A stretch of 64,000 nucleotides of DNA from IMG/VR virus record IMGVR_UViG_3300030116_004952, positions 12,530 to 76,529 of that record; one strand, 5' to 3'. Of this stretch, positions 1 through 64,000 are shown in pieces. A program made the position numbers and the translations under genes. How positions within the stretch are numbered: the first letter of the stretch is position 1; each line of letters starts with the position of its first letter. Source of the DNA: a virus. The notes beneath the pieces were generated by a model. It ran no database searches. It was given only the letters and a program-made list of their open reading frames with translations, and had not been told where the DNA came from.

Positions 1-3000
1 AAAGATACAAAGTTTATGTTATTTAAAGGCCCAATTAAAACTACTACTGCTATTGCTTTTTCAGCAGGTATTAAAAATGAACTACAAAATTCTCTTGTTG
101 TTTCATCACCTTTATTTTATTTGCTAGATAGTTCTCTAAATAAAAAAGGAGAACTCGACCATAATACTAAATATTACGCTAGGTTGAATCAAACAGATGG
201 TGTAACAACGACTCTTGATTCCGCTTCACAAAATTATGTTTTCTTAACTGAGCAGGAATACTCAAATAAAATTTTAGATTACAGTAAATATTCAATGCAA
301 CTTACTTTAGTAGATAAACTAAGAGAACGTGATGACCCAAGCATACACATTTCCAACGAAGGTATTACAATTAATGGGCCAGATGCAGATGATTATGACG
401 AAATTTTTCCTAATGCTAGAAGAGATAGTGATGATTTAATTAGTCCAGTAATTCAGTATGTTACAAAAGGCCCAATTAGATATTTACATTATGACTATTC
501 TCCGACAAAAGTAAATGTATTAGAAAATGTAATTGACAATAAATTAGAACAATCTATTGGAAATCGTGGAGGTTTTTGTGAAACTAAGATTTTAAATCCT
601 AGCAGAATACTTACAAGTAAAATTAAAGAATTTGACAAGTATAGAGTCAGACATAGAGTATTTACTGGAGATTTAAATGAATTTGTAGATATGAAGATTA
701 CATTAGGTTCTCATATTTCTAGTAGGCAATATAATATTATTACCGATTATAGTGATGCTAGAAACTTTATTAATGTTGGAGATGAAGTTAGAATAGGAAC
801 TAGGATTCTATTATGTAGTGCCATTACAACTTCAACAATTACATTTGAAGAATATAGTAGATTAGAGACAGAATCTTCTTTTACTAATTCCACAAGTTTA
901 ACTTCTTTAACAGGAACGCTACAAAGAAGAGCATATAATTATCAAGACAATACAATTTTAACTTCATTCAATTTGCTTGCAGGTAGGACTTCCGAATTGT
1001 ATGTTAAAACAATGTCAAAGGATATGGAATTTATTGAATCATCTGTAAGTTCTGCTGATGCTACTCATGGACTAATTACACTAAGTTCTAATTCTCAAAG
1101 TTATTCTTCTGATTCTTCACTTAGATATTCTTTAGGTTCTTATCACATAGAAGTAGAAAGGTTTTCTGGAACAATTGAAAAGATTGATTCTTATAAAGAA
1201 GATTCGCAGAACTATGTAGAACTTTCTGGAAGAAGTGATATTAGTAAATTATTTGGACCAATTATTAATAAAGATACAACATTTTCAGAAGATATTATTT
1301 ATTCTACTCTAAGCCCGTATAATACTCTAGCAAATGTAAAAGCGGGAACTACTCATTCTGTTGCTTTAGGTGCTACTCAAATAGATACCGATATTAAAAT
1401 CTCAGGCTTACAGACGTTTGATAATGACCCTTCAGTTATAGGAACAAGAATATTTAGCGAAAACGGCTATATTGGTGAAGTTATTGGTATTTCTACACAT
1501 GGTGCTTCAAGAAGAAGATTAACGATTACACCGTCTTTAACGGAATTAAATAGCGAAGCAATTTATATGGAGACAGATAAAAACTATATATTTAGTAAAG
1601 CATTAGGTTCATCTCATCTTACATCAGCAAATCCTACTTCATTAAGTGGTTCTGCTGGAAAAGGAGTTTTCTTTACAAGTGGTAAAGAAATCACAATGTC
1701 TGATGGTTCAGAAGGAAATGATTTAGTCGGGAGTAGTATCAATACAAATCCAAAAGCAATTGGCTATCATATTAATAGTCCTGTGTCTATCAATAATGAT
1801 AATGAATTTCAAACAAAATTTGTAGATGAAATAGGAACTGAGGAAAATTCATCCTTTGATACTGTAAATACCTTAATTGACTTTGAAGTAGTTTCGACTA
1901 CAAAAAAGAACAATGTTACTGAAATTGAACTAGCACCTTATGTTCCTATTACTTTAGGGAGAAAAACTCACTTCTATGAAGATGTTAGTGAAATGTCTTT
2001 TACTAGTGTAGGAACAATAGCGCAAAGCATTGGTAACGTAGATAATTTATACTTTAAAATGTCTACTTCTAATGTTCACACTTTAAATAAAGGCGACCCT
2101 TTATTTTTTGTTCCAAATGAAACACCTAACGCTGATAAAGTATTTATTGGTCATGTTTTTCAAATTGTTCATACTGCAACAACTACAAATTCAAATGAAA
2201 CTTATATCCAATTAGATAGAACTCCAGAAGATTTAGATACTGGGGATTTTATATTTTTAGGAACAAAACCAACTAATGAATTGGCTTTAGTAAATGGGGC
2301 GCATCTTTGGGGAGGAAAAGTATTAATTAAACCACATCCTAAATTTATTTCGCTAAATTCAATTAATAACTTAGTTCCACTAAATGTAGAAAGCACAACT
2401 GTTTCTGGTGATTACTTCAGTAGGTTTGGGCAACCTTACTATAAAATTACAGGAATATCTAATGGAACATTTGGATTAAACTTACCTCTAGTAACAAACG
2501 CTTCCAAAATCATAAGAACGCCTTATGAATTTAAAGGTAAATTTAGTTATTTAGCAAATACTTACAATTTTAAACCTAAAACATCTTCCAATAATATAAC
2601 AAATGCCCATACTACATCTAGTTCACATAGAGTATTGCCTTTAGAAGAAAGGGGATTGACTAGTGCATTTGGCTCTAATTTCTCCGATACTCGTATTCAT
2701 CCCACCGCTAATCGTTCAATATTACAATTAGGTTTTACTGAACAAAGAACAAAGGCAGCATTATCTTTTGATAGTGAATCTTCTGCAAGGTTATTTATTT
2801 ATGTTAATGGAGATATTTTACCATATAGTAGTTTAAGAAAAGACAGTTTGATGTGTGATTCGAATAAGGACATAAATAATTATAATTTACTTTTAATGGA
2901 AAATAAAAAACAAAAAGATTCTTTATTTGGAGGCGGAGATAGATTACTTCTTAAAGATAATAATTTTCAAACAGTAACATTCAACACTTCCCAAGATATA

Positions 3001-5718
3001 TCCCAACTTAATAGGTTTGGCATAATGCGACTTACTGAGGTGTGTTTTGATTTCTTTTATAATATAATTAATCCAGAAAAACCGATTCCAAAGACTAGAA
3101 ATAATGACAATTATGGAATTTCAACACTATTAGGAACAAGCACATCCGTAGGAACAATTAGCAGTATTGTTGATGATGTGATTGAATTTACTGGTTCAGT
3201 AAGCGTTTCTACTGATGATTATCTTTATGATGATAAAGGTAGATTAATAGGACAATTACAAAGTGGAACTCCTATTAGTGGTAATCAATACAGGTTAAAG
3301 GCAGATGGTTATTTAACAAATAATGGAAGTGCTGCAACAAATTGTATAAAAATTGTAAATACAACTATCATTAAAAAAGGAAGAAATAAAAAAGATACTT
3401 TTGCTAGAGTAGATTCTGTTTCTTTACATCCCCTAAAGTGCTGTGTTATTCCAAAAGATAGTCTATATGGAGACGATTCGGGTGATGATGCTTATTCTGC
3501 TAATGGAGGTGCTTCTGTTACTTTTCAAACAAGCGGTGCAGGTAATAGAGATTCAGAAATTGTCGGCCCAGTTGCTTTTGATTCTAACGTCTTATCTAAT
3601 TCAAACTATAACATAGGACAATTTTTAGTATTACAACAAATGTCAAATAATGAAAGCGTAGGGTTTTATGCAACAGTAAGAGGACATAATAGTATTATCG
3701 GTGTTTCTTTAGATAGATTTGGAATAGAAGATGGTGGCAAATATAAACTAGTGGAAGGTAATACTACTCAATTATTATTGGGAGATACCGCAGGTGCAGC
3801 AGTTATCAATAGTGCTGATTATCATGCCACTATTGGTTCTCTATATGCATTTAAATCATTAGATAATATATCTGCCTCTAGTCGCACATTTGGTGGCTCA
3901 AAACCCTATGAAGCAGATGGAACAATAATGTGTTTTAAGCCAAGACTTTGGATTGATGCGGATAGTTCTACTGGAAATTATTCAGTAAGTGATATTACTT
4001 CCTCAGCGGGAACTCTTAAAAAAGTAGTAATCAAAACAACAAAAGTAACTATTTCTGGACAAAGAACATTTGTAAATACTTTTTTAAAATTTATTGATTT
4101 GACAGGTTGCTATCTTGTTCCAGAAAAAGGAGTTAATGCTCAAGGAGATTCCATTACAAGCGGTTCGTATGAAACAAGGGCAGGAATGAATAATTCAATT
4201 CCTCAAAATGGAACAAACAATAATGAATTAATTCATGTTATTTCTCATGAAGTTTCTAATAGTGATAGTGAAGAACACCACTTAATTTGCACAGCAGAAT
4301 TGGAAGATGAAACTGGTTATAGAATACTTCAACCTAACGAAACCTGTTTTTATGAATTTATGCCAAAGACAATAAAATTTAATTTTCTTTCCTCCGAATA
4401 TACTAAAAAGGCTTATAAAGATGAAGTTTATGATGAAATAAAAGAGTCTTATTTTCATAAAGACGGTAAATTAGTCAATAATAATATTTATTCAGATGAG
4501 GCTATTTTATCTATGTTTGTTATTGTTGATACTGATAAACAATCCACCGAAGAGGGCTTAGTTTTGACCTCTACCGATAATTTCTTTTCTACTAAATTAC
4601 CAGATGGTGATTATATTATGAATTTTAGCGATGGAGAAGAGTCTGAAAAAATATCATTTACATCGAAATCTAATAATAAATACGAATCCATAGAATTAGG
4701 TAAAGGAATAAATAGACAGGGTATTGTTTCTGTTTCTGAAACTTTTACTGTAACTTCAAATGATGCATTACAAATTAATCCTAGTAGGGCTTGTATAGGA
4801 ACAACTGTTACTATTGCAAATGAAACAGAAGAACTTATCAATGAATTAATGGAAGAGAATGACATAGCATTCGATTTAGAAACTCAAGATTATCCATTAT
4901 ATTTAGCACCTAATTATCAAGGTGTTGATTTATTTTCAGCAATCAACTTCTTACTAGAACAAAAAGACTTAACTCTCTTTGAAGAAAATGATACGTTTAA
5001 AATTAAAAACCGATTATCAAATGATTTCTTCAAAGGCATCATTCTTAATGAAACGGGAGAATATCAGATATTTGATTTTGAAGAGTCAAAGAATATGTTT
5101 AACTTTTATAACCAAATTACCGTCTATGGAAGAAACCATAAGAAGGTCAGAAAGGATATTAGAAGCATCAATGATGTTGGTTTGAAAGCCTTTGAAGTTT
5201 TCAATACTGAACTTACAACTCAAGAAGATGTAAATAAAGAAGCATCGGCATTACTTAAATTACATTCCTCGTCAAATAAAAAACTAAAGATTACTGTTGG
5301 GCATTCTAAGATTTCACAAATTAAAGTAGGAGATATAATTAATGTTGAGATACCTAGAGAAAATATTCCGCTTTCTCAATTCATGGTATTGCAAATAGAA
5401 TATTTACTTGCTGGATTAATGGTATTAGAACTAGGAAAGTATAGCAAAGGGTTGGAAGATAGATTTGCTGATTTAATTATACAAAACAAAAAGATTAATT
5501 CTCAATTAAGAAATGAATCTTTCAAGGAATCAGAAAGTTTAGACTTCTTAGAAGAACTTAAGATTAATCAAATAAGACTATTTGCTCGAAAAAGAACATC
5601 AGGAGGCACTTTTAAGTTGGGATTCGGAACAGCATTAAATACGGGAACAACTACGCTTGGTTATGGGGTCGGCACAGGCATTACATTCACTACTTTGATA
5701 GATGAGGAATTAATATGA
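1..5718 (+). CDS. Very large virion/tail structural protein, probably 5'-truncated by the window edge
   Basis: Frame is open from base 1 (track start 16). S/T/N/G-rich and beta-rich. The C-terminal NQITVYG...IKVGDIINVEIP segment resembles phage tail/baseplate hub proteins. Followed by tail-type genes. Confidence 0.6.
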   Translation, partial: KDTKFMLFKGPIKTTTAIAFSAGIKNELQNSLVVSSPLFYLLDSSLNKKGELDHNTKYYARLNQTDGVTTTLDSASQNYVFLTEQEYSNKILDYSKYSMQLTLVDKLRERDDPSIHISNEGITINGPDADDYDEIFPNARRDSDDLISPVIQYVTKGPIRYLHYDYSPTKVNVLENVIDNKLEQSIGNRGGFCETKILNPSRILTSKIKEFDKYRVRHRVFTGDLNEFVDMKITLGSHISSRQYNIITDYSDARNFINVGDEVRIGTRILLCSAITTSTITFEEYSRLETESSFTNSTSLTSLTGTLQRRAYNYQDNTILTSFNLLAGRTSELYVKTMSKDMEFIESSVSSADATHGLITLSSNSQSYSSDSSLRYSLGSYHIEVERFSGTIEKIDSYKEDSQNYVELSGRSDISKLFGPIINKDTTFSEDIIYSTLSPYNTLANVKAGTTHSVALGATQIDTDIKISGLQTFDNDPSVIGTRIFSENGYIGEVIGISTHGASRRRLTITPSLTELNSEAIYMETDKNYIFSKALGSSHLTSANPTSLSGSAGKGVFFTSGKEITMSDGSEGNDLVGSSINTNPKAIGYHINSPVSINNDNEFQTKFVDEIGTEENSSFDTVNTLIDFEVVSTTKKNNVTEIELAPYVPITLGRKTHFYEDVSEMSFTSVGTIAQSIGNVDNLYFKMSTSNVHTLNKGDPLFFVPNETPNADKVFIGHVFQIVHTATTTNSNETYIQLDRTPEDLDTGDFIFLGTKPTNELALVNGAHLWGGKVLIKPHPKFISLNSINNLVPLNVESTTVSGDYFSRFGQPYYKITGISNGTFGLNLPLVTNASKIIRTPYEFKGKFSYLANTYNFKPKTSSNNITNAHTTSSSHRVLPLEERGLTSAFGSNFSDTRIHPTANRSILQLGFTEQRTKAALSFDSESSARLFIYVNGDILPYSSLRKDSLMCDSNKDINNYNLLLMENKKQKDSLFGGGDRLLLKDNNFQTVTFNTSQDISQLNRFGIMRLTEVCFDFFYNIINPEKPIPKTRNNDNYGISTLLGTSTSVGTISSIVDDVIEFTGSVSVSTDDYLYDDKGRLIGQLQSGTPISGNQYRLKADGYLTNNGSAATNCIKIVNTTIIKKGRNKKDTFARVDSVSLHPLKCCVIPKDSLYGDDSGDDAYSANGGASVTFQTSGAGNRDSEIVGPVAFDSNVLSNSNYNIGQFLVLQQMSNNESVGFYATVRGHNSIIGVSLDRFGIEDGGKYKLVEGNTTQLLLGDTAGAAVINSADYHATIGSLYAFKSLDNISASSRTFGGSKPYEADGTIMCFKPRLWIDADSSTGNYSVSDITSSAGTLKKVVIKTTKVTISGQRTFVNTFLKFIDLTGCYLVPEKGVNAQGDSITSGSYETRAGMNNSIPQNGTNNNELIHVISHEVSNSDSEEHHLICTAELEDETGYRILQPNETCFYEFMPKTIKFNFLSSEYTKKAYKDEVYDEIKESYFHKDGKLVNNNIYSDEAILSMFVIVDTDKQSTEEGLVLTSTDNFFSTKLPDGDYIMNFSDGEESEKISFTSKSNNKYESIELGKGINRQGIVSVSETFTVTSNDALQINPSRACIGTTVTIANETEELINELMEENDIAFDLETQDYPLYLAPNYQGVDLFSAINFLLEQKDLTLFEENDTFKIKNRLSNDFFKGIILNETGEYQIFDFEESKNMFNFYNQITVYGRNHKKVRKDIRSINDVGLKAFEVFNTELTTQEDVNKEASALLKLHSSSNKKLKITVGHSKISQIKVGDIINVEIPRENIPLSQFMVLQIEYLLAGLMVLELGKYSKGLEDRFADLIIQNKKINSQLRNESFKESESLDFLEELKINQIRLFARKRTSGGTFKLGFGTALNTGTTTLGYGVGTGITFTTLIDEELI

Positions 5719-6062
5719 TTACAGACAAATTAAAAGAATTAGTAACAACAAACATACGAACTACCATAAACAATGGTAAAATAGGACAAGGTGGTAATTC
5801 AACAAGTCCAGCCGCTACGACCTTAGATGTTCCTTTATCTACTGCAACGTCTACATTTGCCGCAGTTAAATCAGATACAAATGTAATTGAAATTCAAGCA
5901 ATTTTTCAAGGGGCTACTTCTTCTATGACAGGTAAAGTAATTAGAGAGTTTGGTATTTTTGATTCTAGTTCTAATCTTCTAGCGAGGGTTAATTTTGATG
6001 GAGTCGGCCCATTTGCATCAAATGAAGATTTAGAACTATTTTTAACAATAGAGGTGGAATGA
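5715..6062 (+). CDS. Tail-collar/baseplate-type small structural protein
   Basis: IREFGIFDSSSNLLARVNF resembles the tail-collar fibre protein motif; ATGA overlap with the upstream gene. Confidence 0.55.
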   Translation: MITDKLKELVTTNIRTTINNGKIGQGGNSTSPAATTLDVPLSTATSTFAAVKSDTNVIEIQAIFQGATSSMTGKVIREFGIFDSSSNLLARVNFDGVGPFASNEDLELFLTIEVE

Positions 6063-6063
6063 T

Positions 6064-7452
6064 ATGGCTGATAATAACCCGCACCAATTTAGCACACAAA
6101 CAACAAATGTAACTTTTGCACAAATAACCGATGATACAGATTTTCCGCATACAGGTTTAATTAAAGCATTAAGTCTTATGGGAAAAGGAAACATGGCTTT
6201 AAAAGGTTCAGTAACGGATTTTGATATAACTCAAGCAACTACTGGGAATGTTGTTGTTGTAAAATCGGGTAAAATTTACCGTGATGGGGCTTTACACACT
6301 ATTCCTTCTGGTGGGGCAGATACAAATTTTACTTCAAGTGCATTTGATACTTCAACAGGAGGTAATAGTTATTACCATTTATTAGTTGCGGATTCTTCTA
6401 ATACATTACAAATTAGAAAACATGGAAGTTCAACTGCAAATCGAGTTCCAGAATATGACGAAGGAGATACTATTATTGCAGTAATTATGTTTAACTCCAC
6501 ATCTGCTCCTTTAGGAAGTATGCAGATTCAATTTTTAACAACAAGTAAAGTTTCTAATAATCTAAATATTGGCTATTCTACTGGAACTGCACCAAATGAT
6601 ATTTACAATGAGGCCATGTCAATAGAAGGAAGCGCAACAAGAACTTTATTTAAGAATAAAGTTGCTGATGCTGACATTAGATTTGTATTAGCAGATAATA
6701 CGGCTGATGAGAGATTTGAGATTTATAGTGATGATGATTCAGATGGAGATGAAGGAGATACTGCTTTATTTACAGTAAATGGATTAGGTGCGACTTCAAT
6801 CGCAGGAACAGTTAATTTAGGAAGTGTAGCCAATGCTGGAACAGATACAGATAAATTCTTAGTTTTAGATAGTGGCGGAAATGTAGATTTTAGAACTGGA
6901 ACAGAAGTAAGAAGCGATATTGGAGCAGGAACATTAAGTGCAGAATCAGATACTTTAGATTTAGTTACAGGAAGAGGTAATACTACGGGTAATAGCATTA
7001 CTTGTGCTAACGTTACAGCAACTGCGGGATTAGTGGGAGATACTGCTACTGCTACTACTGCTTTAACAACTAATGGTTTAATGTTTAAAAGAGGTGAAGC
7101 GTTTAGTGCAACTTTAGGCGGTGGTGTTCCTGTTGCTCCTACATTTACAACTAGTATTATTTATATTCACGATGCTACGGGTAATGCCTTTACTTTACCA
7201 CCACCTTCTTCAGTTGCTAATTCAGTTTTTACAATAAGAAATTTAGGAACTGCTACTACTGCTATTACTGTTCTTGGTGGAGGTAAAATTGATTTTGTTC
7301 CGTCTATTGCGGGAACTTCTTTAACAGGTCATCGTTTGGTGAATGTTGCTGACCAAATAGATTTACCTGTTGGAGATACTGTTGTTGTTCATGCAGTTTC
7401 TGACGGTAATCCAGCACCACTACAAGATTCTTATTATATTATTAGTCCTTAA
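6064..7452 (+). CDS. Putative tail fibre / minor virion protein
   Basis: T/G/A/S-rich; DTLDLVTGRGNTT segment and C-terminal FTLP...FTIRN module typical of fibre proteins. Confidence 0.55.
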   Translation: MADNNPHQFSTQTTNVTFAQITDDTDFPHTGLIKALSLMGKGNMALKGSVTDFDITQATTGNVVVVKSGKIYRDGALHTIPSGGADTNFTSSAFDTSTGGNSYYHLLVADSSNTLQIRKHGSSTANRVPEYDEGDTIIAVIMFNSTSAPLGSMQIQFLTTSKVSNNLNIGYSTGTAPNDIYNEAMSIEGSATRTLFKNKVADADIRFVLADNTADERFEIYSDDDSDGDEGDTALFTVNGLGATSIAGTVNLGSVANAGTDTDKFLVLDSGGNVDFRTGTEVRSDIGAGTLSAESDTLDLVTGRGNTTGNSITCANVTATAGLVGDTATATTALTTNGLMFKRGEAFSATLGGGVPVAPTFTTSIIYIHDATGNAFTLPPPSSVANSVFTIRNLGTATTAITVLGGGKIDFVPSIAGTSLTGHRLVNVADQIDLPVGDTVVVHAVSDGNPAPLQDSYYIISP

Positions 7453-7453
7453 T

Positions 7454-7534
7454 ATGCAATTAATAATATTAGCGATTATAGCCTTTATCTGTGGCTTTGT
7501 TTTAACATGGCTAGGAACGATAGATGACTTTTGA
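7454..7534 (+). CDS. 26-aa hydrophobic membrane peptide
   Basis: Manual translation MQLIILAIIAFICGFVLTWLGTIDDF*, starting 2 nt after the upstream stop. Confidence 0.4.
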   Translation: MQLIILAIIAFICGFVLTWLGTIDDF

Positions 7535-7540
7535 AAAGCC

Positions 7541-7583
7541 AAAAAAAAGAGGGCGAGGCAACCCTAAAGTTACCTCGCCCTTT
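7541..7583. terminator. Hairpin terminator at the convergence of the + and - gene blocks
   Basis: AGAGGGCGAGGCAAC-cctaaa-GTTACCTCGCCCTTT with an A8 tract on the left (U-tract on - strand). Confidence 0.7.
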
Positions 7584-7725
7584 AATGCGTTTTTACTGAC
7601 CAAATCTTATAACAAGACCTACATTCCCAAAGTTTAACTTGTTCAGTCGAACCTACATAGAATCCGACTAAACGCTTCGCTAATGTGTTTTCACCACAAT
7701 AACGACAAGTTTGTTTTAAACTCAT
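7582..7725 (-). CDS. 47-aa zinc-ribbon protein
   Basis: Manual translation MSLKQTCRYCG...WECRSCYKIWSVKTH* with two CxxC pairs. Confidence 0.6.
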   Translation of the reverse strand: MSLKQTCRYCGENTLAKRLVGFYVGSTEQVKLWECRSCYKIWSVKTH

Positions 7726-7871
7726 TGTTCGCCTTCCTTGTTTCTCATCAATCTTCTCATATAATCTTCAACGCTATCATCGGTGATATTTGTTCCACCA
7801 AATGCAGCGAAAAAGAGCAATAAGAGAACTGTTAAGAAAACAAGAAGAAAGAACCAATCCCAGCCTTCCAT
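7722..7871 (-). CDS. 49-aa membrane protein
   Basis: MEGWDWFFLLVFLTVLLLLFFAAFGG...; overlaps both neighbours by start/stop. Confidence 0.55.
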   Translation of the reverse strand: MEGWDWFFLLVFLTVLLLLFFAAFGGTNITDDSVEDYMRRLMRNKEGEQ

Positions 7872-8485
7872 TACCAATCAACTCCCAATTCAACAAATTG
7901 TTCTTGTTCAACAGAAAATGCTTTAACTAAACCATTATCCTGCCCATACTTCCATAAGTCATACACTAGTTGAGTATCTTTCATACAATACTCTACTACT
8001 TCATCATACTTACCCATCTTCCATAATTTAGGTGCATCGGCACTATCCATGAGTTTAGAATCATCCATAGTGCATTTAACTAAATTACTCAGTTGAAATC
8101 GTTCACCATGTTCTTTATTCAAGATTCTACTTGTATCAATATACTTCTTTTCATCAAGGTATTTATTGATGCAGAATATATCTAATGAATCTCTAAGAAT
8201 TGGTAAATCAAATGAAGCAATATTATGTCCTAGTAATAATCCACCCTTTTGCAAATGTTCATCTAAGTCATATTTTAATTCTCTAATAGATTTAATTACA
8301 TGACCCGATTTAGCAAAAGAATCAACAGGTTCATCAACATAAACAGTTCCATTATTTCCATCCCATGTAGCAACTGTTGATACTTGAAACATATGAGTAT
8401 TTCCAAATCCACCAATGTCATAAGACATATTTTTGGTTTCTAAGTCAATAGCCATTACAGACATAGTTATCATTCCTGTTGCCAA
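7871..8485 (-). CDS. DEDD-type 3'-5' exonuclease (RNase H-like fold)
   Basis: ExoI AIDLET, ExoII GHNIASFDL, ExoIII YCMKD. Confidence 0.8.
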   Translation of the reverse strand: MATGMITMSVMAIDLETKNMSYDIGGFGNTHMFQVSTVATWDGNNGTVYVDEPVDSFAKSGHVIKSIRELKYDLDEHLQKGGLLLGHNIASFDLPILRDSLDIFCINKYLDEKKYIDTSRILNKEHGERFQLSNLVKCTMDDSKLMDSADAPKLWKMGKYDEVVEYCMKDTQLVYDLWKYGQDNGLVKAFSVEQEQFVELGVDW

Positions 8486-8691
8486 AGTTTAGAAATCTTC
8501 TTTTGTTCATCATCACCTTTATCTTCTTCAACGTCTGTTCTTCTCTTTAAGAAGCAAACAATATTGTTTCCTGCTACTGTTAGCATAGAACAACATTCCC
8601 AACCATCAGCACCATATGTATCTAAAGATTCAATAATTACTTTTGGCCCTTTTGCTACCTCAAAAACAAGGTATGTGTTTTCCCACTTCAT
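8470..8691 (-). CDS. Small DUF4177-like protein
   Basis: KWEN...LDTYGADGWE...FLKR pattern. Confidence 0.5.
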   Translation of the reverse strand: MKWENTYLVFEVAKGPKVIIESLDTYGADGWECCSMLTVAGNNIVCFLKRRTDVEEDKGDDEQKKISKLWQQE

Positions 8692-10142
8692 TCTTTTTCA
8701 TCTCCTTTATATTTTACGAATACTGAACGGCCAACTTTATCTTCTTCAAACTTATGTGAAATAGTTTTGTAATAGTTGTAAATACTAGGTTGGCTCTTTT
8801 TTGTTTCTTTTTGAACTCTATCAAGGTATAATTTCTTACTTACAAAGCCTTCTTCGTCTTTCTCCATTTCTAAGAATACCTTAATAAAAGATGGAATCAT
8901 GCTCTTTTCCTCAAGAGTCTTGCGTCGAACTCGGAGGCTATCAGTTAGCCAATCCACCAATGACTTATAGCATTGTCGGATAATTGCTGATGCTTGACGG
9001 ACATTATTACCTGTTACAATGAATCGCTTGCTTTTATCCTTAATTGAAGGACTTTGTGCAATAGAACATAATACGCTTAACTTCATCAATGTTTCCATTA
9101 ATCTAGTAGTAAAGTTCCCTGCAATCTCTTTTACTTCTTTACGCTTGCTTTGAATAAACTCATGCATATTTTCATATTCGAGAAGTAAAGAATCATTAAA
9201 ACCATCGGCATATGTCATTGTGTCTAAAGGATTGCGCCCTACTTCTTCATATCTTTCTTTTAGGGTCAAATAGATATTAAATATAGCATTGGCGAATCTT
9301 TCAATTGGTTGATTAACTTCAACATATTTACCTGCCAATGCTATTTGCTCTCTTCTCATCGTGTCTTGAACCTTATCTTCTACCGCCCAAACAAACACTA
9401 GCATTCTTTGAAGCACACCTTTTTCAGCCATTACATCCTCTAAGTTCTTTGGAGGATATGTCATCGCCATTACCGAGCGTTCACAGAAACATTCCATTAC
9501 ATCACCTTCTTTAAGTTTCTTTGTAATAATCCACGATTCACCTGCTAAGGTATTCATTAGAGTATTCAAATATACAATTGAACTTTCTTTGTGTTGCGTT
9601 GCCTTAAATACTCCAGAATATTCAAACTCATCCCAATGAGCCAAACCACTTCCTTCTAAAGCCCCTGCAATTCTTTCCCAATCATCGTTACCATCTTCAT
9701 CAAATACTTTCTTATAATAACCAATAAGAGATGCATCTGTATAATCAACCAATGAAAAGGTATCAAAGATTTTTGGTATTGCAATATCGTTCCTTACTGC
9801 TCTAGGGTGTGCTTGAGTTTCATTTATTTTCTTAAAGACTGATTTAGCAATTGGCCCTACAAAGTTATAAAGAGTTGATTTACCAGTTCCAGATGTTTGA
9901 ATCCAACAAAAGTGGATTCTACTATCTGATACATTTCTACCCTTTGGTATTTGCACAAAGTCTTTTGAAACTTGACCTAAGATAGTAAAGAAAGAAATAG
10001 CCGCAGGAACTTCATTATAGTGTGATACTTCTGTTGCTGATTTCTGAAACTCCTTTACAATTGCAGGTAATGATTCTGACATCGTTCTTCTATCTTCAAA
10101 TACTTCTTCAAGCATTTCTTCGTTAATTTCTTCTTCATTCAT
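8688..10142 (-). CDS. AAA+ replicative helicase, MCM-like
   Basis: Walker A SGTGKS, GALEGSGLAHWDEFE (Walker B), C-terminal wHTH-like tail; lies in the replication block. Confidence 0.7.
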   Translation of the reverse strand: MNEEEINEEMLEEVFEDRRTMSESLPAIVKEFQKSATEVSHYNEVPAAISFFTILGQVSKDFVQIPKGRNVSDSRIHFCWIQTSGTGKSTLYNFVGPIAKSVFKKINETQAHPRAVRNDIAIPKIFDTFSLVDYTDASLIGYYKKVFDEDGNDDWERIAGALEGSGLAHWDEFEYSGVFKATQHKESSIVYLNTLMNTLAGESWIITKKLKEGDVMECFCERSVMAMTYPPKNLEDVMAEKGVLQRMLVFVWAVEDKVQDTMRREQIALAGKYVEVNQPIERFANAIFNIYLTLKERYEEVGRNPLDTMTYADGFNDSLLLEYENMHEFIQSKRKEVKEIAGNFTTRLMETLMKLSVLCSIAQSPSIKDKSKRFIVTGNNVRQASAIIRQCYKSLVDWLTDSLRVRRKTLEEKSMIPSFIKVFLEMEKDEEGFVSKKLYLDRVQKETKKSQPSIYNYYKTISHKFEEDKVGRSVFVKYKGDEKE

Positions 10143-10834
10143 ATTTTCACCTTATCTTCTGAATTTAATACATTAAGTATTCTGTCTGCTAATGTTTTTC
10201 CAAACCCCTCTAGTTTCTGTATTTCAAAACTAGTTTGTTCTCCTATTTCCATAACAGACCCAAAACTATCTATTAACAGTTTTGCTTTTTTATAGGATAC
10301 GCCTTTTATACTTGTTAAAATATCCAACCTTAAATCGTCGGTGCTTATTCTTTTAAATATTTGTGGTCTTATATTTTCTCTTTTAATTGGTTGCATTTTA
10401 CATACTGCGGTAATAATGTCTGATGCTTCTTCTTCGCTATGAACCCAAAATGGCTTTGCATCCATATCTAATGTTATTCTTCCTAATGCTCCTAAAAATT
10501 TATTTCTTAGCATGATTAATCTTGATTTTACAGGTAATGTGCTTTTTGAGTGTTCAATAATTTTCCAGATTCCTTCTTCTAAATCTCCATATATAATAAC
10601 AACATTTGTTTGATAGTGTCTATCCATATTATCTAATTGTGTCCATAATCTTTTTGACATTACAGACCCAATAAAATCTTCAACGGACTTCGCTTCAAAA
10701 CAAACATTATCATATACATAATCTCCTATTTCTAACCATTTCTTTTCTGTCTTTATGTTTAATTTTCGTGCTTTATCTTCGACTAACTTTACTAATCTTG
10801 AACCTTCCTTTTCTCTACTATCAATTATTAACAT
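10139..10834 (-). CDS. ERCC4/XPF (Hef-like) structure-specific nuclease
   Basis: IIDSRE, GDY, EAKSVEDF motifs and C-terminal HhH repeats (IKGVSYKKA, LEGFGKTLA). Confidence 0.9.
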   Translation of the reverse strand: MLIIDSREKEGSRLVKLVEDKARKLNIKTEKKWLEIGDYVYDNVCFEAKSVEDFIGSVMSKRLWTQLDNMDRHYQTNVVIIYGDLEEGIWKIIEHSKSTLPVKSRLIMLRNKFLGALGRITLDMDAKPFWVHSEEEASDIITAVCKMQPIKRENIRPQIFKRISTDDLRLDILTSIKGVSYKKAKLLIDSFGSVMEIGEQTSFEIQKLEGFGKTLADRILNVLNSEDKVKI

Positions 10835-11861
10835 CTGGAAACCTCCAACATTTACCTACACAATATCCTTCCGATATTAACTTATTACAAAACGGTGTTT
10901 TATAATTACCATATACTGTAAATTTTGCGTGTTTGCGAGTTTCGCTTTCATCCCAATCCAACCATACATCATCTCTTTCTCCAAAAGAAGTTTTAATTTC
11001 AGATACAATCATATTAAGGACTTTGTTCTTTTCTTCTAACGAATTGAGATTCGTTCTAAGAGTTAATAAATCTCTATACCATGAAACAAGGTATGCTCTC
11101 GCCATATGCGAAGGATTCTCCGTCATTATAGCATTATGCAAACATGGCAATAATGGGAGTTTTCCATCATACTTCGGAACGGAAACTTCGCCCTCTACTT
11201 CATCTATGGGGGGTTGTTCGGGAAACTTGACCTTGACATTACCCACCTTTCTGAAAGGAATACTTCTTGGTTTGGATGCTAATACAATCAATTCATCAAG
11301 ACTTAAAGAAAGGTCATCATAGAACAAAGGAATGCAGAAAAGAGCATTTCCATTCTTATCAGAAGATGACATATTAACAGTATTTGGAACTCGCCTTAAA
11401 CGAGTCTGTTGTCCTACTCTATCATCTAAAGTATTTTCAATCCCAACCTTTTCAATAAGCATATTCTTTATCTCTTTAAAATATGCTTGAATGTTTCTAA
11501 TACTATCAGTTCTTTCACCATCTAAAAACAAATGAAATCCTCTCCCAGAAAAAAACAAAGTATGGCTAATATTTTGTTCTATTACCCAATCCATTATTAC
11601 CTTAATATCTCTATATGCATTTTTAAGGTCGCCATCATGCCCATCAAAATCTAAAAATATTCTGTCAAGTATTACAGAAGAATCAATCTTTGCAGTTTCG
11701 CTAAAATGCTCAAAATCATAAACAGTTGTATATACATTTGTTCTGTTATTTTGAACCTTTACAAAATTGATATAATCATTCTTCGTCAGAACTATCTTTC
11801 TTTTCATTTGTGGTGCGTTCTTTATGTGGCTTCCCGCCCATACTTCTCTCGGAAACTTCAT
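10821..11861 (-). CDS. Archaeo-eukaryotic primase (PriS catalytic domain fused to PriL-like C-terminal domain)
   Basis: FLDFD, FSGRGFH, RLRRVPNT; C-terminal LPCL...C...YCVGKC cysteines. Confidence 0.85.
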   Translation of the reverse strand: MKFPREVWAGSHIKNAPQMKRKIVLTKNDYINFVKVQNNRTNVYTTVYDFEHFSETAKIDSSVILDRIFLDFDGHDGDLKNAYRDIKVIMDWVIEQNISHTLFFSGRGFHLFLDGERTDSIRNIQAYFKEIKNMLIEKVGIENTLDDRVGQQTRLRRVPNTVNMSSSDKNGNALFCIPLFYDDLSLSLDELIVLASKPRSIPFRKVGNVKVKFPEQPPIDEVEGEVSVPKYDGKLPLLPCLHNAIMTENPSHMARAYLVSWYRDLLTLRTNLNSLEEKNKVLNMIVSEIKTSFGERDDVWLDWDESETRKHAKFTVYGNYKTPFCNKLISEGYCVGKCWRFPDVNN

Positions 11862-12159
11862 TATTTATTCCTCCAAAATTTACTGTTGCTTTATCTAGCA
11901 TATTTCTAATTGTTCCTGCTACTTCTGCTTTAATGTGTGTAAGGCACATCTCTCTCAATACATCAGCATAGTAGTAGCCAACCATACTATCATTGATTTT
12001 TGTTTCCTTGACCATATCAAATCTTTGTATCAGATTCATTTCAGAATAAATTTCATTTGATAGACTTTCAATTGTTACCATAAGATTTGATATTTCATTA
12101 AATGTCCAAGACCTTATTCTTACTTTTGCTTCAATTATTTCTTTCATAATTACACCCAT
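11861..12159 (-). CDS. Hypothetical protein (track ORF 11776..12159 runs into the primase gene)
   Basis: Co-oriented ORF between the Cas4-like nuclease and primase; exact extent uncertain. Confidence 0.45.
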
Positions 12160-13055
12160 GAATCATCTTGTGCGGCATCACAAATGCCAAAGTAAGAACA
12201 ATGAGCGCAGGTCTTGTAAAAGAACTTAGCAGGGAATTGTTGTCTTTCATAGTGATGAATTAACTTAGCAATATTATTCATTACAGAAGTCATAGACCTC
12301 TTCTTTCTTTCTTCTGCATAAATGTAGTTCGATGCTGGATAATACCAACCCCAATGTGTTACTTTATCATTAGGGTCAAGACCATTTTTAATCATAACTT
12401 CATCTGTTGCATTCTCGATAAGTAATTCATAAAATGCCATTTCTTTTCTCATTGAAGTTCTCTTGTAATCTTTCCATGCACCTGTCTTATATTCAAAAGG
12501 AACAAGGCCACCGTTTTCTTTAAAGATACGGTCAATGATTCCTTGAATATGGATTACATAATCCCTTTGTAAAGGAAACTTAGGATTGATGTTTGCAGGG
12601 ATTGTAATTTCTGCATCAAACTTTCCTTCATTACAAACAGGCAAATATTCATGGATTTTATTTTCTGCCTTTGCTTCAATAAATCGCTGTGCTTCAAGAG
12701 AAGCAACAGTCAATGAAATATCATAGTATTCATCAACAGGCATTAATCCTGTGCAATACTCTAGGATTTCACTATTGTTCATTTTCTCAGCCTTCTTAAC
12801 ATCAAAGTCATCAAAGAACTTCTCTCTATGATTGTGAAGAACCGTTCCTTTAAGCATCGCTTCGGTTTGGTCTTGAGGCAACCGTTGAACATAAGAAAAG
12901 TCGTATTTCTTTGGACACCAATCAAAAGTTCCCAAAGAAGATTTAGTTATTTTCAAGATAGGCATAGAGGGGTCATCATAATTTTCGTGATTCCATTGAT
13001 AAGTGTATTCTTTCATCGAAGAAATCACCGCATTATATCTTTCGTCGTCGTTCAT
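12150..13055 (-). CDS. Cas4/AddB-like PD-(D/E)xK exonuclease with Fe-S cysteines
   Basis: WCPKK, GIIDRI, EYKTG and C-terminal CAHCSYFGIC. Confidence 0.85.
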   Translation of the reverse strand: MNDDERYNAVISSMKEYTYQWNHENYDDPSMPILKITKSSLGTFDWCPKKYDFSYVQRLPQDQTEAMLKGTVLHNHREKFFDDFDVKKAEKMNNSEILEYCTGLMPVDEYYDISLTVASLEAQRFIEAKAENKIHEYLPVCNEGKFDAEITIPANINPKFPLQRDYVIHIQGIIDRIFKENGGLVPFEYKTGAWKDYKRTSMRKEMAFYELLIENATDEVMIKNGLDPNDKVTHWGWYYPASNYIYAEERKKRSMTSVMNNIAKLIHHYERQQFPAKFFYKTCAHCSYFGICDAAQDDSWV

Positions 13056-13056
13056 T

Positions 13057-13944
13057 TTACCACCATTCGTCTAATTTCATTTGTATTTTTCCTGTTCTTA
13101 TTGAAGATACATCCCAATTCATCGCTCGATAAATTGGTTCAGCCTTTTTGACTATTTGTTCTGCATAATGTTTGTAGTCTGGAGTATAGTTGTCAAAATC
13201 ATCATACGTTGTTGCAGATACATATTCTACTTCTCTCTTTTCTTTCGTCAAAGGATGAGTATATGTGTCATGCACGTTCTTAACCTTGAGATATAAATAG
13301 GAGTCATCAAAGGTCATATTTAATCTTTCCCAAGCATAGAGAATACCTGCAATACCCGAACCAATTGCGGGTCTTTTGTAAGTAAAGGTTAGAAACTGTT
13401 CTGTTTCTGTTCCGCATCTATCACACCATTTAATTTTAATACATTCTTTTAAGTGGTGTTTCTTCTTACATTCTGGACACTTAAGAATAACTCTATCTTC
13501 TCTTAGACGGCTACGTTTTACAATATCAGAAGTATTTACTTTACCTTCCATAACTTCATTATATTTGTCAGAAAGATACTTGTTTATTTCTCCCATTGTC
13601 TTTTGTCCGACCCACATCTTCAATACTGTTGTTTGAACATCCTTAGCGAGTTTTGTTTCACTAACACGCTTTGCAGTAAAACCTGTCATTGTAAATTTAG
13701 GCTCATCAAGCCAAACTCCATCTTCCCAAGATACTAAACCTGCATTCCGATTCTTTGTTGTTCCAACACCTAATGCAGAATAATACTTTTCAAACTCAAG
13801 AACAACTGGATGTTGTTCAAGATTTAATACATTAGGAAAGTGTTCACGAACTGAATCTTCAATCTCCTTGATTGCCGATTCAGCCTTTTCAATAGATTCA
13901 ATCTGAACATAGATTGAATCCGTATGTCCATAAACTACTTTCAT
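13057..13944 (-). CDS. polB: Family B DNA polymerase, C-terminal part (motif C, thumb)
   Basis: Starts MKVVYGHTDSIYV after a GGTGA RBS; LEFEK, KNRNAG motifs; inserted CPEC...CDRC zinc finger. Confidence 0.85.
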   Translation of the reverse strand: MKVVYGHTDSIYVQIESIEKAESAIKEIEDSVREHFPNVLNLEQHPVVLEFEKYYSALGVGTTKNRNAGLVSWEDGVWLDEPKFTMTGFTAKRVSETKLAKDVQTTVLKMWVGQKTMGEINKYLSDKYNEVMEGKVNTSDIVKRSRLREDRVILKCPECKKKHHLKECIKIKWCDRCGTETEQFLTFTYKRPAIGSGIAGILYAWERLNMTFDDSYLYLKVKNVHDTYTHPLTKEKREVEYVSATTYDDFDNYTPDYKHYAEQIVKKAEPIYRAMNWDVSSIRTGKIQMKLDEWW

Positions 13945-13948
13945 AGTA

Positions 13949-14143
13949 TCACCATGCGTTCTCAAAGTAAATCTTACCATCAGTATATTGCATCAATTCC
14001 TGCTTGATAGTTTTAATATCCTTAACTAAGTCTGCGAATGTTACATTCTCTTCGTAAAGTTGGCCTATTTCATTTTCAAGCCTCTTTACTGTTTGCTTCA
14101 AATTTGCTATTTCTGCTTTTAATTCTTTAATTTCTTTGCTCAT
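13949..14143 (-). CDS. Small coiled-coil protein between the polB halves
   Basis: Heptad pattern IKELKAEIANLKQTVKRLENEIGQL. Confidence 0.6.
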   Translation of the reverse strand: MSKEIKELKAEIANLKQTVKRLENEIGQLYEENVTFADLVKDIKTIKQELMQYTDGKIYFENAW

Positions 14144-14271
14144 AATATCACCGTTACGATTGTTATAATGGTTATTATATTTACGATATTTACCATCATC
14201 AATATCTTATTGCTTTTTGCTATCATAGATAACAGTTCTTCGAGAAGTTCATTGGTTTTGTCCATCATCAT
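14140..14271 (-). CDS. 43-aa protein with C-terminal hydrophobic helix, between the polB halves
   Basis: Manual translation MMMDKTNELLEELLSMIAKSNKILMMVNIVNIITIITIVTVIL*. Confidence 0.45.
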   Translation of the reverse strand: MMMDKTNELLEELLSMIAKSNKILMMVNIVNIITIITIVTVIL

Positions 14272-14387
14272 TCTCATCACTTACCTTTACTATAATAGCG
14301 TTTCTTTTAATGTTATTCATCATTTGGAATAATTCCTTTACTTCTTGTAAAGTAATATTCCATGTTTCTTCTGTATCATAAGATACT

Positions 14388-14645
14388 TCAACTGTTACAA
14401 TTTTCTTCTTCATATAAATGCCTCCATTTTTCTTTAATTACCCAATGTCTGTTTCTTCTTGTTCCTACTGCAAAAGCATACGGTTTCAATAATGACGCTA
14501 TTCGGTTGCTCTTATAAACTGTCCGATGTTCACGTTCATAAAAAGAAACTATTTCTTCTAAATCAAAATTATCTGGGTTTTTAATTTGTTTTAATGAATC
14601 AATCAACTTTTGTTTTATCCTGTAATTTCCTGAACTTCTTCCCAT
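14388..14645 (-). CDS. Small basic protein, possible winged HTH
   Basis: Starts immediately after the polB-N stop; helix-helix-SNRIASLLK-hairpin pattern. Confidence 0.5.
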   Translation of the reverse strand: MGRSSGNYRIKQKLIDSLKQIKNPDNFDLEEIVSFYEREHRTVYKSNRIASLLKPYAFAVGTRRNRHWVIKEKWRHLYEEENCNS

Positions 14646-16301
14646 TTATTCCATCTCCTTTGCTTTAAAAGCAGCCAAACGAATTGCTTCTCTAGCACTA
14701 GCAGTAATACTAGCGGCTAAATCTACATCAGCCCAACCAAATCCTTGAAAGGCTACAATGCCATAGAATGATGCCATTAATCTTTTTACTGCCATTTGAT
14801 TGTTATACCACTTGACATATTCATTTTTATCATCATTCTCTCTTGCTTCTTTCATAAGACGCTTGTATTCGTTTCTCAATTCTTTTAATTCAAGAACTGC
14901 TCTCGGTAAAAGACCGAGATTATCTGTCTTATAATAGAGCATTTGTTCTCTATCAGTAATACTGAAATCTCTTGGTGTTAAAATATTTACACCAAATTCT
15001 GTTGGTTCTTCTGATTTAGTTTCCCATGAAATGTTTCTTGCAATCATCATTGAAGGATATAGTCCTGCAAAATCAAAAGCAGCAACATTAAGATGTAGTC
15101 CATTTGTTTCTTCACTTAATGGGTCATAAATCATAGCACCATCATATTCTTGACGCTTCTCTACCTTTTCGCCTGTTGGTGCAATCCATGTAGCATTACG
15201 CATAAAATAGATTGAACCCATATGACTTGCATAAAAACAAGCACTAAATGGCGCAATTAGAAGTCTTTGTAATGCTATAATTGCTTCACTACAATAATTC
15301 AATTCATCAATTTCAACCATCAATTCAACATCTATCTGAGCATACTTAAGATATGTCTCAGTATCATTTAACCAACCTTCTCGATAGAATACATTCGGGT
15401 CTGGGAACTTTTCACTAACAAGTTTCTTTCTTCCCAATACTGCTTCAGAAATGTAATCTAAAGACATTGACGGTAATGTTCCCCTTTGAGAGTCATTCCA
15501 TTGTCTTTCAAAAGCAAGGTCTAAATTGAGGGTTATGCGACCCCCAATAGGCTGTTCAATTGGCCCGAACCCATTCTTGCCATAATTGAAAACAAAGCCA
15601 TTCTTAGTATTCTTAACGCCCTTAATTGTCCTAATTGGAGATATGGTAGTAGGGTTCAATCCCAAAGCACACGCTCGCTCAAGGAGTTTTGGCAAATCGA
15701 ATTTTAAACCAAACCAAGCAATTAACATATCAGGGTCTTTATCAACCATTGTTACCATAAAGTTTTCAATCATATCCTTTTCACTATTAAATGTAAATGT
15801 AGATGTAGTGTCATAAACTAAATCACGTTGCAATTCTTTAGGAAACCAAACCCATTGAAAGTATTTCTCATCATAATTATCATAAACTACAATAGTAGTA
15901 ATACAATCGTGATATTCTCCACCTTGTTGCCATTCCATATCCCAATACCATTTACGCATTTCATATTCTGGTAATGAACCTAAAGAATCAACTGCATATC
16001 TAAATGCATATGGAACATCTGCTTCAAAGGTTTTTACAAAAGAACGTCGAGCAATATGAATGTCATCAGACTTATCTACATAAACTCTAGTTAATTTTTC
16101 ACCTTGAAGATTGTGCCAATTACCTTCTTCGTAAGTAAATTCTCTTTTTACAAATTTAGAAGGATTGTAATACTTAGGTTGATTATCAGAAGATAGGATA
16201 TAAAAATAAGGAGTAAATTCGACAACTGTTTGTCTTTTCTCTCTACCCTCTCTCCATGATGTATAAACGTGCTTTCCTGTTACTGTTTTACTTATTATCA
16301 T
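14646..16301 (-). CDS. polB: Family B DNA polymerase, N-terminal part (3'-5' exonuclease, motifs A and B)
   Basis: WDME (ExoI), FGLKFDL (ExoII), YAQID (ExoIII), DFAGLYPSMM (motif A), QMAVKRLMASFYG (motif B); ends before motif C. Confidence 0.92.
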   Translation of the reverse strand: MIISKTVTGKHVYTSWREGREKRQTVVEFTPYFYILSSDNQPKYYNPSKFVKREFTYEEGNWHNLQGEKLTRVYVDKSDDIHIARRSFVKTFEADVPYAFRYAVDSLGSLPEYEMRKWYWDMEWQQGGEYHDCITTIVVYDNYDEKYFQWVWFPKELQRDLVYDTTSTFTFNSEKDMIENFMVTMVDKDPDMLIAWFGLKFDLPKLLERACALGLNPTTISPIRTIKGVKNTKNGFVFNYGKNGFGPIEQPIGGRITLNLDLAFERQWNDSQRGTLPSMSLDYISEAVLGRKKLVSEKFPDPNVFYREGWLNDTETYLKYAQIDVELMVEIDELNYCSEAIIALQRLLIAPFSACFYASHMGSIYFMRNATWIAPTGEKVEKRQEYDGAMIYDPLSEETNGLHLNVAAFDFAGLYPSMMIARNISWETKSEEPTEFGVNILTPRDFSITDREQMLYYKTDNLGLLPRAVLELKELRNEYKRLMKEARENDDKNEYVKWYNNQMAVKRLMASFYGIVAFQGFGWADVDLAASITASAREAIRLAAFKAKEME

Positions 16302-16302
16302 T

Positions 16303-17070
16303 TTAATTACCTGCCGAAAACGGTGCTTTAATTATCATCCTATCTTCTGCAACTAATAGTAGTGGAAACTCATCCTTTACATAAAAATTAATATTAGTGT
16401 TCTTCTTAAAGAACTTATGTAATGGGCCACTATATTCTAATGTTGCAGATTCACCAAAACAAATTGTTGGTGTAATTCTTTCTTCGTATTGATTCTGAAT
16501 AGTAGCACCGCTTGAAAATGTAACGGTATTACCATTGTAATCTAATTTGAATGCGCCATGATTTGCTAATTCACAAGATGAAATACAATCAGCATAAACA
16601 TCTTGACTTAAGACAAAAGCACCTTCATATTTTGATTTACCAAAATCTGGTAAAGTTGTAATTTCTTCTTCATAAGTAATATTAGATAACATACCTTGAA
16701 GTCGTGTAATTGCGGTCATATTAGGATGTTGAATTACTTTTGCAACACTAGCCTTCTTTGTTCCAGAACTAACTTGAATTGTATCATCTACAACAAAAGC
16801 AGTTAGTTCTCCGTATTTTTTAAGATACGGAACAAGAGTCTTAACATTACCAATAAACTCGCCATCTTCTGCACCTATCACTTCTAAATTAATATTCATA
16901 GCAAAGGTAGTATCTCCATTCCAAATGGATAGAGTATTACCCCTTAACTGCATTAAGAAATGTAATCCCATCGAATTATTTGTAAAACCCGATGAAGTTA
17001 AGTATTTACCTTTACCTTGAATACTTTCTAATGCTTCTGTGATTTGTTTTGTATTTACTGCAAATTTCAA
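16303..17070 (-). CDS. Sliding clamp (PCNA-like)
   Basis: 255 aa, two-domain beta/alpha pattern ending FPLLL...IIKAP; adjacent to polB and RFC. Confidence 0.65.
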   Translation of the reverse strand: MKFAVNTKQITEALESIQGKGKYLTSSGFTNNSMGLHFLMQLRGNTLSIWNGDTTFAMNINLEVIGAEDGEFIGNVKTLVPYLKKYGELTAFVVDDTIQVSSGTKKASVAKVIQHPNMTAITRLQGMLSNITYEEEITTLPDFGKSKYEGAFVLSQDVYADCISSCELANHGAFKLDYNGNTVTFSSGATIQNQYEERITPTICFGESATLEYSGPLHKFFKKNTNINFYVKDEFPLLLVAEDRMIIKAPFSAGN

Positions 17071-17885
17071 ATCTTACCCTCCCGCAAATCAGGAATACCG
17101 TTCCAAACGATATTAGGTGGAATACCTTCTCGAATAGTCCAACGTGTTCCGACCTTATTACCATTAGTTCTTGAACCAATCAATTCAGCAACAAAGTGTA
17201 TTTCACCTTTTACTTTTCTCTTAGAACAATGAATCTCTTGTTCTAGTTTTCCACCCCAATCCTTCCATGCGGGTTGAATACCAGTAGCAACATTATCTAC
17301 ATACTTTTCAGTTTCGTGAGTAATATAAATTACATCACACTTTAGATTGAAAATCGCTTCAAGTAAATAATAGAAAGTTTTGTTTCTTGGGCCATATTGA
17401 TATGGCATCATTTTTGTTACAACAGTAGGATTTGGATTAACCTTGTAAATACATTTTTCAAACCATGTATCTACTCCATCCATCACAAAGATAGGCTTTT
17501 CGCCTTCTTCAATCTTCTGTCGAACATAACGAATAAAATCATGAGAGTTTTTCTCAGATGCATTAATATCAATTTTGTTCTCATTATCCTGAACAATTGG
17601 GTCGAATACTTCAATACGTTCTGTTGCATCATGGCATTCAATCCATGTAGATTCAACACCACTATCCCAATCTAAAACGTAAATCTTACGTTCTGGAAAA
17701 TCGAGAGCAATACCTGTTTTACCTGTTTTTGGCTCTCCCCAAATTCCTAAGACCATTCGACTTTTACGTTCTTGTCTTTTCTTTTCCATTAATTGTCTAA
17801 AGCGAGAATTAAAATCTTCTTGCTGTTTTCCAAAGTTGGTCGTCTTTTGTTCTCCTTTCTTATCTGTTATTCCCATAACTATCAC
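17067..17885 (-). CDS. RecA/RadB/Sak4-like P-loop ATPase
   Basis: GEPKTGKT Walker A, VLDWD, VMDGVD Walker B, YITHE. Confidence 0.75.
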   Translation of the reverse strand: MIVMGITDKKGEQKTTNFGKQQEDFNSRFRQLMEKKRQERKSRMVLGIWGEPKTGKTGIALDFPERKIYVLDWDSGVESTWIECHDATERIEVFDPIVQDNENKIDINASEKNSHDFIRYVRQKIEEGEKPIFVMDGVDTWFEKCIYKVNPNPTVVTKMMPYQYGPRNKTFYYLLEAIFNLKCDVIYITHETEKYVDNVATGIQPAWKDWGGKLEQEIHCSKRKVKGEIHFVAELIGSRTNGNKVGTRWTIREGIPPNIVWNGIPDLREGKI

Positions 17886-18129
17886 CTAATTCATTTATAT
17901 CTATATCTAATTCTTTACCATGCATTTTAGTCCATGCCATTAAGATAGTTGCTAATTCTAATTTATCGCAAATATATCTTGCTTCTTTGGTTGAAAAGTG
18001 CATCTTCAACCAATAAGTTCCATTCTCTTTTTCGTTCTTTCTCCATGTTAAGAAATCTACATTGGCTAAATCGACAATGTAGGCATCTCCTTTCAAAAGA
18101 AACCTTTCTTCTTTTAAATCCGTCGTCAT
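17860..18129 (-). CDS. Hypothetical protein
   Basis: Co-oriented 89-aa ORF with GGAG upstream. Confidence 0.55.
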   Translation of the reverse strand: MTTDLKEERFLLKGDAYIVDLANVDFLTWRKNEKENGTYWLKMHFSTKEARYICDKLELATILMAWTKMHGKELDIDINELGDSYGNNR

Positions 18130-18301
18130 AATTAAATCTCCGTATAGGGCTTTGCACCCATTTGAACGTCAATTACTTCCCTAAGTTCACGCTTACACTT
18201 AGAATTACTCTATTTCCACAATGAATTCTGTAATGTCGCCAACACATCATACCCCTCAATCACCTATGCGACATTTCTAGGGAGAAATAGTCGGAATTCA
18301 A

Positions 18302-19531
18302 TCAAAACCAGTCAAAGTTTTCTTCAACGATTTCCTCCACTTCAACAGGTGAACCTGTTCTTTGGACAACATATAGTCCAGAAACATTGATTGTTACTGG
18401 GTCGGCTTCTCCATCCACCATTCTTTGTGAAGTTCTTCCGATAACAATTACAGAAGAACCTACTCCAAAGTCAATTGTTAAATGACTTGGAATCCAACAA
18501 GTAGTCATGTTGGAATCATTATCATAATCAAACTCAACAGTCATATCAGTTAGATTGATAATTCGATTACCATTTGCAGTTGGAGTCATATTCATATTAC
18601 AAACTGTTCCATCTGTAATTACAAATCTTTCCTTTGCAGGTAATGTTTGTCGCTGAATGTGCGCTCTATCAATTTCAACCAAAGGAACAAGATGGCTTGA
18701 AAAGTTATCAACCAAACATTGTTCAAAGTCAAAAGATGAAACATCTTGATAGTTCTCGCTTTCAGGATTTACGTCTGAATGATTAACTAAACTACTTAAT
18801 GTAGTTTTAGTCATACCATAAATGGCTGAACCATCATCACTTGGAATACAAGCGAAATGAATCCATTCAAAGCAGTTTGGTGCAAAATCAACGGCAGGTT
18901 GATTCTTATACGAGAAAGTATAAGTTTTCATTTCTCCACCATCAACAGAACCAAAGAATACGCCTGTTCGTCTAAATTGCTCTAATGGAAGGGGTTTTCC
19001 ATAGTTGCGATTTTCTGCACCAGACATATATGTTGGTTGATTATCAAGCGGAATAACTGTTGTTCCGTTTTCTAATTCTTCTGCACCTTCTGGAAGATTT
19101 GAAACAATCTTCTCTTGATACTCATTCTTGTGATAACGTGAAATAACCCACTTACCTAAAGCATTTTGAGTTGCTACTGCAACATGACCATCTTCAAGTG
19201 CTTTATCAGCATCACGAAGATATTCTTCTTTTGCTCGGTTTCTATTCCAACTCATCATATCTCTAGGTGCTTCTAAAGCAACAAAGAAACCAAATGCAGC
19301 CTTTACAAGACTTCCACCTGTATTTCCACCATTAGAGGTATTTACTTTCTGTTGTCGTCGAAATTGTGCAACAAAGTTTCGCCAAAGTGCTTTAGCCAAA
19401 TCTGCTGTTGTTTCCACGTTATTCTCAACACAAATAGAATTGAATTTTTCTGTTGCTTCTTCAACAGTCATTCCAACAATTTGTGCGCCTTTTTCAATTT
19501 CTTTTTTCGTTTCGTCGTTCATATTTTTCAC
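18302..19531 (-). CDS. RPA-like single-stranded DNA-binding protein (OB folds)
   Basis: OB-like strands (VITDGTV...IINLTD...VIVIGR), acidic tail EEIVEENFDWF, replication context. Confidence 0.65.
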   Translation of the reverse strand: MKNMNDETKKEIEKGAQIVGMTVEEATEKFNSICVENNVETTADLAKALWRNFVAQFRRQQKVNTSNGGNTGGSLVKAAFGFFVALEAPRDMMSWNRNRAKEEYLRDADKALEDGHVAVATQNALGKWVISRYHKNEYQEKIVSNLPEGAEELENGTTVIPLDNQPTYMSGAENRNYGKPLPLEQFRRTGVFFGSVDGGEMKTYTFSYKNQPAVDFAPNCFEWIHFACIPSDDGSAIYGMTKTTLSSLVNHSDVNPESENYQDVSSFDFEQCLVDNFSSHLVPLVEIDRAHIQRQTLPAKERFVITDGTVCNMNMTPTANGNRIINLTDMTVEFDYDNDSNMTTCWIPSHLTIDFGVGSSVIVIGRTSQRMVDGEADPVTINVSGLYVVQRTGSPVEVEEIVEENFDWF

Positions 19532-19547
19532 TTCCTTATTTTTTGTT

Positions 19548-20459
19548 TCAGATTAACTGACCTACAAGCCATGAAATCAATACTCTTGGTGTCATGGTTG
19601 TGGAACGGTATTCGCTTTCTCCTATTGTTCTTAAAAACTTAAATTTAACATTTGAGTCTATTCCTTCTGATTGAATAATACTATCATGCATACCCATGCA
19701 AATTTCACGAACAGACCTACCCATGTAAATCATATCGTGAAGGGTTGCTAAGACATTTGTATCTTTATTCATTATCAAATTAATTATTTTAACATATTCT
19801 TCTAAATTCATCTCACTTTGTTTTTTGAGTGTGATATTTGACGATTTTGCCGCTTGAATCTCGGTAATCGCTCTACGAATATCACCATTCATTGAATATA
19901 TAAAGGGTAACAAGTCCTCATCCGAAAAACGATTAATGTTTTCGTTGGCTAAGATTCCCTTGATTACTTCTAAGATGACCTCATTAGAAAGAGGTTTGAA
20001 ATGATAGTTTGCACATCGGCTTTGAAGAGGAAAGATAATTCTGTTCCTATCATTACAAGTAATGATAAACCGAATATTAGAAGCATATCGCTCCATGATT
20101 CTCTTCAATGCATTTTGAGCATCGTTTGTCATTCCATCCATCTCATCTAATAAACAAATTCTAAATGGCACATCGCCAATAGTTCCGCTTTGTGCAATTT
20201 GTTTGATTAGAGTTCTGACTGTTTCTAGTTTCCTATCATCTGATGCATTAACTTCAAAAAAGTTATCAGATGTATTATTACCTAATATTGTCTTTGCTAA
20301 TGCTAAAGCCGCACCAGTCTTACCTGTTCCTGCTCTACCATAGAATAACAAATTAGGTATATTCTTTTCCTCAATCCACGTTTCTGCATCCATAACAAAA
20401 TGCTCTTGTCCTACAATATCACTTAGTTTAGATGGTCTGTATTTTTCTGTCCATAACAT
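19548..20459 (-). CDS. rfcS: Replication factor C small subunit (clamp loader)
   Basis: WTEKYRP, GRAGTGKT, NASDDR, LDEMD, AQNALKR, SRC motif. Confidence 0.95.
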   Translation of the reverse strand: MLWTEKYRPSKLSDIVGQEHFVMDAETWIEEKNIPNLLFYGRAGTGKTGAALALAKTILGNNTSDNFFEVNASDDRKLETVRTLIKQIAQSGTIGDVPFRICLLDEMDGMTNDAQNALKRIMERYASNIRFIITCNDRNRIIFPLQSRCANYHFKPLSNEVILEVIKGILANENINRFSDEDLLPFIYSMNGDIRRAITEIQAAKSSNITLKKQSEMNLEEYVKIINLIMNKDTNVLATLHDMIYMGRSVREICMGMHDSIIQSEGIDSNVKFKFLRTIGESEYRSTTMTPRVLISWLVGQLI

Positions 20460-20461
20460 AT

Positions 20462-21118
20462 TTATTTCTCCTTATTTTTAAGATATTTTTCTTTTCGTTT
20501 TTTAAGAATTTCATCTTTGTTTTTGTGATAATATTCTTTGCCTTTCCTAATTATCTCATCTTTATTTTTAAGATAATATTTTTTACCGTTCTCAAGAAGA
20601 ATATCTCTATTTTTGTGGTAATATTCTTTGTTTTTCTCAAGAATCCTTTTTTTGTTTTTAAGATAATATTCTCTTTGTCTTTTATTGACCTTATCTCTAT
20701 TTTTATGCTTATTTTTGTAATAACTCTTTCTTTGAATTTCCCTAATCTTATCCTTATTCTTTTCACGGTATCTTCTGCTTCGTATTCTATCTCGTTCTTT
20801 ATATTCTTCAGAACTACGTCTTTTTCTATTTTTTTCTTTAGCGATAGTCATATTATAATAACAAGCAACAATGATAAAGGACTCAATTAAATCTGCATCG
20901 AGTAAAGTTACTAAGGTATCAAATTGTTCTTCGGTCATATCTTCCCAAATACTCATTAGCATAAAGTTGTTCGGAATACTAAATTCCTTTTTCATTCTTC
21001 TATTATGCCATTCTCTTACCTTTCCTATCGGCTGACCAAATCCAAATATTAGCATATTATTAAATTTTATTTTCGTAAATCCTGCTCTTCCCATTTTATT
21101 CACCATTAAAATAATCAT
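20462..21118 (-). CDS. Basic protein with ~15-aa YYxKNK/R tandem repeats
   Basis: Repeats EYYLKNKKRILEKNK / EYYHKNRDILLENGK / KYYLKNKDEIIRKGK / EYYHKNKDEILKKRK. Confidence 0.55.
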   Translation of the reverse strand: MIILMVNKMGRAGFTKIKFNNMLIFGFGQPIGKVREWHNRRMKKEFSIPNNFMLMSIWEDMTEEQFDTLVTLLDADLIESFIIVACYYNMTIAKEKNRKRRSSEEYKERDRIRSRRYREKNKDKIREIQRKSYYKNKHKNRDKVNKRQREYYLKNKKRILEKNKEYYHKNRDILLENGKKYYLKNKDEIIRKGKEYYHKNKDEILKKRKEKYLKNKEK

Positions 21119-21953
21119 TTAAATTCTTTATCTCCAATTTAATTGGAGCGTTTCTTTTCTTTCTAGGCTTTTCTAAACCTAGCATTCTACAATCGGTATT
21201 ATTCAACCGTTTCATAGTATGCTTCTTAAACTCATCATCTTTCAATAACTGTTTAAGTATTCGTGTATCGGAATTTTTAATTCCTAGTTTTCTAGCCAAA
21301 TAAGGAATCTTAGAATAAGTTCCTCTTTTTGGCATATTAATTCTGCCAAAGGTTTTACCTTGATGGGCATAGGCCAACATCTCATAAAAATATCTTTGAC
21401 TCCATCTTCTTTTAACTACACCATCAACAAAAATTAATTTATTAGGATGCATATTTTCTGCGAGCCATGTTAATATTTGTGTATCTGATGGTTTGTTATA
21501 GATAAGCAATTTACAAACTAAATCTCTATCAGTCTGTTTAAGATATTCCATTACCAAAGAGTATGTATCTCTCTCAAAAGTAAATGGTTCTTCACTTCTA
21601 GGAGCAAGTTCTTTAATTGACTCAGATAAGTATTTCTTAGAACCTGCTCTTTTAATTTGACAAAGAGACTTGATTTCTTTAGGAACACTTTTTTCATTAA
21701 TAGAAGTCAATACTACTTGACCTTTGTAATTTCTAATTACATACAGAATGTCGTCTTTTCTAGGCTTGTAGTGAACATCTTCAATAATGATACCACTATC
21801 AATATCAATTGCAAAAATATCTTTGACTTCTATTTCATTCGCATAGAATATCAAAGGTTCTTTTACAAAAGTTAAAGCCTTTGTTGATTTTCCTGTTCCT
21901 GTTTTTCCTGTTATTAGTATTGGTCTATTCTTATTCATATTAGTTAATCCCAT
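21096..21953 (-). CDS. Divergent AAA+ protein, probable RFC large-subunit analogue
   Basis: GKTGTGKS, IIIEDVH; PIP-like C-terminus KNLNDYF; near rfcS. Confidence 0.6.
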   Translation of the reverse strand: MGLTNMNKNRPILITGKTGTGKSTKALTFVKEPLIFYANEIEVKDIFAIDIDSGIIIEDVHYKPRKDDILYVIRNYKGQVVLTSINEKSVPKEIKSLCQIKRAGSKKYLSESIKELAPRSEEPFTFERDTYSLVMEYLKQTDRDLVCKLLIYNKPSDTQILTWLAENMHPNKLIFVDGVVKRRWSQRYFYEMLAYAHQGKTFGRINMPKRGTYSKIPYLARKLGIKNSDTRILKQLLKDDEFKKHTMKRLNNTDCRMLGLEKPRKKRNAPIKLEIKNLNDYFNGE

Positions 21954-22351
21954 TAAATTACCCCTTTCAATTCAAACAATTGTTCCATTCCCTCTAATGT
22001 GAGGTGTTGTTTATTTGCAACAATATCAATTGCTTTTCTTACTTCAGACCATTCGCCTCTTAAATCTGGTAAAGCATCTGGAATAATTTCAGATAACTTA
22101 TACAGATTTAAAATGCCACCAATCTTAAGAATTGGTCTTGGTCTTGTTTTATGTTCTTCTTCTTTGAATGTGCTTTCTATTTCATATTGTAATAGTGTTC
22201 TTTCTATTGCTAGAAGAAAATCCTTATTACCTCGAATATTTAATCTTAGTCGAACTCTATATCCAATCTTAGACTTATCGCATCTGCTTAAATGTAAATC
22301 AAACTTTGAACAACTTAGAATAATTCCTATTAACATATCTTTAGAAAACAT
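21953..22351 (-). CDS. Degenerate single-motif LAGLIDADG-fold protein
   Basis: LIGIILSCSKF occupies the LAGLIDADG helix position; GYRVRLRLNI; HLTLEG C-terminal motif. Confidence 0.55.
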   Translation of the reverse strand: MFSKDMLIGIILSCSKFDLHLSRCDKSKIGYRVRLRLNIRGNKDFLLAIERTLLQYEIESTFKEEEHKTRPRPILKIGGILNLYKLSEIIPDALPDLRGEWSEVRKAIDIVANKQHLTLEGMEQLFELKGVI

Positions 22352-22355
22352 TTAA

Positions 22356-22724
22356 TCACCTACTTTTTTGAATAGTTTTGATGTCTATGAAATCATAGTT
22401 AATGCTCATTTCATACAAACCCATCTCTAAGACTTGTCTTAGTAATTCCATTTGCTCAATAGCAATCACGCCTATAACAAAATGTAACATAAATTTATAT
22501 TGCATATCTTCTTCATGTAAGTCATATGGTAAATCTTCATCTACTTCATATGTAAATCCCATAGCCTGTTCATCTAACAATATTACATCATTTACAGTCA
22601 AGGCTAATTGCATGGCAATTCTAAAAGCAGTTCCTACCTCTTGACTGATTAAGGTATCAGTATTAAAAATAAATTCAGTAGCCTCTTGATTTTCTTCAAG
22701 AAAGACTTCTAAATCATTCATCAT
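22356..22724 (-). CDS. Hypothetical acidic protein
   Basis: Co-oriented ORF in the operon. Confidence 0.55.
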   Translation of the reverse strand: MMNDLEVFLEENQEATEFIFNTDTLISQEVGTAFRIAMQLALTVNDVILLDEQAMGFTYEVDEDLPYDLHEEDMQYKFMLHFVIGVIAIEQMELLRQVLEMGLYEMSINYDFIDIKTIQKSR

Positions 22725-23184
22725 TTAATTCCCTCATGTGTTGAATTTGAGAAGGCCAATAACCGTTTGTTGATTGAGAAGGATGCATTTCCCACCAATA
22801 CAGATGCCCCGCAGTAAGGGATGAATGGTTCTTCTCTTTAGCATTTTCTTCTGCACCGATTACTAAATCCTCTATTGCTCCTTCAATCCAAAGTTTGAGA
22901 AAACCTATAAAATCTCTTGATACAGACATATCAGTATATTCTTTAACCATCGCCCTTAATGATATTTTACCAGATACATTGAACTTAGGTAATGATTTAA
23001 CTTCGGGAACGATAAATTCTCCTTCTTCATTAAAGTAAGGAACTCTTTCGACGCTCATTTTTCTTGGTCGCCCTTTTGGATTAACCATATCCTTTAGATG
23101 AGCAATTCCATCTTCAATCTTCATAACCATATAGGTATTACCATCAATCAAAGTTAGTTTTCCCTTTTCAATCATTTTGAACAC
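22714..23184 (-). CDS. Histone-fold protein with N-terminal beta domain and AT-hook-like KGRPRK
   Basis: LRAMVKEYTDMSVSRDFIGFLKLWIEGAIEDLVIGAEENAKEKNHSSLTAGHL matches a1-L1-a2-L2-a3 spacing. Confidence 0.6.
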   Translation of the reverse strand: MFKMIEKGKLTLIDGNTYMVMKIEDGIAHLKDMVNPKGRPRKMSVERVPYFNEEGEFIVPEVKSLPKFNVSGKISLRAMVKEYTDMSVSRDFIGFLKLWIEGAIEDLVIGAEENAKEKNHSSLTAGHLYWWEMHPSQSTNGYWPSQIQHMRELNDE

Positions 23185-23539
23185 CCTGCTTCAATACGGA
23201 CTTAATTACCTCTAAATCTGCCTCTTGGTCTAACACCTTTAGAGCGAGATTAAATACTTCCATAAGTCTTTGATTTTCTCTTTGTAGAGTTTGGTCAGAC
23301 TTTACTCTTACCTTTAGATACTTCATCATCTTTTTACCTAAATCGGGCTTAACCGCATCAGGAGTATGTTCTAATCTAAGAATCAAAAGACGGTCATGGA
23401 GGCTATTCAATCTTTCTTTGATGTGCTTCAATTTATGATATTCTTCTTTAATAAACGAACCGACTTGTTTTTCATTCATCGCTGAAATTTTAAAACATCT
23501 GCCGTTGCTATCACTAATATATTTGTTACTGTATGTCAT
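23168..23539 (-). CDS. Hypothetical coiled-coil protein
   Basis: Co-oriented; ATGA overlap with the ligase gene. Confidence 0.55.
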   Translation of the reverse strand: MTYSNKYISDSNGRCFKISAMNEKQVGSFIKEEYHKLKHIKERLNSLHDRLLILRLEHTPDAVKPDLGKKMMKYLKVRVKSDQTLQRENQRLMEVFNLALKVLDQEADLEVIKSVLKQGVQND

Positions 23540-25056
23540 GCTAATTCCTCCATTCTTTTCATTGTGTCTATGTCGCTTACAAACTTATCCTCTCTAATTC
23601 TTTGGCATCGAGGGAATCTGAGAGATAGATTACCCTTTGCATCTTTGCTGACTAAATCAGCCCTAATTTCCAAAACTACTCTAGGTAGGAATTTATAAGT
23701 TCCATCCTTAAATGATTCAACATTCTTTCTTAGAGTATTTGTTAATGTAATTAATTGAATATCTGTGAAACCACTTCCACACCATCCAACAGAAGTAAAA
23801 CCATTATCTGATTTTACTGCAATTTCAAATGTAGCAAATACATTTGAGTTCTTTCCATCACCATACTTTGCTGAAATAATAACTACATCTAAATCAATTA
23901 GAGGTGGTTTATACTTAGCCCAGTATTTTGACCTTTTACCAGATTCATAAGGTGCATCTGCATCCTTTACAATAATACCTTCAAAGCCTTCGTTGATTGC
24001 TTTATTGTAAAAAGCCATAACATCAGTTGTTGAACGCTCGGCTTGGTCTGGTAATTTATTCATTTCAATCAATCGTTGAGAATAAGGCAAATTCATTATT
24101 GTTACGCCATTATACATCAGACAATCGAAGATGACCCATTTTACAGGACACTTCGAGATTGCATCTGCTTTGTCCTTAGAATGCACTCTTGTTCCTAATT
24201 TGGAGTGTGGTGCGGGTGAACCTCCCTCAAGTATAGGATAGATTTCTCCATCCAAAATAAGTTCATCAACCTCATAGTTTCTAACTACTTCTGCTACATC
24301 GGTAAATTGTTCTGTAACAATATTACCTTTCCTATTGAATATAATTACGCTATCTTTATCCTTATGGATTTGATAACGATTGCCGTCATACTTAAAATCT
24401 ACAATTTTATTACTAGGCCATTGTTTCATAGGTAAAGGTTTAGCCAACATTGGTTTAATAAAACTACCATGAGTTAAATTCATTGGCGGTTCTTCATTCA
24501 TCTCATAATATGAAATAACATCACTAAGAGTATTGAAGTTACAATGTTTCTTTACTTCTGATATTTTCTTTCCATAATGTTTTGCTAATACCTTTTGTAG
24601 AGTTGCAGTTTTAATACCATTACGGCTAGTTCTTAGCCAGTATCGGATAAACCACTTTACTTCAATATCAGACATATTGTATATGTGTTCTTGAATTAGG
24701 TCAAACGAATTAGATACAATATTAGAACAATCAAGTTCTAAAAGGGTCTTGAAGGTTTTGATTGTATAAGTATTTTCTTTGTTAGAAGAATCTACCCAAT
24801 ACATCGCTTCTCCTAAATCTCCATAGGTATCATATTCTGTTTGAATTTCAGATTCAAATACGTCATATACCTTTGCCATCCATTTCTTAGCCTTAGCCAA
24901 ACCAATATTGTTTGATGCTAAGTCTTGAGAAAGAATACTAAACAATGTTTGCTTATCTTCAAAATTCTCCATTTCCCTTGAAAGAAATGTTACCGCTTGA
25001 GTTGGAGTCATAAACTCGCTCGCTTCCAGTAGTCTCGCTAATTGTTTCATTGTCAT
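23536..25056 (-). CDS. lig: ATP-dependent DNA ligase
   Basis: PMLA, KYDGNR adenylation motif, LDGEI, EGIIVK, WAKYK, SLRFPR. Confidence 0.95.
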   Translation of the reverse strand: MTMKQLARLLEASEFMTPTQAVTFLSREMENFEDKQTLFSILSQDLASNNIGLAKAKKWMAKVYDVFESEIQTEYDTYGDLGEAMYWVDSSNKENTYTIKTFKTLLELDCSNIVSNSFDLIQEHIYNMSDIEVKWFIRYWLRTSRNGIKTATLQKVLAKHYGKKISEVKKHCNFNTLSDVISYYEMNEEPPMNLTHGSFIKPMLAKPLPMKQWPSNKIVDFKYDGNRYQIHKDKDSVIIFNRKGNIVTEQFTDVAEVVRNYEVDELILDGEIYPILEGGSPAPHSKLGTRVHSKDKADAISKCPVKWVIFDCLMYNGVTIMNLPYSQRLIEMNKLPDQAERSTTDVMAFYNKAINEGFEGIIVKDADAPYESGKRSKYWAKYKPPLIDLDVVIISAKYGDGKNSNVFATFEIAVKSDNGFTSVGWCGSGFTDIQLITLTNTLRKNVESFKDGTYKFLPRVVLEIRADLVSKDAKGNLSLRFPRCQRIREDKFVSDIDTMKRMEELA

Positions 25057-25172
25057 CTATCATCACTTCCTTATTTTTATTTACTTCTATTACCAATTGT
25101 TTGAGTAATTGGCTAACTCTTCCTTCGTGTTTTTCTGAATATTCCCACATAGCATTTGCTAAGTAAATCCAA

Positions 25173-25520
25173 TCATTCTTCTTCATCTGAATCAATCTCC
25201 TGTAATAGTCTTAGGAAATTAGTCATCATCATAGAAACAACTTCTGCTTCATGTTGCTTATCCTTTTCAAGAAGTCTATGCATTACATGAATTAGAGTTG
25301 CTTGTGTTATTGCAGGTGCTAATTTTGCTAATGAACCATTTAGTTGTATTTCCCAATAACAAATAAATGATGCTCTCGCAAAATAATTTGCATATCGTAT
25401 CTCTTGAGCATTCATATTAAAACTGTCAAGAAATACTCCATCTAGTTTCTTTCGCTTTTCTTTACACCATGATGCAAACTTTTTATCGTTGTTTGCAATT
25501 AAGTATAGTTTGTTACTCAT
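25173..25520 (-). CDS. Hypothetical protein
   Basis: Coupled ORF ending DEEE*. Confidence 0.55.
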   Translation of the reverse strand: MSNKLYLIANNDKKFASWCKEKRKKLDGVFLDSFNMNAQEIRYANYFARASFICYWEIQLNGSLAKLAPAITQATLIHVMHRLLEKDKQHEAEVVSMMMTNFLRLLQEIDSDEEE

Positions 25521-25807
25521 TCTTCTTCATCCCCATAGACTTTCATTTCGATATTCAAAAGTAAATCATAAACTACCTTCTGTAATTTAGCATATGAATT
25601 TTCAATATGTTCTGGTGTTACCCTACAACCTCTTCCACTATTTGCAGGTTTATCCATTCTCCTTTCAACAATCATAGCAAATAAATCAATTAGATTTCCA
25701 GAATATCTTCTGAATCTACCATATGACCCATGAGCATATTGTCTATCGGGATTTGCTTTTCTTAGTGCATTTTTTGCTTGCACTTCACTTATTCTAGTTC
25801 TCTTCAT
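25517..25807 (-). CDS. Possible second, divergent histone-fold protein
   Basis: ISEVQAKNALRKANPD, long helix, then RVTPEHIE (L2/a3-like). Confidence 0.4.
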   Translation of the reverse strand: MKRTRISEVQAKNALRKANPDRQYAHGSYGRFRRYSGNLIDLFAMIVERRMDKPANSGRGCRVTPEHIENSYAKLQKVVYDLLLNIEMKVYGDEEE

Positions 25808-26012
25808 TAAACTCTCTCCTTAATATATCGTATAGTATTTTTGCTTCTTCGGCATTCAATCGAATGCCTTTCCTTGATGGCTTATCATTATTAAACCATC
25901 TAATATCCAGAACATCTACATTCCAGTATGTTCCTCTTTTAATCAAAACTTCATTATTAGAATCTCTAACAATTCTACCAATTAAATTAAACTCGTCTGT
26001 CAATTCATCCAC
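25794..26012 (-). CDS. PC4/YdbC-like ssDNA-binding protein
   Basis: VLDIRWF...PSRKGIRL signature. Confidence 0.8.
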   Translation of the reverse strand: MDELTDEFNLIGRIVRDSNNEVLIKRGTYWNVDVLDIRWFNNDKPSRKGIRLNAEEAKILYDILRREFNEEN

Positions 26013-26395
26013 CCCTGTTTAAACTTTTCAAGTTCCTTTGCAGAAGTAAAGTATCTTGGAGTATCTATATCATCTAAACGATTTACAACCCAACAAGCAC
26101 CACCTAATGATGAAATCTGAACAATTTCATATTGACCATCATTAATCTCTAATACTTCTTTAGTTCCTATTTCTGGAACAAGACCATACTTAAGAGTTAA
26201 TTCATTTGCAACGGTGTGCATATTTTCAAAAACATATTTGATGATATGCGCTCTTTGAATTGGTATCTTAGGTGCAACATCAATCTTTAATGAACCTGTC
26301 ATATTACAGACAACGCATTTATTTCCTTTACAGATTGGACATTTAACCTGTGCTTTATGTGGTGCAGGTAAAGTTACAGTAATTGCTCGTTTCAT
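26000..26395 (-). CDS. Protein with DnaJ-type zinc-finger repeat
   Basis: CPICKG...CVVCNMTG. Confidence 0.55.
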   Translation of the reverse strand: MKRAITVTLPAPHKAQVKCPICKGNKCVVCNMTGSLKIDVAPKIPIQRAHIIKYVFENMHTVANELTLKYGLVPEIGTKEVLEINDGQYEIVQISSLGGACWVVNRLDDIDTPRYFTSAKELEKFKQGWMN

Positions 26396-26513
26396 GCTTT
26401 ATACCCCATTATTTTATCAATTCTTTCTTGTAGTGTATTTGCTAAATCGGAATGGCCTAATAAGTTTAGAAGAGTAATAGCATCAACACAAACATTAATT
26501 AATCTATCTTCCA

Positions 26514-26789
26514 CTATTCTTCCTCCTTAAAAAAATGCACCTTTGAATTCCCAGTTCCTTTCACTGGTTTTCCAGTAAAGTTACTTAATCTTACTTTGCT
26601 ATAATTATTGTCAAGAAATGAAATTAATTCACCCGTTGTGGGAATCCGTTTAAAACATACACCTTTATGTTCCCGTTTATTTAAATAAATATACAAATCA
26701 TCTAGTATTGTATTTACTGTTTTAGGTTCGGAAGTTATTATTTCTTCCAACCAACGTTTGACAAAAACATTCATTTTTTTTCTTTTCAT
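26514..26789 (-). CDS. Small basic protein, possible wHTH
   Basis: PKTVNTILDDL...PTTGELISFL pattern. Confidence 0.45.
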   Translation of the reverse strand: MKRKKMNVFVKRWLEEIITSEPKTVNTILDDLYIYLNKREHKGVCFKRIPTTGELISFLDNNYSKVRLSNFTGKPVKGTGNSKVHFFKEEE

Positions 26790-26800
26790 TCTCCCTATAT

Positions 26801-28315
26801 TTATTCCCCCATCAATACTGCTACATCAGTAGTTAAGAAAAGATTTGCGATTGACATAGCCGCATCAAAACTTCCTATTGTTACAAGAACAGGGTCAAAA
26901 ATTCCTGCTTCTCTTAAATCACAAGAAACACCTGTTACCATGTTAATACCCATATCTCTATTATCATCAAGAAGCGCATCATATCTATCAACATCAATTC
27001 CTGCATTTTCTACTAAAGTCTGTAAAGGAGCAGTTAAAGATTTATACACAATAAAATCTCCTTTCTGTTCAATGTCTAAAACCTTTCTCGCATTATACAA
27101 TGACTTTCCACCACCAATAATAATTCCACCCTTTAATGCAGATTTAGTTGCATTTAGAGCATCATCGAGTCTTTCCTTTGTTTCACGCAGTTCAACAGTA
27201 GAACCAGCACCAACATGAATGATAGCAACTCCACCCGCTAAACGTGCCAATCGTCGCTTCAATCTTGCTTTGTCAATGCCCTTTGCTTCTTCGATACTGC
27301 CTCTTAGTTGAGCGATTTTATCTTTTGGATTACCTTCTCCGCCAATCAGAATAGTTCTCTCCTTCGACACCACAACCTTTGAACAACTTCCTAGTTCTGT
27401 TAATGAAACTAATTGAGGGTCATCCTTTGCTTCGTTAGTAAATACTTTACCTCCCACTAAAGATTGAATGTCTCCTAATTCATCAATCTGAGCATCACCA
27501 AAATTAGGTGCAAGAATAGCGGCACATTGAATTGTATTTGCTACTACATTGGCAATAAGATTATTCAATGCTGAACCTTCCATGCCTCTACACATAATTA
27601 ACAATGGTCGGCTTTGTGCAGAAGAAATTTCAAGAACTGGTAAAATATCTTTAAAGTTACGAATGTTTAAATTCGACATAAAGATAAGAGGGTTCTCAAA
27701 TACTGCTTCACCATTTTCAGTATTCGCCATAAGATGACTTAAATAACCTTCATCAAGTTCAATACCTTCTCTTACTTCAAGATAGGTTTTATTTGTTTTA
27801 GATTCTTCAACCGCAACAATGCCTTCTTTGCCAACAGTCTTTACTGCTTCGCTGATGATATTCGCCATTTCTTCATCATTGTTTGATGCAATCATGGCAA
27901 TATCGAATACATTCTCTTCATCAATTTCTGTTGAAGTTTTATAAAGATAATCTCGAACCTTTACTCCTGCTGTCATCAATTCAATTCTTAATTTGTGAAG
28001 ATTATACATTTCTTCATTATCGAGAATATTTTGACAAAGAGCCTGTGCTAAAACACAAGCCGTTGTAGTTCCATCACCAGAAGTATCTTGAGCCTTTGAT
28101 GCAATATTCTGAACTAACTGAATACCCATATTAACGAACTGGTCATCAGCATTTACATACTTTGCAATTGTTACACCATCATTAATTACAACAGGGGGAT
28201 TACCCTGCAAAATAACTGTTTTTGCTTGTGGCCCTAATGTTGGTTTAACCGTATTAGCAACAAGATTAATTCCTTCCATTAATTTCTTTTTTACTTCATC
28301 TCCAAATAGAATCAT
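26801..28315 (-). CDS. groEL: Group I chaperonin GroEL
   Basis: TLGP, INDGVTIA, GDGTTT, GGVAIIHVGA, DALNATKSA, GIFDP; likely start MILFG. Confidence 0.95.
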   Translation of the reverse strand: MILFGDEVKKKLMEGINLVANTVKPTLGPQAKTVILQGNPPVVINDGVTIAKYVNADDQFVNMGIQLVQNIASKAQDTSGDGTTTACVLAQALCQNILDNEEMYNLHKLRIELMTAGVKVRDYLYKTSTEIDEENVFDIAMIASNNDEEMANIISEAVKTVGKEGIVAVEESKTNKTYLEVREGIELDEGYLSHLMANTENGEAVFENPLIFMSNLNIRNFKDILPVLEISSAQSRPLLIMCRGMEGSALNNLIANVVANTIQCAAILAPNFGDAQIDELGDIQSLVGGKVFTNEAKDDPQLVSLTELGSCSKVVVSKERTILIGGEGNPKDKIAQLRGSIEEAKGIDKARLKRRLARLAGGVAIIHVGAGSTVELRETKERLDDALNATKSALKGGIIIGGGKSLYNARKVLDIEQKGDFIVYKSLTAPLQTLVENAGIDVDRYDALLDDNRDMGINMVTGVSCDLREAGIFDPVLVTIGSFDAAMSIANLFLTTDVAVLMGE

Positions 28316-28443
28316 TCTTCCATCTCCTTCGACCTTTTCCATGCATCAAAAAGTTGTTTTAGAATAGAAGGGTGAGTTTCATTAACCCACGTTAGAAATT
28401 CTGCAACTCCTTCTATTGCCATTTCTTCAGTAAATACTCTCAT
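28312..28443 (-). CDS. 43-aa hypothetical between groES and groEL
   Basis: MRVFTEEMAIEG...KEMEE*; ATGA-coupled on both sides. Confidence 0.45.
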   Translation of the reverse strand: MRVFTEEMAIEGVAEFLTWVNETHPSILKQLFDAWKRSKEMEE

Positions 28444-28652
28444 TCTAGCACCGCCAAAATCCAATCGTCATGAATAAATTTAAATTCACCTAAATCTTCA
28501 ATAGGTTTGAGTAAAGAAAAAACAACACGTTTTCCGACAATATCTTTATTCATACTATCTACAACAACACCGACATTGTTCTCCTTTACAATAATTTGAC
28601 CTACTGTATCTTCATCCTGCATTACTACTGAATACTTTCCGTATGCTTTCAT
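28440..28652 (-). CDS. groES: GroES-like co-chaperonin (short)
   Basis: MKAYGKYSVV...GQIIV...GVVV...VGKRVVF...FIHDDWILAVLE follows the cpn10 pattern; upstream of groEL. Confidence 0.7.
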   Translation of the reverse strand: MKAYGKYSVVMQDEDTVGQIIVKENNVGVVVDSMNKDIVGKRVVFSLLKPIEDLGEFKFIHDDWILAVLE

Positions 28653-28864
28653 TCTTCTTCGCCTCCGATATAAACCCACTTCTTCTTTAGAGTCATATCG
28701 GTATAAGTCCAAATATGATTTTGATGAAACTTTTCTAGTTTCTTATCACGTTCAGTTTTCTTAGACCATGTTACTCCTTTTTGTGGACTACGAATGTTTT
28801 TGTCATTCGGGTGTTTTTCAAAGTGCTTCTCTCTCCTTTGTGCTACTGGTGATTTGCTTCTCAT
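28649..28864 (-). CDS. Small basic hypothetical protein
   Basis: Coupled ORF ending GGEEE*. Confidence 0.5.
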   Translation of the reverse strand: MRSKSPVAQRREKHFEKHPNDKNIRSPQKGVTWSKKTERDKKLEKFHQNHIWTYTDMTLKKKWVYIGGEEE

Positions 28865-29373
28865 TCTTCTTCCTCCCTGTATTGATTTTGATAATAACTT
28901 TCACCCATATTACTTTCTTGAATAAAGAGAGTATGTGGGTCAGTATTCTGCCAAAAACCAAAATGTTCTCGACCACCGAGAACATATGCTTCTTTCATCT
29001 TTGTTTGCCAAATATTAACAGTATTCCAATCAGTTCCGCTAAAGTATGCTTTACCAAAAGGATGAGTATGAATCCAACACTTAATCGGTAATTTCATTCC
29101 TGTTGGCTGTTGCATAAAAGATACAAAACCTGTTGAACCAGATGATACGAAACAATTATCATTATCATCAATTACAACTTGAACTTCAAGATGAGGTAGA
29201 ATCTTTGTAGACATATCCCAAATAACACCAAAGAAACTTGTTTCTGCAAATGGTTCAAAATCTGAATGTTCATTATACCAATCAGTTCTAGCATTCCATG
29301 TTTCTTTAATTGATTCCTCAACGTAATCTCTTCGATTTTTTAATTCTTCTTCATACGGTATCATTATTTTCAC
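28861..29373 (-). CDS. JAB/JAMM (MPN+) metalloprotease
   Basis: Upstream Glu (LEVQVV) plus H-x-H-x7-S-x2-D motif (HTHPFGKAYFSGTD). Confidence 0.85.
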   Translation of the reverse strand: MKIMIPYEEELKNRRDYVEESIKETWNARTDWYNEHSDFEPFAETSFFGVIWDMSTKILPHLEVQVVIDDNDNCFVSSGSTGFVSFMQQPTGMKLPIKCWIHTHPFGKAYFSGTDWNTVNIWQTKMKEAYVLGGREHFGFWQNTDPHTLFIQESNMGESYYQNQYREEEE

Positions 29374-30109
29374 CTACTAGTTTATCCAACTTTGCTTGGA
29401 GTTTTTGTTGCTTCTTCAACTTTCGACGTTCTCGACGAGAAAGAGGTTTTTTCTTTGCTTCGGCCAAAAGACCTTCCATTTCCTTTGTATAATTTTCAAA
29501 GGCCAATTTCCACGACTCTTCAGACAATGTTAAAGTAGTGGCCATTGTTCTGTTTTGCGACTTAAGTTTGCTAACTTCTTTTCTTAGGCTAACAATACTT
29601 TCTTTCTTTTGCTTAAGAAGCCTTTCAAGTTCTGAGTAAGAAAGTTTTGATTCCTTCTTTGTTTTCTTAGAACCAGTCTTTTCTGTCTTTGCAGAAAGAA
29701 CCTTCTTAAGTTCCTTACGTTCCTTGAGATACTTATTCCAACAATCTTTACATTGTTTGTTTCCTTTCTTCTTAAAAGAAGGATACCAGTTTTTATCAGT
29801 CAAAGCAACGCCACAAGTTCTACAATTATTCTTCGTTGTAGAAATCTTTTTCTTTGAAGTCTTTTTCTTAGGCTTAGGGCTAGGCTTAGGCTTTTTACCA
29901 ACTGCTCTTGTATTTGCTACAAGTTTAGCCCCAACCTTATTCTTTCGCATGGAAGAAGCCTTTACTTCAACTGACTTGAAAGTTCTTACTTCTCCAAATT
30001 TTTCTACAAACTTCTTATAAATTGTCTTTGCAGGTTTGTTTAAATGCAAATACATAAATGCCGTTTGTTCTGCTGTCCATCTGTTATTTTGTTTTACCAT
30101 ATTTTTCAT
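29351..30109 (-). CDS. DNA-binding protein: Myb/SANT-like N-terminus, Cys4 zinc finger, coiled coil
   Basis: RWTAEQ...RTFKSV; CRTC...CKDC; K-rich linkers. Confidence 0.55.
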   Translation of the reverse strand: MKNMVKQNNRWTAEQTAFMYLHLNKPAKTIYKKFVEKFGEVRTFKSVEVKASSMRKNKVGAKLVANTRAVGKKPKPSPKPKKKTSKKKISTTKNNCRTCGVALTDKNWYPSFKKKGNKQCKDCWNKYLKERKELKKVLSAKTEKTGSKKTKKESKLSYSELERLLKQKKESIVSLRKEVSKLKSQNRTMATTLTLSEESWKLAFENYTKEMEGLLAEAKKKPLSRRERRKLKKQQKLQAKLDKLVGENNDTV

Positions 30110-30113
30110 CTCC

Positions 30114-30674
30114 TTATAGGTTAATCATAACGAAATCTTTTACTTCTTCTTCGTTAAAGAATTTTTGTGTCCATTGTGCGCCCATTCCTGCAATTACAAT
30201 TTGCATGAATTGAACGTTTTTGTTAGTTCCATCCCAAGAATCTCCTTGACAACTGAAACTTCTATCATCTCCTGCTAATAGGCTATCATAAAGCATTGGG
30301 TCGGAAAGCGATGAAATCAAAGCCGAGTTCCTACCCTGCGCTCTAAGGTCAAGCCACTTAAGACTTGTGTTGTATAACGTGCGTCTTACTCCTAAGTTAT
30401 CTACACAACACACAACTAGGTCATATCCTTGCATTTGTTTTTCTGAAAGAATCTTAAATGTATTACCAAAACCAACACTAGAGTATGTATCTCTCATAAC
30501 TAATGCCTTATTCTGCCCAATATGACCTTTCTTAAAGTTTTGATAAGTTAAGTTCTTTTCTTCAACAACATCGGGGTCTGCGACTGTAATATCATATAGC
30601 CCAACTTTATCTAAGAACTGAATCAAAAACGAACCAATTCCACCTGCTCCAATTACTAATATTTTTCTTTTCAT
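30114..30674 (-). CDS. ThiF/MoeB/E1-like adenylating enzyme
   Basis: VIGAGGIGS, DPDVVEEKNLTYQ, CVDN, candidate catalytic Cys in SFSCQ. Confidence 0.88.
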   Translation of the reverse strand: MKRKILVIGAGGIGSFLIQFLDKVGLYDITVADPDVVEEKNLTYQNFKKGHIGQNKALVMRDTYSSVGFGNTFKILSEKQMQGYDLVVCCVDNLGVRRTLYNTSLKWLDLRAQGRNSALISSLSDPMLYDSLLAGDDRSFSCQGDSWDGTNKNVQFMQIVIAGMGAQWTQKFFNEEEVKDFVMINL

Positions 30675-30676
30675 AT

Positions 30677-31537
30677 TTATTCCTCTTCTTTTATGTTTAT
30701 TAAATCTGCAAAGGTTTTACCTTTGACTTCTTTTGCTTTTGTTAAACCAATTAGTTCAAGAACTAATTGAGTTTGTTTCCATATTGCTACGGTGCTGAAT
30801 CCTAACTTATCGGAAATCATTCCTCTATTGATAGGATGCCAATTGAACATATTTACTGTAATCCAGCAAATGCTCGCATCATAACTTTTTCCTTTGTTGA
30901 AGTGGCTATCTCGAATAACTCCTTCAAAGAATTCATAGACTTCTGTTGCCTTTAGATGAAAGGCTAAGTCGTCTGTCAATTTAGAAAGTTCACGCTTAAA
31001 TTTAAATAACGAGTTATCTCTTGTATTTGGTTTTCTATATTTGCGAATCTTTCTAATCATCTTATTTACTAGTTTAATACTACAATCAAACTCTTCGATA
31101 ATATCTTTTGTTTTTACTGGCGTTCCATTTTCTTCAAGAAGAATATAGACCATCGCACTACATCTGACTTCAAGATTAGAAGCACCAAAAACATTCTTTT
31201 CATACAAAGACATATACATCATTTCAGCATCACGCTTTATTGATGAAAAGCCTAATCTTGCTAAAATCATATTTGTCATCACAAGTGCTTTGTTGATATG
31301 TGTAGACATATTATTGTTTAGTCCACCACGATTAAACTTATACGAACCCTTTCCTGTAATAATAGAACCTAATCTATTATTATCAGGATTTCTTACAAGT
31401 TCACCTTGTTTTGCAAGAATAACCTGTTCTTCAAAGGCATCATAAATTAATACAAGCCCACATTCAGAACATTCCTTTTCTCCTAGTCTTTCATTAAAGT
31501 TAAATTCCCTACATCCACATTCTTCACAACTTATCAT
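30677..31537 (-). CDS. tfb: Transcription initiation factor B (TFB/TFIIB) homologue
   Basis: N-terminal zinc ribbon CEECG...ECSECGLV followed by two cyclin-like repeats. Confidence 0.8.
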   Translation of the reverse strand: MISCEECGCREFNFNERLGEKECSECGLVLIYDAFEEQVILAKQGELVRNPDNNRLGSIITGKGSYKFNRGGLNNNMSTHINKALVMTNMILARLGFSSIKRDAEMMYMSLYEKNVFGASNLEVRCSAMVYILLEENGTPVKTKDIIEEFDCSIKLVNKMIRKIRKYRKPNTRDNSLFKFKRELSKLTDDLAFHLKATEVYEFFEGVIRDSHFNKGKSYDASICWITVNMFNWHPINRGMISDKLGFSTVAIWKQTQLVLELIGLTKAKEVKGKTFADLINIKEEE

Positions 31538-32787
31538 TATTCTTCCTCCAACGGATTTATTGCCATTGTTACAAGAGGGTTTCTAATAGAATCTGGTTCA
31601 TTAGTTAAATACCTCTTAATTGTAGAAACTCTCGAAACTGTCATAGTATCATTTAGAAACGCTAATGCTCTTGCAACGAATTGGTCGCCAATTGAAGAAC
31701 CACTTTGCATATTATCAATACAAATTGGCCCTTTCCAATGTCCACCTTGAGTTACCTTCAAATGCTTTCCATCATCGTCAAGAATTTTATCTCCGCTTTT
31801 AGTATAGCAATAAACTTCTTCACTTCCCCAAACATAAGAACGAACATCTTGTGTTCCACTTGCTTTATAGCGAGAAGGTTCAATTCTCCAATCATATCCC
31901 TTTCCACGAACAAAGACTTCTTTAGGATAGCGATTTCCTTCTTCATCGGGCTTATCCCAAGATACATAGATATTATCATATTTTTCATTTACCTCTCTAA
32001 GAAGTTCTAGTGCCTTATCTTCAACAATACCATCCTTTCGATTTTGTTTCAAAAACTCTACCATAAGTTTATATTCTGATTCAGAACATGGGCGACCCAT
32101 TAATCTTTCAAAGAGAACTGATGGAGTTAAATCCTTCCAATGACCACGCTTCTTATTATGAACATATGAATTAACCATAGTATTTAGATTAGCAGTATTA
32201 ATTGTTCCCCAAACACCATCAGAAATTTCTAATGCAAATTCATCTGAACCAATCTGTTCTACATTGATTAGAACATCATGTCGGTTATATCTCTCATCAA
32301 AGAAATGATATGCTAAGCGATTCTCCAAAACGTGTCGAATGTTTTCGGGCATATTCAGATAGTGATGCATAACAGATAATAGAACCGTCATATCCTTCTC
32401 AAAACAAGACTTGTAAATAAGTCTTGATAGTGTTTCACAAATAATGATTTTAGATTTCTCAATACCATTCAAAGAAAAACGATTATTCTTTCTTTGAATA
32501 AAGACAGGTAATGTTCCAATTGTTAAAAACAAATCGAAGTCATTTCTGGTATTAATGTTCAAATAACTACCATTATATCTTCTCCTAGAACCCAATAAAT
32601 TACTATTAACAAAATCAGCGATTGCTGAATTAGTTGGGTCTTTCTTATGTGTAAAACTTCTAGGAAATATCCTAACAACTCCATTATGGCGATGAAGATT
32701 ATCACTATATATTACTGCTTCATAATTTAATTGTGTATCATCTACTTTTCCTATTCTTAATATTAATTTATTCTTTTCTTCTTCCAT
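31537..32787 (-). CDS. Hypothetical protein (C-terminal GPICID; speculative E2-like)
   Basis: Long co-oriented ORF; function not recognised with confidence. Confidence 0.5.
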   Translation of the reverse strand: MEEEKNKLILRIGKVDDTQLNYEAVIYSDNLHRHNGVVRIFPRSFTHKKDPTNSAIADFVNSNLLGSRRRYNGSYLNINTRNDFDLFLTIGTLPVFIQRKNNRFSLNGIEKSKIIICETLSRLIYKSCFEKDMTVLLSVMHHYLNMPENIRHVLENRLAYHFFDERYNRHDVLINVEQIGSDEFALEISDGVWGTINTANLNTMVNSYVHNKKRGHWKDLTPSVLFERLMGRPCSESEYKLMVEFLKQNRKDGIVEDKALELLREVNEKYDNIYVSWDKPDEEGNRYPKEVFVRGKGYDWRIEPSRYKASGTQDVRSYVWGSEEVYCYTKSGDKILDDDGKHLKVTQGGHWKGPICIDNMQSGSSIGDQFVARALAFLNDTMTVSRVSTIKRYLTNEPDSIRNPLVTMAINPLEEE

Positions 32788-32791
32788 ATTA

Positions 32792-32959
32792 TCACATCAT
32801 ATACATATTGTCATCTAATTTTTGTTCACATACTTCGTGAACTTGTCTCTTTATTTCTTCGGGAATCAATAATTGACCCCCACAAATACGGCAACGAGTT
32901 GCTACTCTTTTACCGTATGCTCTATGACTTTTAACAAAGTCTGGATTTTTTTCTTTCAT
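32792..32959 (-). CDS. 55-aa zinc-finger protein
   Basis: Manual translation MKEKNPDF...CRICGG...HEVC...MM*. Confidence 0.5.
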   Translation of the reverse strand: MKEKNPDFVKSHRAYGKRVATRCRICGGQLLIPEEIKRQVHEVCEQKLDDNMYMM

Positions 32960-33308
32960 CTTTCATACCTCTATATTTATTATTTATTTCATCTATATAA
33001 TTTATATCATTATTACGGTAATAAGAAAACATTTCTACAACGTCTTTGAGTTCATCTTCAAGGAAAAGAACAAAGCCAACCTCTTTGGCTTCGTCAATAT
33101 CCCACAAACACTTGTGGTAAAGCACATTATATAACCTTACCTTTCTATCATGTTCATTTTCTAACTGGTCGCAGACATTGAATGTTTTTTCTAATCTTTC
33201 TTGAGATTCTAAGGAGAATCTCTTTGCATTCAATTGAACATACGCTTTGAAATCAGCGTAAGAAATGTTTCTTAAAGCCCGATTAGATTTCACATTGTCC
33301 ACCTGCAC
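32931..33308 (-). CDS. Hypothetical protein
   Basis: Co-oriented ORF downstream of the RNR. Confidence 0.45.
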   Translation of the reverse strand: MQVDNVKSNRALRNISYADFKAYVQLNAKRFSLESQERLEKTFNVCDQLENEHDRKVRLYNVLYHKCLWDIDEAKEVGFVLFLEDELKDVVEMFSYYRNNDINYIDEINNKYRGMKDERKKSRLC

Positions 33309-35151
33309 AGGCTAATTCACCCGATAGGTTTGTATTATCTTGGCTTTCAATTACTTGAGTCAAGTCAATTTCAGATAAATTACCTACAAGTTCTTCATAC
33401 TCTTTCTTTGTAATTGTTTCAAATGGGGCTTGTTTGTATGTTCCACCATCATAAGGTAATACAGACAATCCATTGTAATAGTGTCTATTCATCCACATCC
33501 ATTCTCCAACATCATCCCATTCATTCTCTTTAATTGAGATTGTTGCAGAAACATTATGTGTATTCAATCCATCCCTATGACCTTCACGAACCCAACGAAT
33601 GCTAAAGTTCTTAACTCGGTCTAATAAATCAAATACATTTTCTGTTCTAATTGTTGCATCAGTTGGTGCTTTTTGAGGAATAGAAATAACTGCTTGTTCT
33701 GTTGGGTTAAAGTATTCATCTTCAACTAATTCTGGATGATGAACTGCCAAATAAGAATATATCGCTTCATTCTTCCCAACTCTTACTCTACGAATGTAAT
33801 ACTTATCATGCCATGCATGAATACCGCTTGAAGTTCCTAATACAAGAGAAGTTGTTCCTGCTGGTTTTACACAAGTAACACGACTTGCTTCATTAATACC
33901 AATAATAGTTGCGACTCTTTTATTTTCCATTTTAGCAGCAAACGCAGCCATTTCTAAATCTAATTTTTCAACAACTCCAGATGCAATACCTGTCATTGAT
34001 ACTCCAAGTAATGAATCTTTTTCACTATTCTTTTGCCAAATTTCTCTTAGATAATGAAAGTCAGTATATCCTGCCTGTAATGTTCCTAAAAACGAAGCAG
34101 CCTTAACTCTCGCTTCTAAATCAAATTGGTCAGTAACATTTGAAGCATTTACTTCTGTAAGATTACAGAATTGATATGGTCTTAATGCAATTTCACAGCA
34201 AGGATTAGTTCCCCAATCCTTATCATTACTGAAATAAATAGCGGGTTCTCCCGAACCACTATGCTGAATACGTTCCCATAATTCCATGAAAAACTCCTTT
34301 GTTACTCGATGACGAAGAATAACTGCTGAATTGTTTGCTCTACCACGTTGAGCATTGTTTTCCCACCAATTACCAGATTTACAAGCAATCATATCTGTAT
34401 CATCAGCACTAAATAGGCTAATCATAGCGGCTCTACGAATTCCACCCGCTAATACTGCATCAGCCAAATGACACATAATATCGTGAACTTGAATTGATTT
34501 TAGTTTTTCACCAATAGGAATGTTTTGAAGAATACCTTCAATTTTAACTAAACATTCTCTTAATGGCTGAAAACCTGGTGCTTTTCCACCACTAGTTCTT
34601 AATAGAGAACCTTTTGGTCTAATATCTGAATAATCAAATACTGGAGAAGAAGAACGAACACCTGTATAGCATTCTAATAGAACTTTAACAGAATCAGCCC
34701 AACCTTCAATTGAATCAGCAATTAAGTATCTTCGAGTTCGATTAGGATTAGGTTGAACAATTTCTGGTAATTGTTCAATATGATGTCTTTGAACAGAATA
34801 ACCTACACCTGTTCCTCCTAACAAAAGAAACATACTTTCTGAAAAAGAAACAATTGAATCAATTGGTAAGTATGCACAATTGTAGACTCTATTCGGAGAA
34901 ATTTCAATAGGCTTTCCACCGAATTGCATAGAACGCATAGAGGGCAATACTTTCTTAGTAATTACAAAGTTATCATAAACATCTCTAATTTCTTTTTCTA
35001 AATCTGGATATTTCTTTATGTGCATATCCATATTTCTTTGAACAATTTCAGTCCATGTTTCTCTTCTTTGCAGTTCTTCTTGATACCGAGCATATTTCAT
35101 ATGCACCGTAATGTCTGATAAAATCTCTTTTTCTGTCGTCATAATTAACAC
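33283..35151 (-). CDS. nrdJ: Class II (B12-dependent, monomeric-type) ribonucleotide reductase
   Basis: YNCA, GGTGVGYS, RRAAMI, TNPCCEI, KPAGT, C-terminal CAGGQC. Confidence 0.92.
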   Translation of the reverse strand: MLIMTTEKEILSDITVHMKYARYQEELQRRETWTEIVQRNMDMHIKKYPDLEKEIRDVYDNFVITKKVLPSMRSMQFGGKPIEISPNRVYNCAYLPIDSIVSFSESMFLLLGGTGVGYSVQRHHIEQLPEIVQPNPNRTRRYLIADSIEGWADSVKVLLECYTGVRSSSPVFDYSDIRPKGSLLRTSGGKAPGFQPLRECLVKIEGILQNIPIGEKLKSIQVHDIMCHLADAVLAGGIRRAAMISLFSADDTDMIACKSGNWWENNAQRGRANNSAVILRHRVTKEFFMELWERIQHSGSGEPAIYFSNDKDWGTNPCCEIALRPYQFCNLTEVNASNVTDQFDLEARVKAASFLGTLQAGYTDFHYLREIWQKNSEKDSLLGVSMTGIASGVVEKLDLEMAAFAAKMENKRVATIIGINEASRVTCVKPAGTTSLVLGTSSGIHAWHDKYYIRRVRVGKNEAIYSYLAVHHPELVEDEYFNPTEQAVISIPQKAPTDATIRTENVFDLLDRVKNFSIRWVREGHRDGLNTHNVSATISIKENEWDDVGEWMWMNRHYYNGLSVLPYDGGTYKQAPFETITKKEYEELVGNLSEIDLTQVIESQDNTNLSGELACAGGQCEI

Positions 35152-35523
35152 CTTAGTTTTGTGGTTTTTGGCAATTTATCTAAAGTAGTGAAAGAATACA
35201 TCCATTCACCATTCTTAAAAACAACCCATTCCTTTTCTTCTATAAATTGCCATTCATCGAATGAGTTTATTACATTGTTTCCAAACTCTTTGATTAGTTC
35301 GGATATTGAATTGAATATTTTATTTTGATATTTAACAACAGTAGTTCCTAAACTTCTAATTTGAGAACCTTTAGGAGATACTGCTATAATTGATTCGTCG
35401 TCGTAAAAATCTGCTTTAAACACAGCAACATTATTTATTACAGTTGGATTCATTAACTTCCAACCATTAATTTGCATCATCATTGTTAGGGCTTCTTCGG
35501 ATATGAAAGATTTTAAATCCATA
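35145..35523 (-). CDS. Hypothetical protein (likely start MDLKS)
   Basis: The track N-terminus overlaps a terminator hairpin, so a downstream Met is more plausible. Confidence 0.5.
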
Positions 35524-35536
35524 ATAATCAACAACG

Positions 35537-35581
35537 AAAAAAAAGGGGGAGAAGAACCCCAACAGTTCTTCCCCCCCAAAA
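35537..35581 (-). terminator. Hairpin + U-tract after the Ubl gene
   Basis: GGGGGAAGAAC...GTTCTTCTCCCCC followed by T7 on the - strand. Confidence 0.65.
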
Positions 35582-35610
35582 GTGCGTGGCTTTGGTATAT
35601 TGAAATTAAC

Positions 35611-35817
35611 TCAATATTGACCTCCAACAATTGCAGGGGTTAAATCGACGCTTGTAACGTCATCCCATGCAATTTCCCGAATTTGCTCTCTCGCAACCAT
35701 TTCACCATTGATAAAGACCCAATGGGTTGGATGGGTGTCAATTTGTTCAATTACCTCGCTTTCCGATAAGGTTAGCGTTGTGTGTCCTGTTTCATTCAAA
35801 ATTGTCAGCGTTATCAT
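35611..35817 (-). CDS. Ubiquitin-like beta-grasp protein (ThiS/MoaD/SAMP-like) with GG + 2-aa extension
   Basis: 68 aa; VFINGE; ...VDLTPAIVGG-QY*. Confidence 0.8.
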   Translation of the reverse strand: MITLTILNETGHTTLTLSESEVIEQIDTHPTHWVFINGEMVAREQIREIAWDDVTSVDLTPAIVGGQY

Positions 35818-35911
35818 ATTATCACTTCCTGTGTTGTTCCATATACCTGTGCCACTTAAGCGTTACTAATCGTTGGGGTTGTGCGCTTGTCTCATTATTG
35901 TCGAAATGCAA

Positions 35912-36211
35912 TCAAATCATCTCCTTGTCCATTTTCTCATATTGTCGTTGTTCACGCAAATAGCCATCAAGGATATAGTCTACCTTTTCTGGTAATGCGT
36001 CAAATATACCTGCAATAAGTTTCCTATTGAGGCTTATCCAAATACGGTGATAAGTATTAATTATCACCTTTGGTTCATCTTTTTCGTTCATAGTTACGAC
36101 AATGGGAGGTAATTCCTCATCATCAACTATTCTAAATTCTACTGGTTTCTTTTCTTGTATTACTGTCATATTATCATCTCCTAAATAATTTCTAATTGTT
36201 CCATAAACCAA
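35912..36211 (-). CDS. Hypothetical protein
   Basis: Co-oriented ORF. Confidence 0.55.
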   Translation of the reverse strand: MVYGTIRNYLGDDNMTVIQEKKPVEFRIVDDEELPPIVVTMNEKDEPKVIINTYHRIWISLNRKLIAGIFDALPEKVDYILDGYLREQRQYEKMDKEMI

Positions 36212-36368
36212 ACTAGGACAATAAGGGGTAGCATAAATAACATATATGCATAATGTCCTACCGTCTTAATTAGGTAAATTAACTCTCTCTTTGCTGTTTT
36301 ATATGCTCTTTTGAGCAAACTTTCTTCTATATTATTCCAAAACATATTTATTTCTCCTTGTGAATAAG

Positions 36369-36440
36369 CGGGCATAACAGGAATCGAACCCGTATCTTCG
36401 GCTTAGAAGGCCAAAATGCTATCCATTACACCATATGCCC
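36369..36440 (-). tRNA. tRNA-Arg(TCT)
   Basis: GGGCATA/TATGCCC acceptor; TTGGC-CTTCTAA-GCCGA anticodon arm; ACGGG-TTCGATT-CCTGT T arm; no encoded CCA. Confidence 0.92.
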
Positions 36441-36447
36441 ATTTTGT

Positions 36448-36774
36448 TTAACCAACATACGCCAACAATGCAGGTATGTTTTTTGTTTGAGTAAGCATTT
36501 GAATGCGGTCTGTATTATCTGTATTAGAACGGATAATAGCAGTTGCAACTGTTTCAGCAAGTTTCTGAATACTGCAATTAACTAAAACATCTCGAACTTC
36601 TTGTTCTAAGAAATCAAGAAACGCTTCTTCTGCTTTACAAGACATACATTCAACTTTCATCATCACATCGTGATTATAGTCTGCTTCAAGGATAAATCCA
36701 CGACCACCACAATCTTTACAGACCATCAAAAGTCCTCCGTAATAATGAATTCTTTTGTATCTTTTTGACTCCAA
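36448..36774 (-). CDS. Zinc-finger protein
   Basis: CKDCGGRG...CMSC. Confidence 0.55.
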   Translation of the reverse strand: MESKRYKRIHYYGGLLMVCKDCGGRGFILEADYNHDVMMKVECMSCKAEEAFLDFLEQEVRDVLVNCSIQKLAETVATAIIRSNTDNTDRIQMLTQTKNIPALLAYVG

Positions 36775-36998
36775 TACTGATATGTTAGCATTGTTGCAAT
36801 CATATAGTTATAGTTTGTTGAACTAGGATTCTCTATAAACATCTCAAATGCTGCTTGTAAATAATTATTTGCATTTGCAATTCCTAGTTCTTTCTCCATT
36901 GAATCAACAGCATCATGGATTGAACCATACTTCTGCTTCAATATCTGAAGAGTCTTTTGTTCTACGTTATTAAAAAACAATTTATTTTCATCTTTCAT
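36726..36998 (-). CDS. Hypothetical protein
   Basis: Co-oriented ORF. Confidence 0.5.
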   Translation of the reverse strand: MKDENKLFFNNVEQKTLQILKQKYGSIHDAVDSMEKELGIANANNYLQAAFEMFIENPSSTNYNYMIATMLTYQYWSQKDTKEFIITEDF

Positions 36999-37000
36999 TT

Positions 37001-37642
37001 TTACACTTCCTTTAATTGTATATTTGCGTCGAATGCTTTATTGAATGCCAACGCCCATTCATTGTATTTAACTTCATATTGGTTTGCAGGAAACCAATCT
37101 GGCCTTCTATTCATTCGCCATTCAGCGAACTTCCATTTGCCTTCAAGATAGTAATGGCGATATGATTGTATTACATATTCCCATTCATCATCAAAGGTAT
37201 TTTCTATGCGATATTTGTCAAGCATAGCAATTTTTACTGGAGATGCTTTACTTGAAAAAGCATCTCTAAGGTTAATAGCCATGTCAAGAATTCTTTTTTC
37301 ACTTCCATGTGTTTTTCCATACCTAAACGTATATTCTTCACAAAGAGCCAAACCATGTTCATATAACCACTTTGTATTGTGTAATGATTCTCTCGCCCAA
37401 ATAGTTGAAGGGTGATTCAACATAGCGGGTTTCATTAGAGTAGAATTACTTTGTGCATGGAATCGCTTAAGTTCTCCGAGAGATGGTTCAAAACCATAAA
37501 CACCTTTGAACATTGTAAATAGTAAATTAGTATGCAACATTTGACAAGTTTCTGTTGGCATCTTTACAACGTGCTTATCAAGCATTTGTTGTGCTGATTC
37601 AACAGGACATTTACTTAGTGCAAATATATTCATCTTCTTCAC
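37001..37642 (-). CDS. Pyrimidine-dimer DNA glycosylase (DenV/endonuclease V)-like protein
   Basis: MNIF...DKHVVKM...QML...NHPSTIWARES...EYTFRYGKTH...YRHYY family pattern. Confidence 0.75.
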   Translation of the reverse strand: MKKMNIFALSKCPVESAQQMLDKHVVKMPTETCQMLHTNLLFTMFKGVYGFEPSLGELKRFHAQSNSTLMKPAMLNHPSTIWARESLHNTKWLYEHGLALCEEYTFRYGKTHGSEKRILDMAINLRDAFSSKASPVKIAMLDKYRIENTFDDEWEYVIQSYRHYYLEGKWKFAEWRMNRRPDWFPANQYEVKYNEWALAFNKAFDANIQLKEV

Positions 37643-37774
37643 CTCTTAGTTTAGCAAAATGTATATCTGCTAAAGGGTCGCCACACACGGTCATAATTTC
37701 TTCCCATGCATCTTCACCATAAACTTCCTTAATGTGTTTGTTAATATAATTAAACCATCTTAGCCAAATTTCAT

Positions 37775-37957
37775 TCATTCTTCTTCACCTCTAATTTCGT
37801 ATAATTTGTCCATAAGATTCCAATACTCTTTTTCATCTTTTTCAGAAAGAGCAGCAATTACTTTTGTCCAATCCGTATATCTTAAGTATTTCTTTTGAGC
37901 CTTAATTTCAAGTTCTAGAATCCTTTTCTTTAGTTCAAGTTGTTCAACAGGGGTCAT
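37775..37957 (-). CDS. Small hypothetical protein
   Basis: Coupled ORF ending GEEE*. Confidence 0.5.
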   Translation of the reverse strand: MTPVEQLELKKRILELEIKAQKKYLRYTDWTKVIAALSEKDEKEYWNLMDKLYEIRGEEE

Positions 37958-38120
37958 TCTTCATCACCTTTCCAATACCATGTTTGTTCGCCTAATTCGT
38001 CTAAAGTCATATCAAATGTTTTGGCAATAACATTCATTGGGATGCACATATACCATCCAATTTCACGGCTTTCGCCATTAAATTCCTTATAGTTTTTTCG
38101 CATAAATTCAATGATTGGAT

Positions 38121-38306
38121 TCATTCTTCTTCACCATCCTTATTCATAGCATCTGTTTCTTCAACTAATTTCATATAATCTCGACATTTGTAATAAATGA
38201 GATTAAATACAACCTTGTGGTGTTCATCTCCTTCATCTCTAGTTTGTAGAAATCTACAAATTAGATTCAATAGTTTGTGCATTTCATTAGTTACTTCTTT
38301 ATTCAT
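38121..38306 (-). CDS. Small hypothetical protein
   Basis: Coupled ORF ending DGEEE*. Confidence 0.5.
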   Translation of the reverse strand: MNKEVTNEMHKLLNLICRFLQTRDEGDEHHKVVFNLIYYKCRDYMKLVEETDAMNKDGEEE

Positions 38307-38447
38307 ATTTTCACCTTCTTTGATTTTAGGTATGCTTGATATGGGCGCATTCCTAGACCCAGTAATTCTTGGTATTTTTCAACCCGTTTTGCTTCGTATT
38401 TTATTGTCCTATTGAGAAACTCAGGTTTATACAACCTATGATTCATT

Positions 38448-38657
38448 TTAGGAATTATATCTTTCATATATTTCTTCATTACAACCACTACATATTGTTA
38501 TTATTATTTCTGATTCTTCAACAGAATCGAACTCACTACTGATTATTCTCAGATTATGAGTTGCAGGAAGGAAACACACATGACATCTTATCTTGGGTTT
38601 CCTTGTGAATATTTCTTTGCTTAATATATTATTTAACCATTTTAACATAATTATCAC
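38448..38657 (-). CDS. Small zinc-finger protein
   Basis: CHVC...CSGC. Confidence 0.45.
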   Translation of the reverse strand: MIIMLKWLNNILSKEIFTRKPKIRCHVCFLPATHNLRIISSEFDSVEESEIIITICSGCNEEIYERYNS

Positions 38658-39017
38658 CCATAGGGCGGGGAAACGACTTCACAAGTTTTGACAATTGCTA
38701 TCTCCGTGATTCGCAAGATTTTGTCGTTATTACTGGATAAACCCCTAAAGGTGGAGGAAAATGCTGGTAATGAAAACACAATACCCGATGAGCCAGCATT
38801 TTTACCTTTAAACCTCCGTTTCCAAAAAGGTCTGAAGAGACCCCAAACAATAAGTCTATCACCTTAATTGGAATTTGAAAAACTGTTCGTATGCTTCTAT
38901 TAACTTACGAACAGGTTTGTCCTTGTTCTCTAACAATACAGCATGGAAAGTTCTAATTATTCCCAATAAATATTCTGCATTGTCATTGTGTTGTGAATCA
39001 TCCATCATAGTTTCACC

Positions 39018-39341
39018 TCAGAAAGATTTACCATGCATAAATTCACGACTGGTGTTATATTCCACCTTTGCAAGTATAGCACCTGCAATATCTAAATCTT
39101 TGCCAAACGCATAATCCATAATACGGATAACTGCATCGGCAAGTTCTTCTTCAAGATTACTAAACTCAATAATCTTATTTGAGGAAGGATTACCTTCACG
39201 TAAAGCCTCTAAAGCCTCACTAATCTCAGCATGAATTAAAGCCATTCTTTCGCCATCATTTACTTCATCTTTCCAGAATCCATGATTAACTGCGTTTTTG
39301 TAGACTTCTTTTGCTAATTTATTCCATTCCTTCTCAAACAT
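39018..39341 (-). CDS. MazG-like all-alpha NTP pyrophosphohydrolase
   Basis: LIHAEISEALEALR...EEELADAVIRIMD; likely start MFEKEW. Confidence 0.85.
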   Translation of the reverse strand: MFEKEWNKLAKEVYKNAVNHGFWKDEVNDGERMALIHAEISEALEALREGNPSSNKIIEFSNLEEELADAVIRIMDYAFGKDLDIAGAILAKVEYNTSREFMHGKSF

Positions 39342-39516
39342 TTTTCTTCGCCTCATTTTCTTGTTTAAACATCTTTGCAGTTTCAACGCATCTTTCGTAT
39401 GTATTTTCGTTGATGTTTTCTCCACGTTGAACCTTTAGACTGAAAATCCAATCTGCAATTTCTTTTGTAGATGCCCCATCTTCTAGCATAGCACTTAATT
39501 GACTCATTTTACCCAT
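39334..39516 (-). CDS. Small hypothetical protein
   Basis: GGTGA RBS; coupled to the MazG-like gene. Confidence 0.5.
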   Translation of the reverse strand: MGKMSQLSAMLEDGASTKEIADWIFSLKVQRGENINENTYERCVETAKMFKQENEAKKNV

Positions 39517-40141
39517 TTAATCACCTGCATAGAATTGTTTTCTTGAATTGTTTTCCACAATCAAGACATTCACAATACATGATTCCTTCATCAAAATCTT
39601 CTTCAATGTAAATAAATTCCTTGTGTTCACACTTCATTCTTTTCACACTCACAAAGTTCTTCTTTCGCTCTCCATGCATCAACAAAACTTACGCTACAAT
39701 TATTATCATATTTTACGCTAATTCCACATTCGCACTTCATTTCCATTATATTTACGTATCTATTTTTCAACATTTTTTCATCTCCTTTAAGCCGCTTGTG
39801 GATAATAGTCATCATTCATACTACTATCCCAAATTTCCTGCTCTATTCTATTTATGTTCTGCATTAAATCAAATTGCTGTTTCTGTGGACTGTGCCAACA
39901 CCAGTTAATTGCCCATTGTAATTGTTCATACCAAAATGTTTCCCAATAATTAGGGAGTATTTTACTCCAAAAATTACTCATATTCATTCCTCCAATGATT
40001 GAAGATAATCTCCGAGAAGAGAGATAACGTAATTATTACCTCTATCTTCAGCAACAATGCTCAACAAATCTTCCATCATTTCTTCAAGGTCATCTCGCAT
40101 TGATTCATCCTTTAATCGCTTAAACGCTTCTAAATAACTAT

Positions 40142-40390
40142 TCATTCTTCTTCACCTCGATTAGCCATCCATGTCCATTCTTCATGTAGATTGGTAACAT
40201 CTTCGTCAATATCAGAAGCAGATGTTGGGTCGAAACTAAACACATATGTTTCTCCTTCATGTTCAGCAAACATAAAGACATTCCATGTATCTAATTTCAT
40301 TCCCAATCGTTGTGCTTCTTCCATATCAATTACTTTCAAGGTATTGACTACCTTAACTTCATTAATTAATTCATATATTCTTTTGTTCAT
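40142..40390 (-). CDS. Small hypothetical protein
   Basis: GGTGAAGAAGA-ATG start; ends GEEE*. Confidence 0.55.
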   Translation of the reverse strand: MNKRIYELINEVKVVNTLKVIDMEEAQRLGMKLDTWNVFMFAEHEGETYVFSFDPTSASDIDEDVTNLHEEWTWMANRGEEE

Positions 40391-40401
40391 TCTTCTTCAC
40401 C

Positions 40402-41835
40402 TCATTGTGCTGGTTTTGGCCCACAATAATACAAATTCTTCTTTGCTCTTGTAATAGCCACATAACAAATGTTCATTTCTTCTCGCATATCAGTAGCCTT
40501 TGGATGTGGCATACGTTCTGTTGCAAGAATATAAACATTATCTGCTTCAAGACCCTTAGCCTTGTGGACTGTTGAAAGCATGATTTCACCTTTTTCATTT
40601 CCGTCGAAAACACGCTTGATTTCTGCAATAATACCACCAACAGTTGATGCCTTTGTTGTAAAGATGCGAATACATTCAAACTTATCTTCTAATGATTGTG
40701 CTTGATTTACCTTGTTTAGTTTGACCAAACGCTGATAATTGTATTGGAAATCTTGTTCTAAGAGAACTGAGAATTCTTCAGAACCCATGTTCTTATTCTT
40801 AGTAATCTTATTTACAGCATTAATTAGTCCTTTTGTCATATCTCGACCTAGAACATACGCAGATTTACCCTGCATAATCAAATCGTAAAAAGCACCAACC
40901 AAAGGAGCGTTATATCTACATAGAACCATATCTCCCTCTTGAGGATTAAACGGTGCATTTTCCATAACTCGGCCTTCAATCGCATCTTCTTTGCATTCAA
41001 ATTCTTTGACAAATCGGTTTGCTTCAGAAACAACCGATTTTGGACAACGCCATGTTAAGGACAAAGAAAATTCCTTGACTTCTCGACCACGACTCTCCAA
41101 TTCCTTCTTAAAAATAGAAATTGAATTACTATCAGCACCACGAAATCCGTAAATTGCTTGGTTTCTATCGCCAACAATGACTACTCGGTTATTACCGACA
41201 CATCGAAGAATCATCTGTCTTTGCATTTCATTGAAGTCTTGTGCTTCATCAACAAATAGAACATCAAATTGTGGTAATGGGAAATTCTCAACCAAAGGAA
41301 TCCAAATCATGTCATCAAAATCAATCATAGCAAGATTACGTCGGCATTCCTTAAGAATGGCGGGAATCGCTTCAATAGCCATTTGTTCTTCTCGGTCTGA
41401 TTCAAAGTTAATGTTGTAACGGTCAATCAATCCAAAGATTGATTTACGGTCATTTCCTTCAACCATAGAACCCTTAATTAGACTAATTAACTTACAAAGT
41501 GGTGCGGCATGGAAATCCTTACCGAGAACATCATTAATAATATTCTTAACCTTAAAGTTATTTACTCTTGTTTTAATACCTGCTGAACGAATAGCAGCAA
41601 ATCCAAGTGCATGGAATGTTTTTGCTTCTACATTGTCTGGTAGTCTTTCTGCGAGTTCTGTTTGAATGGATTTGTTAAAACAAAGAAAAGCCATATTATT
41701 TCCCTTTGTTCTGTTTCCACCTTCAACAATTGTAAATGTTTTACCAGTTCCAGCACCAGCATTTACAATTACATCTCCTGTCCCATTAGCAAGTTCATGC
41801 CAAATCGCTTCTTGTTGTTTTGTTCCTGTTATCAT
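40402..41835 (-). CDS. UvrD/Rep-like superfamily 1 helicase
   Basis: AGAGTGKT, VDEAQD, VGDRNQAIYGFRGA, STVHKAKGLE, YVAITRAK. Confidence 0.93.
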   Translation of the reverse strand: MITGTKQQEAIWHELANGTGDVIVNAGAGTGKTFTIVEGGNRTKGNNMAFLCFNKSIQTELAERLPDNVEAKTFHALGFAAIRSAGIKTRVNNFKVKNIINDVLGKDFHAAPLCKLISLIKGSMVEGNDRKSIFGLIDRYNINFESDREEQMAIEAIPAILKECRRNLAMIDFDDMIWIPLVENFPLPQFDVLFVDEAQDFNEMQRQMILRCVGNNRVVIVGDRNQAIYGFRGADSNSISIFKKELESRGREVKEFSLSLTWRCPKSVVSEANRFVKEFECKEDAIEGRVMENAPFNPQEGDMVLCRYNAPLVGAFYDLIMQGKSAYVLGRDMTKGLINAVNKITKNKNMGSEEFSVLLEQDFQYNYQRLVKLNKVNQAQSLEDKFECIRIFTTKASTVGGIIAEIKRVFDGNEKGEIMLSTVHKAKGLEADNVYILATERMPHPKATDMREEMNICYVAITRAKKNLYYCGPKPAQ

Positions 41836-41962
41836 TTTTAATCACCTTATTTTTATTAAGATTGGAATAGGCGGAGAAGGAGCAATACAGATAATTAAAG
41901 TGCGGAGGTAATTATCTGTTTATCGTCTAAACGGCCACCTTTGCTACAACTTCTCCATGAAG

Positions 41963-42046
41963 TGTGGGAAGTGGGATTTGAACCCACGAAGCAATTCGCA
42001 CAGGATTTTAAGCCCTGCTCCTTTGACCAAACTCGGATATTCCCAC
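41963..42046 (-). tRNA. tRNA-Leu(TAA)
   Basis: GTGGGAA/TTCCCAC acceptor; CAGGG-CTTAAAA-TCCTG anticodon arm; long variable arm; GTGGG-TTCAAAT-CCCAC T arm. Confidence 0.92.
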
Positions 42047-42298
42047 AGATTAATAAGTTATTGTCAAAGATACTTACAAATACAATTTAATGTCGTTATC
42101 TGAAGTAAATCACTATTAACAATTACAGGGAGGCCGACCCCTATTTAAAGCCCGCCAACTGGCCGACACCCTATGTTTAAAAAGAATTAATTGTGCCACA
42201 ATAGGCAAAAAAGAGAGGAAACCAAGAAATGTGCGGGAGGGTTATGACGACCAATAAGAGGTAAATGATTTATTACTGCACAAAACTCTCTTGAAAAG

Positions 42299-42330
42299 GA
42301 ATGGGGGGAAGCCTGAACTTCCCCCCATTC
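42299..42330 (-). terminator. Hairpin terminator after paralog A
   Basis: GAATGGGGGGAAG-ttcagg-CTTCCCCCCATTC followed by CTTTT on the - strand. Confidence 0.7.
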
Positions 42331-42386
42331 GGCTATCATTAGATAACATCTAATGAGTTGCGACTTAAAACTTTAAAAGATTAATT

Positions 42387-42866
42387 TCAAAGTTCTTCGC
42401 TAGTTTCAGCAGAAAGGAGGCTATCTACTGAACCATCCCAAGTTCCAGCCTTATATTGACTGTTAAGGGAGTTTCGTGTTTTCTTAACCCAAGAAGCAGC
42501 AAATTCTTCTGCGGAGTCATATTGACCGCCACCAGACTTTGCGTGTTTAACGGAGATTGCTCCGATAATTGGGTCATGGTTGTAATAAGCCGTAATTGCT
42601 TCTTCAACAACACCACAAATTCTGTCAGTAGCAACACGGACTGCGGCAGGAATACTGCTCTTTTGTCCTCGACGGAACGGAGTTCCATCTCTTCCCTTCA
42701 ATAGAGCCTTAAGTGCGTTATGTGCCGCATCTCGCTCATTAGGGTTTTCTGTTCCTACTTGAAGGTGCAACTGCACGATTTGTCGCAATCCACCGTCAAG
42801 GGCGGAATCTGCTTCCAAATACTCTTCAACTTCAATCTTCAAACTGTTCCAATTCATATCATCCAT
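42387..42866 (-). CDS. Paralog A of a three-member uncharacterised family
   Basis: RRGQKSSIPA...KHAKSGG...WDGS; TATA-like CCTTATATA upstream; likely start MDDMNW. Confidence 0.7.
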   Translation of the reverse strand: MDDMNWNSLKIEVEEYLEADSALDGGLRQIVQLHLQVGTENPNERDAAHNALKALLKGRDGTPFRRGQKSSIPAAVRVATDRICGVVEEAITAYYNHDPIIGAISVKHAKSGGGQYDSAEEFAASWVKKTRNSLNSQYKAGTWDGSVDSLLSAETSEEL

Positions 42867-42911
42867 ATGTATCAACTTCTGCCCGTAGGCGAAGTTCCAT
42901 AGATTGACCAT

Positions 42912-43600
42912 ATATAAGGGATAATAAAATCAAACCCTCGATTCATTCTTGAACATCATTCTAATCTTTCTAAACTTTCTAAAGTTTTTTCTTAGCCAAT
43001 TCTATTCCATCAATCAATTCATGCGAAAAAACAGCCAATGTGTTTTTCAAACCAATAAAAATTAATTGATATTTTTACAAACAACATTTTAGATTGATAA
43101 ATTCTGATGTTTCTAATCGAGGCGAGGTTATTCTAAAACGATTAAATAATAGGTTATGCAACACAGCCTAGAAGAAAATTAGCGAAACCGTCATTTTGGC
43201 AACATTTTTCTTTTTTCTAATTTTCTAATGACCCCCATAGAGATTCTATATCTCCCATAGGGTGATTCTGTAATAAGTAATAAGCCACACACATAATAGT
43301 AGTAGTAGTAAGTATTAGAATATTAGAATATTAGAAATATTTATTTTCTCTTTCCTTCTGTTACACAACCCTCCAGTTTCTCAAGGTTTGTTTTATTCTA
43401 ACGACCTCGACGACCTTAGAATAATGTTTTACTTTAATTATAGTATAATTATATCTTATACGATATTGTATATGTATATCCTATACATATAAGACCAATT
43501 GAAATATACCCTTTGAAAAGACGTTCTAAGTTGGTATTAACATTTGATACCTATGTAGTGTTAAGTTGATAGTATGTAATTAGGTGAAACGCTTTGTGTT
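42912..43600. other. AT-rich divergent non-coding region with short repeats (candidate origin or genome terminus)
   Basis: No ORFs; gene orientation flips here; (TATTAGAA)x3 at 43313-43336; many TTCTAA/TTAGAA hexamers. Confidence 0.45.
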
Positions 43601-43685
43601 GAACCTTAAGTAGGGTATATTCATACTATGAACAGTCGTCGAGCATTGGTCAAAAACCAAACAAAACGACAGGAGATGAAAAATT

Positions 43686-44228
43686 ATGACGGAACTATCA
43701 GTAGCGAAGTTTGAAGAACGATGTGAGCCAATTGTTGCACATATGGCTCAACATGATATTGGAGCATTTGCGCCAATTATCGAAGGAACAATGAAACAAG
43801 GTATGAACAAAGACCTTACCGATGAACAACGTGGAAACCTTTGGGATTCTATCCGTTCTATGGTAAAAAACGTCGAAGGCTTGAAACTTCGACATGGGCG
43901 ACGTTCAAGCCTTCCAGCAGAAATCATGGTAAATGTCCAATCTGTTGCGAATCAGGTAAGGACTGCCTGTGTTGCACTTATTGAGAACTGCCCTGTATTG
44001 CTTGAGGTTATTTTGCCTCATGGTAAAACTGGTGGAAATTACACTCAAGAGTCTTTTGCGGACTATTTCGCAGATAAGGCAGAAACCAACCTAATCTCGG
44101 CTTATCGGGATAAGGATGGTCGTCGTTGGGATGGAACTCTCAATGATGACGGCATGACTGGTATGGTTGCTCCAGTTAAGGCCGATTCAAACAATGATGA
44201 TTCTTCGGAGGTTTCTGAAGAAGAATGA
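43686..44228 (+). CDS. Paralog B
   Basis: RHGRRSSLPA...PHGKTGG...WDGTL; AGGAG RBS. Confidence 0.75.
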   Translation: MTELSVAKFEERCEPIVAHMAQHDIGAFAPIIEGTMKQGMNKDLTDEQRGNLWDSIRSMVKNVEGLKLRHGRRSSLPAEIMVNVQSVANQVRTACVALIENCPVLLEVILPHGKTGGNYTQESFADYFADKAETNLISAYRDKDGRRWDGTLNDDGMTGMVAPVKADSNNDDSSEVSEEE

Positions 44229-44441
44229 TTGTTGTTTTTGAATGAATTATTGGTCAATGCTCGACGGCCACCTCATTCTTTTCGCTAAGGGGGGATAATC
44301 ACATTAGAAGCCACTTCAAGAACGCCAGATGTTTCTTTGAAGGATAACTGATGAAATGATGTGAGAATCCCCCCTTATGCAGTTTTTTTGTTGCTTAAGA
44401 TTGCACAAAGCGCAACCATATGGTAGGATTCTTTGAATTAT

Positions 44442-44453
44442 ACCTTATATACC
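44442..44453 (+). promoter_or_regulatory. Archaeal TATA-like promoter ACCTTA(T/A)ATACC (representative copy)
   Basis: Similar boxes near 43604, 45052, 45753 and 47856 (+), and near 47060, 47802 and 42910 (-), each a short distance upstream of a cassette gene. Confidence 0.6.
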
Positions 44454-44486
44454 TATTATAGATACATAGGACAAGGAGGTAATCCA

Positions 44487-44864
44487 ATGTCTGAAACATA
44501 CATAGTAATAGATACACAAGACAATGAGCGAAGCATTGGTTCTTATTCACGTAAGAATCATGCCGAAGAAGATAGAATGCACCTAATGAAAACGCATTTT
44601 GAGCGAACTATGGGGGAAATGGAAAAATTAGCCAAATCACCCATCAAGCGAGCGATGAAGGTCGTTAAGGTGGATTTAGACCACCCTGATGTTACGGAAC
44701 ATGACCGTGATTTTGCAATCATGCGAAATCAAACTTTTGTCAAGGTTAAGTTGGTGAATGAACTTCACTTCGAGTATAAGAAGTTGAAAGCATCAATTTC
44801 ACCAGAAAATCCACGATACATCATCAAGACCGTTGAACATCGTGATTCTCGATTTTATTCGTGA
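44487..44864 (+). CDS. Cassette hypothetical protein
   Basis: GGAGG RBS then MSETY; own promoter and terminator. Confidence 0.65.
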   Translation: MSETYIVIDTQDNERSIGSYSRKNHAEEDRMHLMKTHFERTMGEMEKLAKSPIKRAMKVVKVDLDHPDVTEHDRDFAIMRNQTFVKVKLVNELHFEYKKLKASISPENPRYIIKTVEHRDSRFYS

Positions 44865-44924
44865 ATTGGTCTGATTGACTCGTTTTGACAGGTTCGACCT
44901 GTGTTGATGCAAAAGCATCTTGCC

Positions 44925-44963
44925 TCCCCTCGCATGGTTCAGGCCATGCGGGGGGACTTTTTT
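44925..44963 (+). terminator. Hairpin + U-tract
   Basis: TCCCCTCGCATGG-ttcagg-CCATGCGGGGGGA-CTTTTTT. Confidence 0.7.
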
Positions 44964-45102
44964 CATTTTTAGCCCCTCCCATCCCTAGCGAATAATATAA
45001 CAAAAATCATTTATAACGCTACAACCATATGGTATGGGACTTTGGAGTTATACCTTAAATACCTACTAAATTGAGTATGAATACCCTGAATGGAGGGATT
45101 AC

Positions 45103-45621
45103 ATGGAAGAAGAAGTAAGAACAACCGAAGAAGAAATGAACCGAAAAGCCACAATGGAAGATGTTGAGGCATTTGCGAAGGAGTTTGGTGTGAGTAAAAC
45201 AGGATGCACCTATAACAAGTTCACAATTGCCCTAGTAACCATGATTAACGTGCTATACAACCATACTTTGGCTAGTAGTAGCATAAATCTTGAATGCCTC
45301 AAAATCCTAGTTGGTGAACCTATGTATGTTATGGATGAACTACTTAAGGTTAAGAAGCAATATGAAAAGGACAAGAAGATTTGGGATAACCGTGTTGAAG
45401 GAGAACGTAAATCCCGAATCCAAGCGGAAAAATCCTTAAGTGAGAAACAAAGACAAATTGACGGCTTTCTTACCAATGACGTAATTAATAACGTCATTGT
45501 TTCTGGTATCAGAAAGGATTTAGATAGGTGTGTTCGTGATGCAGACGAAAGTTTTGAATTTATGACGAGTTTGAAACACGCTTCATATGAAAGCCAGCAA
45601 ACATTTCAAAAATTCTTTTGA
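45103..45621 (+). CDS. Cassette hypothetical coiled-coil protein
   Basis: GGAGG RBS; own promoter and terminator. Confidence 0.65.
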   Translation: MEEEVRTTEEEMNRKATMEDVEAFAKEFGVSKTGCTYNKFTIALVTMINVLYNHTLASSSINLECLKILVGEPMYVMDELLKVKKQYEKDKKIWDNRVEGERKSRIQAEKSLSEKQRQIDGFLTNDVINNVIVSGIRKDLDRCVRDADESFEFMTSLKHASYESQQTFQKFF

Positions 45622-45658
45622 TTGAGAAGGTTTGAATAGATAGTCTGGGCAGTTATAT

Positions 45659-45698
45659 GGGGGATAGAGGGCTAAACGCCCTTTATCCCCCTCTTTTT
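45659..45698 (+). terminator. Hairpin + U-tract
   Basis: GGGGGATAGAGGGC-taaac-GCCCTTTATCCCCC-TCTTTTT. Confidence 0.7.
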
Positions 45699-45823
45699 GA
45701 GTTGTAACTTAAAAACACCGTTACAACCATATGGTTGGCTTTGCCAACCTCATTAAATACCTATTGCACCTTCTATGAACGGTTTATGGTGCATAGTGAA
45801 TCAAACACTATGGAGGAATCAAA

Positions 45824-46330
45824 ATGAACGAAGAAAAATGGACAACAAAAAGAGAACTAATTGTTTCTTATGTGAACAACAACGACGTTGGAGCATTCAA
45901 CGTAATTGTTATGGGAACTGTTGAAGCAATTGACAAAACACAGCCCGATGACCGAACACCTTTGATTGAATCACTACGTTCAATCTTTAAGACAATTGAC
46001 CCAAATAAGGTAAGTGGTGCTTTTCGCACAGGAAAAGCCTCTTCACTTCCCGCTAGTGTCATTTCAGTTCTAGGTGGCATTATGTCGGATGTTCGAGCAA
46101 ATCTTCAAGATTTGTTCAATGCTCCGCATATGTCTCAACTTTTGACACCGCACGGTAAATCAAAGGATATGGGTCATTTGTTCGTCAATGATGAACAATA
46201 TGCAGATTATGAAGCAAAGCGAATTGAAAACCGATTGACTCGATGGTATCGAGAAAAGATTTGGGATGGCACGCTAGAAGGACTACAAACTCTTTCTTTC
46301 CCTTCAATGGAGGTTGAAGAGGAAGAATGA
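45824..46330 (+). CDS. Paralog C
   Basis: RTGKASSLPA...PHGKSKD...WDGTL; GGAGG RBS. Confidence 0.75.
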   Translation: MNEEKWTTKRELIVSYVNNNDVGAFNVIVMGTVEAIDKTQPDDRTPLIESLRSIFKTIDPNKVSGAFRTGKASSLPASVISVLGGIMSDVRANLQDLFNAPHMSQLLTPHGKSKDMGHLFVNDEQYADYEAKRIENRLTRWYREKIWDGTLEGLQTLSFPSMEVEEEE

Positions 46331-46374
46331 TTAATTGATTGATTATGCACCATAGGCCACCTTTTATTCTTTAA

Positions 46375-46445
46375 TGGGCAATAGGGCAATGAAAAGTAAA
46401 ATGAAAATTAATTCCGACTTTTCGCCCTATTGCCCTTGTTTTTTT
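46375..46445 (+). terminator. Extended hairpin + U-tract
   Basis: GGGCAATAGGGC...GAAAAGT...ACTTTTC-GCCCTATTGCCC-TTGTTTTTTT. Confidence 0.65.
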
Positions 46446-46560
46446 GTCGAGGTTGAAATGGCAAAGCCATTACAACCATATGGTTGATAATCTTTGTATT
46501 ATAAAACCTTGAAAAGGAAAACCGAATTTAATCGGTTTTTTAGTTGAATTGGGGTTCAAT

Positions 46561-47040
46561 TCAACGGTCTGGGTGGTATACCATACTTGATTCAAGTTGT
46601 TCAATTTTGCCCTGCGTATCGAGGCTTTCTTGAACTAAGCGAGGTCGAGTATGTAGTCTAATGCCTAATATTCGGCACAATCCCTCAATGTCTCGATATT
46701 GCTTACGGACTTCCGACATGAACCATTTTCCTGTAAAGTAGCGGTAATGACCGTTGCTCATGTTGGGGTTCTTGTTTAGTTCTTCCTGCCATAAATCATC
46801 ACATTCAAAGTCATGTTCTGTAAATCTGACTTGATGCGTCTCTTTTTCGGTTTCTAGCCATGTTTGAAACTTTGTCATTACGGTCTGCAATACAATGTAA
46901 AGTTGCGTTGTTGTTCTTGATTGGCTGTTTTTCAAAGAAAGGAGGAAATGAATGAACGTCAAAGCGTTCTTAATTCTATCTTCCATTCTGTATAGGCTTC
47001 TTGTGTCTTTAGGTTCTAATATCATCATAGTTTTACCCAT
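46561..47040 (-). CDS. Cassette hypothetical protein (inverted orientation)
   Basis: ACCTTAATATA promoter on - strand beside site 47084; AAAACCGA/TCGGTTTT hairpin downstream. Confidence 0.6.
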   Translation of the reverse strand: MGKTMMILEPKDTRSLYRMEDRIKNALTFIHFLLSLKNSQSRTTTQLYIVLQTVMTKFQTWLETEKETHQVRFTEHDFECDDLWQEELNKNPNMSNGHYRYFTGKWFMSEVRKQYRDIEGLCRILGIRLHTRPRLVQESLDTQGKIEQLESSMVYHPDR

Positions 47041-47284
47041 TCTTAGGTTAATTATTGATTATATTAAGGTTGCATCAAATGTGCAACCATATGGTATGGC
47101 TTTGTCATACCTTGACCTAAAAAAATTGAGGGCATCCACCCAACAGAACCTACTAAGGCATACGTTTTTACTTAATTAGGCATTAACTAGTATTGCCGTA
47201 TTTTCTTAACGTGTTGCGTGTTCGTGAACTGCGGGTTTCAGCCCCTAATGGTTTGTTATGGCCAATTAATCGCCATTGGAGTTC

Positions 47285-47326
47285 AAAAAAAGCGATGGGG
47301 GAGGATTGCCTCTTTCCTCCCCCATC
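47285..47326 (-). terminator. Hairpin + U-tract
   Basis: GATGGGGAGGA...TCCTCCCCCATC followed by T7 on the - strand. Confidence 0.6.
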
Positions 47327-47518
47327 ATTATTCCCTGCAATTAACCAATTTTCTATGGTTATTGCTCAAATTGCCGAGAGGCACAATTCAAACGGGCGGA
47401 AGGGGATTACAGTCTAAACATGACTTTAATGTGTATTTATGTTTAGAGTCTCTACAAATCTTAGTTACTGCTTGTCTGAAAGCAGGTATTTCATTGATTA
47501 AGGTTGGTTCGTTTTCTT

Positions 47519-47782
47519 TCATTCTTCTTCACTTCCTGTATAATCAAAAGCCAATTCTGGGTGTAGGATGATGTGTTCAAAATAATTACAGAAAAACGAT
47601 ACCTGCACTTCACGCTTTCCTATGTTTGTTTGAATATTGTATGTTGAACGGTTTGGCATAGAATCTAAATAAGTATAAACATCTTCTAATTGTTGATGTG
47701 ATTCAAACTTAAAGTATTGATTTACGCTCACACTATAATCATCATAAATTGTGTTTCCTAATTCCACTCTATCGGGCTTCAT
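47519..47782 (-). CDS. Cassette hypothetical protein (inverted), coupled to a ~44-aa downstream ORF
   Basis: Ends GSEEE* with GAAGAAGAATGA overlap into MKENEPT...CLDCNPLPPV*. Confidence 0.55.
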   Translation of the reverse strand: MKPDRVELGNTIYDDYSVSVNQYFKFESHQQLEDVYTYLDSMPNRSTYNIQTNIGKREVQVSFFCNYFEHIILHPELAFDYTGSEEE

Positions 47783-47897
47783 GTCCTAAGAATCACAAAT
47801 GGGTATATAGTAGGGTTGTCAAAGACAACCATATGGTAATGCACTTTGGGACAGAACCTTAAATATACCCTATGAAACCTATAATCGGTGAAAACCA

Positions 47898-48188
47898 ATG
47901 AAACGAATACCCGAAGAAATATATGAACAATTGGAGAAAATAAAGAAACACGTTGAAGAAGCATTCATGGCTTTAGAACTAGATAGGGGCATTATGCTTA
48001 ATGTCTTAGTTCATGGTCGTAGTCGTCATATGATAAACAATCAACGTGAATATGCAGAAAACCGAGCGAGATATGTTGTTCACAATCTCAAAAAGGCTTT
48101 TTGGGAGAATCGTTGGAATGGTGAATGGGAAGAAGGCGGAAAAGGTATTATTATCGCTCCCGAAGGTTATACGCTGGAGGAAGAATGA
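47898..48188 (+). CDS. Cassette hypothetical protein
   Basis: GGTGA RBS; ends LEEE*, coupled to the next ORF. Confidence 0.6.
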   Translation: MKRIPEEIYEQLEKIKKHVEEAFMALELDRGIMLNVLVHGRSRHMINNQREYAENRARYVVHNLKKAFWENRWNGEWEEGGKGIIIAPEGYTLEEE

Positions 48189-48523
48189 TGGTATCAAGAA
48201 AACATTTTGAAGCATTTGCTCAATGGGTTGCAGATGAAGAATTAATGGGAACTGAAGAATCAATGGTTGAAAGATTTTGTAACGTCTTGAAATCAATGAA
48301 TCCTCGATTTGACAAAGGGCGATTTATTGCCCGTTGTGATGAATTGCAGGGTTTTGAGCGTGGAAAGTTTGCTTTTCCTATCTCTTCTCAAAATATGCCC
48401 GATTTAGTCCTTCATAACCTTCTTGTGTATCTTTCACAGGCTAAAACACAAAAAGAGCGAATAGGCATTCAAGAATGCATTGACGCTACTTTGAAGGTTT
48501 TTCCTCATTTGAAGGAAAATTGA
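48185..48523 (+). CDS. Small phage-type hypothetical protein
   Basis: Likely start MMVSRKHF; NPRFDKGRF motif. Confidence 0.6.
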   Translation: MMVSRKHFEAFAQWVADEELMGTEESMVERFCNVLKSMNPRFDKGRFIARCDELQGFERGKFAFPISSQNMPDLVLHNLLVYLSQAKTQKERIGIQECIDATLKVFPHLKEN

Positions 48524-49104
48524 GCCTTTAACCCTCAAACGTGCGTGTCCTAAGCATGACCATAAAAACTGCTTGGCTTCGGCCACTTTTTTAGCCCCTA
48601 CCCTCCCTGTGAATTAACAACCTATTATCGAAAGAACATATTGTTTAGTTAATTCAACAACCATATGGTATTGTTAATTTATGCGTTATGCATTGGGGTA
48701 TTATGCTATTATATGTAATCTATATAGATATTCTTAGAAATATATAGATATGACTCTTATTAAGTCGATTATAGCCAAAATAATAGCCCGTTAATCAATA
48801 CACCATAAATAAATTAAAACGTCGTTATGCACCATGCATTGGCATATTAACGCCCTATTATTCTAAATAAAAATAATACACAACCATATGGCTTTGTTCC
48901 AATTTTTATTTTTATATATGAACAATGCATCATTAAGCAATTAAGCTTCAATAATGCAATATTAATCACTTTAGCAGATATAATCAAGCCTAAACGACCT
49001 ATTTAGCATCAATGCTTTGAATTAGTTTGCAAGATATGGTTAAAATGTTAAACCTAACAATGCTTATAATATAGACTGAACTACCTTACCTTGAGGCAAG
49101 ATAT

Positions 49105-49332
49105 ATGCCAACAAAGGATGATGTAATTAGCAATATACAGACTATTACAAAACAAATGAACGAAATACTCCTTATAATAAAAGAAAACAAAAGAAAGGGT
49201 ATTAATGAAGGAAATAAGGTTAATTTATTAGCATTAAAAGAAATACAATCAAATTTAAATAGACTTAAAAAACAAGTTACTGATATTATAAATCCAAATA
49301 CTAGACAAACCAGTTTTGATGAATATAGATAA
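49105..49332 (+). CDS. Small coiled-coil protein
   Basis: GAGG upstream; 75 aa. Confidence 0.45.
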   Translation: MPTKDDVISNIQTITKQMNEILLIIKENKRKGINEGNKVNLLALKEIQSNLNRLKKQVTDIINPNTRQTSFDEYR

Positions 49333-49456
49333 ATAATTAAAAATAAATAATTAATTGTTAAGGTTTTATTCTGGAAATACAATTATTAACAAAAAATTAT
49401 AAACGCAAGTGCCGAAAAAATTCCAGCCCAAATTTTGAGAAATTTAAGGTGATATT

Positions 49457-49630
49457 ATGTGGAAAGACGAAATTAAGAAAAGAATTAAAGAAGGTGCTTT
49501 TGAAAATTTAACAAAAAGACACCTTAATGTTATTAATGCTATTATTAAATTATACAAGCAAGAAGGGCCAATTGATAAAGAACAATTAAAGCAAATTCTA
49601 AAAGATGATGATATGGTTCATTTACTTTGA
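49457..49630 (+). CDS. W-tag small protein (MWKDEIKK)
   Basis: Manual 57-aa ORF with GGTGA RBS, below the track cut-off. Confidence 0.6.
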   Translation: MWKDEIKKRIKEGAFENLTKRHLNVINAIIKLYKQEGPIDKEQLKQILKDDDMVHLL

Positions 49631-49639
49631 GGTGATGTT

Positions 49640-49924
49640 ATGTGGAAAGATGAAATTAAAAAACAGTCAGATAAAAAAATATCAAACGCATTTAGACCAT
49701 TACAAAAAGCAATCTTGCACTTAGAAGTATTAGGATATGATGAAATGCAAAATGCTATTGATGAACATTTTCCAATGAAATCATTAAATGTTGATGCAAG
49801 AGAGGTAATGGAAATTCTCAAAACGTATGTGAGCGCATTAATAAACCTTCAATATGTTAGTTCTAAAGAGTCTAAAACACGAAGCCCCATTGAAAGTAGA
49901 GATACTATGTTTTCGGATGATTGA
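49640..49924 (+). CDS. W-tag small protein (MWKDEIKK)
   Basis: GGTGA RBS; shared N-terminal tag. Confidence 0.65.
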   Translation: MWKDEIKKQSDKKISNAFRPLQKAILHLEVLGYDEMQNAIDEHFPMKSLNVDAREVMEILKTYVSALINLQYVSSKESKTRSPIESRDTMFSDD

Positions 49925-49928
49925 TATT

Positions 49929-50330
49929 ATGTGGAAAGATATAATTAAAAGCAATAGCAAAGAAGAAATTTTAGAGGGTCTTTCTATTCTACAACAGAAC
50001 ATTAAACCAGATATGATTGAACCGAGAGGCGGCCATACAATGATTCTTTCGGGAATTGTAAAGAGAGAACGTGTCTTAACCTTAGATAAGAACTTTGATA
50101 ATTTCTATTTTGGTAATATGCGTTTTATTTTTCAAATACCTTCAGAAGATACTTATTTAAATCGTTCAGAAATACAAGATAGAGTAGTTTCTTTTATTAA
50201 AGGACTTGATGCTAGTGATTTGAGAATTGATAGATATACAACTGAAAAATGGACTAGCACTAGTAAGGATAGAATAGTATTTAAAAAAGGCAGAAGTATG
50301 CTTACTATCGGAATGGAAAAAATTGAGTGA
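49929..50330 (+). CDS. W-tag protein (MWKDIIKS)
   Basis: Internal Met with the tag preferred to track start 49854. Confidence 0.6.
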   Translation: MWKDIIKSNSKEEILEGLSILQQNIKPDMIEPRGGHTMILSGIVKRERVLTLDKNFDNFYFGNMRFIFQIPSEDTYLNRSEIQDRVVSFIKGLDASDLRIDRYTTEKWTSTSKDRIVFKKGRSMLTIGMEKIE

Positions 50331-50335
50331 TTATT

Positions 50336-50845
50336 ATGAATTGGTTTGATTTACTTAAAGTTGATTTCTCCCCTTCTGATGCTATGGGCTTTATGGAGCA
50401 TTTACAAGATGAATTGGGTGGAGATATTGATATTGTAAAAAGGCCACCTATTACTACTGCTGGTGAAAAGAGATTGAAATCTCCAATTAGACAAGAAATA
50501 CACCTTAACTATGATGCTGGAAATGTTAAGTTAAAGCAGAATAAAAAGGGCGAATTTTTCATTTTTACTCACAATGGTTCATTTAATGAAGAAAAGAAAC
50601 TAGGAAGGCCAGTCTATAATTTAAAGAAAATTGTGGATGAATTACTTGAGTTTTTACAAGATAATGAAACCTTTGAAAAGTTTGATATTGATGGTCTTGA
50701 TTTTTCAAAGGCTACTCCAGAAGAACAACTTTCATGGTTTAATTCGTTAAAAGCGGGAGGTGCAGTAACTACTGCTACACCTTCAATTTATAACGTAAGA
50801 TATTCAAAGAAAAAGGAGGATGAAGAGTTTGGTCAAAAAGACTAA
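50336..50845 (+). CDS. W-tag protein (MNWFDLLK)
   Basis: Tag at start; second tag-like SWFNSLKA near the C-terminus. Confidence 0.6.
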   Translation: MNWFDLLKVDFSPSDAMGFMEHLQDELGGDIDIVKRPPITTAGEKRLKSPIRQEIHLNYDAGNVKLKQNKKGEFFIFTHNGSFNEEKKLGRPVYNLKKIVDELLEFLQDNETFEKFDIDGLDFSKATPEEQLSWFNSLKAGGAVTTATPSIYNVRYSKKKEDEEFGQKD

Positions 50846-51887
50846 GAAGAATGTTGTTTCTATGAATGGAACTACTGTCGAGTTTTCTCCTTATGAGTTC
50901 ATTAAGAAATATAATGACTGGAAAACAGATATGGCTGGTGTTTCTGCTGGTTCAATTTATTCCACTAAGGATTTACTTGAAACTGTTAGAGGCCATGTAA
51001 ATACTGCTACAAGAAGAGGAAGGTCAAAAAATTCTGGAAGCGAAGGAGCATTTAAAGTTCTTGATGAATTAGATGATTTAATTAGCGAAAAACAACAATT
51101 GTTTTTTGCAGATGCTTTAACTTATTTAAGAAAGTTTGAGGAATTACTTGAGTCTTTTCTTAAAAGTCCTACATTAAATCCCCAGAATGTTAAATTTACT
51201 AAGCCTAAAGGTTGGAAAACAAACAAAAAGGGAACTAGAATTATTATTACTGATGAAACTCCAGTAGACTATTATGGACATTTTGTTGATAGTGGGGATG
51301 AAAAAACATCTTATTTCCGAGCAAGAAATAAAATCAATGAAAAGAGTAAAAATAAATCAAGCATTAGTTTAAGTGAATGGGATGATAGTTGGTCAAGCGA
51401 TAAAAAGAATACAGCAAAACCTCCACTTTACATGGCACTTTATGAAGGATATAGTAAGTCTGATGGCTTATTGGAAATTATCAAAGAAGCAATAGAAGAA
51501 CTCGAAGGTAAAGACTACATTGTTAGGATTACAAGATTACGTCAAGCAAATAAAATAGCACAGATTCCTGAAATTAGAAGAGTTATTTCTGGTCTTTTGA
51601 AAAGAAGAGCATTGTTTGATGGTGGGAATTTTAAGACAAATAATGCAAGAACTGAACTTAAGAGTAAGGTTATTGAGTTAAGTGAAGATTCTGCTAAGAA
51701 ACTTAGCGTTATTCTTTATGGGGAAGTTCTTGCAGGTGATTTGAGCAAAGTTCAATTAGACTTGACAAAACCTGCTATGAAGAGATTAATTGAATTAGCG
51801 GTGGTTACAAGAACTTCTGAATTAAAAGATAGGAAATCACCGAGCGGAGAACCTATTGTTCTTAAATCATGGAAGATGATATTATGA
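50820..51887 (+). CDS. Hypothetical protein with C-terminal LKSWKMIL
   Basis: 355-aa ORF in the packaging block. Confidence 0.6.
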   Translation: MKSLVKKTKKNVVSMNGTTVEFSPYEFIKKYNDWKTDMAGVSAGSIYSTKDLLETVRGHVNTATRRGRSKNSGSEGAFKVLDELDDLISEKQQLFFADALTYLRKFEELLESFLKSPTLNPQNVKFTKPKGWKTNKKGTRIIITDETPVDYYGHFVDSGDEKTSYFRARNKINEKSKNKSSISLSEWDDSWSSDKKNTAKPPLYMALYEGYSKSDGLLEIIKEAIEELEGKDYIVRITRLRQANKIAQIPEIRRVISGLLKRRALFDGGNFKTNNARTELKSKVIELSEDSAKKLSVILYGEVLAGDLSKVQLDLTKPAMKRLIELAVVTRTSELKDRKSPSGEPIVLKSWKMIL

Positions 51888-52651
51888 GTTGGAAAGATAT
51901 TTTAAAGGGCGAAGAGATGCATCCTAGTGTTAGGAGATATTCTGAAAAAGGTAAAAAGGATATTGAAGAATTAACAACCAGAATAAAGGGATTAGAACAG
52001 ACTCTTACTAGAAACGGTAAGTATCGTATAGATGGAGATTATAAATTTGCAAAGTTAATTGCTAGAGGGAAGTATGGTTTTTGGGATGGTAAAGAAGTTA
52101 AACAGACAGAAGAAGATAAAAAACTTATGCTAGAAAGAGATAAATTACAACGAAGATTGAAAAATTTAAAGGACAAAGGAGAAAGTTATTCTGGAGAAGT
52201 GCCATACAAATACGGAGTAGGAACTACAAGAAGAAAACGACCTACTCCAACATCAATAAGGGAAATTGAACAGTATTTGCGACACACATCAAGACGACCT
52301 AAAGATTATAGAAAAGGTAAGTCTATGTTTGGTTATGGCGAGGATGAAGTAGGTAGTGATGAAGAAGATACTCAAGATGCACTAAGATTAATAGATGGTA
52401 AGAATGCATTCATTACTGCTGCTAAACGTGCTAAAAAAGATACTAGTCGAGACACTTATTATGACACAAATGCAAGAACCTTTGCATTTAGGTTGGGGGA
52501 AGTCTTAGATTGGAAGAAAATTGGGGAATACTATAAAGGTTTTCGTGATGACCACTTTCCATCATATTTATGGTATAGCAACAATAAAGAAGAAGCCATT
52601 AAAATAGCACAAGATATTATTGATGGAAAAGATGTCAAATTAAATCAGTAG
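51884..52651 (+). CDS. W-tag protein (MSWKDILK)
   Basis: ATGA overlap with the upstream stop. Confidence 0.65.
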   Translation: MSWKDILKGEEMHPSVRRYSEKGKKDIEELTTRIKGLEQTLTRNGKYRIDGDYKFAKLIARGKYGFWDGKEVKQTEEDKKLMLERDKLQRRLKNLKDKGESYSGEVPYKYGVGTTRRKRPTPTSIREIEQYLRHTSRRPKDYRKGKSMFGYGEDEVGSDEEDTQDALRLIDGKNAFITAAKRAKKDTSRDTYYDTNARTFAFRLGEVLDWKKIGEYYKGFRDDHFPSYLWYSNNKEEAIKIAQDIIDGKDVKLNQ

Positions 52652-53317
52652 GTGAATAAAATGGTTACTCGTAAGCGTTGTGGATTTTGCCAGCATGAGG
52701 ATAGAGAGGAACTTGAATCTCTATTAGAGACAGGACAAACCAGTTGCGACGTTTTAGACGCAAACAACGGTTGGAGAAGCGGAACTGCTTCACAACATCA
52801 AAGAAACCACATGGGTAATTATGAGATGAGTTCAAATCCTCGATGTGTTCTATGCACAGACCCTATGAGGAAACACTATGAAATAGCCCTATCTGAAGGC
52901 AATATCACAAGTGATGCAGTTTCCGAAGCATTAGGCACAACAAAACAACAGGTGCAACGGCACATGAAGCACCACTTAACGCCATTGGTGCAGAAATCTG
53001 CGGCCTCCTTGATAGCGAAAAAGGAAGTAAATGAAGTTGATTTACTTTCAGCGAATGTTCAACGCTTAGATATGAAATTAGATGAAGTATTCGCTATGGA
53101 TGATTTAGACCCAAAAGTGATTGATAGTTTGACAAAACTCGCAAGAGAGATTAGGGAGTCATTAAAGTATCTTATGGAGTTTAAAGGTAAATTGGTTCAT
53201 AAGAGACAAGATACAGTTATTTTCGCACAGATGCAAATTGTTCAAGAAGTGCTTGCTCAGAACAATCCTGAAGTTTGGCTTGAGATTAAGAAAGAAATGC
53301 AGGAGAGATTACAATGA
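52652..53317 (+). CDS. Duplicated C2H2/HTH-type DNA-binding protein, candidate terminase small subunit
   Basis: CGFCQH...HQRNHM and CVLCTD...HMKHHL repeats, then helical oligomerisation-like region; upstream of terL. Confidence 0.5.
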   Translation: MNKMVTRKRCGFCQHEDREELESLLETGQTSCDVLDANNGWRSGTASQHQRNHMGNYEMSSNPRCVLCTDPMRKHYEIALSEGNITSDAVSEALGTTKQQVQRHMKHHLTPLVQKSAASLIAKKEVNEVDLLSANVQRLDMKLDEVFAMDDLDPKVIDSLTKLAREIRESLKYLMEFKGKLVHKRQDTVIFAQMQIVQEVLAQNNPEVWLEIKKEMQERLQ

Positions 53318-53562
53318 ATTGGAAAATTATATTAAAAAACGAATATTATTTAGATTTTGAAGATTATGCATTAGATAAAAATTACAATGTTATAGAAGCA
53401 GATGATGAATATTCTACCTTTAAGTTATCAGAAAAAGATAAAAGAGAACTTAAAAAAATAGAAGAAAAACTAAGCGATAAACCTAAGATAGAAATTGAAA
53501 ATGCTTTAAGAAACAGAATAATAGAAATGGCTAATGAATATTTAAAATATAGAGATGGTTAA
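53314..53562 (+). CDS. W-tag small protein (MNWKIILK)
   Basis: Starts within repeat copy 1. Confidence 0.6.
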   Translation: MNWKIILKNEYYLDFEDYALDKNYNVIEADDEYSTFKLSEKDKRELKKIEEKLSDKPKIEIENALRNRIIEMANEYLKYRDG

Positions 53563-53581
53563 ATATGCAGGAGAGATTACA

Positions 53582-53941
53582 ATGAGTTGGGAAGAAATAT
53601 TAAAGAAAGAGTTATACACTTTTGATGAAATAAATCAGGAATGGGTTAATAGCAATACTCTTATGATTTTACAAGGTAGGCCAATGAAATATGTTACACT
53701 TTTTTATAGGGGCTTATCAACAAATTATAAAAAACCAACAATGATTGCAAGTTATGTTCAACGTAGTGGTAATACTCATTTAAGTATAGACGTTTATTTA
53801 AGTGATACAAATGACTTTCCGATAAATTCTGATTCTATTACATTTAATGAATTTAGTTTCGATTATGACGTAAAAGTTACTGAACAGGAAGTTACTGAAG
53901 ATGGGCTAAAAACAAGAAAAAAGGAATTTAAATTTAATTGA
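53582..53941 (+). CDS. W-tag protein (MSWEEILK)
   Basis: Starts within repeat copy 2. Confidence 0.6.
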   Translation: MSWEEILKKELYTFDEINQEWVNSNTLMILQGRPMKYVTLFYRGLSTNYKKPTMIASYVQRSGNTHLSIDVYLSDTNDFPINSDSITFNEFSFDYDVKVTEQEVTEDGLKTRKKEFKFN

Positions 53942-53957
53942 TGCAGGAGAGATTACA

Positions 53958-54185
53958 ATGAGTTGGAAAGAAGAAATTAAGAAAGAAGATGGTTTTTTAA
54001 TGAGAGTCTACGAGATGAACGTCAAGAAAGGAACAGGTAAAATTTCTGGACTTTATAAAACTAAAGAAACATTAAAAGAACAAATTCTAAAACATACGGA
54101 AAAGGGAGATGAATCAATGTCATTAGATGAACTTGTAAGGTTAAACTCGAATGTAGATTATCGAATGAGATTTGTTTATGAATAG
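53958..54185 (+). CDS. W-tag small protein (MSWKEEIKK)
   Basis: Starts within repeat copy 3. Confidence 0.6.
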   Translation: MSWKEEIKKEDGFLMRVYEMNVKKGTGKISGLYKTKETLKEQILKHTEKGDESMSLDELVRLNSNVDYRMRFVYE

Positions 54186-54194
54186 GTGATTAAA

Positions 54195-54389
54195 ATGAAT
54201 TGGGAAGATATAATTAAACTTAGTAATAAGGAAGTAGCCTTGACTATTGACCAATTAATTGAAGATGCTACTCAATTAAAACTCGCTGTTAATGCGGGAA
54301 TAGATAGGGTGTATCAAGAAAGATTTAAAGAATTAAAAATGGCTTTTGAAGATGTTTCTGATGATATGAAGAAATTAATGCAGGATTGA
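54195..54389 (+). CDS. W-tag small protein (MNWEDIIK)
   Basis: GGTGA RBS. Confidence 0.6.
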   Translation: MNWEDIIKLSNKEVALTIDQLIEDATQLKLAVNAGIDRVYQERFKELKMAFEDVSDDMKKLMQD

Positions 54390-54394
54390 TTGTA

Positions 54395-54688
54395 ATGAGT
54401 TGGGAAGATATATTGAAAGAATTTACACCCGATGAGGAAAGAAATGAATATTATAGAATAATGGACTTATTAGATTATATTATTGAAAACTATCCAGACA
54501 AGGCAAATAATGCTAGAAGCGTAAAGAAAGACGTAGAAAGAATAGTAGATGAATTTTATGAAACGAGAGACACAATGAAAGAAAAACTTTCGAAATTAGC
54601 ACAGTATATTACTAGAGGTAAAAGTAATACATTAAGAGATACCTATAATGAATATGTTGAGGATTTAATGGAAAGGCTATTTTACTGA
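54395..54688 (+). CDS. W-tag small protein (MSWEDILK)
   Basis: Degenerate repeat upstream. Confidence 0.6.
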   Translation: MSWEDILKEFTPDEERNEYYRIMDLLDYIIENYPDKANNARSVKKDVERIVDEFYETRDTMKEKLSKLAQYITRGKSNTLRDTYNEYVEDLMERLFY

Positions 54689-54707
54689 ATAAGAAGGAGA
54701 AATTACA

Positions 54708-54815
54708 ATGACACGCTGTAAATTACTCGACCAGTGGTTTGATGCAAAGTCTAAGGAATTAGATAAAGAAGAAGAAAAACAAAATAAAGATTTAATTACT
54801 GGTGAAAAGAAATGA
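54708..54815 (+). CDS. 35-aa peptide MTRCKLLDQWFDAK...
   Basis: AGGAG RBS; ATGA-coupled to the next gene. Confidence 0.45.
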   Translation: MTRCKLLDQWFDAKSKELDKEEEKQNKDLITGEKK

Positions 54816-56587
54816 ACTGGCAATTTATCTTAAAGGCTAAGCCATCGGCCAATACTATATTAGTCGAGATTATTACTGCCTTTGATGAATTGTATAATAA
54901 AATTAAAGTGGCCGATAAAAAAAGTAAGGCGACTGGTTCAAGTATTTTTAAAAACCTGTTTAAGGAAAATCCTGATTTAGATACTAATTTTGAAACTGTT
55001 AAAAAAGTATATGAAGAAAAGATGTTAAGTCAGATGTTATCTCCTGAATTGATAAATGAAGATGAACTTCTCAAAAGATTCTCTATGATTAAAGAATTAG
55101 TTACCCAAAAAACAAAACGAACCGACTATAACGAAGAATTTTTTCAAGAACTCTTCTCTTCTAAGAAAAATCCAACAAATATTAAAGAATTGTTGGTAAT
55201 TTATCAGAAAAAGATTGCTGATAGTGTTCCAGAAAGAACGAGACAACGATATACCGAAACAAATCAAGAAAATACTGCAAGAATACAGTCATTATACAAG
55301 AAAAATCAAGAAAAACCGACAGTTGAACAGTTTAGAAAGAACGAAGTGCCTAATTTTGACTACGTTTTGGTGAAAGTGATAGTCGAGGGCAAAGAAAAAC
55401 CCAAAAAAACGGGTTGGACAACCGATGGAAACGCTTTATTTAAGGTCTTTGAGGAAGATTCGGACAAAATTGAGTCGGAAGTAGCAAAAATTGACAAAGT
55501 TAAGGAAACAAAAGTCATTTTTTCACCAATTCGCAAGAATTTTGGCGAAAAAACCTCTCTCGAAATAGAAACTACTGCAAAAAACTACAATGCAGTAGAG
55601 ATAAATCAAGAAAATCTTGCAAATTACCTAGATACCTTCAGAAATATGCAATCAATGACAGATATTAAACCCCTTGACAAAGAAGTTTTTACTGCTAGTG
55701 CTGGAAAAGTAAAAAGTAAGGCATTATTTGGTGGACAAAAACTAACTAGCGTTCCAAAATTGATTGAAAATATTCTTTTGCTAGATAGTGTTTCTTTATT
55801 GAGTAGATATATACATCCACAATTAAAAAGTAGGCGGCAATATGGACAATTTTTCTTACATGGTAAAAATATCCCAGAAAAAGAACAAGATGCTATTCTT
55901 ACAGAATTTGTTAGACAATATACCATTCTTGAAAAAGAAGTTAAGGAAGGTAGAAGAGAATCTACTCAGTTATTAATAACAGATTATGAAACAGGTGATG
56001 ATGAGGAAATAAGTGAGAATATTGTTGTTAGTGAAGGCAATAGAACATTATATAATGAATTTAGTCGTGAATATAAAAACCTTCTACGAAATATTCAAAA
56101 TAATGAAGTAGATGAAGCATTCAATAGAGCAATAGAAGATTCTGAAACAGTATTTACTACGGCATTAGACACTATTATAGGTAAGGATGAAGAAGATGAA
56201 TACGAAGGAGTAAGTAATCCTAGTAGCATAACTAAAGAAGTAATGAAATTATCTAAATCTACTGAAGAATCTCTAAATATTCTTTTAAAAATTATACCAA
56301 TGTTAAGACAAGGTGTAGACGGCAATAGAGACTTTTATGATAAATTCGATGATTTCTATGATGAATTAGAAGAAGATTTTGAGAGCGTTGATGATAAAAA
56401 ATATGACGCAGACTTCAAGAAAATATTCTATGAGGCTCATCAAGTATTCAAGGATGCTTTTATTAAATCAGCCAATGAAATAATGCAAGGTATTGCCAAA
56501 AAAGAAGATGAAAAGTATTTTTCACTTGCAAATAACAGTAAATTTATAAGCAAGTTAGTAGAAAACAAATTGTTGGAGGAAGCCTAA
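54812..56587 (+). CDS. Large helical W-tag protein (MNWQFILKA), candidate internal virion protein
   Basis: 591 aa, E/K-rich, tag at start. Confidence 0.6.
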   Translation: MNWQFILKAKPSANTILVEIITAFDELYNKIKVADKKSKATGSSIFKNLFKENPDLDTNFETVKKVYEEKMLSQMLSPELINEDELLKRFSMIKELVTQKTKRTDYNEEFFQELFSSKKNPTNIKELLVIYQKKIADSVPERTRQRYTETNQENTARIQSLYKKNQEKPTVEQFRKNEVPNFDYVLVKVIVEGKEKPKKTGWTTDGNALFKVFEEDSDKIESEVAKIDKVKETKVIFSPIRKNFGEKTSLEIETTAKNYNAVEINQENLANYLDTFRNMQSMTDIKPLDKEVFTASAGKVKSKALFGGQKLTSVPKLIENILLLDSVSLLSRYIHPQLKSRRQYGQFFLHGKNIPEKEQDAILTEFVRQYTILEKEVKEGRRESTQLLITDYETGDDEEISENIVVSEGNRTLYNEFSREYKNLLRNIQNNEVDEAFNRAIEDSETVFTTALDTIIGKDEEDEYEGVSNPSSITKEVMKLSKSTEESLNILLKIIPMLRQGVDGNRDFYDKFDDFYDELEEDFESVDDKKYDADFKKIFYEAHQVFKDAFIKSANEIMQGIAKKEDEKYFSLANNSKFISKLVENKLLEEA

Positions 56588-58977
56588 TGTCAGCACAAGA
56601 ACAAATAGAGATAATTGGAAATCTCGATAACATTGATGAATTGACTGAAAAGTATCAAAATTCAACTAATAAGAACAGGTTTGTTTTAAGAACATTTAAA
56701 CCGTATATTTCTGACGCAGGTGATTCTAGGGCAAAGGACAAGTTAATTGAAATGATTCATAGTCTTTTGAAAGAAGGTAGAAGCGAAACTCAAGCAGTAT
56801 TAGAAGATGAAAAGGGAGGGATTATTGACTTAATTAATTTAAATGGAGTCAATTATGATGGAGAACCAATGACTACTGGAACAAAATTAAAAGACCAGTT
56901 TGCTAGTCTCTTATCTAATACTGTAATAGATTTAGATAAGGTTACTACTGATAATCCTAAATCAATTTTTGATAAAAATAAAGAAGTTCGGAACATGATT
57001 ACTGCACAACTTAAAACTGGTTTTTTGAAAAGAAATATATTAGTTAAGAATATTGAAAAGATGTTTGCAGAATTTGAAGAAAGAGGCGAGTTCCAATTAG
57101 ATAAAAAGGTTCTTGAATTAGATTTCTCTTTTGCAGATTACTTCAACGCTTCCAGTTTAAAACAACTATCTAAGAGAAGCAACGTGTATAAATACTGGAC
57201 AAAGATTCATAAGCAAATAGAAGAATTAAAGACATTATTAAAAGATGCTGACATTGAAGGATTAGATGATTCTACAATAAGTAAAATTAATTACATTAAA
57301 CTATATGAACCCGTAACATTAGATGTGGATGCTTTAGATTATAGAGCGTATGATTTCGTTAAGAAATATTTATCTTTCTTTTTGGGGTCGGGTGCTGTTG
57401 ATTTAGATGAAATTGATGGAGAGTTTTACTTTGCACAAAAACAAACAAAAACCGCAGAAGGAAAGGATAAGCAACAAGGTTCAGAAATAGATTCTACTAA
57501 AGTTATTGCTTCTGAATTTAAGAAAATTATGGGTTCTAAGAAAGAAGTAGATATTTTGGGTTATGTTCATGCAGTTTCAAACTTATCGGAAGGTTCTCTT
57601 GCTTTATCTGCTGATGACAAAAAACTCTTGAAGAGTAGAATTAAAGAACTACTTAAAACCTATACTGTTAATATGGATGGGGAGTTTATTGATGCTATGA
57701 ATAGTGGCATTCAAGGTTTTATGAAAGAAATTCAAGTTCTAGGGTCTACTAAAGAAAATAATTATTTACCTATTTACTTTTCAGAAGGAATAGATAAGTC
57801 CGTAAATTATTATGTAGCACAACTAGGGGAATTTAGAGAAACAAAGCCATCTTTAAAAATGGCTGACCTTTCAAAAGTTCTTCAACGATACCAAAGTCTT
57901 ATTAAAGACAAAGACATTACAGATTCAATCAATAAAATGCTTCAAGCAGTAAAGAATGAAGTCGTTGAAGAATCTGGTGTAAAACCAACGGCAATTAGAG
58001 AAGAAGGAAAGGGTGCTGGAAAAGGCAGAAAAGACGATAAAGAACCTACATTTTATACTGCTTCCATTAGAGGAACTGAAACAAAATTCAAAGAATTAAA
58101 TGAAAAAATGAAGAAGGTTTTAAATCTAATTGATGCAACATTCATTAGACCACTAAACAATCGCTTCTCTAAGGGATTAAGTATGGGATATGACCAAGTT
58201 ATTTTAACTGATTTAATAAACAGAAAAGATTCTCCTTTCGTTATTGCTAGACAACTCGCAGAAAATAGCGCAAAGGAAGGACTTGATTTTATTAGTATCA
58301 ATGCTTTAAACGATATTAAAAACTACATGGTTGAAATTAAAAAAGCAAAACAAGTAGGTAGAAAGGTAGATTTAAACTCTCTTAAAAGAGAATCATTAGA
58401 TATGGTTACTGAAATAGAAAATATCTTAGATACTTCAGAAGATAGAAGCATGGGCTTTAGGGATTTAATTCTTGAAGATATTGCTTCTTTATACTATGCT
58501 ATTACTAAAGAAAAGACTGATTTTGAAGGAGTAGATACTGAAAAAGCATACAGAAAGTCAAGGGTTGGCGACTATGAAGATGCTCAAGCGTTTAAACAGA
58601 TTATTAACTTTTTAATACAAAACAAAGAAAATTACAAGGCTTCTATGATGAATGAAGAACTTAAGGTAATTAGACAAATTGAAGATATACAGAATTGGTT
58701 TGGAAAATTAACTAAGTCTGACCAATCTATGTTATTACAGGCACATGACCATATTAGAGTTCTTAAGAATGAAGATATTCACTTTGATGTATTAGACTAC
58801 AATGATATTGATGACATGGAATATTTCATTACTAAGATGAACAAAGAAAGAAACATTGATTTGAGTTCTATGGAAGTGTATAACATTGTCAAGGAATTAG
58901 ATTCTTTCCAAAATATTTCTAATGAGTATGGTATCAGCACAGAAGATGTTTATTTAATCAAGGCTAACTTTAGATAA
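56587..58977 (+). CDS. Large helical protein, candidate virion protein
   Basis: 796 aa; small C-terminal HTH-like domain after LTKS. Confidence 0.6.
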   Translation: MSAQEQIEIIGNLDNIDELTEKYQNSTNKNRFVLRTFKPYISDAGDSRAKDKLIEMIHSLLKEGRSETQAVLEDEKGGIIDLINLNGVNYDGEPMTTGTKLKDQFASLLSNTVIDLDKVTTDNPKSIFDKNKEVRNMITAQLKTGFLKRNILVKNIEKMFAEFEERGEFQLDKKVLELDFSFADYFNASSLKQLSKRSNVYKYWTKIHKQIEELKTLLKDADIEGLDDSTISKINYIKLYEPVTLDVDALDYRAYDFVKKYLSFFLGSGAVDLDEIDGEFYFAQKQTKTAEGKDKQQGSEIDSTKVIASEFKKIMGSKKEVDILGYVHAVSNLSEGSLALSADDKKLLKSRIKELLKTYTVNMDGEFIDAMNSGIQGFMKEIQVLGSTKENNYLPIYFSEGIDKSVNYYVAQLGEFRETKPSLKMADLSKVLQRYQSLIKDKDITDSINKMLQAVKNEVVEESGVKPTAIREEGKGAGKGRKDDKEPTFYTASIRGTETKFKELNEKMKKVLNLIDATFIRPLNNRFSKGLSMGYDQVILTDLINRKDSPFVIARQLAENSAKEGLDFISINALNDIKNYMVEIKKAKQVGRKVDLNSLKRESLDMVTEIENILDTSEDRSMGFRDLILEDIASLYYAITKEKTDFEGVDTEKAYRKSRVGDYEDAQAFKQIINFLIQNKENYKASMMNEELKVIRQIEDIQNWFGKLTKSDQSMLLQAHDHIRVLKNEDIHFDVLDYNDIDDMEYFITKMNKERNIDLSSMEVYNIVKELDSFQNISNEYGISTEDVYLIKANFR

Positions 58978-58995
58978 ATATAAGGTTGTGATTAT

Positions 58996-59646
58996 ATGGC
59001 AATATTTATACCCAATACCCTATATTCAGAATCTGATTTATTTAAAGTTTGGAATGGATATTGGAGTAAAACCAACAAAACAGGTTTTCCTTATGAGTAT
59101 GTTCTTAGAAAAAATAATGAAAGAATTTTAACCCCATTGTCTACAATAAATCCATTATTTTGGATTGCATTTGATAACGAGAAACCCGTAGGATATTGTG
59201 GATTAGAAGATAATGGTTCTTTCTTTGCTACTGCTGGAGTAGTTGTTATTCCAGAATATCAAGGTAAGAAAATTTCTAGTGAGTTAATGAAAAAAAGACT
59301 TGCAAAGGTTGGGTCAAAGCCGATTTTAGCGGGAATCAATAACAAAAATTTACCTGCTGGAACTTGGAAAAATTCTTGGAAAAGAAGAGGCTACCGAGAT
59401 ATTGATTTAAATAATTTACCAAAAGGAATCCCATATAATGTGGCAAAAGAACAAGTGGATGCTAAGGGTCAAGAAAATGTTTTAGTCTATTCAAAAGATA
59501 ATATTTTAAAAGCCAAAGATGCGGCAGTAAATAAGCCAATGCCACAAATTACTAGAAGAAAGAAAAAAATTAGAAGTGGCGATAAAGGTAGAACTATTCA
59601 AGGTAAAAACTTCCCCGAATGGAAAAAAATTCTTAGGGGTGATTAA
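58996..59646 (+). CDS. GNAT-family acetyltransferase
   Basis: VGYCGL, GVVVIPEYQGKKISSELM (motif A), WKRRGY. Confidence 0.7.
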   Translation: MAIFIPNTLYSESDLFKVWNGYWSKTNKTGFPYEYVLRKNNERILTPLSTINPLFWIAFDNEKPVGYCGLEDNGSFFATAGVVVIPEYQGKKISSELMKKRLAKVGSKPILAGINNKNLPAGTWKNSWKRRGYRDIDLNNLPKGIPYNVAKEQVDAKGQENVLVYSKDNILKAKDAAVNKPMPQITRRKKKIRSGDKGRTIQGKNFPEWKKILRGD

Positions 59647-60081
59647 ATGAGTTGGAAGGATATTATTAAAAGTGCTAGTAATATCAGAAGAAACTGGATT
59701 AATTCAAAAACTCCACCAGACTTATATTACTATGATAAATTACCGAGAAAACTTAAAAAAGAATTCGATGAATTATTTGAAAAGATGATTGACGATATAC
59801 AAAGAAAATATCTTCAAGGAGTAGAAGAAATGTTTAGAACTGTATTTGAAACAGAAAACATGAGAGGTATGTATAGTTTAAAGGATGGTGGCATTCGAGA
59901 GTTTAATTTTCAAATTGCTCCAAAATCTTCTAGCGTAGATAAATATGGTAGATTTTCTAATTATTATTTATACTTTGACAAAATGGTAAAAGATACTGAA
60001 TTAGGTCAAACTCAATCAGCATATATAACTTCAGAAGAATGGGATAATTTAATGGAAACTATACTTAATGTAAAAGGGTGA
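59647..60081 (+). CDS. W-tag protein (MSWKDIIK)
   Basis: GGTGA RBS; tag at start. Confidence 0.6.
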   Translation: MSWKDIIKSASNIRRNWINSKTPPDLYYYDKLPRKLKKEFDELFEKMIDDIQRKYLQGVEEMFRTVFETENMRGMYSLKDGGIREFNFQIAPKSSSVDKYGRFSNYYLYFDKMVKDTELGQTQSAYITSEEWDNLMETILNVKG

Positions 60082-60085
60082 TTAA

Positions 60086-61510
60086 ATGGAAGAGTTTAAT
60101 TTAGAACATCAAATGGATATGGAGTTATCAAAAAACTCCTTTCCATATTTTTTCCAGCACGTTCTAGGTTTTGATTTTCCAACATACATACAAGAATGGC
60201 ACGATTTAATGAATGATACACAAAGAACTGTTATTATTTGTTCAAGAGACCACGGAAAATCAGTATTTATGCACAGTTGGGTTGTTTGGAATTTAATATT
60301 TCAACCTCCACCTTATCAGATGCTTTATATTTCATCTAACCAAAAGCAGACAATGGTTCACATGAGAGACATTGATAAGATGTTTCAACATCCACTTCTT
60401 AAAAAGTTTAAACCTGCAAGAGGTTGGGCTATTGGAAACATTACATTAACAAATGGTAATCAAATCCTTGAACGTTCTGTTGGTTCACAGATTCGTGGAT
60501 TACACCCTCAAGAAATTATTATTGACGACCCTTTGAAAGAGTTCAGCGTAAGCGGTATTCAAAAGGTAACAGATTGGTTTTATGGGGATATGATTCCTAC
60601 ACTTCACCATACTGCATCTTTAAGAGTTATCGGAACTCCATTTAGTTATACAGATATTTACAAACAATTAGAAGAAAATGCCGCATATACTGTCAGAACT
60701 TATCCTTGTCTTAATGCACTTAATGAACCTCTTTGGCCTGAGCGTTGGGATTATGATGCATTAATGTCAAGAAAGGCTGAAATTGGTTCACTTAAATTTA
60801 CAAGAGAATATATGTGTGTTCCTATTTCAACAGGAACATCTTTATTCAATCCAGAATATTTACAACTTGCTAAGAATAAAGACTTAGTTTTAAAACCAAG
60901 TAGAAGAGAAGGATATAAGTATTTTGTTGGAGTAGACCCTGCTATATCTACTGATGGCGACTATAACGTAATTACTGTTCTTGAAGTAGATAATGAAGAT
61001 AATAAGAACATCGTTTATATTGACCGTTCCAAAAACGTAGAGTTTAGAGAGAACATTAACAAGGTCAAACTAATTGGAAAGATATTTAATCCAGAAGTAA
61101 TCCTATTTGAAACAAATACATTCGCAAAGTCATTTACTCAAGAACTTCGCAACGTCGCAGATTTAAATGTTCATGACTTTAATACTACTCGCAAGAAAAA
61201 AGAAGAAGTTATTTTAAACCTCCAAATGACTTTAGAAAATCAAAAGATGAACTTTCCTTATGGTAATGAAGAAAGTCGAAGAGTTACATCAGCATTGGTT
61301 GAAGAACTATCAATGTTCGCAATTACAGAACGTGGAAGATTTGAAGGAATTGGGGCGCATGATGACATGGTGATGAGTTTGGCCTTAGCAAATGCCGCCA
61401 CGTTTCAAATCACGGATAACTTCATACTCTTGGATGACATGGAGATATTCGGGAGTTCAAATCGTTCTAACAATCGAGTAAAAATGCCATTTCTGGGGTT
61501 GAATTTTTAA
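60086..61510 (+). CDS. terL: Terminase large subunit
   Basis: SRDHGKS (Walker A), IIIDDP (Walker B), IGTP, nuclease GVDPA and HDDMVMSLA. Confidence 0.92.
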   Translation: MEEFNLEHQMDMELSKNSFPYFFQHVLGFDFPTYIQEWHDLMNDTQRTVIICSRDHGKSVFMHSWVVWNLIFQPPPYQMLYISSNQKQTMVHMRDIDKMFQHPLLKKFKPARGWAIGNITLTNGNQILERSVGSQIRGLHPQEIIIDDPLKEFSVSGIQKVTDWFYGDMIPTLHHTASLRVIGTPFSYTDIYKQLEENAAYTVRTYPCLNALNEPLWPERWDYDALMSRKAEIGSLKFTREYMCVPISTGTSLFNPEYLQLAKNKDLVLKPSRREGYKYFVGVDPAISTDGDYNVITVLEVDNEDNKNIVYIDRSKNVEFRENINKVKLIGKIFNPEVILFETNTFAKSFTQELRNVADLNVHDFNTTRKKKEEVILNLQMTLENQKMNFPYGNEESRRVTSALVEELSMFAITERGRFEGIGAHDDMVMSLALANAATFQITDNFILLDDMEIFGSSNRSNNRVKMPFLGLNF

Positions 61511-61800
61511 TGTGGTGGAATATCATTAAAGCGGTAAATCCTGATACGGGTGAACCTTTAAAATTTTTATGGAAAGGCCCAAAAGCAGCATTAACTGGAA
61601 CACCTCAATTTGTTCAGAATTATATTAGAGAGTTTGGATATATACCTTTACAAATATATAAAAAAAGTTTTACTGGAGATTATGAGCCTTTTGTTAGTTT
61701 TACAAGTAAAAGTAGAGATGAATATTTAGAACAAATGAGAAAGGTTATGGAAGGCGTGGATAAAAGAACGCAATTTAAGATATACACGTTTGACAATTAG
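61510..61800 (+). CDS. W-tag protein (MWWNIIKA)
   Basis: Overlaps the terL stop; tag at start. Confidence 0.55.
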   Translation: MWWNIIKAVNPDTGEPLKFLWKGPKAALTGTPQFVQNYIREFGYIPLQIYKKSFTGDYEPFVSFTSKSRDEYLEQMRKVMEGVDKRTQFKIYTFDN

Positions 61801-61808
61801 GTGATACT

Positions 61809-63179
61809 ATGGATTTAAGTGAATTAACTCCTGAAGAGATTGATGAGGTTGCTGATAATGCAACTGAACAGGCTCGCCTCAAAAGATTATCACAACAGGC
61901 TAAAGATGAAATGCAAACTTTAACCAATAAATCATTTTTAGTTGGTGGTCGAGTCCTTTCGGAATTAGAAGAAATTCATAAAATTTCAACGCATATGAAT
62001 ATCAATGCAACCGAAGCAAGAAAACAATTAACATTCCCTCAAGAATACAACATTGATGGTCAAACTATTCCCGACCTTGTTAGAAAGATGCGTAAAGCAA
62101 GGAGACAATTGAAGGGAGACATTAGAGATAAAATGAACAAAAGTATTGATTCTCTTATTGATGGGTATTCTGATTATCTAAATAAGTGTATTGAATCAAT
62201 GCATTGGTTAAGTCCTTACTCTATCCCACTTAAGAAAATGTCTATTACAGAAAAAGACTTATTTAAACTTAACAAGATGAAAGATACTACATCAAGAAGA
62301 GAAGTAGTAGATGTTTTGTGTAAGTATTGGGAACTCGATTTAGACCAAAAAGATATGGCTTTTTGTAGAGATTATGCTAAAATTTCAAAGGAGATGAAAG
62401 AAGTCAAGAAAGAATACAGGGGCATTCTTTCTAAGATTAACTCACAACAGTTGAAGAAATCTAAGAAAGAACAGGCTAAAGAGTTTATTCTTAAACAAAT
62501 TGTCAATAATCCTGGAATTGGTGCAAAAAGAATACATGAAAATATGCCCAGTCCATTATACAAATACAGCAATACTAATATGATTTCTAAAATGGTTAGA
62601 AGTATGAATGTTGCTAATTATGAAGGTGCTTATTACAAAGTCCCATCAATGATGAAGAAAAATATTTGGGCTTATACTGCCGCATTTATTGATTCAGATG
62701 GCTATATTACATTAGACCGTAACATGAATCCTAGAGTTGGATTAGTCGCAACAGGAGAAAGAGGGAAGGCTTTTATGCAAGAAATGCATAAATCTATTGG
62801 ATTTGGCAGAATGCACCTTGACCAAAAATCACCACAAGATACTCGACTAATTAACAGATTAAATTTCTATTCACAAGATGATGTTACTGACCTTTTAACA
62901 AAGTGCTTGCCTCATTTTAGACTAAAGAAAGGTAATGCTAAGTTATTACTTGAACTTATTCGCATGAAAAAGTCTTATAAGAAAGCCGATTGGTATAAAG
63001 ACCGTTGCGATGAAATCTTTAAATTAATGAAGTGGGAAAACCATAAAGACCACGTTGGCTTTGATTGGGCTAAAGAGAATATTTATTTAGATGATATTGC
63101 AAAGTTACAAGGTAATTGTAAAATGAGTCTTATGGATGAATTAGAGAATGTCGGTGGAATTGTTCTTAAGGAGGTTTGA
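61809..63179 (+). CDS. Helical N-terminus + HTH-like region + C-terminal LAGLIDADG endonuclease-like domain
   Basis: WAYTAAFIDSDGYI, IGFGRM, LPHFRLKK. Confidence 0.7.
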   Translation: MDLSELTPEEIDEVADNATEQARLKRLSQQAKDEMQTLTNKSFLVGGRVLSELEEIHKISTHMNINATEARKQLTFPQEYNIDGQTIPDLVRKMRKARRQLKGDIRDKMNKSIDSLIDGYSDYLNKCIESMHWLSPYSIPLKKMSITEKDLFKLNKMKDTTSRREVVDVLCKYWELDLDQKDMAFCRDYAKISKEMKEVKKEYRGILSKINSQQLKKSKKEQAKEFILKQIVNNPGIGAKRIHENMPSPLYKYSNTNMISKMVRSMNVANYEGAYYKVPSMMKKNIWAYTAAFIDSDGYITLDRNMNPRVGLVATGERGKAFMQEMHKSIGFGRMHLDQKSPQDTRLINRLNFYSQDDVTDLLTKCLPHFRLKKGNAKLLLELIRMKKSYKKADWYKDRCDEIFKLMKWENHKDHVGFDWAKENIYLDDIAKLQGNCKMSLMDELENVGGIVLKEV

Positions 63180-63181
63180 TT

Positions 63182-63994
63182 ATGAGTTGGCAAGATGTAT
63201 TAAAAAGAAAAGGAAAGCAAAAGAGACAAAGAAAAGCATTGGCTGAAGCAAATGCTCAATTAAATACGCTTGATGATTTTTATGCAGCAAGGGAAAATGC
63301 AAGACAGGCTCTATATAACACTACAAAGGGGCAAAGACAGAAACTTCTTAGATTGATTGAAGATGACCTCAAGAAAAAGCGTGATGGTAAAATAATAACA
63401 GATGAGCGTTTAATAAACGAAAAGACTAATCCTTCTACTACATTTACAGAAGAAGAAAACTTTGGCCATAGATTAAAATTTGGTCAACATAGAGGATTAC
63501 GACTACCAGATAATTTAATAAAACTATTGGCTAAAACTATTTATTTTAGAGACTTTGCTTCTTTCTTTATGAATCGTGCATATACTAGCAAAAAGACAAA
63601 CGTATATGGGAATCGAAAATATAGTTACCTTGACCGTAAAGTAATGTTACGTGACATATATCAAAAACAATTTTGGCCAGCGTTCAATGAATGGATGAAA
63701 AGTCTTACTGATGAACAGAAACAAAAAATGTCTGAATGGAATAAAAAATCTGCTGAAGAAGAAAGAAAAAGATATGAGGCCGAAGCACCCGAAAGAGAAA
63801 AGAAAGCCCGCTATGAGGCTAAAAAGGAAGCAAAGCGAGCAAAAAGAGAAGCCCAACAAGCAAAAAGAGAAGAAAGAAAAAAATTAAGAGAGGGCTTAAA
63901 AGGAAGAAAACCTCAAGGTGCAGGTGGTAAATCTAAATCAGAAAGAAGTCGAGAGCATGGCCGACACAGTTCTCGACAATTTAAAAAATTATAG
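63182..63994 (+). CDS. Basic W-tag protein (MSWQDVLK)
   Basis: K/R-rich coiled-coil C-terminus; tag at start. Confidence 0.6.
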   Translation: MSWQDVLKRKGKQKRQRKALAEANAQLNTLDDFYAARENARQALYNTTKGQRQKLLRLIEDDLKKKRDGKIITDERLINEKTNPSTTFTEEENFGHRLKFGQHRGLRLPDNLIKLLAKTIYFRDFASFFMNRAYTSKKTNVYGNRKYSYLDRKVMLRDIYQKQFWPAFNEWMKSLTDEQKQKMSEWNKKSAEEERKRYEAEAPEREKKARYEAKKEAKRAKREAQQAKREERKKLREGLKGRKPQGAGGKSKSERSREHGRHSSRQFKKL

Positions 63995-64000
63995 TGATAT

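Follow-up and report, generated by a model that had tools for sequence, protein, structure and literature searches.

Does a virus of marine archaea encode a ubiquitin-like modifier together with the enzymes that would process and activate it, and if so, what would it use them for? The locus that raises this question belongs to IMG/VR record IMGVR_UViG_3300030116_004952, a magrovirus of the GroEL and RNR type, i.e., an ocean virus of Marine Group II archaea. The record comprises 76.5 kb and is approximately 83% complete; the window analyzed here is a stretch of 64,000 nucleotides of it (positions 12,530 to 76,529), and all coordinates below are those of the window. A preliminary description had proposed that a ubiquitin-like protein (Ubl) with a masked Gly-Gly motif, an E1/ThiF enzyme and an intact JAMM protease (JAB) form one co-oriented block used for protein conjugation. 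The features of this region are as follows:

35611..35817, minus strand: predicted Ubl precursor, 68 aa (ORF, AlphaFold2 model, fold matches, invariant Gly-Gly)
35537..35577, minus strand: terminator-like hairpin (folding energy, z-score, sequence read)
35145..35522, minus strand: conserved neighboring ORF, ~125 aa from an ATG at 35522 (tblastn matches in most loci)
31537..32787, minus strand: conserved ORF, 416 aa (present in every relative locus reaching its position)
30677..31537, minus strand: TFB-like transcription factor, 286 aa (weak Pfam Zn_Ribbon_TF and HTH matches)
30114..30674, minus strand: putative minimal E1-like adenylating enzyme, 186 aa (Pfam ThiF, model, invariant residues)
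29351..30109, minus strand: Lys-rich coiled-coil zinc-ribbon ORF, 252 aa (tblastn matches in 9/145 loci)
28861..29373, minus strand: JAMM/MPN+ metalloprotease, 170 aa (invariant motif, PDB profile matches)

The Ubl, E1 and JAB ORFs were thus all found where the preliminary description had placed them, on the minus strand. Its term "block" needs to be revised, as the three genes share a strand but are not adjacent. JAB and E1 are separated by one variable Lys-rich zinc-ribbon ORF, and the region between E1 and Ubl contains the TFB gene, the 416-aa ORF, two ORFs of 55 and 125 aa, the RNR gene and the ~125-aa ORF, with distances among the three genes of up to 6 kb. Co-occurrence across magroviruses, which had been named as a check on the proposal, was observed without exception: all three genes were present, in the same order, in 121/121 related IMG/VR loci spanning the region. 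A further 24 loci with an incomplete gene set were each cut by the locus ends and fall outside these 121.

The AlphaFold2 model of the 68-aa protein had a pLDDT of 85 and revealed the order β-β-α-β-β-(α)-β, with residues 62-68 forming a disordered tail. All 50 PDB matches listed by Foldseek were ubiquitin, ISG15, NEDD8 or SUMO, with probabilities of 0.87-0.99, and the VIA-align search ranked a bacterial E1-E2-Ubl complex, MoaD, Fubi and ISG15 at the top with Z-scores of 5.0-5.5. The protein received no meaningful score from Pfam or NCBIfam models, those of ThiS and ubiquitin included, and a profile search of PDB sequences returned nothing relevant. We found that the motif PAIVGG was invariant among 63 distinct viral relatives and that the tail after it, QY in this virus, comprised 0-2 residues and varied in both length and identity. 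In the wider family of 134 clusters, x-V-G-G was retained with tails of 0-5 residues. Additionally, the relatives included head-to-tail proteins of two and three Ubl repeats, in which VGG closed each repeat in a polyubiquitin-like manner, as well as Ubls fused ahead of E1 or ahead of a domain of 240-320 aa. The predicted topology, the fold matches and the invariant Gly-Gly bear out the earlier reading of a beta-grasp protein with a masked GG, and this beta-grasp, the variable tail after PAIVGG and the poly-Ubl relatives together portray, by sequence and model, a protein that behaves like a processed precursor. The Ubl of this virus contains no lysine, and no lysine is conserved among its relatives, which makes chains unlikely. 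Directly 3' of its stop codon we observed a hairpin with a 14-bp stem, including 8 GC pairs, followed by T8 (-27 kcal/mol, z-score -3.5); it is the strongest terminator-like site within positions 28000-37000, which suggests dedicated expression of the Ubl.

In JAB, the residues E63, H102, H104, S112 and D115 (E..H-x-H-x7-S-x2-D) were invariant in 46 homologs with a mean column identity of 36%. The protein scored 17 bits against the Pfam Prok-JAB model, below the threshold of 25, and in the PDB its family profile matched exclusively JAMM enzymes (AMSH, Rpn11 and similar), the best being AMSH-LP with an E-value of 1.2e-3. Viruses whose Ubl ends at GG nonetheless retain an intact JAB, which points to a role beyond trimming.

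E1 clearly passed the Pfam ThiF model (PF00899; 1.2e-18, 67.6 bits against a cut-off of 28.1), and its structural model had a pLDDT of 90 with a floppy, low-confidence loop at residues 130-150. The best Foldseek match was UBA5 (E-value 1.5e-12, TM-score 0.76), ThiF gave TM-scores of 0.76-0.79, and Cap2 and UBA3 were the other leading structural matches; AclA, on which nothing useful was found in the literature, was the top PDB sequence match of the E1 profile. The N-terminal half alone was matched by PADLOC E1-E2 models and by NCBIfam ThiF/MoeB/UbaA models, with ThiF and MoeB as the top NCBIfam matches and a score of 37.3 bits against the UbaA model NF047750, whose cut-off is 450. The invariant residues were GxGGxG, D33, N41, K56, D92 and R97. 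Tyr44 was invariant at the usual Arg site of NxxRQ, where host copies have His. The N-terminus is truncated, the helix that bears the Arg finger in MoeB is absent, and the protein carries neither zinc CxxC pairs nor a rhodanese domain. The sole candidate catalytic Cys is Cys142, located in the motif SFSCQG within the loop 130-150; S-C-Q was invariant in viruses and present in every host E1 read, and in the sequence alignment with UBA5, Cys142 falls on a zinc-site Cys and not on the catalytic Cys250. Judged by its ThiF match, predicted fold and invariant nucleotide-binding residues, the protein looks like an active adenylating enzyme. The earlier descriptions of an E1/ThiF enzyme and of an intact JAMM protease were therefore both upheld.

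Relatives of the three families were also present in the host order Candidatus Poseidoniales. The JAB family was found in 88 of 151 species genomes, and the genomes of this order also had genes for poly-Ubls of three repeats, fusions of the types Ubl-Ubl-E1 and E1-JAB, and operons of E1 and JAB. In particular, some host contigs carried operons of a Ubl-Ubl-E1 gene and a JAB gene, host contig L203 carried an E1-JAB fusion adjoining a Ubl that ends VGG-FY, and a cellular contig of 451 kb contained a compact virus-type cassette in the order Ubl-JAB-x-Y-E1. These fusions, including the poly-Ubl genes, and the neighborhoods in relatives indicate that the three families constitute one functional unit. 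The host system was single-copy, and in all host loci read around it, whichever of the two gene arrangements they had, TYW1 was its neighbor. A separate canonical ThiF/MoeB-type gene (247-264 bits) was found in five of five host genomes, so the host Ubl system would be an extra one and not the standard one. The viral and host JABs formed two cleanly separated clades with 100/100 support, the viral and host Ubls were approximately 30% identical, and querying IMG/VR with P0131 and P0121, two fusion proteins from hosts, gave no matches. By sequence comparison, the viral gene set is distantly related to a Ubl/E1/JAB system of Poseidoniales that has not been described before.

We consider that the viral genes make up a self-contained system for processing and activating a Ubl, with protein conjugation as its most likely output (probability of roughly 0.6). 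Our observations cover the folds and catalytic motifs, the pattern of conservation, the joint occurrence of the three genes, and their fusions and operons in relatives; from these we infer cleavage, adenylation, thioester formation, conjugation and the targets. As diverged relatives of all three components are widespread in genomes of the host order, the virus probably tags proteins itself. The 68-aa Ubl would have a transcription unit to itself and be synthesized as a precursor in which two residues extend beyond the invariant Gly-Gly, and the JAMM protease would clip off this tail. The minimal homodimer-type E1 would adenylate the exposed glycine using ATP and would probably then hand the Ubl to its loop cysteine, Cys142. 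Attachment of the Ubl to lysines on viral or host proteins could proceed as in archaeal SAMPylation, where no classical E2 takes part, or alternatively with aid from the conserved 416-aa one-cysteine protein, and the JAMM enzyme would probably also take the tag off again. The targets suggested earlier (TFB and chaperonin clients) and the idea of counter-defence are speculation. The conjugation reading of the preliminary description held insofar as its parts are real and functionally linked through fusions; its argument from a masked GG and a JAB was not decisive, because sulfur-carrier systems also use JAB trimming.

Indeed, SAMP-type systems perform both conjugation and sulfur transfer, and the set might serve the latter only. 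The JAB-trimmed, E1-adenylated Ubl would in that case be converted into a thiocarboxylate via a host persulfide donor without any protein being tagged, and the thiocarboxylate would supply sulfur to tRNA, cofactors or small molecules in the manner of ThiS, MoaD, TtuB, QbsE and CysO. We regard this as unlikely, although several observations are compatible with it. The fold search cannot distinguish ubiquitin-type from MoaD/ThiS-type beta-grasps, as MoaD aligned with the viral Ubl at the same Z-score of 5.4 as the bacterial Ubl, the top NCBIfam matches of E1 point in the same direction, and some JGI records label two-repeat host relatives "sulfur carrier protein ThiS". The host operon adjoins the tRNA-modification gene TYW1 in two arrangements, but synteny inside one order is weak evidence, and wyosine synthesis is not known to use sulfur. 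Ubl-partner fusions and JAB trimming occur in sulfur-carrier systems too. QbsE/QbsD and CysO/Mec+ are sulfur carriers whose extra C-terminal residues are removed by a JAB. MoaD and ThiS fusions and sulfur-assimilation operons of ThiS/MoaD, JAB and E1 have been described (PMC1779556). In contrast, the virus has no detected rhodanese, TtuA/NcsA, MoaE or ThiG-like gene, in agreement with the preliminary description: PF01171, PF00581 and PF02391 (TtuA/NcsA, rhodanese and MoaE) gave no match in the 76.5-kb, ~83% complete record, and a Pfam scan of the replication module revealed no ThiG, MoaE or similar family. E1 lacks the rhodanese domain, and for the sulfur job the host genomes have a canonical MoeB/UbaA-type enzyme of its own. 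Moreover, JAB is retained in viruses whose Ubl requires no trimming, and the relatives include three-repeat polyproteins with diverged repeats, for which we know of no parallel among sulfur carriers.

It is improbable, in our estimation, that the set is mainly a counter-measure or take-over device and not an independent tagging system, with the viral JAB stripping host Ubl or the viral Ubl and E1 competing with or misdirecting the host pathway. A homologous host system does exist in 88 of the 151 species genomes, the separation of the viral and host JAB clades is consistent with long co-existence, and the bacterial Bil and Bub Ubl systems are known to act against phages (PMC11601596). However, the host system looks like housekeeping and not like a patchy defence island, because it is single-copy, TYW1-adjacent in the loci read and found in more than half of genomes that are themselves incomplete. 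The virus keeps the full set including its own Ubl and E1, which would be needless for a pure deconjugase strategy, and the low identity of the viral and host Ubls makes cross-recognition uncertain. That Ubl, E1 and JAB are unrelated neighbors held by conserved magrovirus gene order, with an incidental GG ending, is highly improbable: the genes are indeed far apart with TFB, RNR and other unrelated genes between them, and the entire replication module is syntenic in relatives, but the three families form independent fusions and tight operons in cellular genomes with another gene order, and the GG is invariant beside a variable tail.

Cells are known to carry Ubl/E1/JAB systems: haloarchaea have SAMP, and bacteria have Bil, Bub and CBASS. 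We compared the viral set with its closest known counterparts. The SAMP system of Haloferax volcanii consists of SAMP1-3, the E1 UbaA and HvJAMM1 (PMC4443979, PMC4895103, PMC2948915). The viral set is likewise archaeal, with a small beta-grasp modifier ending GG, a single ThiF-type E1, no recognizable E2 or E3, and a JAMM protease, which in SAMP cleaves Ubl fusions and conjugates. The differences are that the viral E1 reaches 37 bits against the UbaA cut-off of 450, is ~80 residues shorter and lacks the CxxC pairs, that the viral Ubl matches no ThiS/MoaD model, that the host has a separate canonical MoeB/UbaA-type gene, and that the set is virus-encoded with poly-Ubl precursors in relatives.

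Type I Bub operons encode BubAB, a Ubl-E2 fusion, and BubCD, a JAB-E1 fusion (PMC11601596). Similar features are a Ubl of 1-3 beta-grasp domains that is made as a fusion or precursor cut by JAB after a conserved Gly, a minimal homodimer-type UBA5/ThiF-like E1 without the canonical catalytic Cys, and the possible fusion of JAB and E1, as on host contig L203. In contrast, the domain order of this fusion is reversed here (E1 then JAB), neither a UBC-fold E2 nor a DUF6527 serine protease was recognized, the conserved loop residue is Cys (S-C-Q) and not Tyr, and the lineage is archaeal and viral. In BilABCD (ISG15-like) and the Iyer-Burroughs-Aravind operons, too, a conserved gene set brings together a Ubl, an E1-like enzyme and a JAB peptidase, and tandem Ub-like repeats and Ubl-ThiF fusions are already known in bacteria (PMC1779556); the viral set differs in its one 186-aa adenylation domain, with no E2 detected. 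QbsE/QbsC/QbsD and CysO/MoeZ/Mec+ share a beta-grasp with residues past GG, a ThiF-type enzyme and a JAMM peptidase, whereas their genes are grouped with biosynthetic genes for sulfur acceptors and a rhodanese domain is common in their E1, neither of which was found here.

No UQ_con or Prok-E2 Pfam match was present in any protein scanned; a genome search with PF00179 also detected no E2, but its positive control was equally silent, so this search is uninformative. The 416-aa ORF between Ubl and E1 drew attention as an E2-like carrier by its G-P-I-C-I-D motif, in which Cys356 (W-x-G-P-I-C-I-D-N) is its one invariant Cys. It had no Pfam, PHROG, PADLOC, PDB-sequence or ESM-Atlas match. Comparison with the profiles of the host X/Y domain returned the same 35-55 columns around the Cys at a probability of 1-21%, hhalign of the short motif to the host X/Y domain family gave a probability of 11-21% (E-value 1e-3 to 3e-3), and hmmsearch with the host X/Y profiles returned nothing significant among all virus ORFs. 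The host X/Y domain itself matched neither PDB sequences nor Pfam, and the Atlas search made for it, with P0316, returned only viral Ubl clusters. The 416-aa ORF was not accepted as a component and is a lead only, i.e., a candidate fourth component weakly linked to a host domain fused to Ubl.

A wider and more tentative proposal is that magroviruses and Poseidoniales each run a new four-part archaeal protein-tagging pathway with viral re-tagging. Besides a poly-Ubl-type modifier and a JAMM protease, it might comprise an E1 of one 186-aa domain and a novel carrier domain with one cysteine, possibly represented by the 416-aa protein in the virus and by the X/Y domain in hosts, where the latter is Ubl-fused as in BubAB. 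The orthogonal viral copy might re-tag proteins of the host or the virus, the neighboring TFB-like factor perhaps among them, during infection of an archaeal group that ranks among the most abundant in the surface ocean.

If the set tags proteins, one of the surface ocean's most abundant virus groups would own a ubiquitin-like modification pathway, Euryarchaeota would have a second Ubl pathway besides SAMP, one with polyubiquitin-like precursor genes, and the 186-aa E1 would be a minimal model for Ubl activation. The set is also a concrete handle on host take-over by these uncultured viruses. It has no prior description in the literature searched, where no paper pairing magrovirus with ubiquitin was found, the three main magrovirus papers made no mention of ThiF, JAB, ubiquitin or MoeB, and Poseidoniales with ubiquitin-like proteins yielded one unrelated enzyme only.

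Several neighboring ORFs were also compared. The ~125-aa ORF followed Ubl in most relatives and had no Pfam, PHROG or PADLOC match. The 252-aa zinc-ribbon ORF was confined by tblastn to the closest relatives (9/145 loci, on about five closely related contigs), showed no significant family match and is probably outside the Ubl system. A 71-aa ORF after JAB, which ends IGG-EEE and was considered as a second GG protein, was attributed to the Shine-Dalgarno-like sequence of the next gene read as codons. The stop codon of the TFB-like gene lies 2 nt ahead of the E1 start codon, and TFB-like genes flank the host system in host loci L182, L202 and L203, as in the virus.

The preliminary description had proposed three ORFs here, encoding a ubiquitin-like protein (Ubl), a ThiF-like E1 enzyme and a JAMM protease (JAB), and all were found as described. 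They share the minus strand with two further genes considered below:

28861-29373, minus strand: JAB, 170 aa
30114-30674, minus strand: E1, 186 aa
30677-31537, minus strand: TFB-like factor, 286 aa
31537-32787, minus strand: 416-aa protein with an invariant Cys356
35611-35817, minus strand: Ubl, 68 aa, ending PAIVGG-QY

Family-model searches gave no family match for the 68-aa Ubl. A structure model built with an alignment of 38 relatives revealed the topology b-b-a-b-b-(a)-b (pLDDT 85), with residues 62-68 forming a floppy tail. The 50 Foldseek matches listed against the PDB were all ubiquitin, ISG15, NEDD8 or SUMO entries (probability 0.87-0.99, E 2e-3 to 1.4e-2), and a structure search independent of Foldseek placed a bacterial E1-E2-Ubl complex, MoaD, Fubi and ISG15 on top with Z-scores of 5.0-5.5. 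As modelled, the Ubl is thus the beta-grasp protein that had been suspected, of a fold by which a modifier and a sulfur carrier are indistinguishable. The claim of a masked GG was also borne out: P-A-I-V-G-G was essentially fixed in 63 distinct IMG/VR sequences, followed by zero, one or two residues of changing identity. Among the best 120 of 1,028 Ubl clusters, all but three ended in AIVGG or AVVGG, and 113 of these 117 carried a two-residue tail, with a bias to N, S or Q first and Y, C or L second. A fixed GG followed by a short variable tail reads as the signature of a precursor that would be cut after the GG. The Ubl of this virus contains no lysine, and none is conserved in its relatives. 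A hairpin directly 3' of the Ubl stop (14-bp stem, then T8; -27 kcal/mol, z -3.5) is the strongest candidate terminator in the region and suggests that the Ubl is expressed separately.

The viral E1 passed the Pfam ThiF threshold and was modelled with a pLDDT of 90; its nearest structural relatives were UBA5, Cap2, UBA3 and ThiF. It has Tyr44 (His in the host copies) in the position of the usual Arg and lacks the N-terminal Arg-finger helix and the zinc site, and Cys142 in a loop is invariant. The JAB missed its Pfam threshold. Its profile matched only JAMM deubiquitinases in the PDB, and E63, H102-x-H104, S112 and D115 were invariant in 46 homologs with a mean column identity of only 36%, in agreement with the proposed intact protease. 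An intact JAB was present also in viruses with a Ubl that stops at the GG and has no tail to remove, so that the enzyme probably has a role beyond trimming, such as deconjugation.

Co-occurrence in relatives, on which the proposal partly depended, was upheld. All three genes were found in 121 of the 145 related loci retrieved with E1 or Ubl as the query, and each of the other 24 was interrupted within the region by the end of the locus. The gene order in the complete loci was Ubl, a ~125-aa ORF, (RNR), the 416-aa ORF, TFB, E1, ..., JAB, ..., chaperonin.

Searching exhaustively with a Ubl profile gave 134 clusters, with relatives beyond the virus group. Among them we found head-to-tail proteins of two or three Ubl repeats, in which every repeat ends x-V-G-G as in polyubiquitin; Ubl-E1 and Ubl-Ubl-E1 fusions, whose E1 part has two motifs in common with the viral enzyme, W-L-D-L-R and S-C-Q; and one or two Ubl domains fused ahead of either of two domains of 240-320 aa, X and Y, which are homologous to each other (hhalign 81%, E 1e-5). 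Cluster records and GTDB genomes assigned the multi-repeat and fused proteins to Candidatus Poseidoniales, the order of the host, and some of the contigs carrying them are long and cellular (105-212 kb among the fetched loci, up to 2 Mb in cluster records). The host three-repeat gene (loci L146-L173, for example L158:10058-10675) bears the name 'archaellum component FlaG' or 'YchJ' in some JGI records and is 'hypothetical' in others, and relatives with two repeats are annotated as 'sulfur carrier protein ThiS'.

The host operon has the order [Ubl-Ubl-E1][JAB][81-aa ORF] and adjoins the wyosine gene TYW1; its contigs are clearly cellular by their other genes, for an ABC transporter, glycosyltransferases, GDP-mannose dehydratase and a phosphate transporter. 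The arrangement in Poseidoniaceae is TYW1, E1, JAB and the 81-aa ORF, with the three-repeat Ubl gene elsewhere in the genome, while on one host contig a 72-aa Ubl with the ending VGG-FY is followed by a 422-aa E1-JAB fusion, then by a 106-aa ORF and a TFB-like gene. Five host genomes each contained one JAB of this family and two ThiF genes, one canonical (247-264 bits) and one short (53-62 bits), so that the short E1 of the system, judged by sequence, is a second E1 separate from the canonical one. The JAB family was found in 88 genomes out of a sample of 151 Poseidoniales species, many of which have incomplete genomes. Host and virus types were set apart in the JAB tree with support of 100/100, and virus-host identities were ~30% for Ubl, 27-37% for E1 and 35-44% for JAB. 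A single 451-kb Poseidoniales contig carried two Ubl/E1/JAB sets, one of each type, 20 kb apart (L201:14523-16983 and L202:16008-18838). Its virus-type cassette is compact, comprising Ubl, JAB, a 74-aa ORF, a Y-family protein (hhalign 96.5%, E 7e-10) and E1; its Ubl ends V-F-G, not G-G, and no further magrovirus genes were found within the 20 kb searched.

The fusions and operons in relatives show a common function for Ubl, E1 and JAB, and protein conjugation is the most economical reading of the sequences. JAB would expose the GG of the Ubl, E1 would adenylate it, the loop Cys142 may accept the Ubl as a thioester, and the Ubl would then be handed on to protein lysines. The rival output is sulfur transfer, since Ubl fusions and JAB trimming are found in sulfur-carrier systems too (PMC1779556). 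Conjugation is favoured over it by the polyubiquitin-like precursors of relatives, by the retention of JAB where trimming is unnecessary and by the separate canonical E1 of the host; additionally, no sulfur-transfer partners or rhodanese were found in the ~83% complete virus record. Counted against the certainty of conjugation were the substitution at Tyr44 and the missing Arg-finger helix and zinc site of the viral E1, and that Pfam scans recognised no E2 domain. In the Bub system, conjugation is driven by a minimal E1 even though it lacks the canonical Cys, and the Ubl is fused ahead of its E2 and cleaved by JAB (PMC11601596). By this precedent the host Ubl-X/Y fusions are candidates for the carrier step, as perhaps is the viral 416-aa protein, the link being weak. 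In its predicted working the viral kit is closest to the archaeal SAMP system and Type I Bub operons, and sequence models place it in neither. In the literature searched, the magrovirus papers made no mention of ThiF, JAB or ubiquitin, and no paper dealt with a Ubl system in Poseidoniales.

The source record is linear and 76.5 kb long, of which the window covers 64 kb. Its replication module, a minus-strand block at ~7.9-43 kb of the window, encodes RFC, DNA ligase, ERCC4 nuclease, Cas4-like nuclease, UvrD helicase, class II RNR, GroEL, the TFB-like factor and a split PolB:

13057-13980 and 14646-16301, minus strand: family B DNA polymerase in two ORFs, ~660 bases between the halves

Such a gene content matches those magroviruses of Marine Group II archaea that carry GroEL and RNR (PMC5434244). 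Many minus-strand proteins at 26514-38306 end in G-E-E-E, K-E-E-E or G-D-E-E (for example, those with stops at 28861, 30677, 31537, 37775 and 38121), and the next gene starts in an ATGA overlap with GGAGG or GGTGA plus GAAGA ahead. The acidic tails therefore look like by-products of translated Shine-Dalgarno-like sequences in tightly coupled genes; the host Ubl-system proteins have the same endings. One further ORF was considered as a second modifier:

28649-28864, minus strand: basic 71-aa ORF ending I-G-G-E-E-E, directly 3' of JAB

It was rejected, as its GG probably arises where the ribosome-binding sequence for the following gene is read as codons.

A TFB-like zinc-ribbon protein is encoded beside the E1/JAB genes of the virus, as it is in some of the host loci, and by this position could be a target or a regulator. 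On Poseidoniales contigs, a phage-type RNA polymerase gene adjoins a TFB-like gene, within 3-13 kb of the host Ubl-E1-JAB operon:

L182:4396-5472, L203:2136-3137 and L202:18029-18838: host TFB-like zinc-ribbon genes near E1/JAB
L182:1441-4044 (plus strand) and L202:271-2868: single-subunit phage-type RNA polymerase (Pfam RNA_pol, 2e-55)

An archaeon would not be expected to encode such a polymerase, which may be the sign of an integrated element.

What the first reader, a model, noticed from the sequence alone, without database searches (positions are those of the whole stretch)
43635..46358. Two paralogous mRNAs are clamped end-to-end by 5'UTR-3'UTR stems, with competing local hairpins at the RBS
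Seen: for gene 43686-44228, GTCGTCGAGCATTGGTCAA (43635-43653) pairs fully with TTGGTCAATGCTCGACGGC (44250-44268): 19 bp including 3 G.U. For gene 45824-46330, GGTTTATGGTGCATAGTGAATCAA (45781-45804) pairs with TTGATTGATTATGCACCATAGGCC (46335-46358): 23 of 24 positions including 3 G.U. The arm sequences differ between paralogs while pairing is kept, and the wobbles point to RNA-level selection. Both 5' arms follow CTATGAAC near the predicted TSS, and both 3' arms end in GGCCACCT. Each 5' arm can instead fold locally (GTCGT/ACGAC plus TTGGT/ACCAA; CATAGTG/CACTATG) right against the Shine-Dalgarno. Established analogy: 5'-3' fold-back control of hok-type and AapA toxin mRNAs. Inference: a translational timing switch, a stabilising panhandle, or a processing/circularisation substrate.
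Basis: partly seen in the sequence, partly recalled or inferred. Interest (0 to 1): 0.85.

Follow-up and report, generated by a model that had tools for sequence, protein, structure and literature searches.

The report
Archaeal-virus mRNAs clamped end to end
In a marine archaeal virus (a magrovirus), two related early genes make messenger RNAs whose first and last untranslated bases pair into a 20-35 bp stem; compensating mutations keep this stem in about 20 related viruses, it most likely shields the message's ends, and I found no earlier description of such a clamp for archaea or their viruses.

Summary
43635-43653 pairs with 44250-44268 (16 Watson-Crick + 3 G.U). 45781-45804 pairs with 46335-46358 (20 WC + 3 G.U + 1 mismatch). 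No non-cognate or random flank pair in the window matches either.

The window is a group-B magrovirus-like genome (split PolB, RNR, chaperonin, tRNA-Leu/Arg), so its promoters are archaeal. Each 5' arm starts 22-23 nt after a TATA-like box, at the expected transcription start. Each 3' arm starts at or just after the stop codon.

The gene family has three copies per virus. In about 22 related viral contigs the two non-helicase-adjacent copies nearly always keep a cognate 5'UTR-3'UTR helix. The arm sequences differ completely between lineages. Mismatches are mostly G.U on the sense strand, which indicates selection on the RNA.

The third copy has only a local 5' hairpin. The helix does not occlude the Shine-Dalgarno sequence. 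It has no bulge-helix-bulge motif, and the viruses encode no RNase III.

Best reading: a panhandle that keeps the 5' end, and the coding-sequence boundary, double-stranded. This would be a stabiliser, with a local 5' hairpin as the nascent form. Function remains inferred. It is a new variant of known 5'/3'-UTR pairing (hbs, hok, icaR).

The parts
43604..43612 (+). TATA-like box (CCTTAAGTA) of the P1 promoter
   Evidence: In an alignment of 15 family genes anchored on the first paired nucleotide, a CCTTA(A/T)(A/G)TA-type box sits at about -31..-23 and CTTTG at about -41. The spacing to the arm is 21-23 nt.
43626..43634 (+). CTATGAAC plus A: promoter-proximal/initiator region; predicted TSS at 43634-43635
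   Evidence: The same octamer precedes the P2 arm. The TSS is inferred from archaeal TATA-to-start spacing and was not measured.
43635..43653 (+). P1 5' arm (outer helix H1)
   Evidence: 19/19 positions pair with 44250-44268. The helix is present in the MFE and centroid of the full-length RNA. Compensatory C-G to U-A and G-C to A-U changes occur in orthologues.
43662..43672 (+). P1 5' strand of inner helix H2; abuts the Shine-Dalgarno sequence AGGAGA (43671-43676)
   Evidence: Cofold. In orthologue groups A2 and B it is replaced by different sequences that still pair with the region just after the stop codon.
43686..44228 (+). P1 gene (180 aa, unknown function, acidic C-terminus)
   Evidence: No Pfam or PHROG family. 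All-helical model with no PDB fold match. The CDS is unusually structured, z -5.8.
44229..44240 (+). P1 3' strand of inner helix H2, starting right after the stop codon
44250..44268 (+). P1 3' arm (outer helix H1)
44269..44282 (+). C-rich tail (CACC) and short T tract after the 3' arm
   Evidence: The CACC/ACC/CC(C) tail is conserved after the helix in 15 genes. The T tract is a possible archaeal termination site (inference).
44284..44390 (+). Long hairpin followed by a T7 run (terminator-like module downstream of P1)
   Evidence: -38 kcal/mol, z -3.5. Inverted repeat I4. Compensatory changes are visible by eye between the window and L006/L008 sequences.
45723..45738 (+). ACAACCATATGGTTGG palindrome upstream of the P2 promoter (probable operator)
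   Evidence: 17 matches clustered at 44.4-48.9 kb against 1.5 expected.
45751..45759 (+). TATA-like box (CATTAAATA) of the P2 promoter
   Evidence: 21 nt separate it from the first paired G at 45781.
45781..45804 (+). P2 5' arm
   Evidence: 23/24 positions pair with 46335-46358. The helix is in the MFE and centroid. The L015/L138 orthologue changes about 10 positions on both strands and keeps the pairing.
45792..45812 (+). Local alternative hairpin CATAGTG/CACTATG next to the SD sequence GGAGGA (45812-45817)
   Evidence: -10.5 kcal/mol, z -2.8. Weaker in L017 and absent in L138.
45824..46330 (+). P2 gene (168 aa, paralogue of P1)
46335..46358 (+). P2 3' arm, 4 nt after the stop codon (in orthologue L017 the helix includes the stop codon)
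46359..46372 (+). ACC tail and T tracts
46376..46445 (+). Long hairpin plus T7 run (terminator-like module downstream of P2)
   Evidence: -29.4 kcal/mol, z -5.2.
42387..42866 (-). P3, the third paralogue; no 5'-3' clamp, only a local 5'UTR hairpin (about 42868-42890) and a 3' hairpin
   Evidence: Cognate duplex of only -21 kcal/mol. A local GC-rich 5' hairpin is predicted in P3-like genes of 5 of 6 lineages. The helicase-adjacent copies in 8 further viruses score -7 to -17.

Best explanation
These are conserved RNA panhandles. In this magrovirus-like archaeal virus and its relatives, the mRNAs of two of the three paralogues of an unknown ~170-aa protein family are built as a stem plus a giant loop.

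Transcription starts 22-23 nt after a TATA-like box. The first or second transcribed base opens a 19-35 bp helix. Its partner strand is the 3'UTR, beginning at or within a few bases of the stop codon. The Shine-Dalgarno sequence and the coding sequence form the loop.

While the RNA is still nascent, the 5' arm usually folds into a small local 5'-terminal hairpin. Once the 3' arm is made, the much more stable long-range helix takes over.

The most likely purpose is end protection. A 5' terminus that is never single-stranded resists 5'-end-dependent decay (RNase J / aCPSF2-type 5'-3' exonucleases in archaea). The helix at the coding-sequence boundary, followed by a terminator-like hairpin, would stop 3'-5' exonucleases. 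The result would be long-lived early messages.

Shown here: the helices, their co-evolution, their strand specificity, and their position relative to the promoter motif and the stop codon. Inferred: the transcript ends, the order of folding, and the stabilising effect.
For: Helices far beyond chance and kept in full-length MFE and centroid folds.

Covariation within orthologues: 98% of cells paired against 22-60% for slid controls, 3 pairs with double changes, and 0/500 shuffles reaching the observed score.

Across lineages the arms are unrelated in sequence, but the cognate partner is the best in 11 of 14 rows and 13 of 14 columns. 21 of 23 further P1/P2-like genes in 15 more contigs score -28 to -51 kcal/mol.

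The sense duplex is more stable than the antisense one in 13 of 14 genes, with 34 G.U among 328 pairs. G.U far outnumbers A/C mismatches.

The first paired base lies at a fixed 22-23 nt from the TATA-like box in 15 genes. The helix starts 0-2 nt into or after the stop codon in 12 of 14 genes.

The third paralogue carries a local 5' hairpin instead, so a structured 5' end is the feature shared by the whole family. The 5' arms self-fold in about 11 of 14 genes.

The P1 and P2 coding sequences are more structured than nine other genes of the virus and the third paralogue P3 (z -5.8 and -3.7 against +0.6 to -3.1). SD/AUG accessibility is not changed by the 3' arm.

Precedent: the 14-bp 5'/3'-UTR pairing of B. 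subtilis hbs mRNA limits RNase Y cleavage in the 5' leader, the cleavage that gives RNase J1 access (PMC5737220; PMC7821165).
Against: No transcript ends, half-lives or structure probing exist for any of these uncultivated viruses.

End protection alone does not explain two things: why the 3' arm begins right at the stop codon in most genes, and why a C-rich tail and a recurrent terminal motif (GCUUCRRGGGG / CCCCYYGWWGC) are conserved.

Other early genes of the same virus (44487-44864, 45103-45621) do without such a clamp.

If transcripts run on to the downstream hairpin plus T7, the 3' arm is internal and protects only the 5' end.

The host assignment rests on gene content matching published group-B magroviruses, not on a direct host link.
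Confidence: 0.45

Rival explanations
1. Closed-loop translation. The helix places the stop codon next to the Shine-Dalgarno/start region of the same mRNA, so terminating ribosomes or small subunits re-initiate on it. This would be a base-paired analogue of the eukaryotic cap-poly(A) closed loop.
For: The helix starts 0-2 nt into or after the stop codon in 12 of 14 genes, and its 5' strand ends 12-25 nt before the AUG, just 5' of the SD. The same geometry holds in most of the 21 further genes. The SD stays accessible. Haloarchaeal 5' and 3' UTRs must act together for translational control (PMC2636863).
Against: A terminating ribosome must melt the inner half of the helix. No such mechanism is documented in archaea. 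In several lineages the helix starts 11-16 nt after the stop (L183, L184, L190). Compact viral UTRs could give the same geometry with no function.
Confidence: 0.18
2. A fold-back translational timing switch of the hok/AapA1 kind. The full-length folded mRNA is inert and is activated by 3' processing, with metastable 5' hairpins in the nascent chain.
For: 5'-3' pairing plus alternative local 5' hairpins in most lineages. This formally resembles the full-length, translation-impeding fold and the metastable structures described for aapA1 (PMC5416894).
Against: Predicted SD and AUG accessibility is the same with and without the 3'UTR in 8 of 9 genes. The helix ends 5' of the SD. The products are 160-180 aa hydrophilic proteins rather than small membrane toxins. 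No antisense promoter or antisense RNA is evident. The local hairpin is absent in P1 group B.
Confidence: 0.1
3. A processing substrate. A double-strand-specific or helix-end-specific nuclease cuts the stem to release a defined mRNA, as RNase III does on rRNA and phage T7 transcripts, or the stem directs excision and circularisation as archaeal BHB stems do.
For: The near-perfect helices are 19-28 bp long, a length that RNase III substrates typically have (established knowledge). The sequences flanking the helix are conserved: CTATGAAC on the 5' side and a C-rich tail on the 3' side.
Against: No helix has two 3-nt bulges 4 bp apart, so none carries a BHB motif. No RNase III domain (PF14622, PF00636) was found in five virus genomes, four of them at least 91% complete. 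Archaea generally lack RNase III (established knowledge; not tested here for the host). The 5' arm starts at the predicted TSS, so there may be no 5' leader to remove.
Confidence: 0.1
4. A protein-binding platform. The paired termini, with their recurrent GC clamp plus tandem U.U/U.G and C-rich tail, are recognised by a viral or host protein, perhaps the encoded protein itself as autoregulation.
For: A recurrent terminal motif persists although the helix interiors diverge. The element is restricted to one protein family.
Against: The window's own arms lack the GCUUC motif. The third paralogue has no clamp. The protein shows no recognisable RNA-binding fold or family. Conservation of the terminal bases could reflect promoter/initiator constraints instead.
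Confidence: 0.1
5. DNA-level inverted repeats that flank gene cassettes, acting as recombination or mobility sites, with no RNA role.
For: Inverted repeats bracket single genes in a region of small, shuffled genes.
Against: Mismatches are overwhelmingly G.U on the sense strand. The arms differ between paralogues and between lineages while pairing is kept. The arms are positioned relative to the TATA-like box and the stop codon. No target-site duplications and no recombinase were seen nearby.
Confidence: 0.03

Closest known systems
B. subtilis hbs mRNA 5'/3'-UTR interaction (Braun, Durand and Condon 2017, PMC5737220)
   Same: Long-range base pairing between the 5'UTR and 3'UTR of one mRNA, which limits ribonuclease attack on the 5' leader. 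The SD is left free.
   Different: The hbs pairing is 14 bp, internal to a structured leader, in a bacterium, and reported as not conserved in close relatives (PMC7821165). Here the helix is 19-35 bp, flush with the predicted TSS and the stop codon, in archaeal viruses, and kept by covariation across about 22 viral contigs.
hok/Sok and AapA1/IsoA1 type I toxin mRNAs (fold-back 5'-3' pairing, metastable 5' hairpins; PMC5416894, PMC6733600)
   Same: The full-length mRNA is closed by 5'-3' pairing. Alternative local 5' hairpins exist in the nascent RNA.
   Different: There is no small toxin ORF, no antisense RNA and no predicted SD sequestration. Nothing indicates activation by 3' processing.
S. 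aureus icaR 3'UTR anti-SD (UCCCC) pairing with RNase III cleavage (PMC7821165)
   Same: A 3'UTR pairs with its own 5'UTR.
   Different: The icaR pairing covers the ribosome-binding site and recruits RNase III. Here the helix stops 5' of the SD and no RNase III is encoded by the viruses.
Functional 5'/3'-UTR interplay in haloarchaeal translational control (Brenneis and Soppa 2009, PMC2636863)
   Same: An archaeal setting in which both UTRs are needed together.
   Different: Going by its abstract (the body was not read), that study reports a genetic requirement for both UTRs and does not report a base-paired helix. Here the helix is explicit and covaries, but no functional data exist.
Archaeal rRNA processing stems with bulge-helix-bulge motifs, and RNA-virus genome panhandles (influenza, bunyaviruses)
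   Same: Pairing of sequences that flank a long RNA. Conserved terminal bases.
   Different: There is no BHB motif. The RNAs are mRNAs of a dsDNA virus, not replicating genomes or rRNA precursors.

Membership tests
hok/Sok-type or AapA/IsoA-type type I toxin-antitoxin mRNA | Small (about 30-50 aa) hydrophobic toxin ORF | tested here: not met
   The ORFs are 180 and 168 aa, hydrophilic, with an acidic tail and an all-helical soluble-looking model.
hok/Sok-type or AapA/IsoA-type type I toxin-antitoxin mRNA | The full-length fold sequesters the SD and makes the mRNA translationally inert | tested here: not met
   P(unpaired) of the SD and AUG is essentially equal with and without the 3'UTR in 8 of 9 genes. 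This is a prediction only.
hok/Sok-type or AapA/IsoA-type type I toxin-antitoxin mRNA | 5'-3' long-distance pairing of the full-length mRNA | tested here: met
hok/Sok-type or AapA/IsoA-type type I toxin-antitoxin mRNA | Cis-encoded antisense RNA antitoxin | tested here: inconclusive
   The sigma-70-type scan is at background level and is not suited to archaeal promoters. No Rfam family matched. No expression data exist.
icaR-type 3'UTR anti-SD regulation | A 3'UTR motif pairs with the ribosome-binding site | tested here: not met
   The 5' strand of the helix ends 12-25 nt before the AUG, 5' of the SD. Only in window P1 does the inner helix touch the first two bases of the SD.
RNase III processing site | About 20 bp or more of dsRNA | tested here: met
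   19-28 near-contiguous pairs.
RNase III processing site | RNase III available in the virus or the host | tested here: inconclusive
   It is absent from 5 virus genomes. No host (Poseidoniales) genome could be reached with the tools.
Archaeal BHB (bulge-helix-bulge) excision/circularisation stem | Two 3-nt bulges on opposite strands separated by a 4-bp helix | tested here: not met
   The predicted helices show only 1x1, 2x2 or 3x2 internal loops, or single-base bulges.
hbs-like protective 5'/3'-UTR interaction | Base pairing between the 5' leader and 3'UTR of the same mRNA, with the SD left free | tested here: met
hbs-like protective 5'/3'-UTR interaction | The pairing reduces ribonuclease cleavage or decay | not testable with these tools
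   This needs half-life or cleavage assays.
Group-B magrovirus (context of the element) | Split family-B DNA polymerase, ribonucleotide reductase, chaperonin, tRNA-Leu and tRNA-Arg | tested here: met
   compared with PMC5434244. Whether the chaperonin is the GroEL type was not resolved. No phylogeny was run.

The most novel reading that the evidence does not exclude
The clamp is more than a stabiliser. By pairing the stop-codon region with the leader just 5' of the Shine-Dalgarno sequence, it would create a base-paired closed loop. That loop would hand terminating ribosomes back to the start of the same message, or would be read by a factor that recognises the conserved paired termini. It would be a prokaryotic or archaeal counterpart of eukaryotic mRNA circularisation, evolved by a virus.
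Probability: 0.15. Interest if true: 0.85.

Novelty: new variant of a known kind. Interest (0 to 1): 0.62.

Why it matters
Pairing between the two UTRs of one mRNA is documented for a handful of bacterial genes and has only been inferred genetically in haloarchaea. Here it appears as a long helix that covaries across a whole gene family. The helix is tied to the predicted transcription start and to the stop codon, in the abundant viruses of uncultivated marine group II archaea.

The element gives a sequence-defined, mutable object (disrupt the arms, then compensate them) for asking how archaeal mRNA ends are protected. It also lets one ask whether 5'-3' communication affects translation in a domain where mRNA decay and translational control are poorly understood.

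It also marks the unknown ~170-aa family as specially regulated early genes of these viruses.

Tried and rejected
1. Bacterial sigma-70 promoter and terminator scan. Promoter-like hits were at background level (23 against 24.9 expected). I dropped it once the archaeal-virus context was clear.

2. Rfam. No family covers the arms.

3. Similarity search against GenBank phages. No DNA match; the helicase is only about 34% identical to phage helicases.

4. The pattern GGCCACC..ATTCTTT across viral contigs. 117+ hits, none with a matching 5' arm: chance matches only.

The single distant members P0040 and P0032 found nothing. The helicase-profile detour solved this.

7. Function of the protein. Pfam, PHROGs, a PDB profile search, an AlphaFold model with Foldseek, and the ESM Atlas gave nothing usable.

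8. Reaching a host (Poseidoniales) genome to test for RNase III. The ligase, the chaperonin and two tRNA patterns found no MGII record.

9. A tRNA-acceptor-like reading of the 'helix + ACC' end, with the 3' arm as an RNase P external guide or a CCA-adding substrate. I rejected it. The next base is never A in the orthologues examined. Other lineages have CC/CCC tails without a discriminator pattern. There is no T-loop mimic, and the virus's own tRNA genes do not encode CCA.

10. An anti-SD role for the CCACC tail. I rejected it by inspection of the sequences: it would leave a central A/A mismatch against GGAGG.
Full report
**Observation**

Both pairings are in the sequence exactly as described.
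- 43635-43653 against 44250-44268: 19 of 19 positions pair (16 Watson-Crick, 3 G.U).
- 45781-45804 against 46335-46358: 23 of 24 positions pair (20 WC, 3 G.U, one G/G).
- CTATGAAC precedes both 5' arms, and GGCCACC closes both 3' arms.

The pairing is well beyond chance.
- In 2000 random pairs of 70-nt stretches from the window, the best helix averages 10 pairs and never exceeds 17. The two genes give 21 and 23.
- The cognate duplex energies are -38.9 and -47.5 kcal/mol. All 2401 non-cognate combinations of 5' and 3' flanks of 50 window genes are weaker (mean -15.6, minimum -37.2).
- Folding the complete predicted transcripts (650 and 594 nt) keeps both panhandles in the MFE and in the centroid.
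- P1 has a further inner helix, 43662-43672 with 44229-44240, that begins right after the stop codon.

**Context**

The window lies in a 76.5-kb IMG/VR virus record. It encodes:
- a family-B DNA polymerase split into two genes,
- an ATP-dependent ligase,
- a Cpn60-family chaperonin,
- a class II-like ribonucleotide reductase,
- a terminase,
- tRNA-Leu and tRNA-Arg.

This is the published signature of group-B magroviruses of marine group II archaea (PMC5434244). I checked the gene content myself. Related contigs come from Tara and other marine samples.

Promoters should therefore be of the TATA-box type. When 15 family genes from different viruses are aligned on the first paired base of the 5' arm, a CCTTA(A/T)(A/G)TA-like box falls at about -31 to -23 and a CTTTG motif at about -41. 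The spacing from the box to the arm is 21-23 nt. That is the usual archaeal distance from TATA box to start site (established knowledge). So the helix most likely begins at +1 or +2 of the transcript. This is an inference. No 5' ends were measured.

**The gene family**

P1 (43686-44228), P2 (45824-46330) and P3 (42387-42866, minus strand) are paralogues.
- The family has at least 150 clusters at 50% identity in public metagenomes.
- It has no Pfam or PHROG assignment.
- The model is all-helical, pLDDT 70.
- There is no fold, PDB-profile or Atlas match.
- Its function is unknown.

**Comparative evidence**

*Close orthologues.* In orthologous contigs with 65-99% protein identity, the P1 helix is kept with compensatory changes (C-G to U-A, G-C to A-U). 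The inner helix is replaced by three unrelated sequence versions, each of which pairs leader with post-stop sequence. On the 10-sequence alignment:
- 98% of cells pair, against 22-60% when the partner is slid by 1-3 columns.
- None of 500 shuffles reaches the observed covariation score.

For P2, the most divergent orthologue changes about ten consecutive positions on both strands and still pairs. One orthologue has an 8-nt deletion in the 3'UTR and re-pairs in a new register that includes the stop codon.

I therefore anchored on the neighbouring helicase and scanned the flanks with a family HMM. The same rule holds in about 22 viral contigs whose helicases are 47-98% identical.
- The copy next to the helicase (P3-like) has no 5'/3' complementarity: -7 to -17 kcal/mol in 8 of 8 further viruses.
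- The other copies have it. All eleven P1/P2-like genes in the first set score -27 to -47 kcal/mol. In the second set, 21 of 23 score -28 to -51 kcal/mol.

The arm sequences are unrelated between lineages. In a 14 x 14 matrix the cognate 3'UTR is the best partner in 11 rows and 13 columns, and the exceptions are close relatives.

*Strand specificity.* The duplex is more stable on the sense strand than on the antisense strand in 13 of 14 genes. G.U pairs greatly outnumber A/C mismatches. DNA-level inverted repeats would show no such bias. This is RNA-level selection.

**Geometry**

- The 3' strand of the helix begins 0-2 nt from the first base of the stop codon in 12 of 14 genes. It lies within a few bases of the stop in most of the others.
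- The 5' strand ends 12-25 nt before the AUG, just 5' of the Shine-Dalgarno sequence.

The whole of both UTRs is therefore used for pairing. The SD plus coding sequence form the loop.

Many lineages share a terminal motif: 5' GCUUCRRGGGG paired with CCCCYYGWWGC, a tandem U.U or U.G near the end, and a C-rich 3' tail.

Downstream of each window gene lies a long hairpin followed by seven T residues: -38 and -29 kcal/mol, z -3.5 and -5.2. The real 3' end may be there, or at the short T tract right after the arm. This is unresolved.

**Local hairpins**

In a broader form they recur. In about 11 of 14 genes the 5' arm can fold on itself or with the adjacent leader into a 5'-terminal hairpin of -8 to -15 kcal/mol. 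The hairpin is missing in P1 group B, and the z-scores are modest.

P3-like genes have only a local GC-rich 5' hairpin. The feature common to the whole family is thus a structured 5' terminus. P1 and P2 types add the long-range clamp.

**Tests of the proposed mechanisms**

*Translational inertness of the hok/AapA1 or icaR kind.* This is not supported. Predicted unpaired probabilities of the SD and AUG are the same with and without the 3'UTR in 8 of 9 genes. Window P1 drops only from 0.84 to 0.66. The products are not small toxins.

*Processing or circularisation.* None of the helices has a bulge-helix-bulge motif. No RNase III domain occurs in five virus genomes. I could not reach a host genome to test it there.

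*Stabilisation.* This fits best for four reasons.
- The helix is flush with the predicted 5' end.
- A local hairpin covers the 5' end before the 3' arm exists.
- The third paralogue uses a simple 5' hairpin.
- The P1 and P2 coding regions are themselves unusually structured (z -5.8 and -3.7, against +0.6 to -3.1 for nine other genes of the virus and P3).

The closest experimentally studied parallel is the hbs mRNA of B. subtilis. There a 14-bp 5'/3'-UTR pairing restrains RNase Y cleavage in the 5' leader, the cleavage that gives RNase J1 access (PMC5737220; review PMC7821165).

Stabilisation does not explain the strict adjacency to the stop codon or the conserved terminal motif. These keep two ideas alive as minority readings: a closed-loop (re-initiation) role, or a factor that binds the paired termini. 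Haloarchaeal work showing that 5' and 3' UTRs must act together in translational control (PMC2636863) makes the first idea worth testing.

**Verdict**

The feature is real, RNA-level and strongly conserved. It works like known bacterial 5'/3'-UTR interactions but is not a member of the hok, AapA1 or icaR systems. I found no mention of such an element in the two magrovirus papers whose text I searched for promoter, UTR or hairpin terms, nor in the literature searches. I class it as a new variant of a known kind. Its function is inferred, not shown.

Noticed in passing
window 44412-48895: The palindrome ACAACCATATGGT occurs 17 times (up to 2 mismatches) against 1.5 expected. All strong copies sit about 15-25 nt upstream of the CTTTG/TATA-like promoter motifs of the small early genes. 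It also follows the family genes in related viruses (e.g. L177, L180, L183). It looks like an operator for a transcription factor at early promoters rather than a cassette boundary. The P1 promoter lacks it.
   Followed up: partly
window 44284-44390 and 46376-46445: There are long hairpins (about 95 and 60 nt) followed by T7 runs downstream of P1 and P2, with z -3.5 and -5.2. The P1 hairpin shows compensatory changes in orthologues, and group-B orthologues carry a different, even longer hairpin at the same place. These could be terminators or separate structured RNAs.
   Followed up: partly
window 43686-44228 and 45824-46330: The coding regions of P1 and P2 are much more structured than other genes of the virus (z -5.8 and -3.7), and their GC content is higher (0.40-0.43 against about 0.33). 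RNAalifold finds several internal hairpins with compensatory changes, for example a 9-bp GAAGGCUUG/CAAGCCUUC stem inside the conserved RRSSLPA region.
   Followed up: partly
protein P0013 (metagenomic homologue): This is a chimeric family member. Its N-terminal ~45 residues resemble P3 and the rest resembles P1, which suggests recombination between paralogues.
   Followed up: no
window 42868-42890 (minus strand) and P3-like genes in L138, L139, L142, L145: The helicase-adjacent paralogue carries a local 5'UTR hairpin (GCC..GGC / GCCCC..GGGG) whose stem sequence changes between lineages while the pairing is kept.
   Followed up: partly
G003:C1:7883-8116 and G004:C1:11238-11471 (loci L172, L173): A fourth, weak match to the family HMM contains two in-frame TGA codons in two related complete virus genomes. 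It could be a decayed copy or a recoded gene.
   Followed up: no
window 44470-44486 with 44918-44926, and 45090-45100 with 45683-45692: The SD regions of the neighbouring early genes (44487-44864, 45103-45621) are complementary to C-rich strands of their own terminator hairpins (GGAGGUAA/UUGCCUCC). The cognate duplex scores are only marginal (3.7% and 4.9% of non-cognate pairs are as good), so this is probably chance between G-rich SD sequences and C-rich terminators.
   Followed up: partly

Follow-up and report, generated by a model that had tools for sequence, protein, structure and literature searches.

The window, the whole 64,000-nt stretch of DNA analysed here, belongs to a magrovirus, as indicated by a PolB fragment, an ATP-dependent ligase, a thermosome-type chaperonin and a terminase. 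Magroviruses, which are uncultured and have marine archaea as hosts, rank among the most abundant viruses in surface ocean waters. Between 44413 and 48892 the window carries an array of small-gene units bounded by a short palindrome, and this observation of the earlier note is confirmed. Judged from the letters, the units would be self-contained, each having its own promoter-like module, its ORF or ORFs and a terminator; as described before, four of them face the plus strand and two the minus strand. Terminators formed by a G+C-rich hairpin and a T-run number 13, against 3.7 ± 1.9 expected. The features are, from left to right:

44413..44424, joint 1, CAACCATATGGT, upstream joint of the ORF 44487-44864; CAAAG arm 44406-44410, CTTTG 44431-44435, TATA-like TTATATA at about 44445-44451
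44487..44864, plus strand, unit 1 ORF, 125 aa, without a family match
44925..44956, plus strand, predicted unit 1 terminator hairpin, 14 pairs and a T-run
45022..45033, joint 2 core, left boundary of the unit missing from the near-twin genome L121; hairpin GGTAT/ATACC around a loop containing CTTTG, then TATA-like TTAAATA at about 45055-45061
45103..45621, plus strand, unit 2 ORF, 172 aa
45659..45691, plus strand, predicted unit 2 terminator hairpin
45724..45737, joint 3, full 14-bp palindrome CAACCATATGGTTG; hairpin GGTTGG-CTTTG-CCAACC 45733-45749, TATA-like box at about 45752-45759
45824..46330, plus strand, unit 3 ORF, 168 aa, in an all-alpha paralog family of roughly 175 aa
46376..46446, plus strand, unit 3 terminator as read from the sequence, GGGCAATAGGGC ... 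GCCCTATTGCCC and then a T-run
46473..46486, joint 4, full 14-bp palindrome flanked left and right by CTTTG/CAAAG hairpins
46561..47040, minus strand, unit 4 ORF, 159 aa, without a family match; minus-strand TATA-like box at about 47059-47067, ATG 46 nt from the core
47084..47095, joint 5 core, with the predicted minus-strand promoter of unit 4 on its left and the hairpin GGTATG-gCTTTGt-CATACC on its right
47304..47337, G+C-rich hairpin GATGGGGGAGGA...TCCTCCCCCATC within unit 5
47519..47782, minus strand, unit 5 ORF, 87 aa
47826..47837, joint 6 core between divergent predicted promoters; CAAAG 47820-47824, CTTTG 47844-47848, minus-strand TATATA 47804-47809 for 47519-47782, plus-strand TTAAATATA 47859-47867 for 47898-48188
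47898..48523, plus strand, unit 6, two coupled ORFs, 47898-48188 (96 aa) and 48185-48523 (112 aa)
48658..48669, joint 7 core, without CTTTG hairpin and without ORF
48881..48892, joint 8, variant CAACCATATGGC overlapping CTTTG and followed by TTTTTATTTTTATATAT, right end of the array

The hairpin at 47304-47337, around which the region 47125-47345 has a folding z of -4.0, is probably the terminator of the minus-strand ORF 47519-47782. The site at 46473 had been described as having no promoter, a description that does not stand, because its right side carries a hairpin with CTTTG and the TATA-like box TATTATAAAACC. This right-hand module points into a bidirectional terminator about 30 nt further on, and for that reason it looks like an orphan promoter-like module. 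At the right end of the array, the sites at 48658 and 48881 are without hairpin, and joint 7 begins a 223-bp AT-rich unit with internal repeats.

The array ORFs of the window give nothing above threshold in Pfam or PHROGs, and a Pfam search of 30 small ORFs, including 20 further ones, found no recognisable DNA-binding domain. The first ORF of unit 6 (47898-48188) clusters with the all-alpha paralog family of unit 3, for which no clear match was obtained. Across the arrays of relatives, 231 ORFs fall into 139 families, 118 of these being singletons.

All eight sites lie where the earlier note had placed them, at spacings of 609, 702, 749, 611, 742, 832 and 223 bp. A scan of the whole window finds seven exact copies of CAACCATATGGT and one with a single change (site 48881, which ends in ...GGC), all within 44413-48892; 0.33 matches are expected by chance and none of 100 shuffles reaches 11. 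Moreover, the 10-mer core ACCATATGGT is absent outside the array, both in the window and in the 76,529-bp record. The same restriction is found in four complete relatives (91-96 kb), with 5-9 copies each, and similar arrays with at least three exact cores occur in at least 43 non-redundant related contigs of magrovirus size. The core remains unchanged among relatives although the adjoining UvrD protein falls to 60-76% identity, which argues for a sequence-specific reader. Also, a search of 185,579 genomes of prokaryote species finds the complete CAAAG-core-CTTTG element in one contig only, which looks like a mis-binned magrovirus fragment. A literature search found no paper describing palindrome-marked arrays, and the two magrovirus papers searched make no mention of a palindrome or promoter.

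The outer arms noticed before are also present, with CTTTG 3-7 nt after the core at six sites and CAAAG before it at 44406, 46463 and 47820. A CA prefix had been said to lie always on the plus strand. This is so here and in L121, a near-twin at about 90% nucleotide identity, but not in five other relatives, where, with the neighbouring UvrD gene fixing the orientation, 11 sites have the prefix on the left and 15 on the right (15 and 15 when L121 is included). The polarity is thus local to the present strain, against the idea of genome-polar sites. Another explanation is that the cores are initiator-binding or priming sites in an origin zone between divergent gene blocks, that is, an element of replication or genome organisation. 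The array does lie at the cumulative GC skew minimum, between a minus-strand and a plus-strand block, AT-rich repeat-bearing stretches adjoin it at 42.9-43.7 kb and 48.66-49.1 kb, and some relatives have ORF-less clusters of cores at 90-230 bp spacing. However, the skew switch coincides with the coding-strand switch, whole genes lie between most cores, whose distance to start codons and TATA-like boxes is fixed, and the number and order of units vary freely among close relatives, which is unexpected for an origin. We consider this explanation highly improbable.

As read from the DNA, a joint would consist of a terminator hairpin with its T-run, the CAAAG arm, the core, a second hairpin, a TATA-like box and the ORF. 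In this second hairpin, the 5' arm would start from the GGT of the core, the loop would contain CTTTG and the 3' arm would end in ACC, and the ORFs behind the joints are predicted to be leaderless or to have short leaders. The first ATG of an ORF of at least 50 aa lies 40-69 nt from the core in 66 of 141 cases, the control being flat, and 47 of 154 sites have no such ORF start within 200 nt on either side. Of the 58 ORF-side flanks with a TATA-like match, 44 have the start of the box at 16-27 nt from the core; as predicted from the sequence, the ATG follows 25-45 nt beyond it. CTTTG occurs in 80% of ORF-side flanks vs 53% on the opposite side. The spacing between core and CTTTG arms ranges from 3 to 8 nt. 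A perfect stem of at least 5 bp anchored at the GGT of the core is found in 36.6% of flanks, the figure for other GGT sites being 9.6%. Among the loops of these hairpins, 77% contain CTTTG, the stem sequence differs between sites, and YTAWAWA comes after the 3' arm. Of the two strands, the one that reads outward from the core gives the better hairpin fold, a result confounded by base composition. Sigma-70-like sites are not enriched (14 found vs 18.6 expected).

The earlier note had named a fixed distance to transcription starts as the outcome that would count against recombination. With start-codon and TATA-like spacing as proxies, such a distance is found, and the geometry fits a promoter-linked protein-binding site; as in an operator, the palindrome would hold a fixed position relative to the BRE/TATA of several predicted promoters. 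This geometry, along with the invariance of the core across diverged relatives, is what would be seen if the core were a transcription-factor site alone, co-regulating accessory genes and having no role in recombination.

Relatives differ in which units they carry, how these are ordered and which way they face, and some of the junctions fall exactly within the palindrome, as the earlier note had proposed. L121 is without the unit 45034-45725, the junction being inside TACAACCATATGGT, and a contig of a 2024 metagenome from a different study (X9) is without the 611-bp unit, 46472 being joined to 47084; here 12 letters fit both sides, and joint 4 is the left boundary of the missing unit. In both deletions the crossover lies within 12-14 bp common to the two copies. 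In another relative (L122), unit 3 is inverted as the segment 45724-46484 with a core at each end, and unit 2 (45034-45725) is also inverted. The ORFs themselves also differ: two of them diverge from their near-twin counterparts far more than the flanks do, with one clearly divergent allele; the ORF 47519-47782 has 33% protein identity to the L121 allele between flanks of 86-92% DNA identity. In L121 and in an X9 contig the slot of unit 1 holds a very different ORF with the same promoter and terminator. As to mini-circles from exchange between neighbouring copies, no joint that goes back lay at a core in the assembled contigs, which cannot show rare forms.

What is observed are the sites, confined to the array and conserved among relatives, the start-codon geometry, the hairpin and these rearrangements; from them we infer protein binding, a shared timing of expression and a recombination pathway. 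The core, about 45-55 bp before the predicted transcription start and just upstream of the BRE/TATA, would be bound by a sequence-specific protein acting as a dimer, and would place all units under a common control, probably as a single temporal class. The joint is repeated at every unit border and so provides short portable homology, at which general recombination would delete, insert or invert whole units, while the conserved promoter and stop/terminator ends would serve as arms for swapping divergent ORF alleles. A regulatory joint that doubles in this way as portable homology, similar to the promoter-early stem-loops discussed below, is the reading that we favour as reasonably probable.

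The distribution of breakpoints bears on both this reading and that of a transcription-factor site alone. The ends of long alignments are enriched fourfold between -3 and +8 nt of the core edge (9.9% vs 2.5% at random); about 85% of breakpoints, however, are not at or next to the core, most homology breakpoints being at ORF or terminator borders. This majority would agree with a binding site only, and so would the fact that unit indels are rare when measured against point divergence, a 5-kb stretch at about 90% identity showing one. In that case the apparent core endpoints would arise because only whole promoter-gene-terminator variants survive, and because joints are the sole conserved islands in fast-evolving DNA; indeed, selection for intact units could alone explain that surviving rearrangements end at joints. 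Nonetheless, base-exact junctions in the repeat are not predicted by selection alone, and the two independent deletions, the inversion bounded by cores at both ends and the fourfold enrichment all speak against a purely regulatory site, which we regard as rather unlikely.

The earlier note had also proposed an integron-like or invertible system, in which case an unrecognised recombinase would capture, excise and invert cassettes at the palindrome, and the flanking hairpins would perhaps be read as folded single strands, as IntI reads attC. The exactness of junctions at the core, a palindrome that permits deletion as well as inversion, hairpins conserved in structure and variable in sequence, and the extreme diversity of the units would agree with such a dedicated site-specific system. 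Against this, neither a tyrosine recombinase (PF00589, no match at E <= 1, with search controls positive in 14 of 14 genomes) nor a serine recombinase (PF00239) nor a Y1 HUH transposase (PF01797) was matched in the record or the four complete relatives. Also, every unit comes with a promoter-like module of its own, at a constant distance, breakpoints occur at ATG and stop/terminator borders as well, and the variable spacing between core and CTTTG would be unusual for recombinase arm sites. A dedicated integron- or shufflon-like system is thus quite improbable, and we grant only a slight chance to palindrome and CTTTG hairpins being cassette-exchange sites of an archaeal virus served by a recombinase or nuclease of a not-yet-recognised family; were this true, magroviruses would actively capture and reshuffle their accessory genes. 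Three known types were considered and rejected: a shufflon or invertible-segment system (no cognate recombinase under PF00239 or PF00589), IS200/IS605-type hairpin-guided mobility (no PF01797 match) and an integron (no IntI-type tyrosine recombinase, units with their own promoter-like modules and two of six facing minus). Against the favoured reading, in turn, a Rad51/RadA profile gave no match in the same genomes, although magroviruses have been reported to carry a RadA-like ATPase (PMC5434244). The 47 of 154 sites that have no nearby ORF start, the hairpin-less sites 48658 and 48881 and the failure to find a DNA-binding domain in the small ORFs also count against it.

For the favoured reading, that of a regulatory joint doubling as homology, an invariant 10-bp signal on most accessory-gene units offers a probe for fishing out its regulator. 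In metatranscriptomes the core could also serve to mark out a temporal gene class, and it could set the limits of a hypervariable gene pool, in which genes for host takeover or anti-defence are probably to be found.

Among known systems, integrons resemble the array in their small, diverse, mostly single-gene units gained and lost at sites, and in their imperfect inverted-repeat boundaries with structure more conserved than sequence. However, integron cassettes share one Pc promoter, whereas the magrovirus units have their own promoter-like modules and terminators, two of six are reversed, no integrase was found and a sequence-invariant core takes the place of the loosely conserved attC. The upstream activating or operator sites of archaeal regulators, such as those of the Ptr2 type, lie upstream of the BRE/TATA. 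The magrovirus core is similar to them: it is a short palindrome that would suit a dimer, and in many putatively co-regulated promoters it keeps a constant position directly before the TATA-like box. It differs in being fused to a covarying hairpin.

The closest comparison is with the promoter-early stem-loops (PeSLs), mobile regulatory cassettes of the T4-type phages phi1 and RB49 (Arbiol et al. 2010, PMC2839356). In PeSLs a repeated intergenic motif combines a host-type promoter with a stem-loop, and the magrovirus joint would combine its stem-loop with a predicted promoter of the host type. In both, the motif is concentrated in a hyperplastic region before ORFans, close relatives differ by indels and replacements at motif copies, and every unit is transcriptionally self-contained, which for the magrovirus is read from the DNA. 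The magrovirus adds an invariant 10-bp palindrome that occurs nowhere else in the genome and is absent from PeSLs, and the GGT of this palindrome forms part of the hairpin, whose CTTTG loop is conserved. Promoter and terminator activity and mini-circles were shown experimentally for PeSLs; the promoters and terminators of the magrovirus are predicted. The joint would work like a PeSL and yet not be a member of that class, since this is not a T4-type phage and sigma-70 sites are not enriched, the TATA-like promoter reflecting an archaeal host. This suggests that gene shuffling of the T4 type, via repeated promoter and stem-loop joints, may have arisen independently under archaeal transcription.

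The 10-nt palindrome ACCATATGGT (the core) is confined to the array of small-gene units at 44413-48892, being absent from the rest of the window and of the full record. The sequence CAACCATATGGT occurs exactly at 44413, 45022, 45724, 46473, 47084, 47826 and 48658, with a chance expectation of 0.33 matches, and with one change (GGC) at 48881; sites 45724 and 46473 are complete 14-bp palindromes. The earlier note had described the intervals as cassettes, each holding a self-contained ORF unit with its own promoter-like module, and this picture is sustained for the six long intervals, where ORFs of 87-172 aa are arranged in four plus and two minus units and terminators consisting of a hairpin and a T-run are enriched (13 versus 3.7 expected). 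The array ORFs of the window gave no above-threshold match in Pfam or PHROGs, and no DNA-binding domain was found in a Pfam search of 30 small ORFs. Also, restriction avoidance is not apparent, CATATG not being depleted (29 versus 17 expected).

The source record comprises 76,529 bp, is 83% complete according to CheckV, and contributes 64 kb as the window, which encodes a family-B DNA polymerase fragment, an ATP-dependent ligase, a thermosome-type chaperonin, a ribonucleotide reductase, a UvrD-like helicase and a large terminase. This matches the gene set reported in magroviruses of Marine Group II archaea (PMC5434244). The array lies between two coding blocks, with genes on the minus strand at 8-42 kb and on the plus strand from 50 kb onward; the cumulative GC skew reaches its minimum at the array, and the G+C content there is 0.37-0.39 versus 0.30-0.36 over most of the remaining window. 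An Rfam search of the DNA returned only tRNA above threshold. Nearby, an AT-rich gap of 775 bp (42911-43686), without a core and with short tandem repeats (ATTAGAAT three times, and AGT runs), separates two divergent paralogous genes and adjoins a tRNA-Leu (41962-42046) and the GC-skew minimum, being a candidate origin or control region.

Outward from the core, the elements in the window follow the order N3-7, CTTTG, N4-7, (A)ACCTTAAATACC and then ATG. The distance from core to ATG is 61-89 nt for plus genes and 46 nt for both minus genes, each with its own TATA-like box upstream. Since a minus and a plus gene with their own TATA-like boxes lie on either side of the core at 47826, this site is a putative divergent promoter pair around a single core. 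Relatives were retrieved with the pattern core-N3-8-CTTTG, which picked out over 116 contigs of IMG/VR, many of them 60-97 kb long with several matches; after duplicate removal, the set comprised 43 arrays, each with at least three exact cores spaced mostly by 400-1300 bp. When the first ATG that starts an ORF of at least 50 aa was located from each core of the set, the distances peaked at 40-69 nt (66 of 141), whereas random positions give a flat distribution; this fixed distance to start codons stands as a proxy for the fixed distance to transcription starts, which the earlier note had named as the sign of a plain operator. Moreover, in 44 of the 58 flanks having a TATA-like match, the box begins 16-27 nt from the core on the ORF side, with the ATG 25-45 nt further, a spacing in keeping with mRNAs that have a short leader or none. 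Counting flanks, 222 of 398 carry CTTTG no more than 16 nt from the core; counting sites, 94 of 227 carry it on both sides. Ahead of ORF 43686-44228, the putative promoter takes the form CTTTG-N6-AACCTTAAGTA and lacks the core; thus, CTTTG seems to be part of the promoter module and the core a separate element.

A perfect stem of at least 5 bp, with its 5' arm starting at the GGT of the core, is present in 36.6% of flanks versus 9.6% at other GGT sites of the same arrays. The stem sequences vary by site, being GGTTGG/CCAACC and GGTATG/CATACC in the window, while 77% of the hairpin loops hold CTTTG and the 3' arm ends in ACC and adjoins YTAWAWA. Therefore, the hairpin is conserved as a structure and not as a sequence, welded to the promoter box. 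The outward-read strand folds at -5.3 versus -3.8 kcal/mol, a strand comparison confounded by base composition, and stems are closed by G:T in 51 cases versus A:C in 12, where base composition alone predicts 35 versus 11. The hairpin may serve as an attenuator or insulator, as in the promoter-early stem-loop cassettes (PeSLs) of T4-type phages, as a cruciform, or as a single-strand structure.

Syntenic loci were retrieved through the neighboring UvrD gene. A near-twin locus (L121), from a complete genome of 90.9 kb that has direct terminal repeats, shares 98% protein identity in UvrD and about 90% DNA identity over the region, and is collinear with the window except for one lost unit and replaced ORFs. 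The lost unit is 45034-45725, with the crossover inside the shared TACAACCATATGGT; the single core of L121 matches window site 45022 in its left flank and site 45724 in its right flank. Two ORFs, 44487-44864 and 47898-48188, are replaced, the promoter and terminator sequences around each being conserved, and in the first of them just 31 C-terminal residues can be aligned. The L121 allele of ORF 47519-47782 shows 33% protein identity over the full 87 aa, with flanks of 86-92% DNA identity. Point mutation by itself cannot explain 33% protein identity beside 90% DNA identity.

Further rearrangements were observed in Logan contigs from four metagenomes aligned to the window. In one of 2,467 nt, from another study's 2024 sample, 46472 is followed directly by 47084; 611 bp are skipped and 12 letters fit both sides, so that this contig adds a second exact deletion of a unit in the core. 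A further contig of the same run has ORF 44487-44864 replaced between 44485 and 44887, and contigs of two runs track the window to 46484 and continue into a different sequence that opens with a CTTTG module. In a more distant syntenic locus (L122, 78% nucleotide identity), the units of the ORFs starting at 45103 and 45824 have the opposite orientation, and two units are missing; for the inverted unit 45724-46484, the alignment runs from a few bases ahead of one core to the other core, where similarity ends. The expectation that relatives would differ at the motif is therefore confirmed by these deletions and by the core-bounded inversion. When arrays were compared without pre-cutting at cores, 9.9% of 81 long-alignment ends fell between -3 and +8 nt from the far edge of a core versus 2.5% at random, and most other ends lay 60-200 nt ahead of a core, at borders of ORFs and terminators. 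Two joints, 44424 to 47819 and 48898-48915 to 49399-49405, were set aside, having only 20-37 matching letters on one side.

An integron-like or invertible recombination mechanism, as put forward earlier, is not supported. The Phage_integrase, Resolvase and Y1_Tnp profiles gave no match in the record or in any of four complete relatives, with positive controls; each unit has its own promoter-like module, and breakpoints also fall at start codons and at stop/terminator borders. A recombinase site is also disfavored by the spacing from the core to the CTTTG arm, which varies between 3 and 8 nt. Joints that go back, as circular cassettes would give, were confined to 49433-49480, where a repeat lies at gene starts; no core had one in the assembled contigs, which cannot show rare forms. 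The claim that the CA prefix always lies on the plus strand holds for the window and L121 but not for five other relatives oriented alike, where the prefix is on the left in 11 sites and on the right in 15; CA polarity tracks the orientation of the unit and not that of the genome.

A second repeated sequence, GARGAAGAATGA, occurs 12 times in the window versus 0.08 expected, mostly at gene ends, so that the proteins end in EEE.

Occurrences of GARGAAGAATGA in the window
25173, 25517, 28649, 28861, 37775, 38121, 40142, 40387; minus strand; GARGAAGAATGA sites
44217, 46319, 48177; plus strand; GARGAAGAATGA sites
47519; minus strand; GARGAAGAATGA site

It looks like a conserved coupler of stop, ribosome-binding site and start (GAGGA plus ATGA). 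An EE or EEx ending is shared by 53 of the 231 ORFs in the 43 arrays, versus about 2 expected, and is spread across 26 unrelated families. The sequence may also be a 3' homology arm for ORF swaps.

The sole widely shared array gene encodes an all-alpha protein of about 175 aa, with 46 members in 33 of 43 arrays and usually two or three per genome; in the window, it is found at 42387-42911 (minus), 43686-44228, 45824-46330 and 47898-48188 (plus). Its AlphaFold model is a confident all-helical fold (pLDDT 87.7), with W147, G149 and G70 nearly invariant. Structural comparison brought up no more than generic helical bundles (Foldseek E > 1; best Z 7.6 over 68 residues), no clear family match emerged, and nothing was found in the protein atlas.

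Other features of the array are noted here. About 420 nt of unit 5 (47096-47518) contain no convincing ORF, and 47125-47345 folds with z = -4.0, mostly owing to a single G+C-rich hairpin; this stretch may belong to the minus gene as a long 3' UTR, or may be read as a small RNA from the plus-facing module at 47084. The sequence TTTAGCCCCTMCC occurs twice (44968-44980 and 48590-48602; three window matches with one mismatch versus 0.12 expected), each copy directly after a terminator T-run and 40-55 nt ahead of a core, and also at equivalent places of L121 and L122. The AT-rich sequence past the last full core (48658-49100 and 49330-49500) contains direct as well as inverted repeats. In other metagenomes, the summed depth of contigs reaches 170 at 48726-48926 and 49329-49500 versus 6-10 nearby, and these are therefore short segments common to many co-occurring magroviruses; several contigs seem to link about 48900 with about 49400, with short matching sides.

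The full CAAAG-core-CTTTG element was also sought in 185,579 prokaryote species genomes, where it is absent except for 29 single chance-level matches in unrelated bacteria and one array contig. The latter (NZ_NZTP01000027.1, 14.8 kb, from a MAG labeled Altibacter sp.) has six cores, five of them within the full element. Mis-binning of a magrovirus fragment into a flavobacterial MAG is the probable explanation, because the contig encodes a magrovirus UvrD, 64% identical to that of the window, and three members of the paralog family.

The core would need a sequence-specific reader because it is invariant among viruses with protein identities down to 60-76%, and its symmetry suggests that this reader is dimeric. 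Archaeal activators and repressors act just upstream of the TATA-like box, which is the position of the core. From its invariance, symmetry and place, the core is therefore read as a putative regulatory site common to a class of accessory genes. Since the joint (terminator, CAAAG arm, core, hairpin and TATA-like box) recurs at each unit border, it would also provide 12-14 bp of identity for recombination, and as the core is its own reverse complement, this identity would be available in both orientations; general recombination could then remove, insert or flip units. Divergent alleles would be imported by means of the conserved sequences at promoters and gene ends, serving as homology arms. 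Against this, a Rad51 profile gave no match in the five genomes, although a RadA-like ATPase is reported for magroviruses (PMC5434244).

Among the papers listed for the motif string, all concern unrelated subjects, and the magrovirus papers searched mention neither a palindrome nor promoters. The nearest system compared is that of the PeSLs, where a motif of promoter and stem-loop, found mainly in front of ORFans in hyperplastic regions, is described as mediating modular shuffling (PMC2839356). Integron cassettes differ in that each magrovirus unit has its own promoter-like module. The magrovirus joint would work in the manner of a PeSL, yet it is not a member of that class: its host is archaeal, its promoter is TATA-like, and its invariant palindrome is without a PeSL counterpart.

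Follow-up and report, generated by a model that had tools for sequence, protein, structure and literature searches.

An eight-residue peptide shared by unrelated proteins encoded near the head genes of a magrovirus-type contig resembles the tail of the prohead protease-scaffold protein

Background

The prohead protease of phage HK97, gp4, takes off an N-terminal propeptide. Its tail is said, in work by Duda, Oh and Hendrix from 2013, to direct the protease into the prohead and to be able to carry foreign proteins in; to our knowledge, HK97 does not put this encapsidation signal on other proteins. In phage T4, the internal proteins IPI-III and Alt carry a capsid targeting sequence, which is removed by the gp21 prohead protease. 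This sequence is the only conserved part of otherwise diverse internal proteins, and the tagged proteins include anti-restriction proteins that are injected together with the DNA (PMC3012670; PMC7411985). A terminal motif is also used by phage 80alpha, whose scaffold attaches to the capsid protein by a C-terminal RIIK hook; the satellite protein CpmB attaches to it by the same hook (PMC5644958). Finally, short terminal targeting peptides load cargo into the HK97-fold shell of encapsulins during self-assembly (PMC11664910); encapsulins are cellular compartments that usually hold one dedicated cargo (PMC8229669).

Magroviruses are abundant in surface oceans and the function of most of their genes is not known; their genomes combine an HK97-type head module with a replication module of their own, comprising family B polymerase, clamp loader, ligase and chaperonin (PMC5434244).

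We report that a magrovirus-type contig carries, near its head genes, a set of mostly small proteins whose sole shared part is a short N-terminal peptide, as is the case for the otherwise diverse small internal proteins of T4 and their targeting sequence of ~10 residues. We provide data on its occurrence in 80 related loci, on the level at which selection acts, on copies away from the N-terminus and on its likeness to the tail of the virus's own protease-scaffold protein. No published description of this tag was found in the literature.

Source contig and related genomes

The window, i.e. the whole stretch of DNA that was analysed, covers 64 kb of a 76.5-kb contig. Judged from its gene content, this contig is a fragment of a magrovirus, a head-tailed virus of the uncultured Marine Group II archaea of the ocean. 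Specifically, the genome has magrovirus-type genes for a split family B polymerase, RFC, Cpn60/TCP-1, an ATP-dependent ligase, ribonucleotide reductase and UvrD helicase, and the HK97-type head module together with an own replication module agrees with the description of the group (PMC5434244). Genes for terminase, portal, protease, tail tube and tape measure are present in this virus type, and the capsid protein matches phrog_24667 (major head protein). Among the INPHARED phage records no close relative was found, with terminase identity below 60%.

A ribosome-binding site and an ATG spanning the contig ends had suggested a circular molecule; this was ruled out by comparison with the complete relative G001, relative to which the contig lacks ~14 kb, from the portal to the capsid gene. 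Since the contig is a fragment that misses this segment, the tagged block runs on past the end of the window.

A shared peptide at the start of genes around the terminase

The sequence-only reading had listed 14 tagged starts between 49457 and 63994, and all of these belong to ATG-initiated ORFs of 57-591 aa on the + strand with the N-termini given there. The block opens with MWKDEIKK in a 57-aa ORF (49457..49630), a variant without residue 2, followed by MWKDEIKK in a 94-aa ORF (49640..49924; the G001 homolog is 47% identical), MWKDIIKS in a 133-aa ORF (49929..50330) and MNWFDLLK in a 169-aa ORF (50336..50845). After an untagged gene, described below, come MSWKDILK (255 aa, 51884..52651), MNWKIILK (82 aa, 53314..53562), MSWEEILK (119 aa, 53582..53941), MSWKEEIKK (75 aa, 53958..54185), MNWEDIIK (64 aa, 54195..54389), MSWEDILK (97 aa, 54395..54688) and MNWQFILK (591 aa, 54812..56587), the last being a conserved backbone gene whose G001 homolog is likewise tagged and 55% identical. 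MSWKDIIK starts a 144-aa ORF (59647..60081) just before the large terminase subunit gene (60086..61510, + strand; phrog_38 with 5.7e-57, Terminase_6C/6N), itself untagged and a landmark of the head and packaging block; MWWNIIKA (96 aa, 61510..61800) follows, and MSWQDVLK (270 aa, 63182..63994) is on the final gene before the contig end. The tagged genes share their strand with those for terminase, portal and capsid protein; they follow each other closely, and apart from one gap of 123 nt no gap exceeds 19 nt.

No further tagged ORF of at least 40 residues was detected on either strand of the window; the sole extra match to the regular expression there is a 15-residue ORF on the minus strand at 18345. 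Outside the window, a fifteenth tagged ORF (108 aa, MWYEILKK) lies at 452-778 of the genome. The strict form M-x-W-x-x-phi-phi-K, written as ATGNNNTGGNNNNNNNTNNTNAAR, was observed nine times, against 0.22 expected, and 0 of 100 shuffles reached nine. Two further claims of the sequence-only reading were borne out: with their first 10 residues removed, the 15 tagged proteins fall into 15 BLAST families and are thus unrelated after the Lys, and the minus strand of the genome has no tagged ORF of at least 40 residues, in keeping with an absence of the tag from the replication block.

The same holds on a larger scale. In the loci of 80 relatives 518 tagged ORFs are on the terminase strand and none on the opposite strand, and in five complete relatives of 90-97 kb the terminase strand has 64 of the 66 pattern matches, mostly clustered near the terminase and head genes, while a reversed control pattern gave 0 matches in these five genomes. 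Within 10 kb of the terminase, 34% of the genes on its strand have Trp at residue 3. Altogether, 533 tagged proteins group into ~198 unrelated families with the consensus M-[S/N/T]-W-[K/E/Q]-[D/N/E]-I-[L/I]-K. Among 149 family representatives a Pfam scan gave no match for 146 and a match for three, and a PHROGs scan gave 12 matches. The gene content changes rapidly, and a relative with a terminase of 97.9% identity lacks homologs of 10 of the 15 tagged genes; turnover this fast is as expected for proteins acting in counter-defence or host takeover.

Selection on the peptide rather than the DNA

Conservation at the nucleotide level had been put forward in the sequence-only reading as the refuting test of an address label, and this test was run using codon usage and synonymous divergence within families; the outcome favours the peptide. 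The codons for Ile, Leu and Lys in the tag follow background usage, all six Leu codons included. Moreover, within 22 families the amino-acid identity is 0.73 in the tag and 0.53 in the body of the protein, while synonymous differences amount to 0.38 and 0.36, respectively. Selection thus acts on the peptide rather than on the DNA. Conservation at the DNA level was rejected for the core positions, and a DNA bias is found only at codon 2 (AGT/AAT/ACT) and at some upstream junctions.

These data bear on the reading that the conservation is a by-product of DNA junction cassettes, each with stop, ribosome-binding site and start, which serve homologous recombination that shuffles genes, or an optimal translation start, the peptide itself being functionless. 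A 17-nt sequence, atgcaggagagattaca, is indeed exactly repeated before three tagged genes, those at 53314, 53582 and 53958; codon 2 is strongly biased, with Ser encoded by AGT in 89% of cases against 29% in the background, codons 4-5 show additional A/T richness in their third position, and the gene content turns over rapidly. However, the synonymous codons of the core I, L and K residues occur at background frequencies, and the tag has diverged at synonymous sites as much as the body has, yet its amino acids are more conserved. In addition, the peptide recurs at C-termini and internal junctions where there is no in-register start codon or ribosome-binding site. The cassette explanation is largely refuted by these results, and we regard it as very unlikely.

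Copies at C-termini and module junctions

Three tag-like segments near C-termini had been pointed out, and all three are real, although only two of them end their proteins. The untagged 352-aa protein (50829..51887, + strand) terminates in LKSWKMIL at 51867-51884, and all 22 of the homologs found end in K-[SM]-W-x-x-phi-L-[RWK]-x(0-2) before the stop codon. A GNAT acetyltransferase of 216 aa (58996..59646, + strand; Pfam Acetyltransf_7/1/10), whose N-terminus is untagged, ends in EWKKILRGD at 59617-59643. The third segment, SWFNSLK at 50732-50752, is internal and lies 30 residues from the end of the 169-aa protein that starts with MNWFDLLK. Here the tail after SWFNSLK corresponds to a stand-alone tagged gene of 45 aa in a relative (L025:771-905), which identifies the 169-aa protein as a fusion of two tagged modules.

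The tag is therefore not strictly N-terminal. Copies away from the N-terminus number 113, against 13 expected, and the motif is bound to protein ends rather than to start codons. At 53 module junctions the body downstream of an internal copy is found elsewhere as a stand-alone tagged gene, and conserved C-terminal copies such as ILRGD, VLKWN and LLKKR, each at the very end of its protein, are present as well. In many relatives such a C-terminal copy is found on the protein just upstream of the terminase.

The GNAT gene is conserved beside the terminase, and this raises the question of whether the tag could be a recognition motif for covalent modification, with GNAT acetylating the N-terminus or Lys8, or with a putative ThiF/JAMM ubiquitin-like system conjugating to Lys8 in a SUMO-like phi-K-x-[DE] context. 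An alignment of the 149 family representatives, built independently of the search pattern, shows over 90% conservation of the Lys at position 8, and D or E is found at K+2 in 35% of the families. This acidic preference is nevertheless weak, and the SUMO-like reading was rejected on that ground. Furthermore, the GNAT itself carries the C-terminal motif and so fits cargo better than a modifying enzyme, no link between the enzymes and the tag was found, and a modification signal leaves the tail of the scaffold, discussed below, unexplained. We therefore consider a role in covalent modification highly improbable.

The protease-scaffold tail and the capsid protein

In G001 a 426-aa ORF directly upstream of the capsid gene has a Peptidase_S78 domain (PF04586) followed by an acidic half, which by eye looks like a putative coiled-coil scaffold. 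In 72 of 80 loci the last residues of this protease-scaffold protein form a W-[SA]-D-[IV]-H-[KR] tail, and nearly all of these tails have M-[DE] before them. The tail M-[DE]-W-S-D-I-H-K and the tag M-S-W-K-D-I-L-K have the same register and match at M, W, D, I and K, and with a matrix built from the tag the tail ranks 31st among 44,790 six-frame positions. Among protease-scaffold representatives with 31-58% identity, M-[SD]-W-x-[DE]-[IV]-[HNE] is often kept at the C-terminus. The prediction that the portal, scaffold and capsid proteins would be tagged at their N-termini failed: these N-termini are untagged, and the scaffold has the motif at its C-terminus instead.

On balance, we favour the reading that the tag is a docking peptide which copies the scaffold tail and loads a variable set of cargo proteins into the procapsid, perhaps to be trimmed after the Lys by the HK97-type protease. 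The tag would form a short amphipathic docking helix with W3, I6 and L7 on one face, an imitation of the tail with which the virus's prohead protease-scaffold protein ends. During the assembly of HK97-type heads, such tails hold the scaffold or protease at the inside of the capsid shell, so that products of the late head-gene operon with the tag at an exposed end would be trapped in the procapsid while it is assembled and, after DNA packaging, would be delivered with the genome to the next host. A structure model of a tagged acid-phosphatase-like family (pLDDT 86.7) shows the tag as a short helix of residues 3-8, which is modelled with low confidence and set off from the core; for a Cys-rich tagged family (A3) the model reached a pLDDT of only 39.7.

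Some observations count against capsid loading. The scaffold-tail match is partial, with His instead of Leu at position 7, and covers five positions, for which the estimated chance at that location is ~0.002-0.007. A distant clade combines the scaffold tail M-S-W-[DE]-E-V-H with no M-x-W tags and has instead a leader of different spacing, F-[DE]-x-A-W-x-phi-L-K, so that tag and tail are not co-linear everywhere. Across clades no clean pattern of co-variation between tag and tail was seen, and intermediate clades keep the tag with tails such as KMDWNDINALV. Moreover, 15-20 cargo species per genome, some of 600-800 aa, would be far above the load of T4.

The tag might alternatively dock to a hub other than the capsid shell, for example terminase/portal, the chaperonin that the virus encodes or some factor of the host, perhaps its proteasome-activating ATPase. 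It would then govern how late accessory proteins fold, how stable they are, or when and where they are present, with no packaging involved. Peptide-level selection and placement at protein ends suit short linear docking motifs of any kind, a Cpn60/TCP-1 chaperonin is encoded in the genome, and the C-terminal copy that many relatives have on the protein immediately before the terminase is reminiscent of the tails of small terminases, which bind the large terminase. Such a hub does not, however, explain why the protease-scaffold tail has the same register or why the tag is confined to the strand of the head genes, and the replication genes on the chaperonin's strand are without it. We judge docking to another hub to be rather unlikely.

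With respect to trimming under the capsid-docking reading, the terminal phi-L-K of the tag may be a site for the HK97-family (S78) protease. In the HK97 capsid protein gp5, Lys103 stands directly before SLGS, and we take this residue to be the cleavage point of gp4, the prototype protease of the S78 family. The N-arm of the capsid protein has a conserved x-L-L-K, located around residue 29, in two clades whose protease-scaffold proteins are ~43% identical. Cleavage of the tag after Lys is thus plausible from these sequence patterns. The phi-L-K strings at the N-terminus of the protease and at the end of its protease domain were also weighed as places where the protease might cut itself; distant S78 proteases widely share these strings, which may belong to the fold, and this candidate was set aside.

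Comparison with known targeting peptides

The tag and the T4 capsid targeting sequence have the same amphipathic layout, in which an aromatic residue is followed by two polar ones and a hydrophobic pair. The two sequences are not homologous and the relation is one of analogy only. The magrovirus protease belongs to the HK97 family (S78, PF04586 Peptidase_S78) and that of T4 to the gp21 family; the tag ends in Lys, after which the cut is proposed, whereas T4 is cut after Glu; and each magrovirus genome has 15-20 tagged genes, from ~200 families, compared with roughly four to six in T4. In addition, the magrovirus motif is found at C-termini and junctions as well, it matches the tail of the scaffold, its function is a predicted one, and the virus has an archaeal host. 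The idea of a portable, T4-like head address label has accordingly fared well as to peptide-level selection, confinement to the head-gene strand, use at either protein end and the scaffold-tail match; it did not hold for N-terminal tags on the portal, scaffold and capsid proteins.

In the case of 80alpha, too, a terminal motif is common to the scaffold and an unrelated protein, CpmB of the satellite SaPI1, and in the RIIK hook a hydrophobic pair is followed by Lys one residue from the end, as in the magrovirus C-terminal copies. The 80alpha scaffold and CpmB share one binding site on their HK97-fold capsid protein; for the magrovirus tag and scaffold tail a common site is predicted. CpmB, however, acts alone, as a competitor by which the size of the capsid is altered, and not as part of a set of cargo, whereas in the magrovirus hundreds of families show the mimicry, mostly at the N-terminus and with a Trp in the motif.

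With encapsulin cargo the magrovirus proteins share a short terminal peptide, N- or C-terminal, and an HK97-fold shell, but the consensus sequence of the peptide differs, and the likeness is again one of working principle and not of homology. Encapsulins are typically without genome, portal or terminase, whereas the shell here is not a non-viral compartment but the capsid of a genuine virus that has terminase, portal and protease. As for HK97 gp4, the protease family (PF04586) is the same and its tail, which ends in LQSIKSFPSNLGK, is without the Trp motif.

Conclusions

Taken further, any gene that has gained, at one end or the other, the eight residues that copy the scaffold tail might become capsid cargo that is injected into the next host, and a third of the late operon would consist of interchangeable effectors. 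We put forward such open-ended protein delivery in widespread viruses of ocean archaea tentatively, as something quite possible but short of probable; we know of no phage for which a protein-delivery system on such a scale has been described. If true, it would amount to an encapsulin-like cargo code in a true virus. The tag rule would also unite the T4 targeting sequence, scaffold-tail mimicry and encapsulin cargo peptides, so far separate, as one mechanism, and a tag of eight residues that loads HK97-type shells might also be of use as a tool for packaging.

If the tag is a capsid address, it would provide a sequence rule for the discovery of cargo in metagenomes, and it would give a location, inside the virion, and a role, delivery at infection, to hundreds of protein families that now have neither. 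For the magroviruses it would then mark the battleground of the arms race between these viruses and their uncultured archaeal hosts.

Gene content of the contig and its missing head segment

The window covers bases 12530-76529 of one 76,529-bp virus contig (G000). The minus strand holds a block with a split family B DNA polymerase, an RFC-like clamp loader, a Cpn60/TCP-1 chaperonin, an ATP-dependent DNA ligase, ribonucleotide reductase and a UvrD helicase, and the plus strand carries the large terminase (phrog_38, 5.7e-57) and tail genes. Such a gene set is what has been published for magroviruses, which are head-tailed viruses of Marine Group II archaea (PMC5434244). The relative G001 (90,867 bp, with direct terminal repeats) has a terminase 97.9% identical to that of G000, and genome comparison revealed a segment of ~14 kb that is present in G001 and absent from the G000 contig, with genes for the portal (phrog_18178), a ligase-domain protein, a protease-scaffold, the major capsid protein (phrog_24667) and head completion. 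The contig is a fragment without the portal-to-capsid segment, and the block of tagged genes described below therefore continues past the window end. A circular G000 contig was ruled out, since ~14 kb are missing relative to G001.

The ligase-domain protein of G001 (L082:17417-19918, minus strand; 833 aa) has an ATP-dependent DNA ligase domain, lies within the head module, with the portal region on one side and the protease on the other, and is extra to the replication-block ligase (window 23536-25056). Directly after the terminase region, an untagged 456-aa protein (61809-63179; 96% identical in G001) has a C-terminal part that matches the homing-endonuclease family phrog_5046.

Distribution of the N-terminal tag

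The sequence-only reading listed 14 ORFs with the start M-(S/N)-W-x-x-(I/L/V)-(I/L)-K (the tag; consensus M-S-W-K-D-I-L-K), and all 14 are real. On both strands of the window, every other ORF of at least 40 residues lacks the motif; a 15th tagged ORF is found outside it, at genome positions 452-778. The window holds nine copies of the strict form, where shuffles predict 0.22. The tagged proteins are, as had been noted, unrelated past the tag: when their first ten residues are trimmed off, each of the 15 forms a BLAST family of its own.

A survey of 80 IMG/VR loci (terminase at least 82% identical; ORFs of at least 40 aa) gave 518 tagged ORFs on the terminase strand and none on the opposite strand. 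These form ~198 BLAST families (123 singletons), and Pfam gave no match for 146 of 149 family representatives; most tagged proteins have no assigned function. With no motif filter applied, 34% of the genes that lie near the terminase on its strand have Trp as residue 3. In five complete relatives of 90-97 kb, 64 of 66 pattern matches lie on the terminase strand, mostly grouped around the terminase and head genes, and a reversed control pattern gave no match. Clades with a protease-scaffold 48-53% identical to ours have the tag too, with all 144 copies on the protease strand. At 43% identity the M-x-W tag is found in 0 of 864 genes, and that clade has a leader of other spacing, F-[DE]-x-A-W-x-phi-L-K (phi, hydrophobic residue), at N-termini and a few C-termini. 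The magrovirus literature searched does not mention the tag.

In a distant clade (L168-L241, e.g. L184:2593-2913) a ~110-aa protein directly after the portal has M-[ST]-W-x-[ED]-I-H-[ED]-M-A, the motif of that clade's scaffold tail. The F-[DE]-x-A-W-x-phi-L-K leader is likewise in use in this clade.

The motif at protein ends and module boundaries

The motif goes with protein ends and not with start codons, and the notion that the tag is strictly N-terminal did not hold: W-x-x-phi-phi-[KR] has 113 copies at sites other than N-termini, where 13 would be expected, in two kinds of position, at C-termini and at internal junctions. Tag-like C-terminal segments had been noted, and they are present in the GNAT beside the terminase and in a 352-aa protein (50829-51887), of which 22/22 homologs end with K-[SM]-W-x-x-phi-L-[RWK]-x(0-2) before the stop. 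For the 53 internal-junction copies, the downstream body is a stand-alone N-tagged gene elsewhere; one such fusion in the window is the 169-aa protein, in which the internal SWFNSLK together with the tail equals a tagged gene of 45 aa from locus L025. A peptide that can sit two residues from the N-terminus, one to three from the other end or where two modules meet is a short linear motif for docking or processing. That it is a modification motif we consider very unlikely.

In L001:14609-15082 and homologs, a ~39-residue N-terminal module, MPIRKVKGGYKWGSKGKVY... (phrog_31267), precedes an internal tag reading ...GYVKK-SWKDILKK..., and the same bodies are stand-alone tagged genes elsewhere. The C-tagged 352-aa protein is always followed by a Cys-rich 218-aa protein (52661-53317, MVTRKRCGFC...; 99% identical in G001) with no family matches.

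Conservation of the peptide

The tag could in principle be the by-product of a junction cassette conserved as DNA, and two observations speak for this. Firstly, an exact 17-nt junction, atgcaggagagattaca, is found three times (53297-53313, 53565-53581 and 53941-53957), covering the upstream gene's end (...ERLQ and stop) and the ribosome-binding site ahead of three different tagged genes; these repeats probably mark cassette insertion or duplication via recombination. Secondly, in the 80 loci codon 2 nearly always has A as its first base, and is almost only A-N-T or A-N-A (AGT Ser, AAT Asn, ACT/ACA Thr), with AGT making up 89% of the Ser codons there (background, 29%); position +4 has a nucleotide preference of its own, apart from the selection on the peptide. 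Both are consistent with preferences at the start of translation and with recombination that inserts cassettes; neither explains the peptide conservation. At the I, L and K positions synonymous codons are used at background frequencies, with all six Leu codons present, and within 22 families amino-acid identity is higher in the tag (0.73) than in the body (0.53), with similar synonymous differences at identical residues (0.38 and 0.36). Hence the tag peptide is under purifying selection and the tag DNA is not. DNA-level conservation, raised in the sequence-only reading as the refuting outcome, is thus largely refuted and we regard a cassette by-product as very unlikely.

The protease-scaffold tail and proposed capsid loading

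Directly upstream of the capsid gene, G001 encodes the 426-aa protease-scaffold (L082:16098-17378, minus strand), with an N-terminal Peptidase_S78 domain (HK97 family) followed by an acidic half whose sequence reads as a putative coiled-coil scaffold. Its C-terminus is W-[SA]-D-[IV]-H-[KR] in 72 of 80 capsid loci, nearly always preceded by M-[DE], and agrees with the tag consensus at M, W, D, I and K. With a position matrix built from the tags, this tail ranks 31 of 44,790 six-frame positions in G001. Among 150 representatives (31-58% identity), a C-terminal M-[SD]-W-x-[DE]-[IV]-[HNE] is often kept where the scaffold half is spanned.

In HK97-type assembly, the scaffold or protease tail holds that protein to the shell interior, and the HK97 protease tail is reportedly the protease's encapsidation signal. 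A C-terminal RIIK hook common to the scaffold of phage 80alpha and the satellite's CpmB protein mediates the binding of both to capsid protein (PMC5644958). Because the scaffold tail matches the tag and such tails anchor to the shell interior, the simplest reading is that the tag copies the peptide with which the scaffold would dock to the capsid. By this mimicry tagged proteins would be loaded into the capsid, where the prohead protease might trim the tag after Lys; on balance we lean towards this explanation. Docking to another hub is conceivable, although we hold it to be doubtful. The earlier proposal of a head address label is favoured by the scaffold-tail match and the peptide selection.

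Trimming after Lys8 is plausible, because phi-L-K closes the tag, two clades that differ in the flanks (GNALLK-QAG and GSELLK-ADA) retain x-L-L-K in the N-arm of the capsid protein, around residues 28-34, and in HK97 gp5 Lys103 directly precedes SLGS (TFNK, then SLGS). The gp5 N-terminal propeptide is removed by the protease gp4, and mature gp5 presumably begins at Ser104. The protease itself contains strings resembling phi-L-K; these are conserved throughout its family and may belong to the fold.

Putative cargo and turnover

One tagged family of ~190 aa (L016:383-955 and 15 other loci) matches PAP2 in Pfam (1.2e-12). Its model (pLDDT 86.7; Foldseek matches to PhoN-type enzymes) predicts a soluble class A acid-phosphatase (PAP2/PhoN-like) fold, and the KxxxxxxRP, PSGH and SRxxxxxHxxxD motifs are intact. 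The tag is modelled, at low confidence, as a short helix (residues 3-8) separate from the core.

Turnover of tagged genes is extreme: 10 of the 15 in G000 have no homolog in G001, and backbone genes (terminase, zinc-finger-like protein, endonuclease) are 96-99% identical. In T-even internal proteins the targeting sequence is the sole conserved part (PMC3012670), and the tagged genes of G000 show the same pattern. In its action the tag system would resemble encapsulin cargo peptides and the capsid-targeting sequence of T4, without being homologous to either.
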